Origin: Iphione sp. A-MEVVRFRX5
Taxonomy: Eukaryota
Length of the DNA: 64,000 nucleotides
Assembly: GCA_976226885.1 (NCBI GenBank)
Contig: OZ320319.1
Span: 66,278,001 to 66,342,000 of the forward strand
Reading direction: 5' to 3'
Position 1 is the first letter of the stretch. Each line of letters starts with the position of its first letter. Below, in pieces: positions 1-64,000 of this stretch. The notes under the pieces are model-generated. The model was given only the letters and a program-made list of their open reading frames with translations, was not told the origin of the DNA and did not search any database. A program made the position numbers and the translations under genes.

Positions 1-33
1 TAACATGGAGCAGGTATGATAGACCAGCTACGC

Positions 34-265
34 CTTCAACTGATGTGTTTATAAATAAAAGGTACTTTTATAAAAATAGCCGCATTTACAGGTAAACATG
101 TATTAATTAGCTAGATGATTAACAATAAGAGCAGGTGGCAAGGCATAATGTATGGTAAGGCTTCAACTGATGTGTTTATAAATAAAAGGTACTTTTATAA
201 AAATAGCCGCGTTTACAGGTAAACATGTATTAATTAGCTAGATGATTAACAATAAGAGCAGGTGG
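34..265. repeat. Direct duplication, two 105-bp copies offset by 127 bp
   Basis: 34-138 equals 161-265 with one mismatch. Confidence 0.9.
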
Positions 266-3200
266 TAAGGTATACCATTTCCGTTGTGCGACTATGCCCA
301 AAGATGTATTACATATTTATTTAAAATCTTTATTTTAGGCTTCAATAAAATAGAAATACAGATTGACAAGAAAACGAAAATACTATTCCATATATAAAAT
401 TGGTCATGATGGGATTGCTTTGACCAATTAGAACCTGAGAATCCCAGTGCTTTTTCTAAAAACCTGATTGTCGGGTTTGAGCTCTTCTTCGCAAAACTGT
501 TGTCTTGGCTAGTTTGGAATTTTAGATAATATACTTACATATATCAAGGTTCCGTTTTAGTATTTCTATGCAGTGAAACATATGAATAGCAGAGGGTCTC
601 TTCCATCGATTGTTCCAGTACATGTGTAGTGGGTGCTTACTTAAGTTATGAATGTGCGTCGTATCATGCAGGTACCCAAAGCAAACATGACTATGTATAG
701 AAAAATACTACTTAATTGAACAGATCATTAAAAGAAAAAACACTGTTAGATCTCATTTTTTAAACTGAATGCTCTGGCTATCAGTTAGAGGTAGGGTGGG
801 GGTTACTGTTATGACTAGCCTATTACACAGACACAGTGATAGTATATAAGTTAGTCGCATCCTCGACAAACACCCACACTGACTGCATCAAAAGGTTTCA
901 GGAAATCGTCGCAGACCTTCCATAAAAGTATCTCGAATGTTTATTTTTTCCCTGATTACTACTTAGCATGATTAGTGACTCCAAAACCGTCTCAGTGCAA
1001 ACACTCATTCTGGGTAAAATGGAAAAAGGTATAGATTGGGTAAGATATTAGTCCTTATGCTCTCTTTAAAAAGAAGGAAATAACTGTTCACTTTAAACTA
1101 TCACCCATTTTTTCTATGTACTTGAGTACCTTCAGGGAGATGATATAAATGTCAAGCTCGCGTCTCACAAAACATTTACCCTGTAGCCACAGCAGGCCGC
1201 CTACACCTTCAGACAGTACTTTTATAACTTCAAATAATGAGAGGCACTGAATGTTCTGTGTAGAAAACCTAGGAGATGACTACCTTCGGGAAGACAGGTT
1301 TTGAGGCGGCAGTATATGCTCGACGTGTACCTCACAGGACTCAGCAGATCACGAGAGAGTCTTTTTCTGTAGTAACGAGCAGCAGGAGAAGGGCATCTTA
1401 AGAGGTCTAAGCAACACTATCTATCTCTCGACAGCCCAAACACCAACCGCCGGCTAGGGCCAGTGAGAGGAGAGGAAAAAAAGTGCTGCATCTGCAGATT
1501 GGAGTAGAGTTTGGCAGTGACGCAGTGCACGGTTGTTGCTCTGCACCTCAGGCAAAACAGAACTACTCCTTACCCACTCGCGGCCGCTGGGATGTTTCGG
1601 TATTTTTTATTAGGCGTTTGCTATTGAGGAGTCAGGAATCAAATATTCCTGAGGTAAATGATACAGAAGCTTTATATTTCACATGGAAATGCCATTAAGG
1701 CATCCCCAGTGTAAGAACAGTCTACAAGGTTATTTTTCCTAACACCATATCATGTACACATAATTATAGCCTGCAGTATATGTGGTCATATGTGGTCTAC
1801 CTAATATCTTGATTTAATATCCAGTAATTACATCAGCATGTATTATCAACACAAGCATGGGAGCTAAAACGCCCACCATATTAACTGTTCTTTTGAGAGC
1901 ACTTTAACAAAAATCAACTTTTGTGTTCTAATGTGAAGTAGTAGAGAACACACTAACACGACAGGGTGAAGTAAGGTTAAAGTAGGTTTTTTTAATTTGT
2001 CTAATAACCGATTTTATGTTTGAAGTCTAACGCTCAATAGATATAGACGTTCTCATGTTGATATTGTGTGCCTAAAAAGCAACGGCATAGAGATTTCCAT
2101 GGTATTGAATTAATCATATGCATGTAGATCTATGCAGATTGTTCTCTTTAGGTTCTGGTAATCATGTTAAATTTATCCTTGTCCTCGGATAAAATACTTT
2201 CACAGAAAATTTCGAAGGAATCAGTATATTTTCATTTCGTCGAAGGAATATAAAGAGTAATAGCCCTGATCAGTAGAAATAGTGCGGAAATCTAAGAGGA
2301 AAGAATTTGTTTGTGGCAGTTGCATTGCAATTTTCATATACGCTCACTTCACTGGCTAGATCCATTACATTTTCAAAATCATCTTATCATGTAGTTAGAT
2401 GTTTTACTATCTTAGCTGAGATAAGTATTATATCTACGATGACTACATTTTTCATTCTCTATAGGGAGGTTTAAATTTGCCTGGAATTGTCGGACTTGCA
2501 TTACTCGAAACGAAATTGAAAATGTCAGTTGCGGAGTAATCACTTTGAATTAGCATATTTCCTGGTTGATGGGTCTACGGAAAAAGCTCACACGGCCTGC
2601 TAGGTGCTCATCTAAACACTAGTTAAAAGTGAAAGCTGTGGACATGACACCATTATACCATTACCGTTATCACCTGACTCACTCCGTGGCGTTATGAATG
2701 CAATTTCTGCTCTAGTATCTTTTTCTTCATACAATGGCGATAAGGTTTTTGATACTGAAATTTTTGCCAATGTCTCCCGGTTTTTCTAATTTTGTGTACG
2801 TCGTTGTTTCGTCGTTTTCTGCAAGACTGCTGTTTAAGTACAAATTTCTTTTCTTCTTATATATTGAAAGCACGATAGAGTACATAGTTATACAATACTT
2901 TACATCTCTAGTGACTGATCTAAAAGGTACGTTGATACATACATATTTTTGAAGTAGGAAAGAAGGAAATGTGGGCACTTGGAATGCTGGCAATTGATTT
3001 TAAAGTTGTTCCAGTGCGTTTTTACATTTGACTAATTTTATGGTTGTATTATTTCTTTTGTTTCACAAGAAAGACTATTTTTGTAGACGTTCCCTATATT
3101 TTTTATGCATCAATTGTTGAAAATCTGAAGTATGTAATTTAGGAGTTCGGGTGTAATATAAACGTCCTTTTCATTTTAGGTTTGTTTTTATGTTAAGAAA

Positions 3201-3853
3201 ATGAAGATGTATCTCAACTGTAAGCATATTTTCCTTCCATCTATGCATTCCCAGATCTAATGCGATAGATGACGTCTTACATCAAAATCGAAAGCACATT
3301 GGTATACATGTATATGTATGATTGAAAGTTACATACCTCTGAGATTTACCTTATTTCATTTATAATATCTGAACGTGTCTCTAGAGGCAGATAAAGGTCA
3401 CGTATTGTGGTAAAGGAAAGAAAAGCATGCTGTATACATGTACATGCCATTTGGTATTTGTGTGAATGACCAAAGCACAGGTAAAACACAAGCAGTTACC
3501 TTGTACATAGGCCACTTTCATTCTGAACTTGAACATATAGACTTTCAAACTGATTCAGGAGTCCTAGTTGATTGATTTGTTAGGCATTTTAGGAACAGGT
3601 CAGTGTGGTAACTAGAGTGAAGAGGCACAGGTTCACTTCACACAGCTGCCCCTAGGAAGGGTAATGTCTACCTCCCGCTGTTCTGTTCAGTGTTGTTTAC
3701 TTATGCCAAAGGTTTATGTACATTTTATAACAACACTGACCAGCTTAGTAGAAGATAAACTTGGAAGCGACTAGGAACCTCAGAACACATGCAGAGAAGA
3801 TCCTTGCAAAGGTGGGGTGGACTTTAAATAGGACGTATAAAGTTTATCCTTAC

Positions 3854-5644
3854 CGAGAAGCTGAATCGGCCACCCTCGTTGATGATCCTGTTGCCCCTGA
3901 ACCAGGTGATCTCGGGTTGTGGCAAGCCAGACACAGAGCAGTTGAACTTGACGGTCTGTCCCACCATACACTGCTTGTTGCGGAGCTTGCTGGTGAAGTT
4001 CGGCACCGAGTCGAAGGTGCGACGTCGCGACGACACCGACGACCGGATGGATTCGATGTCCGACGGTAGCGACGCGGACGGTGACGTCGGGACGCCCGAC
4101 TGTGACGAGCGCTGGTAGAGGTCGTCGTATGCAGAACCTAGGTCGCGATAAATGGGCTGGGTGTAGGTAGGAGTGTACTGGGGATACTGCAGGGTCTCAG
4201 GGGGCGCGCGCACCTCATACCTCTCGGGGACTACATATCTCTGCTTCTCGCGCATATCGAACTCGGCTTCCACCTGGCGCCTGATATCATCCGGACCACC
4301 TCGTATAGTGTACTGGTCGCCCTCCTCTCTCAAGGTGGTAGTGGGGGCCCCCCTGGTAGAATACTCCACGTCGACCTCGGTATTCTTGTACCGACTAAGG
4401 ATGTGACCCACGTCAGTGCCCGGGGGGACGACTAACTTCTCCCGTACCTTAACCCCGTACACCTGAGCGTCGGGAGACTCCCCGATCTCCCTGAGCTGTT
4501 CCTCGTTCAACTGATAGAAACGGATTTGTTGGTAGATAGTTGTATCCTCGGGGAAGTAGCTGCGGTTACGCTTGACAAAGTCCTCCAGGGTGGACACGGA
4601 CTGCTCGAGCAGCTTGGTCTTCATCGCCACTTCGTTGATCTTCCTGCTGGCCTCTTTCCGGTCGCCATGGCCGTACTCGTTGACGGACGTGTAGGTGACC
4701 GCCCGCCGGCCCGACGGTAGCTCCATCACCTGAACTCTCTCTGGCTCGAACTTCTCGCCCGGACGGAAGACGAAGCTGCCGATGTCTCGCCCTGAACGCA
4801 GCCTGCTCTGCACCACGGCCGACTCGCCCTCGTAGGTCATCACCTCACCGCCCGAGCCGTAGCCGCCGCCCTTCGGTCTTACACCGAACGTCTGGGTCAC
4901 CACTCGCGGTGCTCTCCTCGGAGGCACGTCAATGTCGTCGGCATCGTCGAAGCTGGAGATGCTACTGGCACGCTTGCGTTGGGCGCTGGCGATGATGCCC
5001 TCAAAGTCGATGGACGCATCTCCGTGGACGCGCGACAGGCTGGCTGCTCGCGTCTTCCGGGACGGCGCCGCGCTGGCGCGGTAGTCATCCCTCGACGCTA
5101 ACTCGACGCTATAGGAGCGCAGATGACTACTAGCTCCACTTCCGGTGGCACTCTGCTGGGCGACGGAACTGCCGACACGCCTGAGTTGGCCCTCGACGTC
5201 GCTGCGCTCCCCGGCGCGCCGCCGCTGATCCGCCATCTTGAGCCGTTCCCGCCATGGCCGCACCTTAGAAGCCGACGAGCTGCTCAGGTCGGCATCGCGG
5301 TCCACTGAATAGGCGCGTTTGCTCGAGCGCGTCGACGACGCCAGGTACCGGTCGGCCTCGCGCCCCACATCTCTGTCCACGGAGGAACTCAGGCGTGACC
5401 GCGAACCACTACGGGTGCTGGTGGTTGAACTGCTGAAGCTTGAACTTAGCGTATCATAGCGCGACTGGCGGGCCGTGTCGCCGGAGTAGCGGCTCGATGG
5501 CGAGTCGAAGGATGACACGCGACTGAACTTTGATTGGTACGTGCGCCTACGGTCGGTCTGCCCGTATGATCTAGGCCAACCAGGTGTTTCTACTGAAGAT
5601 GCCATATTTGCGGTGAAGCCAGCCGGAAGGGAGTGGGAGAGCAA
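3854..5644 (-). CDS. Large exon (597 codons): Ser/Arg-rich region, uncharacterised segment, N-terminal half of an Ig
   Basis: TTTTTCTAG acceptor immediately before the ORF; GC-rich; ends PNFTSKLRNKQCMVGQTVKFNCSVSGLPQPEITWFRG..FSFS then GTAAGG donor (phase 0); internal strong-context ATG at 5605; alternative acceptor at 5592. Confidence 0.88.
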
Positions 5645-8534
5645 CTAGAAAAATATCCTTGGGCCTTCAAGGAATACTTGTAATATTCTTTGTGTATTTG
5701 TTTCTTTGTAGTGTGTAGCATGCGCCGGATAAATATCCCGTTCAGTGTTTTTTTAATTTTAGGCGCCAAGTCCTGACAGTACACTTCCGGCGGAAAGCTA
5801 CTCCGGTAAGTAGGGATAGATGAGATGGAGGAGAGAATGTGAGCGCCTATGAATAGGTTAGGTTTTTAAAGTGCTTATGACCACCACTGCTTTATCGACA
5901 TGGACCACAGTTAGTAAAGATATTTTGGAGCCGATACAGAGAGAGAGAACTGACGGGATCAGGCCATCTACCAGGCAGCAGTACCTCACAGAATATCACG
6001 TATCCAAGCGTTCCTGTGACTATAAATAGCCCCCCGGTTCGCACGTACCTCCCTGATCGTCCGTGAGAGCGGCTCCGCAAACACTTTATACCGAAATACA
6101 CCGCAGCCAAAAAACAGCACAGACAGCAGAAATAAAGGCACTGACTCTTGATAATTCGAAGTTGCAAGTATTCCAAGAATTTGAGGCAGGTCTAGTTCGT
6201 TACGTCGTGCGCCTTTTGTTTCTTCAACTTTCTACCACTTCCATCTGCTCTCTCAGTTCCCAAACCGGTAGTAGTATACACCAACACAATAAATATACCT
6301 CGGGCTAGCGGTCTGCTCCAGAGCTATGTACTCTCCATGGGAAGGGCCGGCAAATTGGGCCGGCTGACGAAACGATAGAAAACGCTGAGAAAATACCTCC
6401 AAACTTAATGGGTAGTTACAACTCCGTCAACGACATCACCGGGACGTCACGACGTGCTCAGGGGACACCTTCCCATGGAGGGAACAACGGGTAGGCCTTC
6501 ATGGTAGACGCTTGGGCACTACCTCCCCTCCACGGCTATGGCTTGTGGGCTGAAGGGCAAGCCGTTCCCCGCTCCCTTCTCGTGGCCGTAGGTACCTGCA
6601 GCAGTCTACGCCCTGAGAGCAGCTCAGGACCGGCTGCTCGCCTGGAAGGAGTGGGAGGGAGTGGGAGGGCGCACGAAGGGCAGCAGATGGTGCAGCGGCG
6701 GCCCAGAAGGAGGTTAGGGCAGTACTACTATCAGCTGGCTTCAGGAGCAACCTGCAGCTGGCTACAGAGGAGCAGATGGACTAAATGCCGGGAAGTTATA
6801 CTCACTCAGTGAGCTACACGAGAAAGGCGTACCAGCATTGGGCAATCGGTTTATCCTGAACAACATTGCTGTGCCAGAGATCTAACGAAATCAGCAGCTT
6901 CTTGACCCGAAATAGCATCGCCGCTGATGTATTACTGAAGCCACTTTGACATATTTTGAGGCTAGATCAACAGTCAACGCTCAACTGCCGGGGCCTACAA
7001 GTAGTGCAGTTTGCTCTCCTCCCCCAATCCCGCCCACACCAAGTATACTGCCTAGAGCTTTTGGCTAGAAGGTGCAACAGCAAACAGTCCTATCAGAAAG
7101 TCGGTTCCCTTGTTCTTATCCTGAATCACCACGTGAACCCGTTTTACCCTGCTAGAAACATGGTCCTATGTGTCCTACATTCTATACCATTCCACTTTAA
7201 AATAACACGTTCCTTTGGTCATTTCCATGGGACTCAGCTTTACAGGGTATACGTTTTGGTAGAATATTATTCAAATAAATAAAACAATTACAATCGACGC
7301 CTACGAGAGGTAATTGTCTTTGGCACAGAAGCCATTTGCTTATAGCCGTAGCTCTTAGGCAGAAGCGGATCTTTGGATCTGACATTGGCGGTGTCCGCAG
7401 ACTTTAGGACGTACGCGGCACTAACTTTGTATATATCAAGATTCTTCCCATACTCGAGCAGCTGCCTAAATGAAGGCCGTCCTGAGCAGAAGGCCGCCCT
7501 GCTGGGTCTAGCTACAGGAGGACTCCCTGCATCAAGGCAGCCAGCACGTGATTCCATTCTGGATCATTTTAGAGGTACAAAACCAATGACGGGTGATGGC
7601 TTTTCAGGAGCTTCTCCTCAAACAAAAAAGAGCTTAGCTGCACATTTGAACTAGGACGGGGTCTGGCTGTGCTCGGTCAACGGTATGTCTGTTCTAGGTG
7701 ATAAAAACTGCACTTAAACCTAGATCGGTGATCCTTTTTCCCCCGTTGGGAAGAGCTTGAAGTGGAAGTGCCACAGGGACTCGGTAGAAGTTGTACGGCT
7801 CTTAACTAGGGTATCTGCACACGTGGTGCAACCAGTAAATATATATATACTCGACTATATATTTACACGGCTTTTCTGTGTGTAAACTGCTGCTGCTTAT
7901 ACGTGCGACGAGCAGTTTGGAACCTGGATACTGAACGAGAGGAAGAGCAGGTCGGTGTCAGGTGACCGGGCGTATCCCTAGAATTAACTCGCGCCAGTTC
8001 CTGGCGGCCGGCAAGTATTTATAGCGCCCTCTCCCCGTGAGCTGCTCACTGTATTGGAGCAGATAGAGCTGAGGCAGGAGGCACACAACACTTGAGGACT
8101 AGAAGACACCTTCCGTATTCCCATACAACAAACTGTGGATACTCATACGCTTGACAAACCGAGGGGAGGCTTTCTTTTACTCCTGTTTTTCTGCATCAGT
8201 GACTGCATCACTAGATACCAGTGGAGTGTGTTATCGGTTGGTTACTTATATGTCGGAGCCCTTTTCCATCTTTATTCCCCGATGCTTGCAAATCCTTTCC
8301 TGCCTTAAAACCCTGAAGAGCCATATAGGTGGACTTATATTCCCGTTGATAAACCATAGATTCCATTCAAAATTTCTTCGGAACTCATTTGGCTTCGCAT
8401 ATTCATCATTTAGTCTTCCTAGAACTGTTCACTGTTCTTCCGAGGGGAGCAGTTTATCCTCAGAGATCGTGGTGTAGTGATATAAAAGAGAATAGTGTTC
8501 GAAGTATGCTAGAAATTGGCTGGCTTAAGATAAT

Positions 8535-8579
<45 letters not shown>

Positions 8580-11500
8580 TCAGAGAGGGGGATGGCTGGC
8601 ACCTCTAGCAGTGTGACATATAAGGGCGCCATCACCATTGGGCCAACATCAGCCGTTCCTATGGCAACCCCACCCCGCCCCCGCCCGCAAGCCTAGTTCT
8701 AGAACACAGTATACCACCGAGAAGACCTACGGATTTTGCATCATTGAGAGAAGGGTTACTCACTCTAATGTTGGTAACAGATAATACCTTTTGATATACG
8801 TGTAAGTCGCAAGTCGGGGCAGACACGATAAATAACACCCTACAAAGGAACAGCTATACAGTGCTAGCACTGCCTGATGTATGCCGACAGCATATGTCTG
8901 AAGGAAGTTTTGGCACTGTACCTTTCAAAAATATTAATCTTCACTAAATGCCCGTAAGATTTGACTCATTATTGCATAGTTATCGTTACATTTCGCCTCA
9001 ATGTATTTTACATCGGTCGGCCAAATGTAATGGATAAAAACTCAATTTAATACATCTCTAATTCCTCTTTGGGGCTAATATATATAAATATTTCCTTGTT
9101 ACTATCAACCTGTTTACGTCACTCAAAAACGATGTTTATTACCGTAATATGGTCTCGCCCGTGAATTGAGCATGATGTCTACAAATGCAATAAATTCCAC
9201 TATACCTGTATTATACATCAATTCTGCAGCACTGCACGACACGTCTCCCTTTATATCAGTTCATTGGAGGGAAAAGAACAGGCCTACATGTATATCTTGA
9301 CCTTGACATGGAAAGCTGGAGCTGCTATGTTTGTACTCTGATCAAAGTGGCATTTTTCCTCAACCGGATCTTGTACATTTATTCTGCTAATCATTCATTC
9401 ATCGTATGGGTTACCCCCATTACCACCTTATAGCGATGGACCTAGATATTTCTCAGGGACATACGTGCCAATATATATCAATATATATGTATCAGTGGAA
9501 GTCGGATTAATTACTCCTTTCTTCGGAGAAATTATGTACACAATATATAGACTTGGAAGGCACTGCTGTGCAGGAAAACATGAGAAAGCCTTAATTTGTT
9601 TATGTTCGGGCAGGTAATTTTCAAGGCATCATTTATCATGATTCTTTTCCTACCGAAAACATTCTCAGCAGAAAGAGTTGCCTCTCATTGATGGTTGGGC
9701 TATATCTGTAGCTTTAGCAGGTCGGTACCTCAAAAGTGATATCCCGTGGGGTCAACCCGCGTGTCATTCGCTCATTTATCACTAGAGGCCAGCACCTGTT
9801 ATACCGAGTGCCGCCATGTTGTGGCAAGCCTTCAAATAACACTAGGTGGAGCCATGATACCAGGCACAAGGTGGAACAACTCAAGATGTCATTATTATAG
9901 ATGAGTATTGGCTTTTGCAACATTGAAAATAAAATATACTTAGCAACTTGGCCAATTATGTTTTTCTATTAGGGGGTCTTTCCGGTTGCATACATTTATT
10001 GCCACCAACCGAACTGCCCAAGTATTCTTGCTTTCTTGGGATTGAAAGTCTTTAATTACATAACCTATTCATATTTATTTCATTGTATTTACCCAAACAA
10101 CATTTCTTTTTTACTCAGCCTTTTCAAAGATATTCTTTGTTTTGACAAAATCAATGAACACTACATACTGTATTATCTTTCGAGAGCAGCTTTACCATTG
10201 TGACCTTGGTGAAAATAAAGCAAATAGATGCAAGTACATGTACATGTATACCTCTATCAACAAATCCCTGACAATGAAGCCTCTACATAATGAAGCTGGC
10301 TCAAATTATAGCTTTGTTACCTAAGGCCACTATTTTATAGATCTTTTTTTGAAAGAAAATGAATGAGATATAAAGACATCACTCTAAGTGCCACATAAAT
10401 AAGTCATAAATATTATGCTAAAAGCCTTAAAAATTACTGTTCAAACAGGTCTACCTCTCACACTGAAGTTTTCCATAATAAAGTGATTTTACAAAACCCA
10501 TCCACTTTGTTGACAGAAGAATACCTGTAAACTCATGTATACAGATACATACTAGAAACTCACTGAAGGTTTATGGATAACAAAATCTTTTAGCATAACG
10601 AAGTATGTATAACCTAACTTTGTTTTACCAATTTATGAAGAAGACTTCAGGGAAGGACCAAACCTGGCCAGTTACAAGGTTGTTTCTTAATTGAAGTTTT
10701 CTAGTATATGTATATTATATAGATCCATTTGTAAAGTTGAATCGGTGCACAATATTTTTATCAACAACCAAAGCACTTATGCCATGATCAACTCGTACCG
10801 TTCCAAACTTACCAAGACCTCAACTCACCTACTCTTGTACCACCTTGCACTCTTACCAGAACATATTCTTGGTCTTACACACACACCCTTATGACCTCGC
10901 TCAGGCCAAGATGGAAGAATCTTTCAGGCCAGCGGGACAGTGCAACTGAGTGGGGATTTGAACATAGCCTGTTTGGACAAAACCAATACCACATGGGTAC
11001 GTGGATAAGTGTGGCTGACGGGGTGTAAATTTAAAGTACCCCTACAACCTGCTTTTCTCTTTCTTCCTATCTGACCCCCTAGACTAATGTATCATGTATT
11101 GTATGACCTGATCTCGCATTTTAGGAGGATGTCTATTGTTGTTTTGGTGAATGACTTGTGTGTGATGAAATCTGGCCATGGTAGGGATTTGAACCTAGGT
11201 TCTCAACATCCCTTGTTCTCTCTGTATAGTCTATACAATGGCCGGCACTGCCATCCAATGTGCCACAGAGGCAGAACAAAGTTTAGGGCATAATTCTTTC
11301 ATTTATTGCAGGGTTTAAGATGAATCATTGTTAGAGGTTTGATATTGTTTTCAAATAATATGGGGGAGACCCCCCACACACCCTCCTTTCTTTCCCAAAT
11401 TTTCTAAAATTAAAATGCATCTTAAGCATGATCTCTGGAAATATTTGTGACTTTTCATGAATTCAACACATCTTTAGCTAAACCTGCAGTAAAATATTTC

Positions 11501-14500
11501 ATTTTGCATTGATTAAATTCATCTTTAGTGCTGCCTCTGCAAATATTTGTCACAAATGCATCTTTGGCATAGCCTCCAGAAATGTTCCATTTTCCCTTCA
11601 TTAATGTGGGGGGAGGCCTCAACACACACCCCTTTCTCTTCTTTTTCATTTTTTTTTCAAGTTTTCCTCACATTATGATTCTTTTTACACCTACATTCAT
11701 AATGTTTTCATTGAGTCCCTAACCATGTTTATTTCGTGGCTTGGTACTTCCTCGTGGGACACCCTTGATTGACTCAACAATCGCCCCTAAAGTGGATTCT
11801 GGCTGAAGAGGGGTGGTGGTTGTTGGAGAGACAATCTCACCCTTTCTCCCACCTGTAGGCAAACATAATCAACAATATGATGGCTCTCCTTTACATGGTC
11901 CCCTCAGCTTCGCCTCGTCGACTGTAACTATGATATTTCACTTATAAGCCGGGTCCTTATGCCGGCTCCTTAAGCCGGGTCCTTCCTAAGCCTCTGAGTC
12001 CGGGGAGGCTCTGTCCGTCCTCCCCGGACTCCACACTCTTTACTGGGTCGGCGCATCATACAGTTGAGATGGGGGATACTTTAAATCAGATAAAGTCTTC
12101 GTACCTTCGATTCCTGTTTATAAACACCTCAGCTGTTGCCTTCGTCTTTATAACCAGTAATCCCCAGTCCTCGTACCTTATCTACCATGCATAAAGTTGA
12201 CCAACATCACTTTGCCATGAATAATATTTGGATTATATAGAATGTAAACAAAGAATGCAAATGTCTAGTTTTTGCATCGAATGCAGAGTTAGATGTAACT
12301 GTGGTGTATTTATGTATGTCAGTTTGATGTTTTTATAGTGTAACTTGAGACAGAGGCCAACAGTCCGCCTGTCCAGGACATTTCCCAGGCCAGGAATGTT
12401 GCCCCTTCAAAGTTATTGTTCCCTGCAGAATAGTAGGTGATCTGTATTAGTACATGATGCTTGGAATGTGCATGAAGTACATGTAGTTGCATGGTTTTGG
12501 TACCGATTGCAGGGATGTGGCTTAGGTTAGTGAGCAGGAGATAGTGGGGAGCTGAGTGGGCAACGTCCCGGACTGAGTGAGCAGATTGCGACTCACCAAC
12601 TCCCCCCCCCCCCACCCAACTGGATTCGCAGCTTCGCTGCAGCCGTTAGTGAGGGAGGGAGTGAGTTGACGCATGACGTTATGAGCTGGTGAGAGTAAAA
12701 GTTGTTTGCCAAGGTAACAAGTTTGTAACGGTAGGAGTGGATAAACCACGAAATAATCTGCTCCTTTCATGTACGAACGTATGAGCTTTATTATTTCAAT
12801 ATATTGCCTGAGATATTTTAGTTCCTCGAAATACTTCTATACATAAAGATTAATCTTCTATGTGCATTGATAAAAACGCATTTAGTCTTGATACAACTTC
12901 AGTTGAATACATACATCTTTTCGATACAAATCCTGAAGATGAAAAATGATAATATCTTCAGTATTACTCCTTGATCATTCACAAACTTATGGACATAATA
13001 CAAAAAGAACTTTATTGTCATGTCATAACATTCCATCTTTAAATTGAACACAAATTCACGACTTGTACGATACATTAAAAATATTGCAGTGCATGGACGA
13101 TGGGGGTGAACATGATTTATTTACACGCATTGTATGCAATAGACTGTTCATAGTATGCCCTATCATAGATTTATTGATTGAAGCATCTATTCCTCAAGCC
13201 TAATATGCATCCATCCCTAAAATTAACCTTGTGAGTAGGGAGTTTATTTTCATGTCAAAGGGGAATATTATCCTAAACATGCATGTACTTAGCAAGCAAA
13301 ATGAATAGATATCTTTTAAAGTAGGATATGATATGAGAGGATATATATCATTTCTATTTAGTTACTATTAACTGGGATAGTGTTTGTGATATTAAGCACA
13401 GACAAATTAGTAACATATATATAGACATAGACACAAATATATAATTTTATATCGATATTGATGTCTTGGTATCTAAGTACTACTCATCCTCCCTTTAGGG
13501 AGTTCCCCGAGTTTCCACATTTACACGCAGCGATAAATCAACATGTACTTCTTTTTACTATGGAATAATGTTAAATGAGTCTCACCTTCAACGACCAGTT
13601 TGGCCTCAGTGAAAGCCGTCCCCGCATCGTTCATGGCCCGGCAGGTGAAGACGCCAGCGTCTTCCAGGAAGGATTGGCCAATCACAAGGGTGCACGTTTT
13701 GTCCTCATCGTAGAAGGTTTCGTAGCGCGTACTGCTAGCGATTTCTCGTCTGTTCTTGAACCTGTCAGTATTCAAATGATGAAGCAGATATATCAGTTAA
13801 CTTCAAATTTATTAACTGCACAAACAAAAAACGGTATATATGGACGTCTTGAGAGCGGTGTTTCATAATTTGAGAATGACTATCGCCGTGCACAATGAGA
13901 CGTGTTTCGCTCATTGTACATTTAATAAATGAGAAATTGATTAATAATAGTTTCATCAAAATTTAAAACGCAACCATCTGACTCTACCCTTTGCATATAA
14001 TTACCAAGAGATAGAAACACTACAATGCAATGTCTTCTCGACATTTACAGATGGAAAGTATATGTACAACATGTACTCGTTGCTTCCTATGCTCTCTATT
14101 ATAATAAAACCAAATACACGTATACATGACAGGGCGGGACCTTCGTAGATGTCATTTATGAATCAAGGAAAAAAGTCGAAGGCTTACCATGATATATCTG
14201 GTTTAGGTACACCCTCGACCTTGCAGACAAATGTAGCTGGATTGCCTTCAATGACCACTGTCTTCATCAAACTACGTGCGAAGAGTGGGGACACGAGGGA
14301 GGGAGGCACCTTATCTGTGTAATAAAGGTGAAGAAATAGTCGTACATTCGTCTTCCACCTTAAGTTTCCTTTGTATGAAAGAAAATAATTGTATTGATTT
14401 CGCCTGAAGTAGCAGAATGGTAAGAATACAAAACTCGTACCTATGACGACGAGCGAGCACGAGCACAGGCTCTGGCCGTAGGGGTTAACGGCCAAGGCCT

Positions 14501-17500
14501 TCCATTGGCCGGCGTCGGCGGGGTCGATGTCCCGCAGCTCTAGCTTGTAGACCCCGCCGCGATGAGAGGATATCCGGCGCCGACTGTCCGTGGTGAAGAT
14601 CCTTTTCTGACTGTGGTACCAGGATACCTCCGGTTCCGGCCGACCGGCCACTGTCGTGGGAAAATGGTACAAGGTCGTGAAGCAGGCCTATAGTTGCTTA
14701 GGTAAACATACACATCATGGCAAGTCAAGCAAATGTTTTCCCTACACCTTGGTTGCAGATAGAGCCCTCTCAGCCGTTAAGTGCAGCGCGTCGATACTTA
14801 TAGCTAAGGAGAGGGTAAAATGGCAGTTGTAAAATAGCTAGGAACAGTGTTCAGGGGGACGGGGGCAAACGTAGGAGACCCTTTAAAACGTTCACACAAC
14901 AGCATAGCACCAAAAGAAATTGATCGTGATGCGAAGCTCATTTCTCGGGTATTTCTCGAGAAATACCCATAACTGGTGTGTGCCGAAATGAAGGCAACGT
15001 GCGGGGTCTCATGTTCCGCAGAAAGAAAACTACAGCCCATTGTAAAAGGTCAAATAGTAAAATACATGTATAACCATTAGGATTGTTTGACGTCAATCGT
15101 TATGTATCAATATCAGTAAACATTATTATTTTACACTTACCCTTGACGGTGAAGACGACCTTGTGTCCGGTCTGCACAGAAAGGTCCATGAGGGGAAGTA
15201 CGAACTGAGGAGGCACGTTCTGCAGGCTGGCGTCCGAACCGCGTCTCTCGGCGTAACTCATGTAGTAACCAGCGTCCGAGCTGCGTCTCTCTGAGCTCGT
15301 GAAGAACCCGGCGTCCGAACTATGGCGCTCATACGTAAGACTGTATGGCAAACACATCAGTAAAGCCATTATTGGATTTGAAAGATACCTTACCGAACTA
15401 CATATTTCAAAAATGGCCTATTAAAATGCACATGTATACTGTGGCCACTATGTGGCTAGAGACTGGCAGGCCGCGTGCTCCGTGCTGCGTGAGGAGTGTG
15501 GATCGGGCGTGAGGAGTGCAGATCATGTAGGGAAGTGCAGTACTCTGCACGGTGGTACTGGGGGATCGGCACGCAGCACGGGCGTGCGGATCATGTGCGT
15601 ACGAAGTGCAGCTAGGCCTGGGGAGGCTCTAGGGGTATATATTGGGAGGGAACCCTTGTTCTGCGTTCACTTCTGGCTTAACTGTTCTACTGTTCACTTC
15701 AGCAATAAAGCTCTTTGTTGCATTTTGGCGTCATGTCTTTCCTCCGGAGCGGTAAAAGCCACAATACCTTGCTAAAAGTAGGCACAAAGCTTTTTAATAT
15801 TCCTCTGAGAGGTACATACATTGTACATGTATATCTTGAAGCAAGGAAATATGAATATATTGTCACTAAATGTAATGCTGTCAATCTTAGAAATACTAAT
15901 TCAAAGTAAGATTTTCCTTCTTTTCAAGCTACATTTTATAATGCTAGACGACTCTTTTAAATGCAATAGGCTATTCTGTCTGCATTGTGCTATGACCTCA
16001 ACGGATTGATAGTTGCAATCCCATAACGCACTTTATAATGTAACCGTTAGAATATAATAAAAAAAGCAGTCCTGCGAAATATATCTTTGCCCCTCGTAGA
16101 CATGTTGCAATACAGTTTAGCGCCCTGCCTCCTTACAAACGTAGCCGTATGAGGTCTGATAGGGGTATAGTATATAATCACCATAGTGCTCAGTTATATG
16201 ACTAAATATACTCCCAATAGACGAGGGACTATCAAAGATGGCACTTTTCAATACATATTTATCAAAATTAATCTGTTTCAATTCTTATATGCAGCGAAAA
16301 GACGGCTTATCGTTACTATTTTGTAGATTTGGTTCGTTAGAAGTAATTTCATATACATGTATAACAAAATAGTTAAAGACCTATTCTAAATAGTGATACC
16401 TTGAGGCAATATTCGCCCATATAGGATCAGTGTAACCACAGAATGGCCACGATAAGAATATCTTAGCATTTTCCTTTCCATTGGAAAATATAAGATTTAT
16501 GGATATAAAATCTATATATAAGATTTTATTTAAGCTCTTACCTTACACCACTGAGGCTCTGTGTGTCACTAAAGACATCCGTACTGAAGAGACCAGTGTC
16601 TGAACTACGTCGTTCAACGCTCAGGATGTCTGCGTCGGAGCTGCGCCTTTCTGAATAGCTACTGCGGTCAAAGCTCGTGCTGCACGAGGAAACACAATAT
16701 ATACAGTAGGTTAGGGTAGAGTACTCATGCCAGCCCTGAATGATCATGCCCTGGAGACATCAAACGTTTCTTACAGGAACCATGAACCTTTTTACTTATT
16801 TGTAAATCATTCGGTGGGTTTATTCTGGGCTTTCCGATAAAGCTGATCGGGGGCTCTGTAATGTAATCATTGCAAGCAGTCAAAGATACATGTAGACCTG
16901 TATTCCCTCTTTATTCTAGTAGTATGCCGTGTAATCTTTGTCCTGATGAGGAACGCAAAGCTATAAGTACTGTCTAGTGACATTCGGTACGCAGTTGAAA
17001 ACAAAGCCGAACTGTAAACATACCTTCTTCGATGACCTGCATCGAGAGATCTTCTTCTCCAGTTGGCCTCTGAAAAGATTAATGCTAATTGTCCCAGTGG
17101 CTGCAGTAACCGTAACATTGCCAATGATAAATATTGAGAATAATGAATACTCATATCATAATGAAATACTACCGCTTCCCATATCTCCTCTAAGAGACTG
17201 AAGACGGCGATCATGCTGTGATATATAGTAATTATTGACACTTTGTGTTTACTGTACACAGACAGATACCCTTGCAATTGAATTATATTTTAGGGCCGAA
17301 CATTACAGAGAAAGGATGCTAATCAGGACATTCTTGATTCTTTTCCAAGCTGTTCCTAATTGAGAAGTGTCCCATTTTGATTATTCTTTATAAAATTATA
17401 TACAGTATATATAATTTTCATTTCATTGTATCCTTAACCAGGAATATATTCACCTATCATCAGGACAGGGCTCTTCCATATCTTCCTGAGGTAGCATAAT

Positions 17501-20500
17501 ACCATCTATTATTGAGAATTACGAGACCAGAATACCCAGGGTTCCCCCTTACTCTTATTTTGAATAGCCATCTGGGGTCTTTTTATGCATAGGGGACAGA
17601 ATCCTATAGACCCACGACCTTTTTATGAGTTGTAGACCACTCTGGGTTGGGGCTACAGTACATCTGTCTGGTCATGATCAAGAGTCCCAAGCCGGCGATT
17701 GAACCTGCTACCTCTCAATCAGTGGACCAGTGTGCTACCACTGAGCTAACTCCCCATCCAAACTGCTCTTTGCCTAAGTATCCCTATCAGAGGCATATGT
17801 CCCCAATGGAGGCATGCCCTATAGAGGCTTTCTCTTGTATCTCCAACTGAAGAGAGTGCATTCCCCCATCTTCTAAATCCTGGTTTATTAGCTTAGTTAA
17901 ACATATGTTTAGGATGATTAAAGCTAGTCTTCTAGTTTTCTTATGAATGCCATTCCTTCACTTTTCATCATTCAAATATAAGTTTAAAACTGCTCAAGGA
18001 TGTGCATTTTTCAACTTCTTTTTCTTTCCGTGCCGTTCGTAGCCTACAGGCAATTGGTACATCACTGGCAGACTACAAAGCAAATAATTACATAGAGGCC
18101 GCACTGATCAAAGCAGGCCTGTAGCCAAGGGGGTATCAGGGGTATCGTCCGATATCCACCATAGACATTTCTGACTATAGGCCTTGATAGGAATAAACAA
18201 AATTAATTTGTTCCACCTCTCAGGTATTGGGGGTCCGATACCCCCCCCCCCAGTAAACTTCCTGGCTACCGACCTGCAAAGGGCCAAATTATCTTTTATA
18301 ATAATGATAATATAATGTAGATCACAATAAGACATTGTCACCTTGTGGACAGGTACAGCTAAGTCTCCAGGCCTGTCCGCAATGTAACGTTTTACTGAAC
18401 TTATAAGTAAAGATCAAACTTTTTAAAAATAGAAAATATCACTAAATAATAACGCCGCCTATTGATAGGAAGGATAGCTGCAGATCTGCCTGACTCTCTT
18501 CGAATGTCAGTCACCTGTCACGTGGAGGTCACCGATGGTGGTGCACTGGCCGGAGGCGTTGGTGGCCACGCAAGTGTAGCAGCCTGCGTCATCGGGAGTG
18601 ACCTCATTGACGTTCAGCATGGCCATGCCTCGCTTGTACCAAAAGTCGTATTTGGCGCTGCCCTCCAGCAGCCTTCGATCCTCGTGGTACCTGAAAGATG
18701 CGAGAATCAGATTAATTTGGGTCCTTATGTAATGTGCAAGAAGCAAAGATTGAAAAAATGTTTTCGATACATCAAATGCCTCACAAAGGTTTTCAGTGGA
18801 CAACCAAAATAGCGTATGATTGTGTATACATGTACATCTATATGAGTGTCTCTTTATGCTGCTGTTTGTGTTACTATTGTTGGTGATTCATGACGAGGTC
18901 ATGAACGTTGTTGAGAAGCAATCCTTTAAATCCACAGGCAAGACCTGTTTAAGATCCGAGTAGTGTGTACCTACTAATACGTCCACTCTTTTCTGTACCA
19001 TGTTTCAACTTTCAAAAATATACCTTAGAAGAGTTTAAGTTAGACTAATTGGACGTAATATGCAAGCTGCTTTTGGTATTAGTTTTGGTTACGTCTCGCT
19101 CAGGTCTACTGAAATGATCACCGAAGTGTGTCATTTTGAGACAGAATGATGTTGTTTACACCTGCGGTAAATACGTCATTTTCACCACTAGTCCACAGGA
19201 AAAATGTACATGACCATAGAATCTTTTATAATGGTCTTAGAGATTCATGCACTCATTTTCTTCCATAGGGCATTACCTTTCACGTAAACTTCGTTGTTTC
19301 AAAATCCGACCGTTATCCAGGAAGTTATTGCTGTTTGTAATTTCGCTCTGGTTTGCACTGATAAGCAGAATGTCAACACTACCCTAGATTGACCAATGAC
19401 TGTCGTAGCCTTGCTACCAGTTTCACCGATTGTTTGGTGTCATTCTGCATCAGTATGATGTATTTTGATGATAGGTATATTGGAAGCTTAGGTCAAATTG
19501 AAAACCTTATTGTATAATAAGACATTAGGACTTAATAAACTCACTCAAACCTAGCTCAGCCGTTTATAGATGTTATTGGAGGAAATCAGAGTTCAAAAGA
19601 AATTGAACTGTCTTTTCTATATCTTGTATACTTCTTTGTTTTGTATACTCTAACAATATTTCATGCTACTTACCATGTGATGGTAGGCTCGGGATAGCCT
19701 TGGAATTTGCACTTGAAACGACCAGTGGAGCTTTCATATGACTCAATATTGCTCAGCTCAATGAGCACTTGAGGCGCGACTTCCGGCAATTCTACAAAAA
19801 AAATCAGATGCATTTAGAATGGTGTGTATGTGTGCATGCCTATGTATTCGAATGGAGTTACAAGCTCTCACGAACAAAGGGAATCCTCTAAATATACATA
19901 TCTGAGAGCATTTCTCATAAATTACAAGAGCTGTATAATTTATCCCTACAGAAATCAATGCCTGAAGAGAAAAAAGTCGAAACTGTGTTGAAAACAGTGA
20001 CAAGCAGAACATAAATACCGCCGTTTATATAATTTATACACATAGGAACAAACTACCCCAGTGACACCTAGCAGATGTGAGACCTGAAATTCATTCTCCA
20101 TGACAACCAGGTAGACGCTAGATCCCATTGGCCGTAACAATCAGTCAAGACATTGATTCCCTTCGGTACTCATTTCCACCGCCGAAGGGAACTAGCGTCT
20201 ACCATGACAACCAACCATGGGAACATATAAATACAGGCAACAAAGTTGGATAGTCACAACTCGGTAGCACTCTATGAGGATGAAACACTGCCCACATCAA
20301 CACGATTAAAAATAAAGTGTGTGTATATAGTCCTTTGCATCCCATCTATACTCAAGAGGCAGGATAGAAACAAAGCGGTAGGAATGATAACTGATTCAAA
20401 CTATATGGTAAAAATAGAGTAATTGGGCTAAAAATCATTACACTGAAGGACTCATTCCCCAGCATAGGTCTAATGTTCCACTGCTACACTGTGTAAATGA

Positions 20501-23500
20501 TTTTGTGTGTGTGTGTGTGTGTGTGTGTTTCGGTACGTACGATTTGTAAAACTATACTAAGGAAGAGAGCCGTAAATAGTTCTTGATATTTTCTACCTGA
20601 TCAGGTAGCATCAATTATGTATTGGAACAGGACGTAACCTTGAAGAAGAGAATGTGGAGCCTTCATGGATGTAAAGCAATTTTGCTGGGAGGTTGATAAC
20701 ACGTTTTGGTAGAGATCAATATATTTTCAATATGTCTATCTCGTTTCTGAAATAAACCTGACAAGAATAAATCCATGTGAATTACATAGACGGAGAAACA
20801 TAATGTGTGCATTTGAAAATTGTAAATCTTTTGGTTCATGACTTCCCCAATACCAAAAGCCATGATAGATAGATGTGTGGACATAGTGAAGAGCTCCACG
20901 GAGCTCCTAGAGTACTTCCCACGGGGGCAGAGATTCAGTTACAGTGACAGAGGACCCTTGTAACAAACACTTTAGAAAAAGAAGGCTTCTCTCTACCATC
21001 CCTGCATAAATTGGTTTCTAGAACGTACCCATCTGGATCTCCCGCTCAATGGCATTGTCGGGCATTCTCAGCTGGAGGGCAGCACTGTGCTGCGCCAGGT
21101 GACCAATGCCAAGGACGTCGCGGCGCGCCGCCTCGCGCCACTTCTGCGACTGAAGCCTGGTGCGATGGTGCATCGTTCGCAGCTTCTTACGCTTCAGCCC
21201 AGCCTCGGCTTCCCCCTGAACGGTGCGACAACAGTTGATGAAGATAACATCATGGACTGCGTGTTACAGCGCTATATGCGGTGAATGAATCCGTGTCAAG
21301 TCATCGCTTGTGTACCAGTAACTACGATCGTGGATACTAATCGGATCAACTGGCCGAGGGCTCTGTTTTAGTAACTGTTTATAATAGATAACATTATAGC
21401 ACCCTTTTGTTGTAACGATATGTCAAAATACATGCCCACTGTAAGTTGGTCCGAAAATTGTATATTTTACCTTTAAAATACAAAATAATAGCAAGGACAC
21501 GAGAGGAAAGATTACTCACATTCAGCCAAGGATGACACATCGCATCTCCGATGGTCATGCGCTTCCTGCAAATGAAAACGCATTTCATTCAGCAAAAAAG
21601 AGGGGGGAAAATCCACTTTTGTGGGCTGTATTCGCTTCAAGAAATCGAGTTCCTAATATATACATACCTAAAGCGAGATGCTATAAAGCGCACTATAAAG
21701 AAATACGAGATGGAATTTCTAAGACATTCACCGACGTGAGATTGACCCCTGCCCCTGTCTAAAACTAAGTAGAATTTAATAAAGATTTTAGTATCAGAAT
21801 TTGTAAAGCCATATCATAGAAAGAACAGCATCGCTCGAACCTCTTGTCTCTGACGAGCAACTTTGAAATCCAGTCTTTGGCCTGGGGTGATATTTCCTTC
21901 CAGACTTCGTCCCGGAAGTCAACGTTTGCCGCCAGGATGTTCGCCATCGTGTCCCGATTGGTGGATCCCAGGAAGGCAGAGAGACCGCTGAGACTGAAAG
22001 TGACGGAGCATACGCTCTTTATTATACAGCGGAATGCCACCTAATTAGGGGCACATTATCTTTTAGGGAAAAGCCTCTAAATAGGACACTCTGGGAAAGA
22101 ATAGATTATATCTATTAAAAGTAGTCTTTGATAGGGATACGTCGGAATTCGGGACAGTTTATGAAACAACCAGGGGTATCCTGATTAGAAACTTTCCACT
22201 GTTCTAGGATATAAGTGAGCACCACGCGTGAATAATCTTTCCTTAATGTATATCGTTTTGGGGTAAACGGTAGAGCTATAATCGCGTCAAGGTGTTCCAC
22301 TAGCTGGAACTGAATGTGAATTGCATTTCAAAATAGATAATTATCCCATGTATATAGCTACCAAGATTAACAATTTAATTATGGCTTTTGACAAACTTAA
22401 CACCTTATTGAATCAAACCACAAAACATATCCACAGGCCTGTAGCCAGGAGGTTTTGTGTAGGGAGAGGCGGGGGTGGGGTTATCAGGCGATATCCCAAA
22501 TACCTCGGGGGTGGGAGAACTCTTGGTGACCATCTCTATTCAAGTCTGTATGTAGGAATCTTTGTGTGTGTGTGGGGGGGGGGAGTATCGGACGATACCC
22601 CTCATACCCCCTGTGGCTGCGGGTCTGTATCCACATGTTTTTGTATTACAGCGTTTAAACGAGTGAAAACGACAATATAAGAGCATGATGCTTCTGTGAA
22701 GGTGGTAAAGCGAATGGGAGGTCATCTTTCAATGCACAATCCCCGAACCTCATCATATTCCTCTTAACAATAACCGCCTATTATCCACTGAAGCTTGAGT
22801 GTATACGTATGCACAAAACCTGTGAGCTACCCACATGGAATAAGCGAAGCAGCCTAGGCTCCACATATCAGCCGACGTTCCCACCGTGTCGTATGAGAGC
22901 AGCTCGGGCGCACAGTACTCGGCCGTGCCGAAGAGCACCTTAGTCGAGCCGTCCGGGTCGAGGCGACGTGCCAAGCCAAAGTCGATCAGTTTGACGTCCT
23001 TGGACTGACCCGTCACACACACGACATTCTCAGGCTAAAAGACGAAGAGAGCCGGGCTATGTAATGATATTAGTTACATGATATACGTACATGTAGTGAC
23101 ACATTCTCCATTCTTACCATGAAGAATGTGGGTTCTTATTTTGCCATATGTAGTAGAAGTGCGTGAACTGTCCGATTTTCCGGTATTAACAGGACATTTT
23201 ACTAAAATAAGACAACTAGCTGTAACTTGTCACTTTTTATCACAACATCTGGACAGCCTTTGGGATAGTAAGACTTCATACTGAAAAATAGGTCGCGTGT
23301 AAATGCTACTTAAGGCCAGGATTACTTTCGTATTAGGCCTAATAAAAATATCTGTGTTTCTGGTCACCCGAGCAACACTTATTTGAGTACCAGTAGGACA
23401 TTTTATTTTTTTCTTGATTTGTAAATATCTCAGGATTGAATAGCGAAAGAGACTTTTGCTATTCACCATTACCTTTCTTATGGTTTTATGCTTTCATTTG

Positions 23501-26500
23501 ATACATGATTCATTAAAATGTGAGTAGTAGACGTGATATTGTCATATACATGTTTCCCTTTTAGTGAAAATTAACATATAAAAAATTAAAAATAAAAAGT
23601 ACAACCTACCGACGGACCCTGTATTTTTTCAGCTTATCACTAGAAACACTAGAACTTTTGTAGGCCTTAGTGATGTGCCCCGGATAGGGTATACTACTTA
23701 AGGACAGGATGACTTTCGTATCAGTGATGTGACAGCAGTTGGGATTAACCTACCTTGAGATCCAAGTGAATGATGTTGTGCTTGTGCATGTGCGCCACAC
23801 CCTGACAGACCTGCCGCATGTAGTGGATGCACTCATCCTCAGTGAGGTCATGATCAGCCTCCGCCAAACGCTCATACAGATCACCACCCGAAAGACTGAG
23901 AACACAAGTACAGACCAAAAGATTCACTACATAATGACACATGAAACAAATACTTGCCTGATGATGAAATACACACATAGGGACGTGCATACACATACAT
24001 ACTTATCTTGAAAATAATTTGTGAGGTTAAATATGAGTTATTTTCCTTTTTTCCTTCTTTTTTCACTGTGAATATGGAATTGCATTTAATGGATAAAATA
24101 AGGGAACTCCAGTACGTAAAGTCTGGCTCTGTGAAAAAAAACACCGCAAAAAACAAATGTTTGTACTGGAATCTCATTTATTTGGCTAATACACAATGCA
24201 TTACCCTTCTTTAGTAAATAAATCACGAGAGACACTCACAATTCTAATATCATGATGATCTCCCCAGGAGCTTGGAAGGCCTCATGGAGGGAGAGGAGTT
24301 TCTTGTGGTGGAGATCATTCATCACTTCCATCTCTCGCCGCACGTACTCGCGCTCCACGGGCTGACAACGGATGAACTTAGCCGCCCAGTTCACGCCGGT
24401 GGCTTTCTCGATGGCACGATGAACTACGCCGTACTTACCCCTACACACAACAAAAACCAATACCTGATATAGGTACAGGTATACGTGTTTTAACTTCTGT
24501 GAATGAAGTAGATGTATTCTGTGAAATCACGTCATTGTGGGAAAATTTGCAATCAGAGACTCACTGTTTCAACAACACTTTTCAAGGCTTTTTAGCTTCA
24601 TGTTGATTATTACATAATTTATGTGTTTTTTGAGTAATACGTCTGTATTTCTTCACTTCTTTTTTCATTTTCTTTTTAAAAGGGTCTAGAAAATAGTGGT
24701 CTTAGGCCACAATATCATAGGTTGCGCTAATTTTGTCATAAAGAGGTTTCATTGTCAGAGGATGTGTTAATAGGAGTGTACCTGTATGTGAAAGCAAAGT
24801 GAAATAGTGTTTTTTGCAAGTAGTTAAGTGAATTGCAAAATAATATCTTTCTTTTTTCTGAGAGATTTCTTTTAAATACAAAATTTAAAACATATTATTA
24901 GTCAGCAAAAACTGACACTGCTGTTCTCTTCGATGGAAGATAAAGTTGGTGACGCAAGGGTATGTGCTGGAAACCCTGCCTGGACTAATTTCCTTCCTCA
25001 TTAAACGTATATGCAAGATTAATTCAGACGAGTGCATAACCGCTCTACTCTTGATGTTTTTGTATTCAACTTCTTCCCGTCAGAGTTTAGTACGTATACA
25101 ATGTTTTCTACATACATATATTTATTACCACCTGAAAAGGAATAAATAGCTCACCTGCCGATCTCTTCACAGATGATGTATTTGGAATACACATCTCGCT
25201 TGAGATTATCGACATTGACCTTAGTGTATTGGAAGTCGGTCGTAACTGGAAACAACCAGGACATTGTTATAGGTACACTGCACCAAAACGGACGATAGAC
25301 CATCTCGTTTAATTTTTGTTTGAGAAACGAAGGGAAAACGTACGGATTTGTGATATAATATACCTGGACATACATTACTTCCATGTACCATGAACTTATT
25401 CGGCATCTCGAAATATCACTCTAGACTACGCCTCATGCATAATGAAATCATTTGCTTCCACCATGTTTCCATCCCCTGTATTATTAAAAAAAGATGTAAA
25501 ATTCATCAAGGTTTTTGATTGAAGCAGATGAAAATACAATTAGTGATTCTCAACGTGCTAAAGAATAGCGGGTGAATCAATAGACTACAGAATTTGATTG
25601 TATTTGCTCAGTCATAAAATTTGTATGTGGATTTGAGTGCTGACTACCAAATCTACAGATCAGCTCAACTAAACTTGGCTTTACATTACATTACTTGAGG
25701 ATGCATCTGCAAAAAGAAAGTAAGTTTCCTCTTGCTCAACAAATACCATAAGGCAAACTACACGGTACACGTCCATTCACGCATAGAAACATATAGATGA
25801 AGTATCATTTAAAATATGACAAATGGCAGACCGGGTCCTGGGCATACTAAAACTTCTTGATCAGTATTACCATTATTATTTTGGGGGCCAGGCGGAGATT
25901 ATTGATCTTGATGTTTCCACCTGGGTTGGATACGTTGACAGTTCCAAAATACAGGATTGGAAAAAAAACTAAACATCGTTTTAGTTTTCCCGACAGTAAA
26001 TGCGATTAAGCCATCAAACCATCAGAATCCACAGAACAACGTCTGTGTTATTAACTGACCGAGCTTGTCGTAGTCAATCTCGATCTTGGGCTCCTGGATC
26101 AGGATGTAGTCTGTCTCCTCGCTAGGGTCGCTGGTGCCGTAGATGTTCTCGGCGAGCACCCTGAACTTGTACTGCGTATTATCAGTCAGACGGTGGATCT
26201 TAGCGTGAGTGACGTGACTGGTGCCGCACTTCAGCCACACCTGGTGGGAAATCAATCATTTATGTATAGGCACGGCTGCTCGTTCACTACTTTACCTACT
26301 GAATGTACACGTGCCTGCTTTAAAGCTATCTCCTCAAGTGGAAGTCTTATCAGGTAGAGTACGCTTTTCTCTAATTCTGACTTTTTTCTAGACAATATAA
26401 TTGTTATCATTTATCACTAGTTACACTCTAGAATTACATGCAGGCTGCAAATCAATATTAGATGAAAAAAAACATCATTATCAGTAAGCCACAAACTCTA

Positions 26501-29500
26501 CAAATTCAACCCACAAAATGACACAATGTCAATACTGTAGAAGAAATGTGCTTTGAAGACAGCAAAATAGAGTTAAGTATAGCACTTTTAAGAAATGAAA
26601 AGTTGGGATAATCCATGTGCATGTATACTTATCTACAAAGAGTTACTATCATAGAGAGCTTAGAATGTTAATTCTAGCACGCCTGATTCACAGACATAAA
26701 CACTACGGGCTAATCGGGTGACCCAATCCCTCTCTCTTTCTGCCTTACTCTCTTTGTCCTTCAATCTCCCTCATTCTCTCTCTTCCTCCGTCCTCTCTCT
26801 TCCACACTATTTTCTCTACTTTCTGTCCTCTTAGCTCTGTCTCTGCCTTTTCTCTCTCCTTTCCTGTTATTTTTCTCCCGGTTTCTTCTCTTTAACTTGT
26901 ATGCCGTTCTCCATTTAACCCCTTTCCCCTTACTCCTTTCTATTCAGTTATTGCTGTGGACTGAACTGATGATGTTCCAGGTGTTTTAATACAGTCTAGC
27001 CAAAGTCAGACTACCATAGGCGCCCTGTACCTCTTTACTTACGTCTTGTAGGCCTATGTGTTTCCTTGTGGACTGAAACAAGTAGATTGAAATACAAGAC
27101 AGAAAGTTTGTGTACATATCCCTGTTTATAATGAGATTCAAAGGTAAAATGAGAGTAATCTATGAGGAAGTTGTACCCAGCATATTTGACAAGTGGAGAG
27201 GCTTCTCTATATGAAACGTTTCTGATGGAAAGGCTATTTCGAACGAGTGAAAACGATTGTACAATCTGTACACTAACCGCCGAACCCTTCTCCATTTTCT
27301 CGATGGTGTAGTTCATGATGAGGGCGCCACCGTCGTGTGGTGGGGGCTGCCAGTCAAGACGCAGGGAGTCCGAGGTGACCTCCGACACCTCAGGCTTACC
27401 GACAGGGGCTTCTGGACAGTCTGTGACAGTGGAAAAGATGTTATCTTTAAATTGATGCCTTTGACTTATTGTGACTTCATGGCGAATAAGATTGAAAACT
27501 GCCCTTTTACAAAATCTGCATATGTACGTATATGCTGGTTCTGGTGCTTCCCAGGTCCATTGCTCGTCACTAAAGATTTACAGGACTAAAAGCTATTTGC
27601 CCAGAGAGAAGGGAGGGACACATAGACAAGTGTTTATAGTGAGATCCACAGTCTTAGGATGATAAATGGCAAAGACATTCGGTAAAGAATCGACAAAAAG
27701 GGTGAACATCGCCATTTTTCTGAACGAAGCCATCCGTATGTTTTGATTATGAACCTTCAACGTTGATATGGACGACAGACGTACACTGATGAACATATCG
27801 CCTCATAGCAGCATGGACGTTTTTATTTTATATTGAACGCAAAGAGCTGGCTCGAGCTGTCTGCCTTTATGTTGCAGTAACAAATTATGGATATTTTACA
27901 AACGGAAATCAGCTTATAGAATGTACGCCGTCAGTTTATTTCTCATTTAATCTTATGCAACATTGAGTCCCTTTAGACCTACGGAACACCAGGGCTGCAT
28001 AATATATCTCATAAGTCTACGATTCACCTCAGTATGGTTAAACTCACCAAAGATGCTGACGGTGAAGGTGGCGGCGTCGACGCCCAGCTGGTTCTCCACG
28101 GTGATCGTATAGAGGCCCGCGTCGGTCTTCTCAACCTCCTCCACCATCAACATGGCGTACGTCTCCGTCACCGTCAGCTGGTAATGGCCGTCATCCTGAC
28201 TCAGCGGCTGTCCGTCCTTAGACCACGTCACCGACGGGAAGGGCATGCCCGTAATGGGGATGCGGATCTTGAACTTCTGGCCGCGGCTGAAGTTGAGCCC
28301 GTCGTACAGGCGCGGTGCCAACTTGAGCTTGGCCGGAGCTGCTCGAGCGGAAACGGAAACGTGCATGTTTATCGAACTATTAGTTTTATAAAATCCATCC
28401 ACATATCATCCTACTTTTCGAAAAACTCTTCCCAGAGCAATCAAACGGGTGATCTCTGATACTGCGCGCCAAGACTCTTTTGATGGAAACTGTTGATGCA
28501 GGGCCTATCCAAAATTTGAAGACATAAATTAGCTTTGCCTTTTTTGGACCCACTGGGTTGTAGACACGTTGTGAGCGTTTATACCCCAAATTAGGTTTAT
28601 TATAGGGGTATGAGAGAGTGAGTGAGTGAGAGAGAGTCCATACCCACAAACACAGCAACATTAATACGCGGTACACACCTTGCAGAGACAGGTTGGCCCT
28701 AACTGTTGCGTTGCCTGCGGTATTAAATGCTCGGCATTCGATCTCGCCGCAGTCGTCCAGAACCACGTTCTGCACAGTCATGTGACACGTCTCCTCGCTC
28801 CGACCGATGGTATGCTTGTAACCGTCGAACACCTCGCGGTAGTTCTTATACCTGTAGAAAGGAGAGGAAACGGGTTACGGCAGGGTTTTTTATTTCACAG
28901 ACCGTATTTTCTGGATGATCAGAGCTGTTGTATATGCCGAAAATGACGCACTAAAGGATCCTCATGAAGTTCTGTCAAAGCTATATTTGCTTTGATTGAC
29001 ACTTCGCAGCTATCTTTTACTATAATGGCATACGTTTTTTTTCAGTGAGGAGAAAAGGGAGCTATATGTATCTATCTATATCGGTAAGAGTGTCAGATGT
29101 ATATCTCATGTGGACGTGATCATCAGATTCTTCTTTAAAAATCTGAGCAGGAGCATTAGTTGTGGGCGGGGGCGCGGGGCGGGGGTTGGCTGAGGGGGAT
29201 TGAAGGCAATGATTGCTTGATATAGTTTATTGAATATAAAGGGAAAATGTGACATCATTTGTATTATTTTTGCTTTGTTTGTCGATCTCATTCACTCATT
29301 CGTATGAACAAATAATTCTAAAAGCCTCCACGATGCAAGAGGCGATTTTCACAACAAAGGTGATTAATTTGTCTATTTCGAAACTCCAGTTTCCAGATGA
29401 CGGGAGGTAGATGGCCCCATTGGATCTGATGTCCTTGCCCGGGATACAATTTTAACACAACCACTTTTTTCAAAGAAAAATAACCGTGGCCAAAATATGA

Positions 29501-32500
29501 ATATTTAGTTTCAGTATCTTACCCTATAGTTATTTGATAATGAACGGTCGTAATTTTAAAAGGCCTTATAATGACCATAACCATATATGCTGCCGGTGGG
29601 TACAGTGTTAATGTATGTATATACGGGCGAGCCACAAACTAAATGCATATGTACATGTATATCAAAATAATATATTGCCTGTAGAATGTTATGTTAGGTA
29701 GGGTGGATAGTGACATACACGTTTAGGATGAAATCATATTCAGTTAAGGTATTGCCCCTAACCATAGTTCGAATTTTACTGTATATCCTCTGCTTTCTTA
29801 CAACGCACTCCCGTTCCCCTAAATGGGAGCGAATTATACGCAGGGTCGCCCTTACGGGACTAATGGGTGGACGTTCATTTAACCTTACCAACGAACATCC
29901 GGCGTCGGTTTGCCCTTGACCTTGACTTGGAAGTGAGCATTTTCACCCTCACGTACACAGCGATCCTGCATGTCTTCAATGAATTTAGGCAGCTCTTGAT
30001 CTGTAAGACGCACACATATTTCCGGTTATTGCCTACGTTTCCACGGAAATATCGCTCAATTCATTTTTATATCCTTTTAGAGGGCTGGCAATCTATCAAC
30101 GAATGGCAGCTGACCAACATATTTGAAGCCTCCCATCCGTTTACCTGCCTCACCTATGTAAGCNNNNNNNNNNNNNNNNNNNNNNNNNNNNNNNNNNNNN
30201 NNNNNNNNNNNNNNNNNNNNNNNNNNNNNNNNNNNNNNNNNNNNNNNNNNNNNNNNNNNNNNNNNNNNNNNNNNNNNNNNNNNNNNNNNNNNNNNAACAG
30301 ACAGACAACCAGAGAAGTACACAAGCAGATGATTTAAGTTAGGAAAACGAGAGAGAAAAAGAGGGATTATCAATCAAAATATGTCTGTAAACAGACTAGG
30401 GGTCACGTAGGGTGTGTTGTGTGTATGTATGAAAGAGAGCGACAGACAGACAGAGACAGAGACAGAGAGAGAGAGCTCGAGACATGCATGTACATGTACA
30501 TACAAGCACACATATGGGAGGCCTTTTTCAGGGTGATCACCTGCAACATCACGTCCCTGTTAGCGACAATCAGATGGGCACTTCAAACCTAGCAGCCCTG
30601 GTATTGGAGATGACCCTTAGATACAGTTCTTTCTATGGACTTCGTCCCTCATAATTGCATTAATTTTGGTAATTATAAATTATTGAGGCGTAAAAAACCG
30701 CAACCCTCGTATCTCCCGATAATATGTATGATAGGGGTACATTCAGTGGACAGCAACTCAATGAGACGGTGCGCGCTCCTGGTATTTCAGACAGAATCTA
30801 TAAAATGCAGCAATTTAACCGCGGACTCTCTGGATTGTAGGATGAATATCCAAGACTAACCAGACGAAGCCTGGGCGGTGACAGAGTCGGACATTTCGGA
30901 CGGCTCCGACATACCGACCGCGTTCTGGGCGCACACACGGAACTCATACTGGTTGCCGTGCAGCGCGTGTCGCATGGTGTAGGGCGGCGCGTCGACCGTT
31001 CGCTTCTGGACGCGCACCCAGCGCGGGCCGCGCACCTCGCGCTGCTCGACGATGTATTGCAGGACAGGACTTCCGCCGTCTGACACGGGTGGCTCCCACC
31101 TGATGGTCACCTGGTCGTCGGTGACCTCGGTCACATACGGCCGCCCAGGCATTGAAGGGATATCTGGAGACGGGAGGGGGGAGAGGCATACGTATGGCTT
31201 AAATTTTATACATTTATAAATTCTATTAGACAAGAATTCCCTTTGCAAGGACACACTGGAAGATTGATGAGTATTATATTGTCATAATTATTTTCACTTG
31301 ATGAGTAATATATCTAATTCTGGACTTCGGGAGGAATATATGTACATATACAAGCTTGACAGGTACTCTTTCTTCACAGGATTTTACCCTATTTATTGAA
31401 GTATACATTACATGTACCTGCAACCCTACGAGAACTATACGCACGTACAAGAGAATTAACGCGCCAGATTGATGAGGATTGGGTGGAGTCGGCTCCCAGT
31501 CAGTGAGACAAATTCTATGGATTTCCCTCCAGTGTCTCCAGGCACAACTATTGATCTTTTAGACTTACCTTACAACCATCTTTAACCAAACCAATCAACA
31601 AAGGATATCGAAACAGATTAATAAGTGAAGTTGCAAACAGCATGCAAAAACGTAGTAACAAAGCAACACACCATTATATGGATTATCTGTTTCCCAAAAG
31701 TTTAGATTGCTATAAACTTCGCGTATCTTGAGCGGACTGTACCAAATGTCGCTCCCTTTGCTGATGAAGGTCCATGCCAACTGTGGGAGTGACTATATTG
31801 TGTATGTAGAAAAGGCACCTGACTTCCACTAAGGCACATGTTTATTACGGGCTAGTGGTGACTTGCTCATGATTACCAAAATGTTCAAAGCGAGCGAAAC
31901 AATTTAGAAGATCAAATTTCGTATTACTTCATAATGACATATCATGGTCTAGTTATGTATTATAAGAAAACCTATACATATTCTATAACATGTTTTCACA
32001 GATACCTCATAGACCAAAGGTCTCATCTCTGAACTAATTTATGACCTGACTTCTTAAAGTATATTGAAATGCAGAACTACATTCTCCAAGTATCCTCTTC
32101 AAAATAGACCCATCACAAACTCAAGTGCCCCAGGGAATGTTCGCTGCAATATGCAAAACACAATGTCTCCTACACGAAGAGGGTTTGATATCAACTAAGG
32201 CCATCTACATGGAATTGAAGAACTCTCTTGTTACAATCAGCGTGGGAGCATCATCCTTAAAATAGGTAAATCACTACCTATTATCTCATTACCTTCAGCT
32301 AGAGAAGTTTGATATACTTCTTCATCATTATATAACCTCAACTTTCTACTATCCAAGGAATTTGCCCACTTCCTGCTTATCTTGGTAACAATCTTATAAC
32401 CTAGCCTCCTTCACCTGTAGAAACGCACACCGCTCTTCAGAAGACCTCTACTCCAGTGTGAGAGCTCCCATGAGGGAGTAAGCCTGAAAGAGGTTGATGT

Positions 32501-35500
32501 TTTCAGATGTTTTGTAGTGTTTGAAGGGTCAAACACAAGATTTGTCTAATATCACCACCAAGACACTGGTTTTTGTGCATGAGACAATGGTGATATCAGA
32601 CTAACACCAATGTGTCTATAAATGTTAGGCAGTATCCCTATATACGCAGGTTGAGGGGCTGGGCTAAGGGAAGTCTGCACCCATATGCAACAAATGGTGG
32701 GCTTTATCCCCATGTATGCAGGTTCTATGCACTGTATATAAATGGATGAACACCTAACGTGTTATTTTTTAAAATTAATTACCTAAAAAGACACACAATT
32801 TCCATGGATTTGCCTCACTCTCAACAAAAAGATGCACAATTTCCGCTGATATGCCTCTCTTTCAACAGAAAGACACAATTCCTCTGATATGCTCACTTTC
32901 AACAAAAAAACACACAATTCCACTGATATGCCTCACTTTCTGCAAAAGTCTATTCTATTCTGTTTTATTCTATCCTATTCTCTGATACTGGAGTAGGCTT
33001 TAGGTAATTTATTTGGAGAATCTAACATATGTTAGAGAGAGAGATATGAACATAACAATCCAGACTTGGACGTGGACCAACTGGACCATCACCAATAAGG
33101 ACCATGGACTTACGTGCATGTCCATGTAACCCACATACACGGGGACATTTCTATTAAAATATACGTGTGGAGGTGCCCATCTGTAAAATCCGACCAGGTA
33201 ACCGCCAGTTTTCCATGAGCATACAGATGTGTATTCGTGATGAGTGATACACTTGAATTCAGTCATCAAGCTGACTCTCAGGCGCCCCTCTGTTTATTAT
33301 TTGAATAAATGCACTCAGGAATGTCATTATGCACCCTTGTCTTTACACACGTATTGTAAACAACCACTGGAAAAAGATAATGTACGTGCAAAACCCGCCT
33401 TAGCAATGCTGATGATGACAAAGATGGCAATGGTGAAGGATAGTGGATGCTAGGCATGTTGATTTTAACGTCCTGAGCTCATACAACTGATGCTTCTAGC
33501 TGCTCATTCCCCACCCAGCGAGTTTTCAATATCATTAGAGCTCCACATTGCAGTTACTAAAATGCTTATCATAATTTGGTCCACACCTCCGATTCAAACA
33601 AGAGGGATCATCATGAACGTTTCTACAACTCACCGCTCTATATATACCTAGGTGTTCCCCTACCTTCACATTCTCTGAAGGGTACACCCCCCCACCGCCG
33701 CCCTGTGTAACACTAGCCCAGTAACATATATCTGTAATATTTCCACTCCAGTGAATGTATTACCTTTCTTTTTGACCCCATTCTAACTATTCATAATCAT
33801 AACTATAAGCTCACCTGTCTATTTATCAGCCATCACAAAATATATTTATGAAATCCTGACCCGTGTCAGCCTTATTCCAAAACGAGACGCAACCCTCCCA
33901 TTATCAAACACGAAATTTTGAATTTCAACTGGGGATATTTATCCTAATCCCCCAATTTAGGAAGTGATACACTTGTTTTATATCTATGCTAATTCAAAAG
34001 TTGGTCAGAACAAAAGAATATATTCCCATAGCAAGTTAGTTAGTCATAATTAACATCACATACTGTATGTACAACTGATTAGGCTTGTGAAATTTATTCT
34101 TTGTAGTCATTGAAATCAAACAAACACAATTATCTTTATTTCCATTCAACTGATGTCGCCTGCAACAAAAACAATTTTCCGTGCTGTAAGAGAAAGGTTC
34201 TTTATGTGATTGAGGACAACTCACTTACCGAAACGTTTATTCAATTCAATCAAGTTATTTTCCTGATTAAAGTCTTATATTCTTTAATTTGTGATAACTT
34301 TAAGTTCTCTTGAAAATATTTTGCATATCCCGTATTGAACCGAATTTATCTATTCGTCATCCAAGTGCCCCGAATGATTTAATATGCAGAGGACTAAGTA
34401 TATCTTTATGTCTTTAAATTAATATATTAATTCTTGATAACTGTCATTCGACACTTTTGAATGATGGAGTTTTCTGAAATCATTATTAATATAAACAAAA
34501 TATGTTTACCATTAAGATGGGGTAGGAATTATTGAACGGATTGTACACGTCCAGTCAGCTCGTGCTTTCCAAAGACGTTGCGCTTCGCTCAAAAGTGTGC
34601 GGATAAGATACTTGTTCGATTCTTGAAAGCATATCTGTGAAGCCATAATAATTATAGTTTACGTGTACATGTGTTCTACATGAGCTGTTTTGTATTTTGC
34701 ATGGTTCCCTGTTTTATCATATATGTTGAGTGGCAGTAGGGCATAGCTTGCGTTTCGCATTTAAATGTGAATAAAACCTCGTAGCATCAACCCCAGAGGA
34801 TTAAAATGAGAATCTGACTTAGCATATAATTCCCTCTCCCGAAAGCTTATTACTGACCTTAATTGCCTGCTGGGATGAGCATATGTTTCCTTTATATAGA
34901 GGAGGAGCTAGACTTTAAACAGAATATACTAGGTACAATCTCAGTGCCTGTGATTAGCTACTAGCTATTACATATAAGGCATGCATTTCTGAACTAGCGC
35001 TTTCCTTACATTCTGGATTGTGATCTCTGTCTGTACAAGTGTAGTACACTATACGATATGAAAACTAAATTCTCAACGTTTACTCACTGGTGCAGTTTAG
35101 ATTCTTCTAAACTTTCCTACACATTTTCGTACGCCTATATTGCCACATGGCTTAGTTATCTGGTAATAAATATGATAAACCTAATTTAAATGTGATGTTA
35201 GGAGATTCTTTCCTGTGTTGCTAATTTCCTATCACTCCATTTGAAAGGTTCCAAAATACACTTTCATTCATCTTGACTATGTCAAACGGACCTAATGGCA
35301 CCAAAGCGAGTTGGGGGGGGGCGAGCTGAATGTAAATGGATTTACTCATGAAATAATAAATCTCACCTGAAATATTTGCCTCTCCAGTTGCCACCCCTCA
35401 CCCAGCAGATTACAGTACTCTTGTTTTAGTCTCTTTCCTTTGTTGCATGTATTCCTGAGCACGGCCTGCTAACTGTACTGTCTCAGATTAAACAGCACCC

Positions 35501-38500
35501 TCTGAAGTTTACAACGCCCTTAGATCTATGACATCTCAACATCCCGGAAAAATACAGGCAAAATGACGTGCAATAATGGCATGGACATGATATTGTCGTC
35601 CCAAACTAACTCTGAGGGGGGTTCCCATCCCATGTACATGTATTTTCATTGTTAGGTGTATTGCTGGGATGTCCAGGACAAACTGGAAATAAGGAATTAA
35701 CTGATTGCTCATCGCAGTTGAATCTTACCGACGAGGAAGCACCCTTCACAAAGCATGGGAATTTGAACCAAAGACAAACAAAGCTGTTTAGTATTTGGAT
35801 CAATGGGAAGGGTTAAATTCGGTGTAATTATTATAGACGGAATTATAAATCCATTGTCAACAATTTTTTTATGGATGTGGATGCTAGATGTGCGATAGCT
35901 TGATTTCAGCCATCATAGTGTCTATTATACTGAAAATATGCAAATGAAAAGACCATCATGCAGCCTGCTGCATAAAGGTAAAACATTTGCAACCCAGGAC
36001 GTCAGGAAAAATATGTGTGTATGGAAAGCCCAGCTTACGCTTTTAGCAAAGACAGATTGCTAGACCACTCAGTAGGCTGGTGGTGCTTCAATACCGGCTG
36101 CGTATTTCCCCAACAACAGCGGATGTCCTTGTTTCATTGTTAATAACACATATATCAACAGGCTGGAAACATTGATTATATATGCGTCCTATTGAGATAT
36201 ATGTAAATAAACTCATTCATTATCAAGGGCATTTCTACATTTGAATGGTACTTCTGTTGCAAATGTGATTCTGTAGAACCTCTCTATTGTGATCCTCAAA
36301 GGGACTTGGTCAAGCTGCACGCATCATACATGTGATCCTTTCTGAGAATTGACAGTTTACGTTAACATTATCATACCAGCACTGCAGAGACAGACTGGCT
36401 GTCAAAAAAAGACAAAGACATGTTGGACGAGACAGATAGAGACAGAGATAGACACGCAGAGAAATGAAAACAGGGACAGAAACGTATTTTCTATGTAGGG
36501 GCCGATAAAGATTACATTTATACATTATGGTCTGCATGATCAGTAGGAATTTGGTTATTTTTATTGTTTTCCCATATACGCATTGAACATAAGGACCACT
36601 TTATTAAATACATGTAATACAATACTTTGAAAGGTATCTTAGTCGAAATGAAATTAGATATATCTGCATAGATCATGCATCTGAATATTTTGAACTACTC
36701 TTGCGGACAGCCGATGCTAAGTGACCTCTATCCTGCGCCCGGTCATCGTGATTTAACATCTTGATTGCCGCATTTTTATGGCCGGCCTTTTAACTAGACG
36801 CAAGAGACGGTAAACTCGAGGCTTGCTGACTGATATTAACTGTTGTCCTTTGAGTCGGACACCCTTAAAGATTGTTGTAGAGGAATGTATATAGAGGAAA
36901 GTATAGGGGGAAATGTGGTAAGTGTACATGAGAAATGCATACTCATCAGAGTTCATGTAATTGCTGATCTCGAATTGTTTTCAAGGTTAAAAATGGCAGA
37001 ATCACACTTCGAATTGTCAAGCGTATTCAAGTTCCCTCCCATGGAAACCTTCATATTTCGATGTGGCCGACCAGATAAGTTGAACTTTCTATCATCCTTA
37101 TTTCATTGCTTTAGGCATTAGCGTTAGTATTAACCAACACGTGCGGAACTAGTCTTGCACCACAACTGAATGAATGAATGTACACTGCAATGCATACTAC
37201 TGCATCGACAGAACAAGAGTGGTGACGGGCAACCATGTGGAGTAAAAACGTTTTTAAAGACACGAAATAGATTCCCTTCTGAGAAAAATACATTTCCAGG
37301 AAAGAGGACAAGCCAGAAACATGGACAGTTCAGACGGGTGGGCGGCCCATCGTCCAACATTTGACCTTCCATGAAGCGTGCAAAAGAAAATGTGAAACTG
37401 CTAGGAATATAAGAGAAGGTAGCTGATTAACAGCAAACCTTCTCTCCTTTAAACAACGTCCATATTCAGCCACACTGGAACAGACAACAGGCGACTAAAA
37501 TGCATTCTCGGTAACTCATGCTTAGAGAGGTTGCATCGGTACATTTAGGATAGCTGGTCGGGCAAAGGAAAGTGTAGTGCAGACTGTAAAACGGAGGACA
37601 TCGTCCAAAAGTAGATGTCACAATAAAAGCGGTGGAAAATAGATAGATCCTAGTCACTGCATGCTGCGGCATCAATAAAACGGAATGCCTTGGAAATAGG
37701 TGACACATTCAACAGTGTCACAAACAACGCCAGCCAACGAACAACACTTTGGACCACGTACCCTTTTCGGCTCCTTTCACTCGGATTGGATTGTCCATTT
37801 CCATGGGTTCACTGATTCCAAACTTGTTGACCGCTTTGATTCGTACAAAGTACTCCTTTCCTGCGGCCATGTTCTCCAGTTCACACTCAGTGACGCCAGG
37901 AGGCAGGGTGGTCAGAGTGGCCCAGATTTTACACCCCGCCTCTCTTTTCTCGAGGATATAGTGGAGCACTGGGGCACCACCAATGTCATAGGGCTTCTCC
38001 CATTGGATAGAACACGATGTGGCTGTTTGGTGGGTAATACAGAGCGCACAGGGGGGGCTCGGAGCGCACTTTTCTGTAGGCAACAAATCAGGCAGAATAT
38101 GAGCAAACAAGCCAGCTCGAGCCAAAAAAGAGGTAAAAATTGGTTCTGAGGGCTATAACGGTTGTTTTTTTCTCGAATTATACGCAACATATATATTTAG
38201 ATCAGAAAAGCAAAATGACATAATTCTCAGTTTTTCTTTGACTTCTGATTCAAAATTTAAGCGCAGCATTGCTATTAAAATCCAAAGCCAATGCTCGAAG
38301 CAGGGGAGTTGCAAAGCTCAGGCTGACGTGCAGCGGCCGAAATAAAGTGAGTGGAACATTAATTACGATCGCGGTGAATGGAATTCGCATGGACAGAACG
38401 CAATTGTCCCCTGGCAATTGTTCATCTAGGTTTGATGGCTTAGGTATTATTGGTCAGGTAAACTGAGAGAAGAAAGGAGAAAGATGAAGATGGATTGATG

Positions 38501-41500
38501 ATAGCTGATAAAGTGGCAGGAATGGGACATATATACATATACATGTGCTTAGAGGAATGGATGAGTACATGAATTCAGAAACATTTGGGGAATATGAAAT
38601 CAGAAATTTTGTTTCGATATTTGTTTCAATTCATACTGCGCATCTTCATTTAATTTTGACGATCTGTTCTCTTTAAAATGTTTTGCTCAGATCATAATGG
38701 CATTGTTCTTGTAGAATACTTACACATATGGTAACATTTCCATTGGAACTAAATGTATTGTTTTCTAAGCGAAACTAGTGATAAAGTGGGTCTAGTATAC
38801 ATTACTAGTAGTTATTATTTCCAAGAATATTTTGTATATTAGTATAGGTCTTACTGATTGCAAAAGGAATTTGCCAGGTGATCAGAAACAATCACTGCAA
38901 AGGTTTTTGGGGGGCATTAGGTGTAAAACAGCAATAAAATGGGAATCCAAGGACAGACGAAAAACCAACACAGGAAAAAAAGAAAAAAGACCAGGAGACA
39001 GTCATTTTCGAAAATATCGTCGGATAACACTTTTTGTTTGCAACAAAAGCTGTTAAAATGTGCAAAACAACCTTGCTTTACTTCAAAGTTACTTAAAAGT
39101 GAAGGGGGTGCGGATCAGACAGGTGTGATCCTTATCATGCTGGATAAGACATAAAAAGAGGATACAGGGGTAAAGTTTGGAAAGCCACCTAGAAAAATAT
39201 AACTACATCGCACGTTTAAGGGCGGTATTAATGAAAAACGTTGAAAACGAACAAAAATGACCATGGCTGACAGGCCTGCTCTCGAACAGTCGTCCAGACA
39301 TGGTTCAAAACCAAAAACAGGTTAAGGTGCTGGTGAGTCGGGCGTGTTATGAAGAGAGGTTGATCACTTGTGTCTCTTGAGGGATCATCTCTCTTTGCGA
39401 GCAGCCGAGACCAGAAACTCTGCCAACACATCACCGTCATTCACTGCACATCAAGGGACGGGAAGGTAAAAAGGACGCGGAGAGGACGGCTCCATGCTCC
39501 CTCCTCCTCCTCGAGTTAAGTAGAGGAGCAGTGGGTCGGCGGTGGTTACCTCGTCTGATAGTTGGCGGTGTGGCAGGCTTAATCTGGCTGTTCCTGGAGC
39601 TGGCAGCTTCTTCCTGAGTGGCTCCTACGATTGGCGCTTGGGAGGTGAGAGTATGCACTCGCTCTGCCTCTCCCAGCATGCACTCCAGCGCCACGTTCCT
39701 CCGCTCGGCGATCTCCACCGCCGTGGGCAGTTTCTTGACGAACCAAGGCGCGCAGCCGCCGCCGGAGAGGTGGCAGGCAAACTTGAACGATTGCCCCTCG
39801 AGCATCTCGACACGTGATGGTAGCTTGCGTATGAAGTACGGTTTGGTGCCGCGTCGCTTGGAGGCCGGCGACAGTGAGCCCTCCTTCGTTTCTTCGGCCA
39901 CATCTAAAATTTGCGTTGTTGTTGGCCATTAGTGCCATAGCTGCCACACTCAGCACCACGTCAGGGTCGGGGTTGCATGCTTAGGCGATCGCAGTGCATT
40001 ATGAACGAAATAAAGAGAACATGAGGGGAAAATTAAAAAAAAAGATCTGAGTATAGCTTCATTAAGGTGTGGATATTACGCTGCCGAGCAGCAATCCACC
40101 TCAAATCATTGCCGCACTCAGATTCATCTCACGGTGGCTTCCCGTGAACAGCATGCTGCACGAAGCAACTACACGGGTTAACACGAAGCCATTGCAAGAT
40201 ATCGGACCTAACTAACCTGCGTGGTTCTGCTCACTCCCACAGGGAGAGAAGGTCATCGAAACCAAGACGCAGAAACTATCAACCACAAAGCTAGCCTGCC
40301 TACAAGTGTCATGGAGTGGAGGATGAATTGTGACAAAGGATAAAAAAGTGAACCTAAATATGAACCATTCAATGGTAGCATCGTCTTTGGTCTGATTGAG
40401 GATCAGTTCCGGGTCAAGAGTCGCCCTCGCTCCGACAGTTCGCTCTGAAGGATCGCTTCGTGAGGAAGGTCATCTTAGAGGTCGCCGTGTTCACTTGGGG
40501 TCATCCAGATCACAGGTACATCGCCCCAAGAACAAAGACATGCTGTACACAAGGGAGGGTATTTGGGCAAATAAACATTTCGTATAAATGGGTGCTTTCT
40601 TAATCAAATGTCCTGCGTTTCTGTAACGGTGATATCATTCCACTTGGTCGACACCTTTTAGAGGGACTCGTTACAGTTCTTCCTCCCAGGTAAACTCCAT
40701 TGCACAACCGAACACGATTCTGCAATGGTAATGGGACCAAAAACTGCTAAAAACAGTTAACGTCAATATTTATATATTGATATAAATATATGAGAGAGAA
40801 GGAGGAATCTCCGAGCTAAGTCTGGTAGAATTGGCGCAGCTGGGTCAGCTTCAACGTGGATCTCCTCGGAAGGACTTCCACAAGGAGACACAACTCTGCC
40901 AACCTTTCGCAATCTTTACAATATTTGGTCAAAGGAACTGACAAGCCAGATCCCTCGCCAATGCAAATGAACCGACAATATTTTAACGACCAACGACAAG
41001 ATTCTTACGTGTGTTCCTGTATGAGAGGGAATTAACGCCTTACTTTGTCACTGCAGATAGAGCAGCTTCGTAAAAATCTTAGTTGTGTTTACTGCCTTAT
41101 CCGTCTGGACGGCTGCTCGAAAACAAAGTTCGCGATATTGTTTTAACACACAATCACAATCACAATGTAGATTACAAAAAACAGACAGATTTGAATCACA
41201 CCACAACAGTAAGTAACAGATGAGGAACTTCTGAAATATTTATTAAAATATTCTATTTTATTTTTCTTGAAGAAATTAGGATTTTACAAATGAAGAGATG
41301 ATGGCAAGGTTTTTCATACTACTTGGGGTCTGATACTCTTTCCAATGAAAAACTACATAGTCGCATGAAGAGGGTCCAGGTCCCATGAGTCTCTCTGATG
41401 GTAATTCTCTAAGTAACCTGATCTAATTCAGTCTCCATTTTGTAAATAAATTAAAATTGGCACAATGACTCCATACAATGCGTATATACACTGAAGTATT

Positions 41501-44500
41501 ATATGTATACTACTTACATTTGCCGATGTCGCTGAAGGACTAAACTAGAAACACAGGTTCTCCGGCATGGGTTGTCTTTTTACTATGTCCCCTTGAGGTA
41601 CCGCAGATGGTTCTTTTCTCTCTTCTTCGAAAGTATCGAAAGTAAAGAAAAGCTGCAGTGCGTGTTGATAAATAAACTCATTAGCTGCGAGCTGACTGTT
41701 AGGTCGGGTGTGTAAGTGGATGAGTTAGTATCCTAGTGACGACAGATTGAGCAGATTGGAGGAAAGTAATAAGATCTCTGCCGATACCCCAGCAGGGCCA
41801 GGTTCAGGTTGTGTAAGGCCTGACGGGCCCACGCTACGGGGCGCTAAGGAACAGACTAACCTGCCGAGCAAGAGATCAGAGACCCACAGGAAAATGTCAT
41901 AACTTCTATGTAGTCTAACAGCGGAGAGAGGAAATCAGACACCCAGTATAGGAGAAGAGCAAATCAAAACTAAATAAAACCAGTCTTCCAGTTTAAAACC
42001 AAATGGGGTGGAAATCGTTTAAATTCTGGTCAAACGGTTGGCACTGTAGTTTTTACGATGAACAAACCCAAACTCTCGAAGACGGTAATAGGTGTATGGT
42101 AATCTAGGTGGAGGCTACATTTTTTCTAGTCCAATCAGGGTTAATGTTTAGTCCTCTTGTTTCGTTTGTCGCGTCTGATTTTTTTTCCTTTTACTTCTGG
42201 TTTGTCATAGTTATTCGAGAGGGTAACACTCGGAGGATAAGGGTCAAATGAAAAGAGCTGATTAAAGTGCCACTCTAGTTTCTGTCTATACTCAGTTCAT
42301 TGTAGTCTATCAAGCGACCAGTCTCTGCAGGTCACAATATACTTTTTTTCCTTGTTTTCCATAAATTCGTTACATTTGTCTAGATCTGGGTTGACCGTTT
42401 CTCTCTTGAGGTTATTTGGGGTTAGTGTCCGTTATAGTTTGTGGTTTTGTTCTTCGATCGTGCGCGGGCGAGCAGCTCGTTAGAAGCGCGAGATGAGCGA
42501 TGTGTTGGTCGGCTCGGTCGTCGAGGTGAGCGGCTCGTCGGCGTAGGCCAAGTAGACGCGCTCGGACTGCTCGGTGACCCTCTGCAGTACATGCGACGCC
42601 TCGGCCGGGCTCACACAGGACTCCCTCAACCACGACTCGAGTTCCAGCGCCGGCGCAGACTCTGCAAACAGACAGTATACATTTGTTTGTATGCGTAAGG
42701 CTGCATGCTTTACTTCACGTCAATCCATCAGTACCCACAATCGAAACATCTACAAAAACATCCAGGCAGCTGTGATTTTGGACGACCAGCTCCAATACTA
42801 TCATTCTAAACTAGACCCGCGACCTTGTATGCTCTAAGACTGATACCACTTCCGGTCTACCGTCTCGTTGCACATATTACGCGGAGAACAGGTTATCGTC
42901 AAGCAAGCACTCACCGAAAATTCTCTTTGGAATGATTGGTTTATCGAACTCCAGCGCCAGGCTAGGTCCGTAGGCGTTCACCGCGAGGATGCGGAAGTAG
43001 TACATCTGGTTCTCCGCCAGGTCCGTAGCGCAGAAGGCGGTGATGTCGGGCGGGCAGACACCCACCTGCACCCAGTGACTGCGATCTGCCTCGCGTTTCT
43101 GCACCACGTAGCGCTCGATGGGCGAGCCGCCGTTGTCGAGCGGCGGTTGCCAGTGAATGGCCAGCATGTTGCGCGTCACGCGGATCACGCGGATGGGGCC
43201 TTCCGGCGCCGACGGGGGGCCTGTAAGGAGAACGTTCCATGAGCGTCCAGTATTCAGAGAGAAACGTCCTAAAAAAGACGCCATTATCTACTATCAATAC
43301 AAAGAAAACCATACACACCTCGTCACGACCTATCGGAAAACACTTGGTGAGCCCCGAAGTTAGGGCAGGACTTACCAAGATTGGCTTGGAAGCAGGGCAG
43401 TCTCGTATGATGCCTAAAGAGAACGGCCACCCACCAACACTTCACATACATTATCCATACCATCACCCTTCAACCCCTTTCAACCTTCAGAGTACTGTAT
43501 TTGGTTGTGATGTACCAAGATGGCACATCCGAGACCCACAAGCAACCAGAACTACAAAACATTCGCCATCACCACTCAATACATGGTATTCAACAAACCC
43601 TCAGCCGGGGTATTACCAAGAGGCAACCACACCTGACTAGCACTGACTCCACCTAACACCACCGTTCTTTACCATTCACATCAACACAACTAACCACACA
43701 GCAGTCAACAACATCCTGCAGTGGGGTTATGACTCACCGAGATGACTCTGAGGCACAACAGTCTCTCGCAGCTCATTGGCCGGGCTGGTGCCCACTTCGT
43801 TCTCGGCGAACACCCGGAACAAGTAGGGATGACCCTCGCGCAGGTTCTCCACCGTCGTGACCAGGTTGTCGCTGGAGTCAATGTCCTTCACCTTGACCCA
43901 GCCCGAGGCGTGGGCGACGTCCTTCATCTCGACGATGTAGCGAATAACGCGACTGCCGCCGTCATGCTCCGGTGATAACCAGCTGAGCGTGACGCTGTCC
44001 TCGCTGACGTCGGTCACCTCCAGCAGCGCCGGCGGCGTCGGTCTCCCTGTTGTGTGTAAGACGAGCGGAGATAACAATAATGTTCAAGACACCTATCAAC
44101 TTAGTCTTTACGGAGAGAAGAACGAGACCAGTACCGAGCACTTCAGGTATGTGCGTTGACTGCCGGACGCCATTTAAAGGAAGATGGATTTTCCAATGCA
44201 CTGCGCTGAAATTGGTGGGTATTTTTTTTCTCATAGAATTACCGGAGAGACAACGCGACTAATACAGTGGGAATATTGATACAACTAGATAAGACTTACA
44301 CATGGTCTGCTTGGGAATGATAGTGGTCGGTAGGACGGCCGGGTCGCCGACGCCATCAGGGTTCTCGGCAAGTATACGGAAGGTGTACTCGTAGCCCTGG
44401 ATGAGGTTGGTCACGCTCCACCAGGTCCGATAGGCTTCCATGCTGGCCACACTTGTCCACCGCCCGTGACGTCCTTCCCTCACCTCCAGTACATAGCCGG

Positions 44501-47500
44501 TCAGTGGCACTCCTCCAGTGTTGGATGGGCGCTGCCAGGTCAACGTTACTGAGTCTCGGGTCAGGTAGTCCACTTCAAAGTTGCGCGGTGCTGAGGGCAG
44601 ACCTTTTGGTGGTAGAACGGAACAAAGAACGGGCAGTGTAGCCATTTTACTAAACTATAAATATATTGAAGGGAAATCGCATTAAAAGATGGGAACTTAC
44701 AGAAAGGCGTGTATTTTTTTTCCTGACCGTTTTATTATAACAACCCGCTCAGATAAACCTGGCAGTGTTAAAGTCCGCTGAATTTGTATAAAAAAAGGAA
44801 ACTAAGTTTTAAAGATTAAGAATCAGTCTTTGAAACGACCTCATTGACGAAGTAGTATGCATGAGTTCGTGTTGACCAAATGTCACAAGGTATAGACTTT
44901 CATTGAAATGACTCACTCTTTGGTCTGGTGGGACTGATGGGCTCGTCCAGCTCACGCCACACGCTGACACCCTCTTCGTTCTCTGCCGCTATACGAATGA
45001 GGTAGCCCACGTCGTATTTGAGATGACTGATGGTGTGCAGCGTCGTGGCCGCCGATACGCGCGCCGCCGTCTTCCACGTGTGCGTGTGCGCCTCGCAGAA
45101 GGCGATGACGTATCCGGTGACGGGCGCGCCGCCTGTCGACGATGGTTCGGACCATTCGATGGTGATGGAGTCCTCTGTGAGACCGACCACGTATAGGCGG
45201 CTGGGTGCACTCGGGGCGGCTGTGGTAAAACAAATACAGGATGGTCTTTTACAATCAAGCCAAGCATGTACTGGTTGCCAAAGAAAAGTCACTGATGGTT
45301 GAAGGTTATGTTGGTGTATAGGGGAAAGGTGGGTAATTTGGACCAGTGGGTAAATTGGACCACCTCAATATCTCTGATTTTCAGACAAGGAAGGAATATG
45401 AGCACCATCCAATAACAAGTGATATAACTACACAATGTCTCAGAACTAAAATTTTGTGGCTTTAAAAGAACATGTGCCAAGCTGAGAAACATTATTGGTT
45501 TTATGTCTCACTGATCTAATTTTACCAATTATATTTGGCAATGTAGTTGCAAGCAGAAAGTACATAGACCCCTATTATAACTTTATATCAATACTATCTC
45601 AGCCAGAAACAATACTAACACCAGGGTTAGTCTCTTTCATCTACACAAAAATGAGTGGAAAACATTTTTCTGGGGATTGGTGTGTGGGTAAATTGGACCA
45701 CTATAGAGAGGGTATATTGGACCACTGGTCAAACTACCTGACTCAGTCTAATTTATGTACACAACCATTACCTTTTCTTTTATCAATTAAGTAGGCTTTG
45801 GAGAAACCTTGTGGTATACATATTTGGTCTCAACATGGAGCTATCACATGAAACCAATCTATTTTGAACTAAGACAGTAAATGTAGTGCAATATATAAAT
45901 TTTGATGGTAGAAGTCACAAAGTCCATTGACATTACAACTAATAGTGACCAAAACCTTTCAAAGCCATGCTGTTGTTCATGGGACTTACATTTCTAGGAC
46001 CTAGATTCATTTTACACCTGATTGAGCAGACTCTGGCATCTGGTCCAATTTACCCTCCCTGTTGCATAAACTGTACCAGTCATCAAAAATTTTCAAGTGC
46101 ATTTTACTCAAAGAATAATCTATCTAAAATTCCCTCAGTTTGTTAAAATATGCTGCAGCCCCTATTACTTCAAAATAAGCAAAATATTTGGACAACGGCT
46201 TAGACATTTTGCTTTTAGGGCATGTTTTTCTTAGGGGGTCCAAATTACCCACCCTTCCCCTACATATAGTAAAAGAAAATCCGTTTTCTGACAACCAAGC
46301 AGAGTTAGCAGTAAGGAGAGTATGGAATATTTCGCGATTCGCTCGTTCTGTTGCAAAGGAAAAGCAAGTGTTGTGACAGTGGATCTGTGGGGCGGCCAAC
46401 CACATCAGGGCAGCTGAGTTGTTAGGGTGACTATACGAGGATAATAACGTTAGTTCCTGTAAACTTATTTAAAGGTTCAACGGATGGTTAGTCTAAGTAT
46501 TTCAGAAAGAGTCCCAAGAATCATAAAAGAAAAATATCAGCAAATTCCCCTTTCGTCTACATGCAGGTGAAACAATCGCCACTCACTGTATGGGGACTTA
46601 GCCTCCACGCCTGTCCGTGTCTCCAGCGGTCCACTCCGGCCCGCCTGGTTCTCGGCGATCACACGGAACAGGTAGCGGCAACCGGGTCGCAAATGGCCAA
46701 CGATCAGCGAGTAGAGATGCGGCTTGAGGCGGTCGATGCGCGACCAGTTGCGCGCAACGCCGGCCTCGCGCCGCTCGACGATGTAACCGGTGATGGGCGC
46801 GCCGCCATCGGCCGCCGGTGGTTGCCATGCCAACATGACGGAATGGCGGTTGAGCTGGGTGACGAGCAGCGGACCCACAGGGGTGGATGGAGGCTCTGCG
46901 GAGGGGTTACAAAAACTATGGTAGAGTACACCATTCGTTATATATGAACTTATTAACATTTTGTATTTTGATCCGATTTGTTTCCCCGAAGCGGATCGGT
47001 GCATGTAACAATACTGAAAACAGCGGCCCACAATGTAAACGATGGCAAATCTATCAAATCCTCTGAACGCATGGCTGGCAATTCGGTGTCCTTTTAAGTT
47101 TCACGATCATATATCTGTAGTTTCCTTACGGCTACCCACTGGGCTTGTTGAATAGTCAACACAAAAGCAGCATATTCTCTCGGAGGACAGAATCATCTAA
47201 GGTCGTAAGTGTACTGACCTATGGTCCTCATGGCCCGCACGGCCACGTCCACCTCCAGCGGCTCGCTGTCGCCCTCGTCGTTTTGGCAGATCACCCGGAA
47301 GAGGTACTCGCGGTTCTGCAGCAGGCCGCTCACTGTGCACGTGTGGGTGAAGGCGTCGATGTGCGCCACGCGCTGCCACAGCAGGCTGTCCACCTCGCGG
47401 TAGTCCACCAGGTAGCCTCGGAGGCGGCTGCCACCGTCGCTGTGCGGCGGACTCCACTCGATGGTGACGGCGTCGGGCGCCAAGCGGTGCACCTTGAGGC

Positions 47501-50500
47501 GACCGGACGGCGGGTCGGGAGCGGCTGCAAGCAATTTCATCAATCTGAAGTAGGATATTCTCTTGTAAAGAGTTTAGAATCTAAGCAAACCGCACCTTAC
47601 TAGCAAAGCTGGAGTCCTTTTACAACCGGAATTGACAAAAGACATCTTATGAGAAATAACTCGGCTGCTGTGACAACTGTTTATCGATATATTGTATGCT
47701 CTTCTGTAAGTTAATGTAGAGTTAGCGAAATCTGGCTGCTACTTACAAATAGGTCTGCTCGGAATGAACGGCAGCTCCATGGACAGATCTTCGCTCTGCC
47801 CTTCGATGTTCTCTGCCATGACCCGGAAGTAGTACTCGATGCCCTCTGTCAGACCGGTCACGGTGTAGGTGAGGTTCTGCGGCTTGGTGCGCGCGACGCG
47901 CGACCAGCCCAACTGCGTCATCTCACGCTTCTCTATGACGTAACTAGACACGGCAGCACCTCCATCGTGAGATGGTGGCATCCATGAGAGGGTGACCGAG
48001 TTATGCGACCTGTCCGAGACACGCAGTGGTCCGCGCGGAGCACCTGGCCGCTCTGAATGTAGAACATAACCGGGCTGTTGAACATTCTATGAACATCGAA
48101 TACAAACAACAATAATTTCATTGACATAGCTTTACTGATCTGCGGGATAGCCAAGATAACTAAAAGATCAAGAGAGGTAAAATATAAGCATACCCGGTCT
48201 ACGGATATTAACTGAGACTTCCTCGCATATGCAACGAATGTCCTATGCATATTGCTGCACAATATTTGGTCGATGTATATAACGATTCCTTCGTTACAAA
48301 ATTATAATCACTCTTCAAAATCTAAACCCCCATTGTATTTCAGTCAACTAACCGTAGGGTGTCTTGGCAACGAATGGTTTCTCCATCACAGTCGGTTGCG
48401 AACTTCCGGCGGCGTTCTCAGCGATGACCCGGAAGAAGTAATTGCTTCCAAACGGAAGTCCACGTGCGGTGTAACTGGTCTCGCTCGAGTCGACCGTCGC
48501 GACTGGCTCCCATTTGGAGCGCGCCATTTCTCTCTTTTCGATGCGGAATCCAGACAAGAAGTCGTCTGCTGTTGTCGGGTACGACCAGGTGATGGTGACC
48601 GAGTCACGCGTGAAGCCGCTTACGTCAACATTATGTGGGGCTGATGGTTTAACTGGAATTCATTAAGAATGAGAATTGCTAAATGTTCCCTTAAAATAAA
48701 ACTTATTACATGTATATACAAAGTCTGCCTAAACTAACATAAATGTGAGATATATAAATACTGAACAGTTAAAATTCAAGGCCATTGAGATTTGTGAGGT
48801 CGGAAGCATGTTTGCCTCCAAAAGAGTAAAATCTTTCCTAACATCTAATCGTTCTTTGTATTTTACCTCAGATTGCACTTAAACACGAAGTCTTATTCAT
48901 TTAAAAAAAACTGAAGAGGTTGAAAAGGAACCAGGCCACCTACCAGCCATTCTGCGTGGAGTAACAGGCTCGATCGTCTCTATCCTGGGTCCTTCTCCCG
49001 CTCGGTTGACGGCAGTCACAGCGAAGTAGTGCTGCTTGCCCTCGCGCACCTTAAGCACTGAGAAGGTGGTGGAGCGAGTCGTTCCCACCTTCTCCCATAT
49101 GTCATAGTTAGCCACTCGCCGGTAGATGTTGTAATCGGTGACCGGAGTGCTGCCCTGTGAGATGGGCGCAAACCAAGTGAGCGTGACACTGTCGCGGGTC
49201 ACGCGCGTCACACGCAGCATGTTCGGCGCGGCGGGTGTAGCTGAAAAAGGGCGTGAAGTACATGTGTGTAGAAGAGTAAATCAAAGCTGATTAGCATGGA
49301 AGTTATTATGAATATATGCGATATGCAATTATCATTGTTATCAAAGGGCAGTATCGACTATGCACTTGTTCGGTATTGCATGTATTACCATAACCATGTG
49401 TATGTGAAATACGTAAGAGGTCAGCGGAAGGACGTAGGTTCCACTCACTTAGAACAGGCGGTGCAGGGATGATGTCAGAGATGAGAGGTAGCCCTTCGCC
49501 TTCCTTGTTACGAGCTGCCACCCTGACCATGTAGTCCTGGCCGTCAAGCAGGTTCTGCAGGCGGTAGCGGGTTGTCGCCGCGTCCAGCGTTGCTACGTGG
49601 CGCCACCGGGTCTGGTGCACTTCGCGCATGTCCAGGATGTAGTTGGTGATTGCTGTTCCGCCATTATCCTCCGGGGTGTTCCACTTCACCTCCATGGAGG
49701 TCGGGGTGCGTTCCAGAACCTGGAACGGACCACGCGGACGCGACGGTGGACCTTTTGGTAGAAACATAATAGCTCAGCATGAATGCCTGTCTCAGGCTTA
49801 ACACATACACATGTAGGCCAGTTTGTCTTAGCCCTTGAAAATTTCATCGCAGAAGTATTTCTCGGTTAGAAATGAAAAGAAGGACGATAACTGCAATATT
49901 CCTCGTTGATAAATGAGGAGAGGCAAGATAACAGCACATCCCCGTGAAAAGTGACCTTTCACATGTTTGTAACTGTGAAATAGTTATATTTTTCTCTGCA
50001 TTACTTGCAGCTCTTTTGTATGTATTTGTGTGCATAGACATTGCCACTATTTGCACATCGGTAAAAATCCCACTAAAAATTGTATTTGCACCACCTTGAG
50101 CTTGAGGAGCAAGAGCGAGCGAGACAAAATTCAATGAGCAACTCACGGTATGGGCTCTTGACGGTTACGGGCTGCTCCTGCTGGATGGCGTCGCCTACAC
50201 CGATCAGGTTGATGGGCCGTATGCGGAAGAAGTAGTCGTGGCCTGAGACCAGCCCGGGCACCGTGTACTCCTGCACCTGAGGCTCCACCTTGTGGACGTA
50301 AGTCCATCGCTTCTTGCGGGCGTCGCGCTTCTCGATCAGGTAACCCGTGATGCCAGAACCGCCGTCGTATTCGGGAGGCTCCCACTCCAGCGTGACTGAC
50401 TCACGCTGTATGTCCCGCAGGCTGAGGCGGGACGGGGGTGCGGGTGTCACTGTAAATACATACATGTACATGTACATTTGGAGATTTGGATACCCATTTT

Positions 50501-53500
50501 AAAAATTGTAAATTTAACCGTTATTTCTCATATTGAAAGGTAATCATCCTTAGACATAATCTAAGTATCACAATGGTGAGAATATCTATATTCCACAGTG
50601 AAAGGTAAATCGAATCAATGTACATGTATCAAGGTTTATATTTAACTACTTCTGCTACCAGGTCTACAACGGCTGCTACTAGTGGGACAACTATTACATA
50701 ACACATGGAAAATGTACGCGTTTATGTTCAGACGTAATTTGCTATACGTGAGTGGAATTTCTACTTCACATGTGCATATATTAAGAATCATATACATCTA
50801 TTGCTGTCATTCTCCTGCTACAAATATGACCGCTATTACTATCACCACCACCACCACCAACTCGACTACTACTGCTACTACTACTACTTTTTCTACTACC
50901 ATCAATACCTTAGCTACTTCCACTACTACTACCACGAGCACAACTTCAGCTACTATTGCTACTAAGTACTACCACCACGACGCCAGCTGCTTCCATTACT
51001 ACTACCACTACCACCATCTCAGTTACTACTAGCACAACTACCACTTCTACTAATCCAACTACTGTACTACCACTACCACGACTACCACTACTGCTACCAC
51101 TACTACCATTGCCTCCACTTAGGCTACTTTCACAATAACTACTACTACTACTACCACTTCTCCGACTACACATATAACTAACACATCGACAGATATATAA
51201 GGATCTTTTTCTCCCCACTCACTCATAGGTCTTGAAGGTACAACAGCGTCCGACTGGAGCGGCGCACTTTGGCCGGCCTGGCTCTCGGCGGACACGCGGA
51301 AGAAGTACGTCTGACCCTCGGCTAGACCGGAGATGGTAAACTGCGTCTCGCGGCTGGATGTGTAGCCGACGCGTCGCCAGACGTCGCCGCCTTCGCTCAT
51401 ATCGACGATGTAGCCGATGATGGGCGTACCGCCGTCCGACACTGGGCAGCGCCATTCGATCATCAGAGCCTTGTTGGATACCTTGGTGACTATCATGGGT
51501 CCAACCGGGCGGTATGGGGCTTCTGTTGGTTTGGTTGAAGACAATGACAGGTTAGATTACGACAGGATAGTTTTTTTTAAGCAGGGCAGTTAACTTAATT
51601 CATTCTATTAACTGCACGGCTAGTAGGTGTCCTTGGTCTTCACTCTACCCAGATCTCAACGTCTCTGGTAAAAAAATCAGATGTTCTCACAGATTCATCA
51701 ATTTCTGATAGGTTTTATTGTACCTATTTGAGTATCGAGATAAATGTCCAATTTAGCAAAGAAAAAGTGCATTGCCCTGATCACAGAAAGTAGACGAATA
51801 ATACAATGCAATCATCACCTTACATCACAGTTATCAATTTAATTGACAAATGTCGCATAAAAATCAAGTCCGGATATTCTGGCTGTAGAAAAGGGACGAA
51901 ATTTGGCGTCACATCTCCCACCCCCACCCCAGGAGCAATGAGCAAGGAGAGATTACACTCCAACTGACCGGCCGTCTTGGTGGCGACCACGGGAAGATCG
52001 TACTCGATGGGTCTGTGCGTCCATCCCTCGTGGGTCTCCGTGCGGATGCGGAAACGATACTCGCGCCCTTCGTCGAGGTCGGGCACGGTGTAGCGCTTCA
52101 TGGACACCGGAAGTGCGGCGATGCGCGACCATGCGGCCGTCGGCTCCTCGCGCCGCTCGATGATGTAACTGCGTACGGACGAGAGGTCCTCGCGCGGTTC
52201 CCACTCGAGGGTGACGCGGTCGTGGAAGATATCGGAGGGCCACAGGGAGGAGATTGGTGTCGGCTCCTCGAGCACTTGTGGTTCTGTAAGCAGATGCACA
52301 AGCGAACAAATACATTCGTAAGGTGCTTTATCATGACACTGCTGTTGCCCATAACGAGCTAAATGTGGAGATTCTTTTGTTTTTAGCTGAATGAAAGCCA
52401 AGTAATTTTCCGCACTACTAACCATAGGACTCCATGAGTCTCACGGGGATGTCCAGCTTGCCGTACGGCCCAGTGCCGATGTCATTCTCTGCCGTCACTC
52501 GGAAGAAGTAGTCAACGCCTTTCTGGAGGTCGGGCAGCGCCAGCGATGTGGGCGCGCTGCCGTCGACGGTGCTGACGAGCGTCCAGGCGCCGAGGCCGTC
52601 GGTGCGCTCGACGTGGTAGACCTTGATGCGGCGACCGCCGTCCGACTTTGGTCGGCTCCAATGGAGCGTGACGCGGTCCCTGGTCAGGTCGCTGACATGC
52701 AAACCCTGAGGAGCCGTGGGCACATCTGTAGAGGAGAGCATCAATGACGATTTCGAATGTGGAAAATTTGAAAAAAAATGTTTTAAACCAATGGAGAATT
52801 AAGTTGAGCCTATGCGCAGTGATTTTTTCCCAAGGAATCTATAAACTCTCGGTTGTATGTATTGTAGTTGATATCATTAATCACAACATGCGACCCGGGA
52901 TATAAAACGCTTTATTTTCTTCGACAAATTTTAAGACTTAAACTGAACACAGACATGTGGTTAATCGCAGGTGAATTAAATTGACAAAAACCAGTCAATA
53001 ATAAAAGATATATAGTGTGTATTAGTGTATAATTGTGTCTGTGGCCCTTGATTCACGAATATCAACAAGGCGAAAAAAGACTTTAAACTGCAGAGTGAGC
53101 GGGATGGTTTCAACCGTTCCACTACGTGGTCTGTGTCAAACTGACCTGTAGCTGACCGGTCCCGGTTGACCAGCGAAGCCCCATGAGGGTGCCACCAGCA
53201 TCAGGCCAAATTACATCCATAAAAATGTGAAACGGTATCAGAATGCTGAGACACGCACCAGTCCATGTTTATTCAAGCAGATGCTCACTAAACGGTTCTT
53301 TCGCTAGTGTAAAGAGTCTGCACAGCCTACTCACCCATGATGTTGACGTTGAACTTGGCCTCAGTCACGCCCCACTCGTTCTTGGCCACGACGCGATATT
53401 CGCCGGCGTCTTCGCAGCCGACGCGCCGTACGCCCAGTGACGTCAGGTAGTCGGTGACGTCGATGAAGATGTGGCCGCGCCCAGTGAGTTTGGCGCCATC

Positions 53501-56500
53501 TTTATACCACGTGATGGTGGGCGCGGGCTCTCCCTCTAGGTTGACGTTCAGGCGGAGGTTTGAGCCGCTCGGCAGGGACATATCCAGATAACGACTGTCG
53601 AACTCGAGCCTTGGTCCGGCTGAAAGGGTAGGGTTTCACATTAACACACCGATCTCTATAAGTAGGTCTTGTCTCTTACGTATTCATGCGCTCTGCTTCT
53701 CTGTGAGCTTTTGAGGATTGTCCAAGCATAACTTGTCGATACTGATTTTGCTTAAGATGATTTCAAGAAAGTGGCATTCGTAAACCTACTATAATGCACG
53801 CATAGCACATTTGAATGCACGTGTTTCATCTGCTGACCTTTAACCCTGAGGTTTGCCGAGGTGCTGGCTTGACCGTATTGGTTGGACGCCTCACACGTGT
53901 ATCGTCCCGTGTCCTCTTCGATGACGTCGTGAATGACGAGAGATGCGCGCGCATCCCGATACTTCATGTCGTACTTCCGGCCAGAAGACAAGGTCTTGAA
54001 GTCTTTCGACCTATGACAAAGACAAGATCTAGATGAATATATGTCATCAGGGAGTAATATTCTTCGTAGTAAACCCATTTTTATCGAAATACCAGCTGTA
54101 TATATGGGTCATGATCTGAAACGTTTGATTTATAGCAGATAAGAGACCTTCTGACTCCATGCTTCTTCCCATACAATCGATGTCGGGTACTATCTCTAAA
54201 TGGTCCTTTTTTATTGTCAAACTGACTCGCACTTGGGCCACTGCTCTCCTCTTACAGTGACCCCAGGAGGGAGGGTGGTAAGGTAGCTGTTAAACTGCAC
54301 AGGCATCACTTCACACTTCGTCATGATTCATAGATCTTGTTAACTACAAAACGATGCAAAGTAAAAACCTCCCTGATTTCATATTACGACAAGTTTAACC
54401 TTAGACTTACCACGTGATCTCTGGTTCAGGCACGCCCGTGATTTGGCATTCTAAGCGCGCGTCGTCACGGACGCGTGCGTATACGTCACTGGCGTGTTCG
54501 ACGACCCGGGGCGGGGCGCCACCTGAAGGAAGACGTAAAACCATTGACCACTTACAACAATATATATCACTTTTAACCGTAACCGTTATCCACTTGATTT
54601 AGGCTGAGTGATTCATAATTTTCTCATACTACATGGTAATTTTTAAATCGTCTGAGGAAAACTTACGGTGGTAAAGAACGATCTGGACGGAAAAAATAGC
54701 TGCAAGTAAATCGTGCGTCGTGTCTACGAACAACATTAAATATGCCAAGATTACGACACGTGCATGACTCTGTGTGTACGTAAAGGTGCAATCCTTAAAG
54801 ACCACTCACTGGGAGTGACATCACGGATGTGGATGCGGCGCGAGGCAGGCGAGGCGTCACTGCGGCCCAGGCGGTTCTCCGCCGTCACGCGGAACTCGTA
54901 GAAGTTGCCTGGGAGGAGATCGGTCGCCGTCCACGCCGGCTCGGACAGCTGTCCTGAGGGGTTGGCCACCGACCAGCCGTAGGTCACGCTGGAGCGCACC
55001 TCGATGATGTAGTGCGTGATGGGTTCGCCGCCATCGTCACGTGGTGGGGCCCAGGTGAGCGCGGCCGTCCCACGACTGCCCAGGCTCACCTCTGGCCGGC
55101 CTGGACTGAGGGGCTTGTCTGTTACAGAGAGGAGGGGTGGGTTCAATACTGAGCAGCAATGTGCCAGTCCAATCGGATGAATCAAAGTCTGGTGAGCTGT
55201 TTGAGGTAAAAATGCTCGTATTATTCGTTGGGAATGTATTCATATGCTCAGTTATTTTGCTCACCAACCGTTGGGTTGCTGCTTGAAGCTGATGTGTTAT
55301 GAAGTTTATATCAGTACTTACTGAATGGCTCCTGTGCTACCACTGGTCCCACCGGCTTGGAAGGCGCGCTCTGGCCGGCGTCGTTCTCGGCCAGCACGCG
55401 GTACTCGTAGTCGCCGCCGTCGTATACGTCGGTGTCGCGGTAGAAGAGGTCGGGGATGAGGCCGCGGTTGAGGCGTAAGAAGCGGCTGCTGTAGCCCTGT
55501 CGTCGCTCCAACACGTAGCCGGTCACCGGCGCGCCGCCATCGCTCAGCGGTGGTTGCCATTCAAGCCCGATGGCGCGGCGGGTCGTCTCGACCACCTCCA
55601 GACCGCGCGGCTTGTCGGGCACGCTGTACGGCGCCTTCAACTCCACTGCCGTCGGCGTCTCGTACGGACGCCCGATACCGACGCTGTTCTCGGCCGATAC
55701 CCGGAAGTAGTAATCGCTGCCGTCGACCAGCTTGCGCACCTGGAAGCTGGTGTTGAGGTGGTTAACGCTGCCTGCCGTCATCCAGCCGCCGCGAGACGCG
55801 TCGCGCCGCTCGATGAGGTAACCGGTAATGGCGTCGCCGCCGTCGGTCTTGGGCGGTTCCCAGGCCAGCGTGACCGAGTCGGCCATGATGCGCGTGACAC
55901 GCAGACCGGCAGGCTGTCCGGGTGTGCCTGGGATGTGCACGAAACAGTAGTCGATTGTAGTAACCAGCATGACATTCCAAAAAGCGCAGGTATCCGAGAA
56001 CTGCACTCTATCTGTAACTCTAGAATTACACTCTATTTCAACAATAGGAACATACCTCTTCTATGATGTAAGGGCAACCCTTCCACATTTAATTCAAAGT
56101 CTAAGATCTTGTTGAAATGTCTTTATAGTAAGCGGGCCACACGATCTGCACGTCACCAACTCACCCTTAACGCGCACGTTGTAGTCGTATTCGGCCGAGC
56201 CGATCGGGTTCTCCACCCTCAGTCGGTAGATTCCTCCCTCCTCGGGCTCGATACCGGTCATGGTGAGAGTCGAGTAGTTGTCGCCCGTGTCGATGTGCAC
56301 GTGTCCCCTGCGCGGGGACAGCTCGGCGCCGTCCCGGAGCCAGGTCGCCCTCGGGCGTGGAACGCCGGTGAACTGGGCGGGCAGAATGAGTGACGAGCCC
56401 GCCTTCACCGTCTGATGGTCGGCGTAGCGCCGGTCTACCTCCAGTTTGGGCGGCACTGTTGATTGCGAAAAGGACATAATATTTGGTCTACCAGTGTGAC

Positions 56501-59500
56501 ATACTTACAGTAATTTATGGGTCACAAATAAGCCATGTGACAGTCGAGACACCCCTTCACAGAAAGAACTAACCTCAATAAATTTAGCTTCGTGAAGCAC
56601 TTTCTATTACGCTATCTTACAATCAGCTTGTTTCAACATGTTTTCCTGTTCTTATTTCAGAGCAATGCACACTTCAGACTGGATGCATTTTCATGATACA
56701 ATATAAAAAATAGTAATACATGTACAAATATTAATATGGTGACTTACTGTTGACAGCTAAGCGACATGATGTGTCCACGCGGCCCATGCGGTTGCTCGCC
56801 TCACAGCGGTATTTACCGCTGTCTCCGGCTTCCACTTTGGGAATTGACAGCGAAGCAACGCCATCAGCATAGGCCATCCGATGTCGGTGAGACTTGAAGA
56901 GCTCCTTAGCATCCTTGAACCTGCTCGGAGACAATTGATCGCAAAAACATGAAGGCACATTTTTACGTTGAATCTTATCGAACAAGATATAATTATAAGG
57001 TCATATGAAAAGTAAAAAAAATCTTTTTTTAGCTTCTCTCATTTTATTCATCTCTATACTATGTAACTTTTTATATTTCGCTTAAAATACATTATACACG
57101 TAAAACTAAGTATGTCAAATTAACCGTGTTACAACATGTACATTGTAGACTATCAATGTACATGTACATATACGGTAAATCTAACGTGGCCGCCCTGCAC
57201 ATTTTTTTGCAGTACAGCGCTATAAAACATGTACATGTCCTACATGTACCGTGCATTAAGGAGTACAGCTATATTGTAACATATCTGCGAAAAATATATC
57301 ACATAACTTACCATCTGAAGTTCGCTTTTGGTTCTCCTGGGGATATTTCACAGTCGAGTGTAACAGGGCGGCCCACCGTGGCGCTCATGTCCTGAAGCCT
57401 GGCCAGCACAGTCGGCTCTTTCCCAACTAAAATGAAGAAACTCCTCATGAGAGTCACGTTCGAAGGTCTTAATCTGGATCACTTTCGGCCAAAGTCAGGA
57501 ATCTAATACACACTACGTATTACAGGTGCATGTCTACCGCTCTTGTTTGAGGACATCTCTGTTACCATGATTAAAAAGACAAACAAGCATTTGAAACACT
57601 GTGTTACGAGAGCACGTGCATTTATTACTTCCGATCGAATGAAGTAAGGCAGTGAGATAACTATGGCTTACCAACTGGGTCCTTGGCTGTGACCGGCTGG
57701 GTAGTTTCCGAGTATGGACCAAGACCGGCGCGGTTCTCGGCCGCTACCCGGAACTGGTAGTCGACGTTAGCCTGCAGGCCCGTCATCCGGTAGGATGTTT
57801 CCGGGGTGCGCTCACCCTCGTTGGCGGTCAACCAGCGGAAGGCGTCTGATGGTTTGTACTCGAGTTGGTAATGGCGCACGTCGCTTCCACCGTCGGTGAG
57901 GGGCGCGCGCCAGGACAGCTTGCAAGAACGTCGCGTGAGATCGCTGACCGAGAGGTCACCTGGTGCACCTGGTTTCTGCCATGGGTCGCGGGCGACGACG
58001 GCTGCCGACGCGCGGCTCGGCGAGCTGGCGCCGATGGCGTTCTCGGCGACGACGCGGAACTCGTAGGAGTCGCCTTCGCGGAGGTCGTCGACGCGGTAGG
58101 ACGTGTCGAGCGTGCGATGGCGCGTGATGCGCGACCAGGGCTCGGAGCTCGACGCCGGCCGACGCTCCACGTGGTAGCCGAGGATAGGGCTCTGACCGTC
58201 GCTACTGGGCTTCGTCCAGGTTAACCGGCAGCCGTCCCGACACACGTCCGTGACGGTCACCTGCCCTGGTGGCGCCGGCGTGCTCTGCGCGGCCTGGGTC
58301 GACACTGCTGTGGGCAGTTCTGCGTAAGCTCCCACTCCCACACGGTTACGGGCGGCCACTCTGAAGACGTACGGCACGCCCTCGGCCAAGCGGCTGGCCT
58401 TGTAGCGCCGGTCACTCGTCGAGCCGATGGGGGTCCACGTCATCCTTAGGGCCTCGCGCCTCTCGATGACGTAATCGCCGACGTCGGCGCCACCGCTGTC
58501 GCGGGGTTCGGACCAGGTGAGGGTGACGTTCCTGTCGGTGATGTTGTCGACGTCGAGGTCCTGGGGGGCCGATGGTTTGTCTAAAAATGAGAAATTAGAA
58601 AGAAACGTATAGTTCAGGGGACAAACAACCCAGGGCTACAGATGCATGCTAAATTCGAGAACGTGCAGCCATGTAACTGTAACTTTTCAAGACGATTAGC
58701 GCCTTGACAAAATGACTAAGTCTATGTGGTCTTATGATCGTCATGAGACAATATCGTCCAGATGTCATACACATATAACACGACCATAGCCAGGTAAACA
58801 ACACGGTGATAGGGTAAGCGAAAGAAATGAATCTGTCTACGAGAGAAGAGTGTGAACTGACCTATGACGTTGAGACCAAAGCGCGTGCTAGTCGTGCCGT
58901 AGGGGTTCGTGAAGGTGACCGAGTAGTTGCCAGCGTCGGCGCGCTCCGCCGGTCCGAGGGCCAGCGAGGCGACGGTGGGCTTGGTGTCAAGTCGAAGACG
59001 GCGCGACTCAAACAGCGGCTCGCCGTCCTTCTTCCACGTCACCTTAGGCTCCGGGCAGGCGGAGTAGGGCAGGTTGATGGTGGTACTGTCTCCCGCCTTC
59101 AGCCAGATGCCCTTCTCGTACTCGTCCCCACCGGTCAGTACCGGCGGTACCTCCACCGCTAGGCGCCCGACGGAGCGGTGGCCCTTGACGACGATGGCGT
59201 AGTCGCCGGCATCCCGCGCGTCGACGTTGTGCACGGTGAGGCGGTGGGTGTTGCGCGACGAGGAGATGTCGTACTTCCTGTCGCTGCGGATCTCTTGGCC
59301 GTCCTTCAGCCATTGGGCGCGAGTCTTGGGTTTGCTCACCTCACAGTCGAAGGTCACGTCGTTTCCAGTGCGTTTTACTGTCGTATTCTTCAGAGGTCTT
59401 ATGAACTCGAGAGGCTCAACTGGAGGAAAATCGACGGAACGTGATGAATGTAAAGTAAGAGATTTCATAGAAACGAACAAAGGAACACAAACGATGTTTT

Positions 59501-62500
59501 AGACAACTATGGCTTTTCGAAGGTGTGTAATCAGAACAACATATTCCCTTTCCCAGAAATTCAACACAAATGTAACACGATAGCAACCTTTAAAAATTTG
59601 CGCCCTATTAAGGGGTCGTATTAGGGTTAATGAGGTACGATTCGGTGTTACAGCAGCAGGCCCCAGACAACATTTTAGTGAGCCGAAAAAAGGGTAATCG
59701 TCTTACGAATCAAAAGTATGACCGCAAGATATTAATAATTCAATATAATTGAATATAATCCCTCTAGCAGCCAAACCAATGTAACGTTTATCATAAAAAT
59801 GACTGCCCCCAAATTTAACAAAACAGTCCAAACTGTATGGGCATGTGTGCTATTGAACTTACCGTATTTGCCCGAGCGTGAGGCCGGGGAGGCGGTGCTC
59901 GTCCCCCCTTTGTTCTCGGCTGACACACGGAACTCGTAATCCGTCTCGTCAGCGAGCCCTTCAACAGTGTAGTTGGTGTCGGTTAGGCGGCCTAGTGGAT
60001 TGACAACTTCCCAGCGATAGGCTCCGACGGGGCGCATCTCAAGCCGGTAGTTGGTGATGGGACTTCCACCGTCCGACGACGGCTCTGCCCAGCGCAGGCG
60101 CGCTGACCCCTTCTCCACTGACACGATGTCCGGATGGCCAGGGGCACTTGGTTTCTCTGTTAAGGAAGGAGGGGCACGATAAGGCTATGGTCGCTCTGTA
60201 CGTGGAGGCAAGCGAAACGCAGTCAGTATCTACCATTTAGTGATTATAGTTATTTCGCCGAGAGGAAATCGGATATAGTATTTCCAGTCAAGGAAGCTAT
60301 CTAACATTCTTGTATGTCTTTGTATGCATTTGTCCGTCTCTCACATCTCTCTCCTGCCTTCCTAATGTATAAAATTTCACCTCTTACGCCTAATATCCAC
60401 GTGCCTGTGTCTCTGTGTTGCGTGTTCATGCATGCTCATGTATTTTGGAGACTATGTATCAGAGTAGCAGTGTAACCATGCATATGTGTAGCAGGTTTTC
60501 CGGAATGGAACATGTCCCATTCCACTGTGATGTGTACTGCATGTATGATTCTTTAGAATGGGAAACTATGCTTATCTACTGAGGTGCAATATGATGAATA
60601 TGCTACGCCGACAGTCCTCAGCATGGATACACGGTGAGACAATTCATGGTACTCCACGGCCATGCACACTACCCGGGTACATGGATATTGAGCCTAACAT
60701 AGGTGCCAACTCCAGCAACCTACCATACGGGTCTCTGATGGTCACAGATGGTGTAGGCTCGGAGGGTTTGCCAACGCCGGCGGCGTTCTCGGCGCAGACG
60801 CGGTATTCGTACTGGTCGCCGGGACGGACGTTGCCCACGGTGAGACTGGTGTCCCTGGTGGCTGTCTTGTTGACGCGGTTCCAGCGTGTGCTGTAGGGAC
60901 TGCGCTGCTCTACGTAGTAGCCACTCACCCTGGAGCCGCCGTCCTCACGCGGCGTGTCCCAGGTCAGTGTGACGGAGTTCTTACTGACGTCCTTCACTTG
61001 TAGCTGGCGAGGAGCGCCTGGCTCGTCTGCAAAATCCCACCATTAGTTTTCCCGGTAATTCGACAACAAGCAAGTATTTAAAACATTCACTTGTGAATAG
61101 TCTAGGATATATGAATTGCCTATTTCGAAGTTGATATACCGATAAGGATAAGGATACAATTTGAAAGGGTACCTTTAAGTCTTAGGTTTTTGTTAATTTC
61201 CCTGATAGTTATACACAAGCAGAACATATTGTCAGGTCAACTTGTGACGTACCGTGATCAAGCTACTACATACAAGTGAAGATGTAATGAGTTGATTTAC
61301 AGTTCTTTCTTGTCTTCACATGATGCATCCTACTGCAGGAATGCAAAGCATTTAACAGAGGGACACCTTTGAACTCTAGGGAGGCATGTAAACGATACAA
61401 TGTAAAAAGTGCAGGTCGAATGAAAAACAAACTTAATCGCTGAGTGTCAAGCCCATTGATTGTACCACTTACTGTAGGGTAGTTTAGGAACGACTGGTCT
61501 ATCGGTCTCGACAAAGTCGCTAAGGCCGACGTCATTCTCGGCAGCCACCCGGAAGTAATACTCGGACCCCTCGAACAGTCGAGTGGCGGTAAAGTCGGTG
61601 ATGGTCGCCGGGGTGGTTCCGGTTCCGATCCAGGAGGCGCGGTCGGCGTCGCGTTTCTCAATGACGTAGCCGGTCGGCCGCGCTCCGCGACCTTCCGCTG
61701 GCGCATCCCAGGTCAAGGTCACCTTGTCGTGCTCTACGCCGCCTACTTGTAGGTTGCGCGGTGCATCCGGTTTTTCTACGATTTTAAGATGTGGAAGTTT
61801 TATTCGAGTTTTCAACGTCTGAATCGTTAAACAAAGGTAAATGGACACTTTAGTTTTTAGGACGTTAACGTCACAACTGCATTGAAATTTAACTTAGCTA
61901 TCTCTAAATGACTGTTAACATAAAAACGAACCACATCGAAGAATTCCACGTACTTAACGTTTTCAATAGAGATAGATACGTGTGCATGTTTACTCTCAGT
62001 GAACCTACCCCTGACTTTAAGGTCGAAGGCCGCTGATGCTGTTCCTGCCTTGTTGCTGACATTAATCTTGTACGTTCCCTCGTCCCCTGACGTCACTCCA
62101 CGCACCAACAGCGCAGACTTGTACTCGGACGTGTCCACGCTGACCCTTGGTGACGTCACGATTGGTTCCCCATTCAGCAGCCAGTTGGCAGTCGGCGTTG
62201 GATGTCCGTTGAAGTCAACATGGAGCCTGAAGTCAGTGCCAGACCTCAGAGATTGACTCTTTATCTGCGAGTCGTATTCCAGCTCGGGTTTTCCTGTAAG
62301 ATAATAAGATAATATGCGTTTTAAAAATCAGATAATCATAGGTTATGTGTGAACGACGAGAAGTATAAAGTATATTTTATTGGATATATTTGGAGATTTA
62401 TTACTTAGTATGAAATATAATTCTTTGATACCCCATGACGATGATTTGCAAAGCCAAGAACTCGACATAAATGTTCAAGGCAAAAAGGTGGCCCAGCAAT

Positions 62501-64000
62501 GGTTTTGGCACAGTTAGCGTAACTATGCCTCATCCATTTTCGAAGATAAGCTGCCTGGTATTGCCACAAGAAGGCCCGTAAAAGAAAACCACTCACGCAT
62601 GACGGTCACGTTAGCTGTCGAGTCGACACGTCCAAGTTTGTTGATGATTTCGCATCGGTAGTTGCCACTGTCTGATGGCTCGGTGTCTTTGACGACCAGG
62701 GAGGCCTTGTTGTTCCAGTAGAGCATCTCGTACTTGCGGCCACGGAAGAGCTCTTTGTTCCCCTTATACCTACAGGGGCATGGAAGTGAGAACATATATA
62801 GTCAAAGAGCGACGAGTTGTGAAAATCCTTCTGTCTGAACATATAGACATGTATTTCCCTTTGTTTTTCATCGACCTTTCTTTATTTGTCTCCCTTTCGC
62901 TAATAGTATTTACTTGTTACTGGACCATGAATGAGTATGAAGTTTACGTTGCTAGCTATTCTTTCCTGTACTCTAACTCACCAGGCAATTTCGAATTCTT
63001 CCATTCCTGGTTTGATGCCACATTCGAGTGTAGCTACTTCAGGTGACACCACTGCCACATCCTTTAGGCCGGCTGTCACTTTCGGGGCGTCACCCACTGA
63101 CAAACAAAAGAATTGCACGTGTAGGCATAAATGATCATAAAAGAAAAAACTTTTCTTGCTTTGGTGCTCTGAACTAACCCAGACGTAGTCAATTTAATAT
63201 TGTTGCAGTATTCGGATGGTCCGCTATATTGTTTCTCTGAGATTAGAGACCAGATGGTGTGGTTAAAGGAAAAGCAGTAACTCCAATATACTAGAACTCC
63301 TTTCATAAATAAAAAGGAAATTGTCAAACTCACCGACAGGTTCCCTGACATTGACAGGGGACTCGGTGACCCTGTAGGCCCCCACTCCGGCCTTGTTGGT
63401 AGCTGCCACGCGGAAGTCGTACGTCTTCTTGTCTGCCAGGCCGGTGACATCATACTTGGTCTTGGTGACGGCTTCCATGTCGTTGGCCGTCACCCATTTC
63501 AAGCCGCCTTCCGGTCGGTAGTCTATGACGTATCCGGTGATGGCGCTGCCACCGTCGTCGGTCGGTGCCGTCCATTTGAGCGACACCGCGCGCTTCTTGA
63601 TGTCAGAGACGGTGATGGGACCGGGTGGACCAGGCTTGTCTGAAAGGATACAATGAATATCGTAAATGGGACCGGTTCAAAGGATAAAGGTCAGCTGGAT
63701 CTCTGAATCTGAAACAGCTCATCGGTCAGATGGCTTGTCAGATCTCTAGCTAACAGTCGATTCTTTCGTGTGATGAATTATGATGTTTCAAGACTCGACT
63801 ACTCTGTTTTTTTATTTGAAAATTCAGTTGTTGATTCGGTCGACACTACTCACCCCATGGGTCACGGGCCAGCACGTGCGTGGGCTCACTGGGTGTACCG
63901 GCGCCCGCCTTGTTTTCGGCAGAGACGCGGAACTCATATTCGATGTCCTCGAAGAGGTCGGTCACTGGCAGGTTGAGGCCAGACAGCGGGCCCTTGTTGA
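3854..64000 (-). CDS. Multi-exon giant muscle protein gene, titin/twitchin/projectin family (Ig, Fn3, protein kinase); partial at both ends; may be one alternatively processed gene or two tandem genes split near 40-42 kb
   Basis: 57 exons with GT-AG junctions joined in frame by hand; Fn3 and I-set Ig motifs; Ig-Ig-Fn3-kinase-Ig arrangement typical of the family. Confidence 0.93.
6020..6029. promoter_or_regulatory. MEF2 consensus site (CTATAAATAG), also TATA-like
   Basis: Exact match to YTA(W)4TAR in a GC-rich island about 380 nt from the large-exon acceptor. Confidence 0.4.
6684..6778. promoter_or_regulatory. E-box cluster (2x CAGCTG, 2x CAGATG)
   Basis: Four CANNTG at 6684, 6732, 6755 and 6773 within 95 nt. 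Confidence 0.35.
7426..7557 (-). CDS. Candidate alternative first coding exon (44 aa) of a short C-terminal isoform
   Basis: ATG with A at -3 and G at +4; GTTAGT phase-0 donor joins the 5644 acceptor in frame; TATAAATA about 460 nt upstream. Confidence 0.45.
8015..8024 (-). promoter_or_regulatory. Candidate TATA box (CTATAAATAC) of an internal promoter
   Basis: TATAAATA on the gene strand in GC-rich context upstream of candidate exon 7426-7557. Confidence 0.4.
8537..8577. repeat. (GA)n microsatellite
   Basis: Direct reading. Confidence 0.95.
11170..11272 (-). mobile_element. Degenerate tRNA-derived SINE head
   Basis: B-box GGTTCAAATCCC (11184-11195) and A-box-like TGGCACATTGG (11255-11265). 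Confidence 0.4.
11941..12031. repeat. Three 13-bp tandem units plus perfect 13-bp-stem hairpin; probable transposon relic
   Basis: TAAGCCGGGTCCT-type units; GAGTCCGGGGAGG / CCTCCCCGGACTC with 10-nt loop. Confidence 0.7.
12597..12685 (-). CDS. Candidate 89-nt bridging exon (phase 1 to 0)
   Basis: TTTTACTCTCACCAG acceptor, GTGAGT donor, open frame AHNVMRQLTPSLTNGCSEAANPVGWGGGEL; includes a suspicious 12-G run. Confidence 0.3.
13586..13761 (-). CDS. Exon: third post-kinase Ig, C-terminal half
   Basis: FKNRREIASSTRY..DAGVFTCRAMNDAG; phase-1 GTGAGA donor. Confidence 0.92.
14188..14314 (-). CDS. Exon: third post-kinase Ig, N-terminal half
   Basis: SPLFARSLMKTVVIEGNPATFVCKVEGVPKPDISW. Confidence 0.92.
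14441..14650 (-). CDS. Exon: second post-kinase Ig, remainder
   Basis: AGRPEPEVSW..DAGQWKALAVNPYG; 210 nt. Confidence 0.92.
15141..15340 (-). CDS. Exon: RRSSD-repeat linker and start of second post-kinase Ig
   Basis: LTYERHSSDAGFFTSSERRSSDAGYYMSYAERRGSDASLQNVPPQFVLPLMDLSVQTGHKVVFTVK. Confidence 0.9.
16542..16679 (-). CDS. Exon: RRSSD-repeat linker
   Basis: TSFDRSSYSERRSSDADILSVERRSSDTGLFSTDVFSDTQSLSGV; phase 2-2. Confidence 0.85.
17024..17069 (-). CDS. 46-nt exon: linker with RRRS site
   Basis: EANWRRRSLDAGHRR; TTTTCAG/GTATGT; phase 1-2 is needed to join the flanking exons. Confidence 0.8.
17540..17756 (-). mobile_element. tRNA-derived SINE (head plus probable body)
   Basis: A-box TAGCTCAGTGG (17738-17748) and B-box-like GGTTCAATCGC (17695-17705); no acceptor stem; body boundary approximate. 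Confidence 0.55.
18114..18276. mobile_element. MITE, copy 1
   Basis: Ends CAGGCCTGTAGCCA / TGGCTACCGACCTG; CAAAG on both flanks; similar to 22434-22627. Confidence 0.7.
18515..18690 (-). CDS. Exon: first post-kinase Ig, C-terminal half
   Basis: YHEDRRLLEGSAKYDF..DAGCYTCVATNASG. Confidence 0.92.
19674..19791 (-). CDS. Exon: first post-kinase Ig, N-terminal half (not in ORF track)
   Basis: ELPEVAPQVLIELSNIESYESSTGRFKCKFQGYPEPTITW. Confidence 0.9.
20504..20528. repeat. (TG)n microsatellite
   Basis: Direct reading. Confidence 0.95.
21029..21215 (-). CDS. Exon: C-terminal regulatory (autoinhibitory/calmodulin-binding-like) tail (not in ORF track)
   Basis: GEAEAGLKRKKLRTMHHRTRLQSQKWREAARRDVLGIGHLAQHSAALQLRMPDNAIEREIQM; phase 0-1 fits both neighbours. 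Confidence 0.85.
21520..21565 (-). CDS. 46-nt exon: kinase subdomain XI
   Basis: KRMTIGDAMCHPWLN; CAG/GTGAGT. Confidence 0.92.
21841..21993 (-). CDS. Exon: kinase C-lobe
   Basis: LSGLSAFLGSTNRDTMANI..ISPQAKDWISKLLVRDK. Confidence 0.94.
22434..22627. mobile_element. MITE, copy 2 (opposite orientation to copy 1)
   Basis: Ends CAGGCCTGTAGCCA / TGGCTGCGGGTCTG; TATCCA on both flanks; both termini match copy 1 in reverse complement. Confidence 0.7.
22835..23034 (-). CDS. Exon: kinase DFG/activation segment/APE
   Basis: PEN..VKLIDFGLARRLDPDGSTKVLFGTAEYCAPE..DMWSLG. Confidence 0.95.
23754..23895 (-). CDS. Exon: kinase hinge to catalytic loop
   Basis: LSGGDLYERL..HNIIHLDLK. Confidence 0.95.
24240..24440 (-). 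CDS. Exon: kinase subdomains I-V
   Basis: GKYGVVHR..WAAKF..REMEVMNDLHHKKLLSLHEAF. Confidence 0.95.
25155..25245 (-). CDS. Exon: kinase N-terminal linker and first strand
   Basis: VTTDFQYTKVNVDNLKRDVYSKYIICEEIGR; phase 1-2. Confidence 0.9.
26060..26240 (-). CDS. Exon: pre-kinase Fn3 C-terminal half and start of N-terminal linker
   Basis: VWLKCG..YKFRVLAENIYG..KIEIDYDKL; phase 0-1. Confidence 0.92.
26728..26940. repeat. CT-rich low-complexity tract
   Basis: Almost purely pyrimidine on the plus strand; edges approximate. Confidence 0.7.
27278..27420 (-). CDS. Exon: pre-kinase Fn3, N-terminal half
   Basis: DCPEAPVGKPEVSEV..WQPPPHDGGALIMNY; phase 1-0. Confidence 0.9.
28048..28338 (-). CDS. Exon: Ig
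   Basis: APAKLKLAPRLYDGL..GMPFPSVTWSKDG..DAGLYTITVENQLG; 291 nt. Confidence 0.92.
28679..28851 (-). CDS. Exon: Ig C-terminal half
   Basis: YKNYREVFDGYKH..DCGEIECRAFNTAG; 173 nt. Confidence 0.9.
29889..30000 (-). CDS. Exon: Ig N-terminal half (not in ORF track)
   Basis: DQELPKFIEDMQDRCVREGENAHFQVKVKGKPTPDVRW; CAG/GTAAGG. Confidence 0.9.
30164..30295. other. Assembly gap (132 N), intronic
   Basis: N run; flanking exons 30861 and 30000 join in frame without it. Confidence 0.95.
30861..31163 (-). CDS. Exon: Fn3
   Basis: IPSMPGRPYV..WEPPVSDGGSPV..YEFRVCAQNAVG; 303 nt. Confidence 0.93.
32785..32947. repeat. Minisatellite, about 4 copies of a 38-40 bp unit
   Basis: Consensus close to CAACAAAAAGACACACAATTCCACTGATATGCCTCACTTT. 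Confidence 0.8.
36405..36480. repeat. Degenerate (AGAC/AG)n simple repeat
   Basis: Direct reading; a similar tract lies near 30436-30474. Confidence 0.7.
37762..38073 (-). CDS. Exon: Cys-rich Fn3
   Basis: WEKPYDIGGAPVLHY..YFVRIKAVNKFG; 312 nt, phase 1-1. Confidence 0.88.
39550..39903 (-). CDS. Exon: two truncated Ig N-termini plus low-complexity linker
   Basis: TTTTAG acceptor, GTAACC donor, 354 nt, phase 1-1; KPYFIRKLPSRVEMLEGQSFKFACHL and APWFVKKLPTAVEIAERRNVALECML. Confidence 0.75.
40217..40256 (-). CDS. Candidate short first coding exon MTFSPCGSEQNHA
   Basis: ATG at 40256, GTTAGT donor in phase 1 matching the 39903 acceptor; weak Kozak context. Confidence 0.2.
41146..41262 (-). terminator. 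Putative polyadenylation site of the transcript ending in exon 42480-42661
   Basis: Two minus-strand AATAAA (41257-41262, 41239-41244) followed by a GU-rich tract (ATTGTGATTGTGATTGTGTGT near 41146-41166). Confidence 0.5.
42480..42661 (-). CDS. Terminal coding exon: unique C-terminal peptide ending ..SLISRF-stop (not shown in this frame in ORF track)
   Basis: TTTGCAG acceptor, phase 1 matches previous donor; ESAPALELESWLRESCVSPAEASHVLQRVTEQSERVYLAYADEPLTSTTEPTNTSLISRF then TAA; GC-rich like other exons. Confidence 0.8.
42915..43220 (-). CDS. Exon: Fn3 (14 of 14)
   Basis: GPPSAPEGPIRV..WQPPLDNGGSPI..YYFRILAVNAYG; 306 nt. Confidence 0.92.
43738..44046 (-). CDS. Exon: Fn3 (13 of 14)
   Basis: RPTPPALLEVTDV..WLSPEHDGGSRV..YLFRVFAEN; 309 nt. 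Confidence 0.92.
44300..44602 (-). CDS. Exon: Fn3 (12 of 14)
   Basis: LPSAPRNFEV..WQRPSNTGGVPLTGY..YTFRILAEN; AAG acceptor; 303 nt. Confidence 0.9.
44917..45219 (-). CDS. Exon: Fn3 (11 of 14)
   Basis: APSAPSRLYV..WSEPSSTGGAPVTGY..YLIRIAAEN; 303 nt. Confidence 0.92.
45321..46260. mobile_element. Non-autonomous TIR DNA transposon (Tc1/mariner/pogo-like), 940 bp
   Basis: 24-bp TIRs GGGGAA(A/G)GGTGGGTAATTTGGACC with 1 mismatch; TA on both flanks; internal GGGTAAATTGGACCA-type repeats; no transposase ORF seen. Confidence 0.8.
46587..46895 (-). CDS. Exon: Fn3 (10 of 14)
   Basis: PPSTPVGPLLV..WQPPAADGGAPITGY..YLFRVIAEN; 309 nt. Confidence 0.92.
47219..47524 (-). CDS. Exon: Fn3 (9 of 14)
   Basis: APDPPSGRLKV..WSPPHSDGGSRL..YLFRVICQN; 306 nt. 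Confidence 0.92.
47747..48052 (-). CDS. Exon: Fn3 (8 of 14)
   Basis: RPGAPRGPLRV..WMPPSHDGGAAV..YYFRVMAEN; 306 nt. Confidence 0.92.
48353..48652 (-). CDS. Exon: Fn3 (7 of 14)
   Basis: KPSAPHNVDVSGFTRDSVTITW..YFFRVIAENAAG; 300 nt. Confidence 0.91.
48944..49240 (-). CDS. Exon: Fn3 (6 of 14)
   Basis: TPAAPNMLRVTRVTRDSVTLTW..YFAVTAVNRAG; 297 nt. Confidence 0.91.
49449..49751 (-). CDS. Exon: Fn3 (5 of 14)
   Basis: PPSRPRGPFQV..WNTPEDNGGTAITNY..YMVRVAARN; AAG acceptor; 303 nt. Confidence 0.9.
50147..50449 (-). CDS. Exon: Fn3 (4 of 14)
   Basis: WEPPEYDGGSGITGY..YFFRIRPINLIG; 303 nt. Confidence 0.92.
50833..51170. repeat. Degenerate (ACT/ACC)n trinucleotide repeat, intronic
   Basis: Direct reading; source of spurious Thr/Ser/Val-rich ORFs. 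Confidence 0.9.
51223..51522 (-). CDS. Exon: Fn3 (3 of 14)
   Basis: APYRPVGPMIV..WRCPVSDGGTPIIGY..YFFRVSAES; 300 nt. Confidence 0.91.
51969..52283 (-). CDS. Exon: divergent Fn3 (2 of 14)
   Basis: VTLEWEPREDLSSVRSYIIERRE..YRFRIRTETHEG; lacks DGG loop; 315 nt. Confidence 0.88.
52423..52725 (-). CDS. Exon: Fn3 (run member 1 of 14)
   Basis: DVPTAPQGLHV..WSRPKSDGGRRI..YFFRVTAEN; 303 nt, phase 1-1. Confidence 0.92.
53335..53619 (-). CDS. Exon: Ig
   Basis: GPRLEFDSRY..GEPAPTITWYKDG..DAGEYRVVAKNEWG; 285 nt. Confidence 0.93.
53838..54010 (-). CDS. Exon: Ig C-terminal half
   Basis: SKDFKTLSSGRKYDMKY..DTGRYTCEASNQYG; 173 nt. Confidence 0.92.
54411..54522 (-). CDS. Exon: Ig N-terminal half (not in ORF track)
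   Basis: GAPPRVVEHASDVYARVRDDARLECQITGVPEPEITW; CAG/GTAAGT. Confidence 0.91.
54810..55118 (-). CDS. Exon: Fn3
   Basis: KPLSPGRPEV..WAPPRDDGGEPITHY..YEFRVTAENRLG; 309 nt. Confidence 0.93.
55322..55927 (-). CDS. Exon: two Fn3 domains
   Basis: WEPPKTDGGDAITGY..YYFRVSAEN; WQPPLSDGGAPVTGY..YEYRVLAEN; 606 nt. Confidence 0.94.
56165..56455 (-). CDS. Exon: Ig
   Basis: PPKLEVDRRY..VKAGSSLILPAQFTGVPRPRATW..EGGIYRLRVENPIG; 291 nt. Confidence 0.93.
56748..56920 (-). CDS. Exon: Ig C-terminal half
   Basis: FKDAKELFKSHRHRMAY..DSGKYRCEASNRMG; 173 nt. Confidence 0.92.
57312..57426 (-). CDS. Exon: Ig N-terminal half (not in ORF track)
   Basis: VGKEPTVLARLQDMSATVGRPVTLDCEISPGEPKANFRW; TAG/GTAAGT. Confidence 0.9.
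57672..58580 (-). CDS. Exon: three Fn3 domains
   Basis: Three W..P..(D/S)GG/DGQ..Y..FRV.A.N units; 909 nt, phase 1-1. Confidence 0.94.
58862..59419 (-). CDS. Exon: two Ig domains
   Basis: LEFIRPLKN..FDCEVSKPKTRAQWLKDG..DAGDY and PPVL..PEPKVTWKKDG..DAGNY; 558 nt. Confidence 0.93.
59863..60156 (-). CDS. Exon: Fn3
   Basis: KPSAPGHPDIVSV..WAEPSSDGGSPITNY..YEFRVSAENKGG; 294 nt. Confidence 0.93.
60724..61026 (-). CDS. Exon: Fn3
   Basis: EPGAPRQLQVKDVSKNSVTLTWDTPREDGGSRV..YEYRVCAENAAG; 303 nt. Confidence 0.93.
61473..61775 (-). CDS. Exon: Fn3
   Basis: KPDAPRNLQV..LTWDAP..YYFRVAAENDVG; 303 nt, phase 1-1. Confidence 0.93.
62009..62293 (-). CDS. Exon: Ig
   Basis: KPELEYDSQIKESISLRSGTDFRLHVDFNGHPTPTANW..DEGTYKINVSNKAG; 285 nt. 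Confidence 0.92.
62597..62769 (-). CDS. Exon: Ig C-terminal half
   Basis: YKGNKELFRGRKYEMLY..DSGNYRCEIINKLG; phase 2-1. Confidence 0.92.
62982..63096 (-). CDS. Exon: Ig N-terminal half (not in ORF track)
   Basis: VGDAPKVTAGLKDVAVVSPEVATLECGIKPGMEEFEIAW; CAG/GTGAGT; Trp codon split TG|G. Confidence 0.9.
63334..63639 (-). CDS. Exon: Fn3
   Basis: DKPGPPGPITVSDIKKRAVSLKWTAPTDDGGSAITGY..YDFRVAATNKAG; 306 nt, phase 1-1. Confidence 0.93.
63854..64000 (-). CDS. Exon (5' end outside window): C-terminal part of Fn3
   Basis: NKGPLSGLNLPVTDLFEDIEYEFRVSAENKAGAGTPSEP..RDPW; GTGAGT donor, phase 1. Confidence 0.9.

Follow-up and report, generated by a model that had tools for sequence, protein, structure and literature searches.

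A repeated Arg-Arg motif as a candidate multisite phosphorylation switch behind the kinase of a titin-like gene of Iphione sp.

A gene of Iphione sp. that is best explained as encoding a giant, titin-like muscle protein of the titin family carries six R-R-x-S/T sites in the linker between the first and second immunoglobulin (Ig) domains after its kinase. On balance, the linker is probably a multisite phosphorylation switch, because it holds six sites where 0.61 are expected, identical residues of its repeated units are differently encoded, a core site has been kept in three species, and the motif is confined to the coding frame.

Linker exons and the repeated motif

The gene is read from the minus strand of the window, the whole 64-kb stretch of DNA analysed here. 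The first Ig domain after the kinase (Ig1) occupies an exon at 19791-19674 (I-set profile positions 1-34, AG/GT borders, conserved in the related loci L001 and L003) and a second at 18690-18515 (positions 36-90), which ends in phase 1. It is followed by linker exon A (17069-17024; 46 nt, phase 1 to 2, AG acceptor, GT donor), which contains, at 17058-17035, the conserved unit W-R-R-R-S-L-D-A-G, as well as the leading half of H-R-R-S, a site that spans the junction with exon B. Exon B (16679-16542; 138 nt, phase 2 to 2), recognised by its splice sites and repeat family D1, contains the units E-R-R-S-S-D-A-D (16651-16628) and E-R-R-S-S-D-T-G (16615-16592). With its symmetric phase, skipping of exon B would preserve the frame. 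Exon C (15340-15141; 200 nt, phase 2 to 1, AG/GT borders) is divided. Its linker part (15340-15205), supported by the splice model, the comparison of the units, the motif scan and a DNA repeat finder, contains E-R-H-S-S-D-A-G (15330-15307), E-R-R-S-S-D-A-G (15291-15268) and E-R-R-G-S-D-A-S (15249-15226), and the remainder (15204-15141) is the start of the second Ig domain, Ig2 (P-P-Q-F-V-L-P-L-M-D...), which runs on into the I-set match of the exon that follows. That second Ig2 exon was placed by the splice model at 14650-14441 (profile positions 19-81) and has a homologue at 2956-3159 of L007. A pyrimidine tract precedes every AG acceptor of exons A, B and C, and each exon has a GT donor. Under the predicted splicing, the Ig1 exons, the three linker exons and the second Ig2 exon form a single open frame. 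As a sequence-based prediction, the exon model is confirmed by its canonical sites, its fitting phases and the same exon plan in L001 and L007.

Between the end of Ig1 and the PPQF start of Ig2, the linker measures 104 residues and is rich in Ser, Arg and Asp (31 Ser+Thr, 15 Arg, 0 Lys and 16 Asp+Glu). Its R-R-x-S/T sites are RRRS, RRST, three copies of RRSS, and RRGS, accompanied by an ERHSS variant; RRST spans the exon A/B junction. When the linker's own residues were shuffled 100000 times, the number of R-R-x-S/T sites averaged 0.61 and never rose to six. A scan of all six frames of the window for R-[RHK]-[SGR]-[SL]-D-[ATVM]-[GDS] gave six matches, all of them in exons A-C and in the coding frame. 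Independently, the DNA repeat finder reported a five-copy, 20-nt family at the unit positions, with copies 70-100% identical. The five units of E-R-R-S-S-D-A-G type, variants included, are each followed by two hydrophobic or aromatic residues. Copies have 6-7 of their 8 residues in common, and in most pairs 4-5 of the identical residues are differently encoded, including switches between AGY and TCN serine and between AGR and CGN arginine codons. The different codons for identical residues point to old copies maintained through peptide-level selection.

The preliminary description had proposed a linker of about 100 residues with six R-R-x-S/T sites and one variant, assembled in frame from three exons and placed between the first two Ig domains that come after the kinase. 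The same list of sites was recovered here. The in-frame join is borne out by AG/GT borders, matching phases and one open frame, and the location by Pfam I-set matches on both sides with kinase exons upstream. The outer limits given there, 15141 and 17069, coincide with the end of exon C and the start of exon A in the splice model.

Pfam recognised no domain within the linker exons, and the linker is probably disordered. An Rfam search of 13-20 kb returned no match. The reading frame of exon C had no match in a collection of 5.8 billion proteins, an ESM Atlas search with exon C recognised the Ig half alone, and a protein search with the Ig2 exon gave no scoring candidate. Open reading frames on the plus strand across the linker exons were rejected as antisense translations without domain matches.

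The host gene and its relatives

The kinase domain and regulatory-tail exons lie on the minus strand within approximate outer limits of 25220-21021, as located by Pfam, PDB matches and tblastn. Pfam Pkinase matches fall on the exons 23751-23915 and 22756-23034, and tblastn with MLCK-like proteins marked four kinase exons (24442-24239, 23894-23754, 23034-22840 and 21992-21843). The kinase motifs HLDLKPEN, DFG and APE are intact. The regulatory-tail exon, at approximately 21263-21021, is conserved in L003, a compact locus in which Ig1 directly follows the tail exon. An Fn3 domain precedes the kinase at approximately 27.4-26.0 kb. Further upstream, from 63.7 to 54.7 kb, ten coding pieces in a row match Pfam I-set and fn3, in the repeated order Ig-Ig-Fn3-Fn3-Fn3. 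The gene thus combines the features of the titin/twitchin family, namely long I-set/Fn3 arrays and a CaMK-like kinase near the C-terminus with Fn3 before it and a tail and Ig domains after it.

We compared the linker with the orthologous loci L001 (ENA ERZ26858995) and L007 (JAAUYG010113522.1). Both follow the exon plan found here, with an Ig1 exon, a short phase 1-2 exon and an exon running into Ig2 in an open frame, but both are without a separate exon B and without the E-R-R-S-S-D-A-G series. Identity over the second Ig1 exon is 88% for L003, 65% for L007 and 57% for L001. The homologues of exon A are 49 nt (L001) and 55 nt (L007) long with the same phases, and the P-P-[QC]-F-T-L-P-L start of Ig2 is kept in both. 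A core of W-R-R-[K/R]-S-x-D-x-G is unchanged across the three species, in the form W-R-R-K-S-x-D-x-G in L001 and L007, while the rest of the linkers is strongly divergent; in L007 a Pro follows the conserved core serine. L007 has a single second linker exon, whose opening residues, S-F-E-R-D-S-M-S-L-E-R-R-R-S, align with those of exon B, S-F-D-R-S-S-Y-S-E-R-R-S. The units resemble the core and, judged by this resemblance, were probably amplified from it. The linkers of L001, L007 and Iphione sp. measure 60, 76 and 104 residues and contain one, three and six R-R-x-S/T sites, respectively. With its one site, L001 indicates that many sites are not required in every species.

A protein search with the Ig1 exon found one close relative, P0185 (88% identity), whose contig L003 is 3 kb long and ends 74 nt past the Ig1 exon, short of the linker. 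The contigs L002, L004, L005 and L006, which carry other kinase-exon fragments, stop short of the linker or represent less closely related genes. The linker is likewise not reached by L008 and L009, which are more distantly homologous. A nematode relative, P0064, has at the same position a 30-residue linker of Lys, Glu and Ala without an R-R-x-S/T site.

These comparisons bear on the possibility that the array is a low-complexity spacer, generated by slippage or unequal crossing-over, whose sole role is to determine how far apart or how flexibly joined Ig1 and Ig2 are, and whose R-R-x-S motifs do not serve as regulated sites. The wide variation of linker length and sequence between species and the unrelated nematode linker are consistent with such a spacer, and the two 3'-most units, 90% identical over 20 nt, point to at least one fairly recent duplication. 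However, drift would not preserve identical unit residues through mostly different codons, the core site is unchanged in three diverged species, and the unit retains its Arg-Arg, Ser, Asp and hydrophobic pair, which is not a simple composition bias. We therefore consider an unregulated spacer unlikely.

Comparison with twitchin D2 and other muscle proteins

Twitchin and projectin are built on a repeating Fn3-Fn3-Ig module, which differs from the order Ig-Ig-Fn3-Fn3-Fn3 of the Iphione gene. Against the PDB, three kinase exons scored 60, 59 and 30 bits with Aplysia twitchin, 45, 68 and 43 with MLCK4, and 46, 56 and 35 with titin; Aplysia twitchin is the top match of the N-lobe exon, whereas MLCK4 ranks above twitchin on the other two. 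A representative search with a 67-residue kinase exon found no close orthologue (best 63% identity). No mollusc twitchin was present among the named proteins of the best 150 kinase matches, and the named matches checked were mostly MLCK-like, obscurin-like or titin homologues. The regulatory-tail exon had no twitchin or titin match in the PDB at E up to 1. Ig1 matched titin M1 (29.6 bits to 2bk8), with no twitchin among the 60 matches listed. Given the different domain order, a kinase about equally near to MLCK4, and a tail and Ig1 without a twitchin match, the earlier assignment of the gene to twitchin is not demonstrable.

In the twitchin of Mytilus galloprovincialis, the D2 site (Ser-4316) lies behind the kinase in the Ig21-Ig22 linker, and when PKA phosphorylates it, actin and thin filaments are bound less strongly and catch is released (PMC12040844). 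The numbering (residue 4316 of 4736, 24 Ig domains in total) suggests that, of the Ig domains that follow the kinase, Ig21 comes first, like Ig1 here. In each case a giant protein of Ig and Fn3 domains has its kinase near the C-terminus and a site in an Ig-Ig linker behind it. Unlike the Iphione linker with its six or seven sites, D2 is described as a single site; moreover, the domains of the Iphione gene repeat in another order, its kinase is at least as near to MLCK as to twitchin, and Iphione sp. is not a bivalve with catch muscle. A gene without the twitchin domain order and with a kinase about as close to MLCK4 ties the linker to D2 through position and motif type, a likeness rather than a shown homology. 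Accordingly, what stands of the preliminary description is the D2-like position behind the kinase between two Ig domains, without the twitchin identity, and the higher number of sites than in L001 and L007; expansion of the D2 switch itself is a positional analogy.

The gene could nevertheless be a twitchin and its linker the homologue of the D2 linker, with a catch switch, graded or ultrasensitive, that arose by multiplying a single PKA site for catch release. The position shared with D2 (PMC12040844), the PKA-type consensus R-R-x-S/T, the N-lobe score and a site count above both relatives fit this explanation. The upstream domain order, the two kinase exons on which MLCK4 scores higher, and the twitchin-free results for the named kinase matches, the tail exon and Ig1 argue against it, as does the fact that catch is documented for bivalve muscles (PMC12040844) and not for Iphione sp. 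We regard it as quite unlikely.

Arrays of phosphorylation motifs in inter-Ig linkers are already known, from the M5-M6 KSP linker of titin and the M region of cMyBP-C. In the M-band part of vertebrate titin, Ig domains M1-M10 follow the kinase with irregular linkers, and the KSP array of the M5-M6 linker is multiply phosphorylated (PMC6922384). The Iphione gene resembles titin in its post-kinase Ig domains with linkers of irregular length, one of which in titin is an array of short phosphorylation motifs, and in the match of Ig1 to titin M1. It differs in that the titin array occupies the M5-M6 and not the M1-M2 linker, and that the KSP motifs are proline-directed by sequence, whereas those of Iphione sp. 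are Arg-Arg-directed. Furthermore, the KSP motifs are linked to differentiation and Bin1 binding and not to acute control of contraction.

The M region of cMyBP-C, which sits between the Ig domains C1 and C2, is the most thoroughly studied example of such graded, multisite control. Its approximately 100 residues contain three PKA serines, Ser273, Ser282 and Ser302; phosphorylation of Ser302 needs prior phosphorylation of Ser282, which is also a CaMKII target, and all three are required for a full contractile response (PMC3351594). Both MyBP-C and the predicted Iphione protein are sarcomeric Ig/Fn3 proteins with a stretch of some 100 residues that holds several phosphorylated or, in Iphione sp., candidate sites. 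However, the two regions have no sequence relation (Pfam is blank on the Iphione linker exons), MyBP-C is without a kinase domain, and its sites are not copies of one unit.

Candidate kinases and proposed mechanism

PKA prefers a hydrophobic residue at position +1, and Asp there is disfavoured. Six sites within 104 residues agree with the PKA consensus R-R-x-S/T, and the hydrophobic +1 residue is found at R-R-R-S-L only, which would make it the sole textbook PKA site of the array. The +1 residue is Ser after the Thr of the junction site, and Asp in the three E-R-R-S-S-D units, in E-R-R-G-S-D and in E-R-H-S-S-D. Because Asp, and not a hydrophobic residue, follows the serine in these five units, PKA is only one candidate among several for the predicted sites.

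The serines could instead be substrates of the protein's own CaMK-group kinase or of CaMKII, so that the array would record activation in cis, for example by stretch. The kinase lies approximately 250 residues upstream, has intact motifs and belongs to the CaMK-like titin/twitchin/MLCK group. In every unit, position -3 relative to the second serine is Arg and position +4 is hydrophobic (I, L, F, Y, L), and the old core site has Asp at +2. Arg at -3, a hydrophobic residue at +4 and Asp at +2 fit a CaMK-type better than a PKA-type preference. In addition, a review reports that stretch raises the phosphorylation of twitchin in skinned Mytilus fibres (PMC7589332). Motif-based assignment of kinases is unreliable, and we consider this explanation very unlikely.

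The multisite phosphorylation switch that we favour would comprise three kinds of site: the old W-R-R-[K/R]-S-x-D-x-G, the R-R-S at the exon A/B junction, and the five E-R-R-S-S-D-A-G units. The old core, which the two other species share, may be a site for a basic-residue-directed kinase. The unphosphorylated linker would be near neutral, with its 15 Arg against 16 Asp+Glu, and PKA-, PKG- or CaMK-type phosphorylation would turn it strongly acidic in a stepwise manner. An acidic linker might become stretched, or let go of a partner such as actin or myosin bound by its Arg and aromatic patches. We infer that the sites are phosphorylated, which types of kinase would act on them, and how the linker would respond mechanically or in its binding. 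A bolder version of this switch would be a phosphate rheostat of six to seven steps, in which an annelid-type titin-like thick-filament protein amplified one ancestral W-R-R-K-S-x-D-x-G site in the first linker behind a stretch-sensitive kinase. Its units, each with Arg-Arg, Ser-Ser and Asp ahead of an aromatic pair, would be short actin- or myosin-binding motifs switched off singly, possibly by the protein's own kinase, and force or second messengers would set a graded, catch-like filament tether, a convergent, multi-valued counterpart of D2. We consider the rheostat very unlikely.

Should the serines not be used, the linker would be an ordinary variable one. If they are used, it would be a natural example of how one regulatory site of a giant muscle protein became an array by multiplication, with intermediate states persisting in relatives that have one, three and six sites. 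Phosphorylation control of the post-kinase region would then be a feature not only of bivalve twitchin and vertebrate titin but also of a little-studied, titin-like worm protein. The three natural linkers would make the relation between the number of sites and the shape of the response, graded or switch-like, directly testable.

Exon model and motif array of the linker

The gene under study lies on the minus strand and is very large, encoding many Fn3 and I-set Ig domains from 64 kb downward. Its kinase exons (about 25.2-21.8 kb), placed by Pfam and tblastn, are followed by a regulatory-tail exon near 21.2-21.0 kb and by two exons for the first post-kinase Ig domain, Ig1 (19791-19674 and 18690-18515; Pfam I-set). 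Three further exons on the same strand encode the linker: exon A (17069-17024, 46 nt, phase 1 to 2), exon B (16679-16542, 138 nt, phase 2 to 2), and exon C (15340-15141, 200 nt, phase 2 to 1). Downstream of exon C, Ig exons were found by Pfam at 14650-14441, 14300-14187, and 13796-13566. The borders of exons A, B, and C were placed by sequence, using splice signals and phase. In each exon a pyrimidine tract precedes the AG acceptor, the donor is GT, the flanking phases agree (Ig1 ends in phase 1, and the Ig exon after exon C begins in phase 1), and the spliced Ig1-A-B-C-Ig2 is a single open frame. Pfam detected no domain in exon B, nor in exon C taken whole; the second half of exon C is part of the second Ig domain (Ig2), continuing in frame into the following exon's I-set match.

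Between the last residue of Ig1 and the P-P-Q-F that opens Ig2, the linker spans 104 residues, of which 31 are Ser+Thr, 15 Arg, and 16 Asp+Glu; Lys is absent. The preliminary description had proposed an array of six R-R-x-S/T sites and one variant between the first and second post-kinase Ig domains. The same list was recovered from the spliced exons (RRRS, RRST, three RRSS, and RRGS, plus the variant E-R-H-S-S), with the RRST site spanning the A/B exon junction, and the splice model with I-set domains on both sides matches the proposed place. Shuffling the linker residues gave a mean of 0.61 R-R-x-S/T sites, and none of 100000 shuffles reached the observed six. When the entire window was scanned in six frames, all 6 occurrences of R-[RHK]-[SGR]-[SL]-D-[ATVM]-[GDS] fell in the linker exons in the coding frame. 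A DNA repeat finder reported a 20-nt family with five copies that coincide with the units and, within exons, lie 36-42 nt apart. Two residues of hydrophobic or aromatic type follow each unit (IL, LF, FF, YY, then L).

Since exon B is 138 nt long, skipping it would preserve the frame; the predicted product would have a 58-residue linker with an R-R-S-L site at the new junction. No stop codon interrupts the intron that separates the second Ig2 exon (ending at 14441) from the first exon of the third Ig domain (Ig3), and its frame matches both, so that 14187-14687 (minus strand) is a single 167-codon open stretch. Retention of this intron would add about 45 residues with the frame intact, and the open frame may be due to chance.

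Orthologous loci and the age of the units

Searching the protein collection with exon C yielded no close relative. The Ig1-exon search gave one relative (88% identical), on contig L003, which stops 74 nt past that exon. A kinase-exon protein fragment (P0007, 63% identical) led to L001 (ENA ERZ26858995), an 11-kb contig on which this gene is represented from Fn3 to the third Ig, kinase included. Metagenome contigs were also scanned with the Ig1-exon alignment; this identified L007 (JAAUYG010113522.1), with Ig1 65% identical and 3.9 kb downstream. Both loci could be spliced in phase, with open frames, AG/GT borders, and a shared plan: an Ig1 exon of 176 or 179 nt, then a short exon (55 or 49 nt) that goes from phase 1 to 2, and finally a single exon that continues into Ig2, whose start P-P-[QC]-F-T-L-P-L is kept in both. 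The comparison supports the predicted exon model and the coding status of exon B.

The linker starts with E-L-G-W-R-R-K-S-x-D-x-G in L001 and L007, against E-A-N-W-R-R-R-S-L-D-A-G in Iphione sp. In L007, the exon junction carries G-R-R-R-S, followed by S-F-E-R-D-S-M-S-L-E-R-R-R-S-L-S, which aligns with the start of exon B (S-F-D-R-S-S-Y-S-E-R-R-S-S-D); L001 has only D-R-D-R-S at this position. The L007 linker has 76 residues and three R-R-x-S/T sites, the L001 linker 60 residues and one, and no further R-R-x-S reading frame was found in the linker introns of either locus. The E-R-R-S-S-D-A-G series is missing from both, and Iphione sp. therefore has the highest site count of the three, which bears out the numerical part of the proposed expansion. 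In a nematode relative (P0064), the linker between the first two post-kinase Ig domains consists of 30 Lys/Glu/Ala residues without R-R-x-S; thus, the linker is a family trait and the motif is not.

The five E-R-R-S-S-D-A-G-type units have 6-7 of 8 residues in common. For most unit pairs, different codons encode 4-5 of the identical residues, and among the differences are changes from one codon family to the other for serine and for arginine; the DNA copies are only 70-75% alike except for the last two units (90% over 20 nt). Most copies are therefore old, with the peptide rather than the DNA kept. On sequence grounds, the array is under constraint, and the first site, W-R-R-[K/R]-S-x-D-x-G, is old and conserved. 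Because the unit resembles this old site (R-R-S-[SL]-D-A-G), the series probably arose by copying it.

The B/C intron (15341-16541) has no counterpart in L001 and L007, where the matching coding sequence is one exon. It contains a GC-rich stretch (about 15450-15640) enclosing an 18-nt direct repeat (15487-15504 and 15507-15524), as well as a 107-codon plus-strand ORF, and may represent intron gain or the insertion of an element. Two metagenome contigs carry more distant homologues, L008 (JAAUYG010134105.1, 7095-7406) and L009 (JAAUXT010081195.1, 9980-10534), in both of which an additional intron splits the second Ig1 exon after ...N-V-N-E-V-x-x-D-D-[AG]-G; neither contig extends as far as a linker exon.

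Relation to titin and twitchin

By its domain content, the gene is a member of the titin/twitchin family of giant muscle kinases, because Ig and Fn3 arrays are followed by Fn3, kinase, tail, and Ig. The twitchin repeat module is Fn3-Fn3-Ig. This module was not seen in the upstream region 53300-63700 (minus strand), where the order Ig-Ig-Fn3-Fn3-Fn3 is repeated at least three times. Bit scores for three kinase exons were 60/59/30 with Aplysia twitchin, 45/68/43 with human MLCK4, and 46/56/35 with titin. The tail exon gave no twitchin or titin match among solved structures at E up to 1, and the second Ig1 exon matches titin M1, with twitchin not among the 60 matches listed. Against 1.84 billion representatives, the best kinase-exon match was 63% identical, and the named matches that were checked are MLCK-like, obscurin-like, or 'titin homolog'. 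The gene thus looks titin-like rather than twitchin.

The D2 site of Mytilus twitchin follows the kinase, is flanked by Ig21 and Ig22, and is phosphorylated by PKA; phosphorylation of twitchin weakens actin binding and ends catch (PMC12040844). The array had been read as an expanded form of this switch. Its position and R-R-x-S/T motif type agree with that reading, whereas domain order, kinase scores, tail, and Ig1 matches point away from twitchin, so the array is tied to D2 by position and motif type only. The M region of cMyBP-C has three PKA serines, and phosphorylation of Ser302 needs Ser282 (PMC3351594). Both systems work like the phosphorylation-switched linker proposed here. Phosphorylation-motif repeats in inter-Ig linkers of muscle giants are already known, and the present array is a further variant of them.

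Proposed phosphorylation of the linker

The linker is a conserved, repeated Arg-Arg-x-Ser run flanked by two Ig domains adjacent to the kinase, and it is probably unstructured. Its serines would be targets of a basic-directed kinase. Without phosphate the linker is near neutral (15 positive versus 16 negative residues); at about two negative charges per phosphate, full phosphorylation would turn this balanced chain strongly acidic, which is predicted either to expand it or to abolish contacts made by the Arg pairs and aromatic pairs.

The only textbook PKA site in the linker is R-R-R-S-L, and the E-R-R-S-S-D units have Asp directly after the serine. CaMK-type kinases, among them the gene's own, would fit as well, given Arg at -3 and a hydrophobic +4 residue, together with Asp at +2 of the old site. 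PKA is one of several candidate kinases for the linker serines, and the whole C-terminal region looks rich in putative sites for basic-directed kinases.

Three further features were observed. A run of 132 N (30164-30295) lies inside an intron-like part of the gene. A 117-kb ENA contig (L002, 9900-14140) carries a related giant-kinase gene, which may be a paralogue or a distant orthologue; its kinase exon is 60% identical, its tail is likewise of the W...[LV]-x-I-G-[RH]-L type, a first Ig is present, and the locus ends without Ig2. An open exon of 606 codons (3827-5644, minus strand) has a high content of Ser, Arg, and Asp, encodes at its end the first half of an I-set Ig, and contains three further [RK]-[RK]-x-[ST] sites (D-R-R-R-T-Y, R-K-R-A-S-S, and S-R-R-R-T-F).
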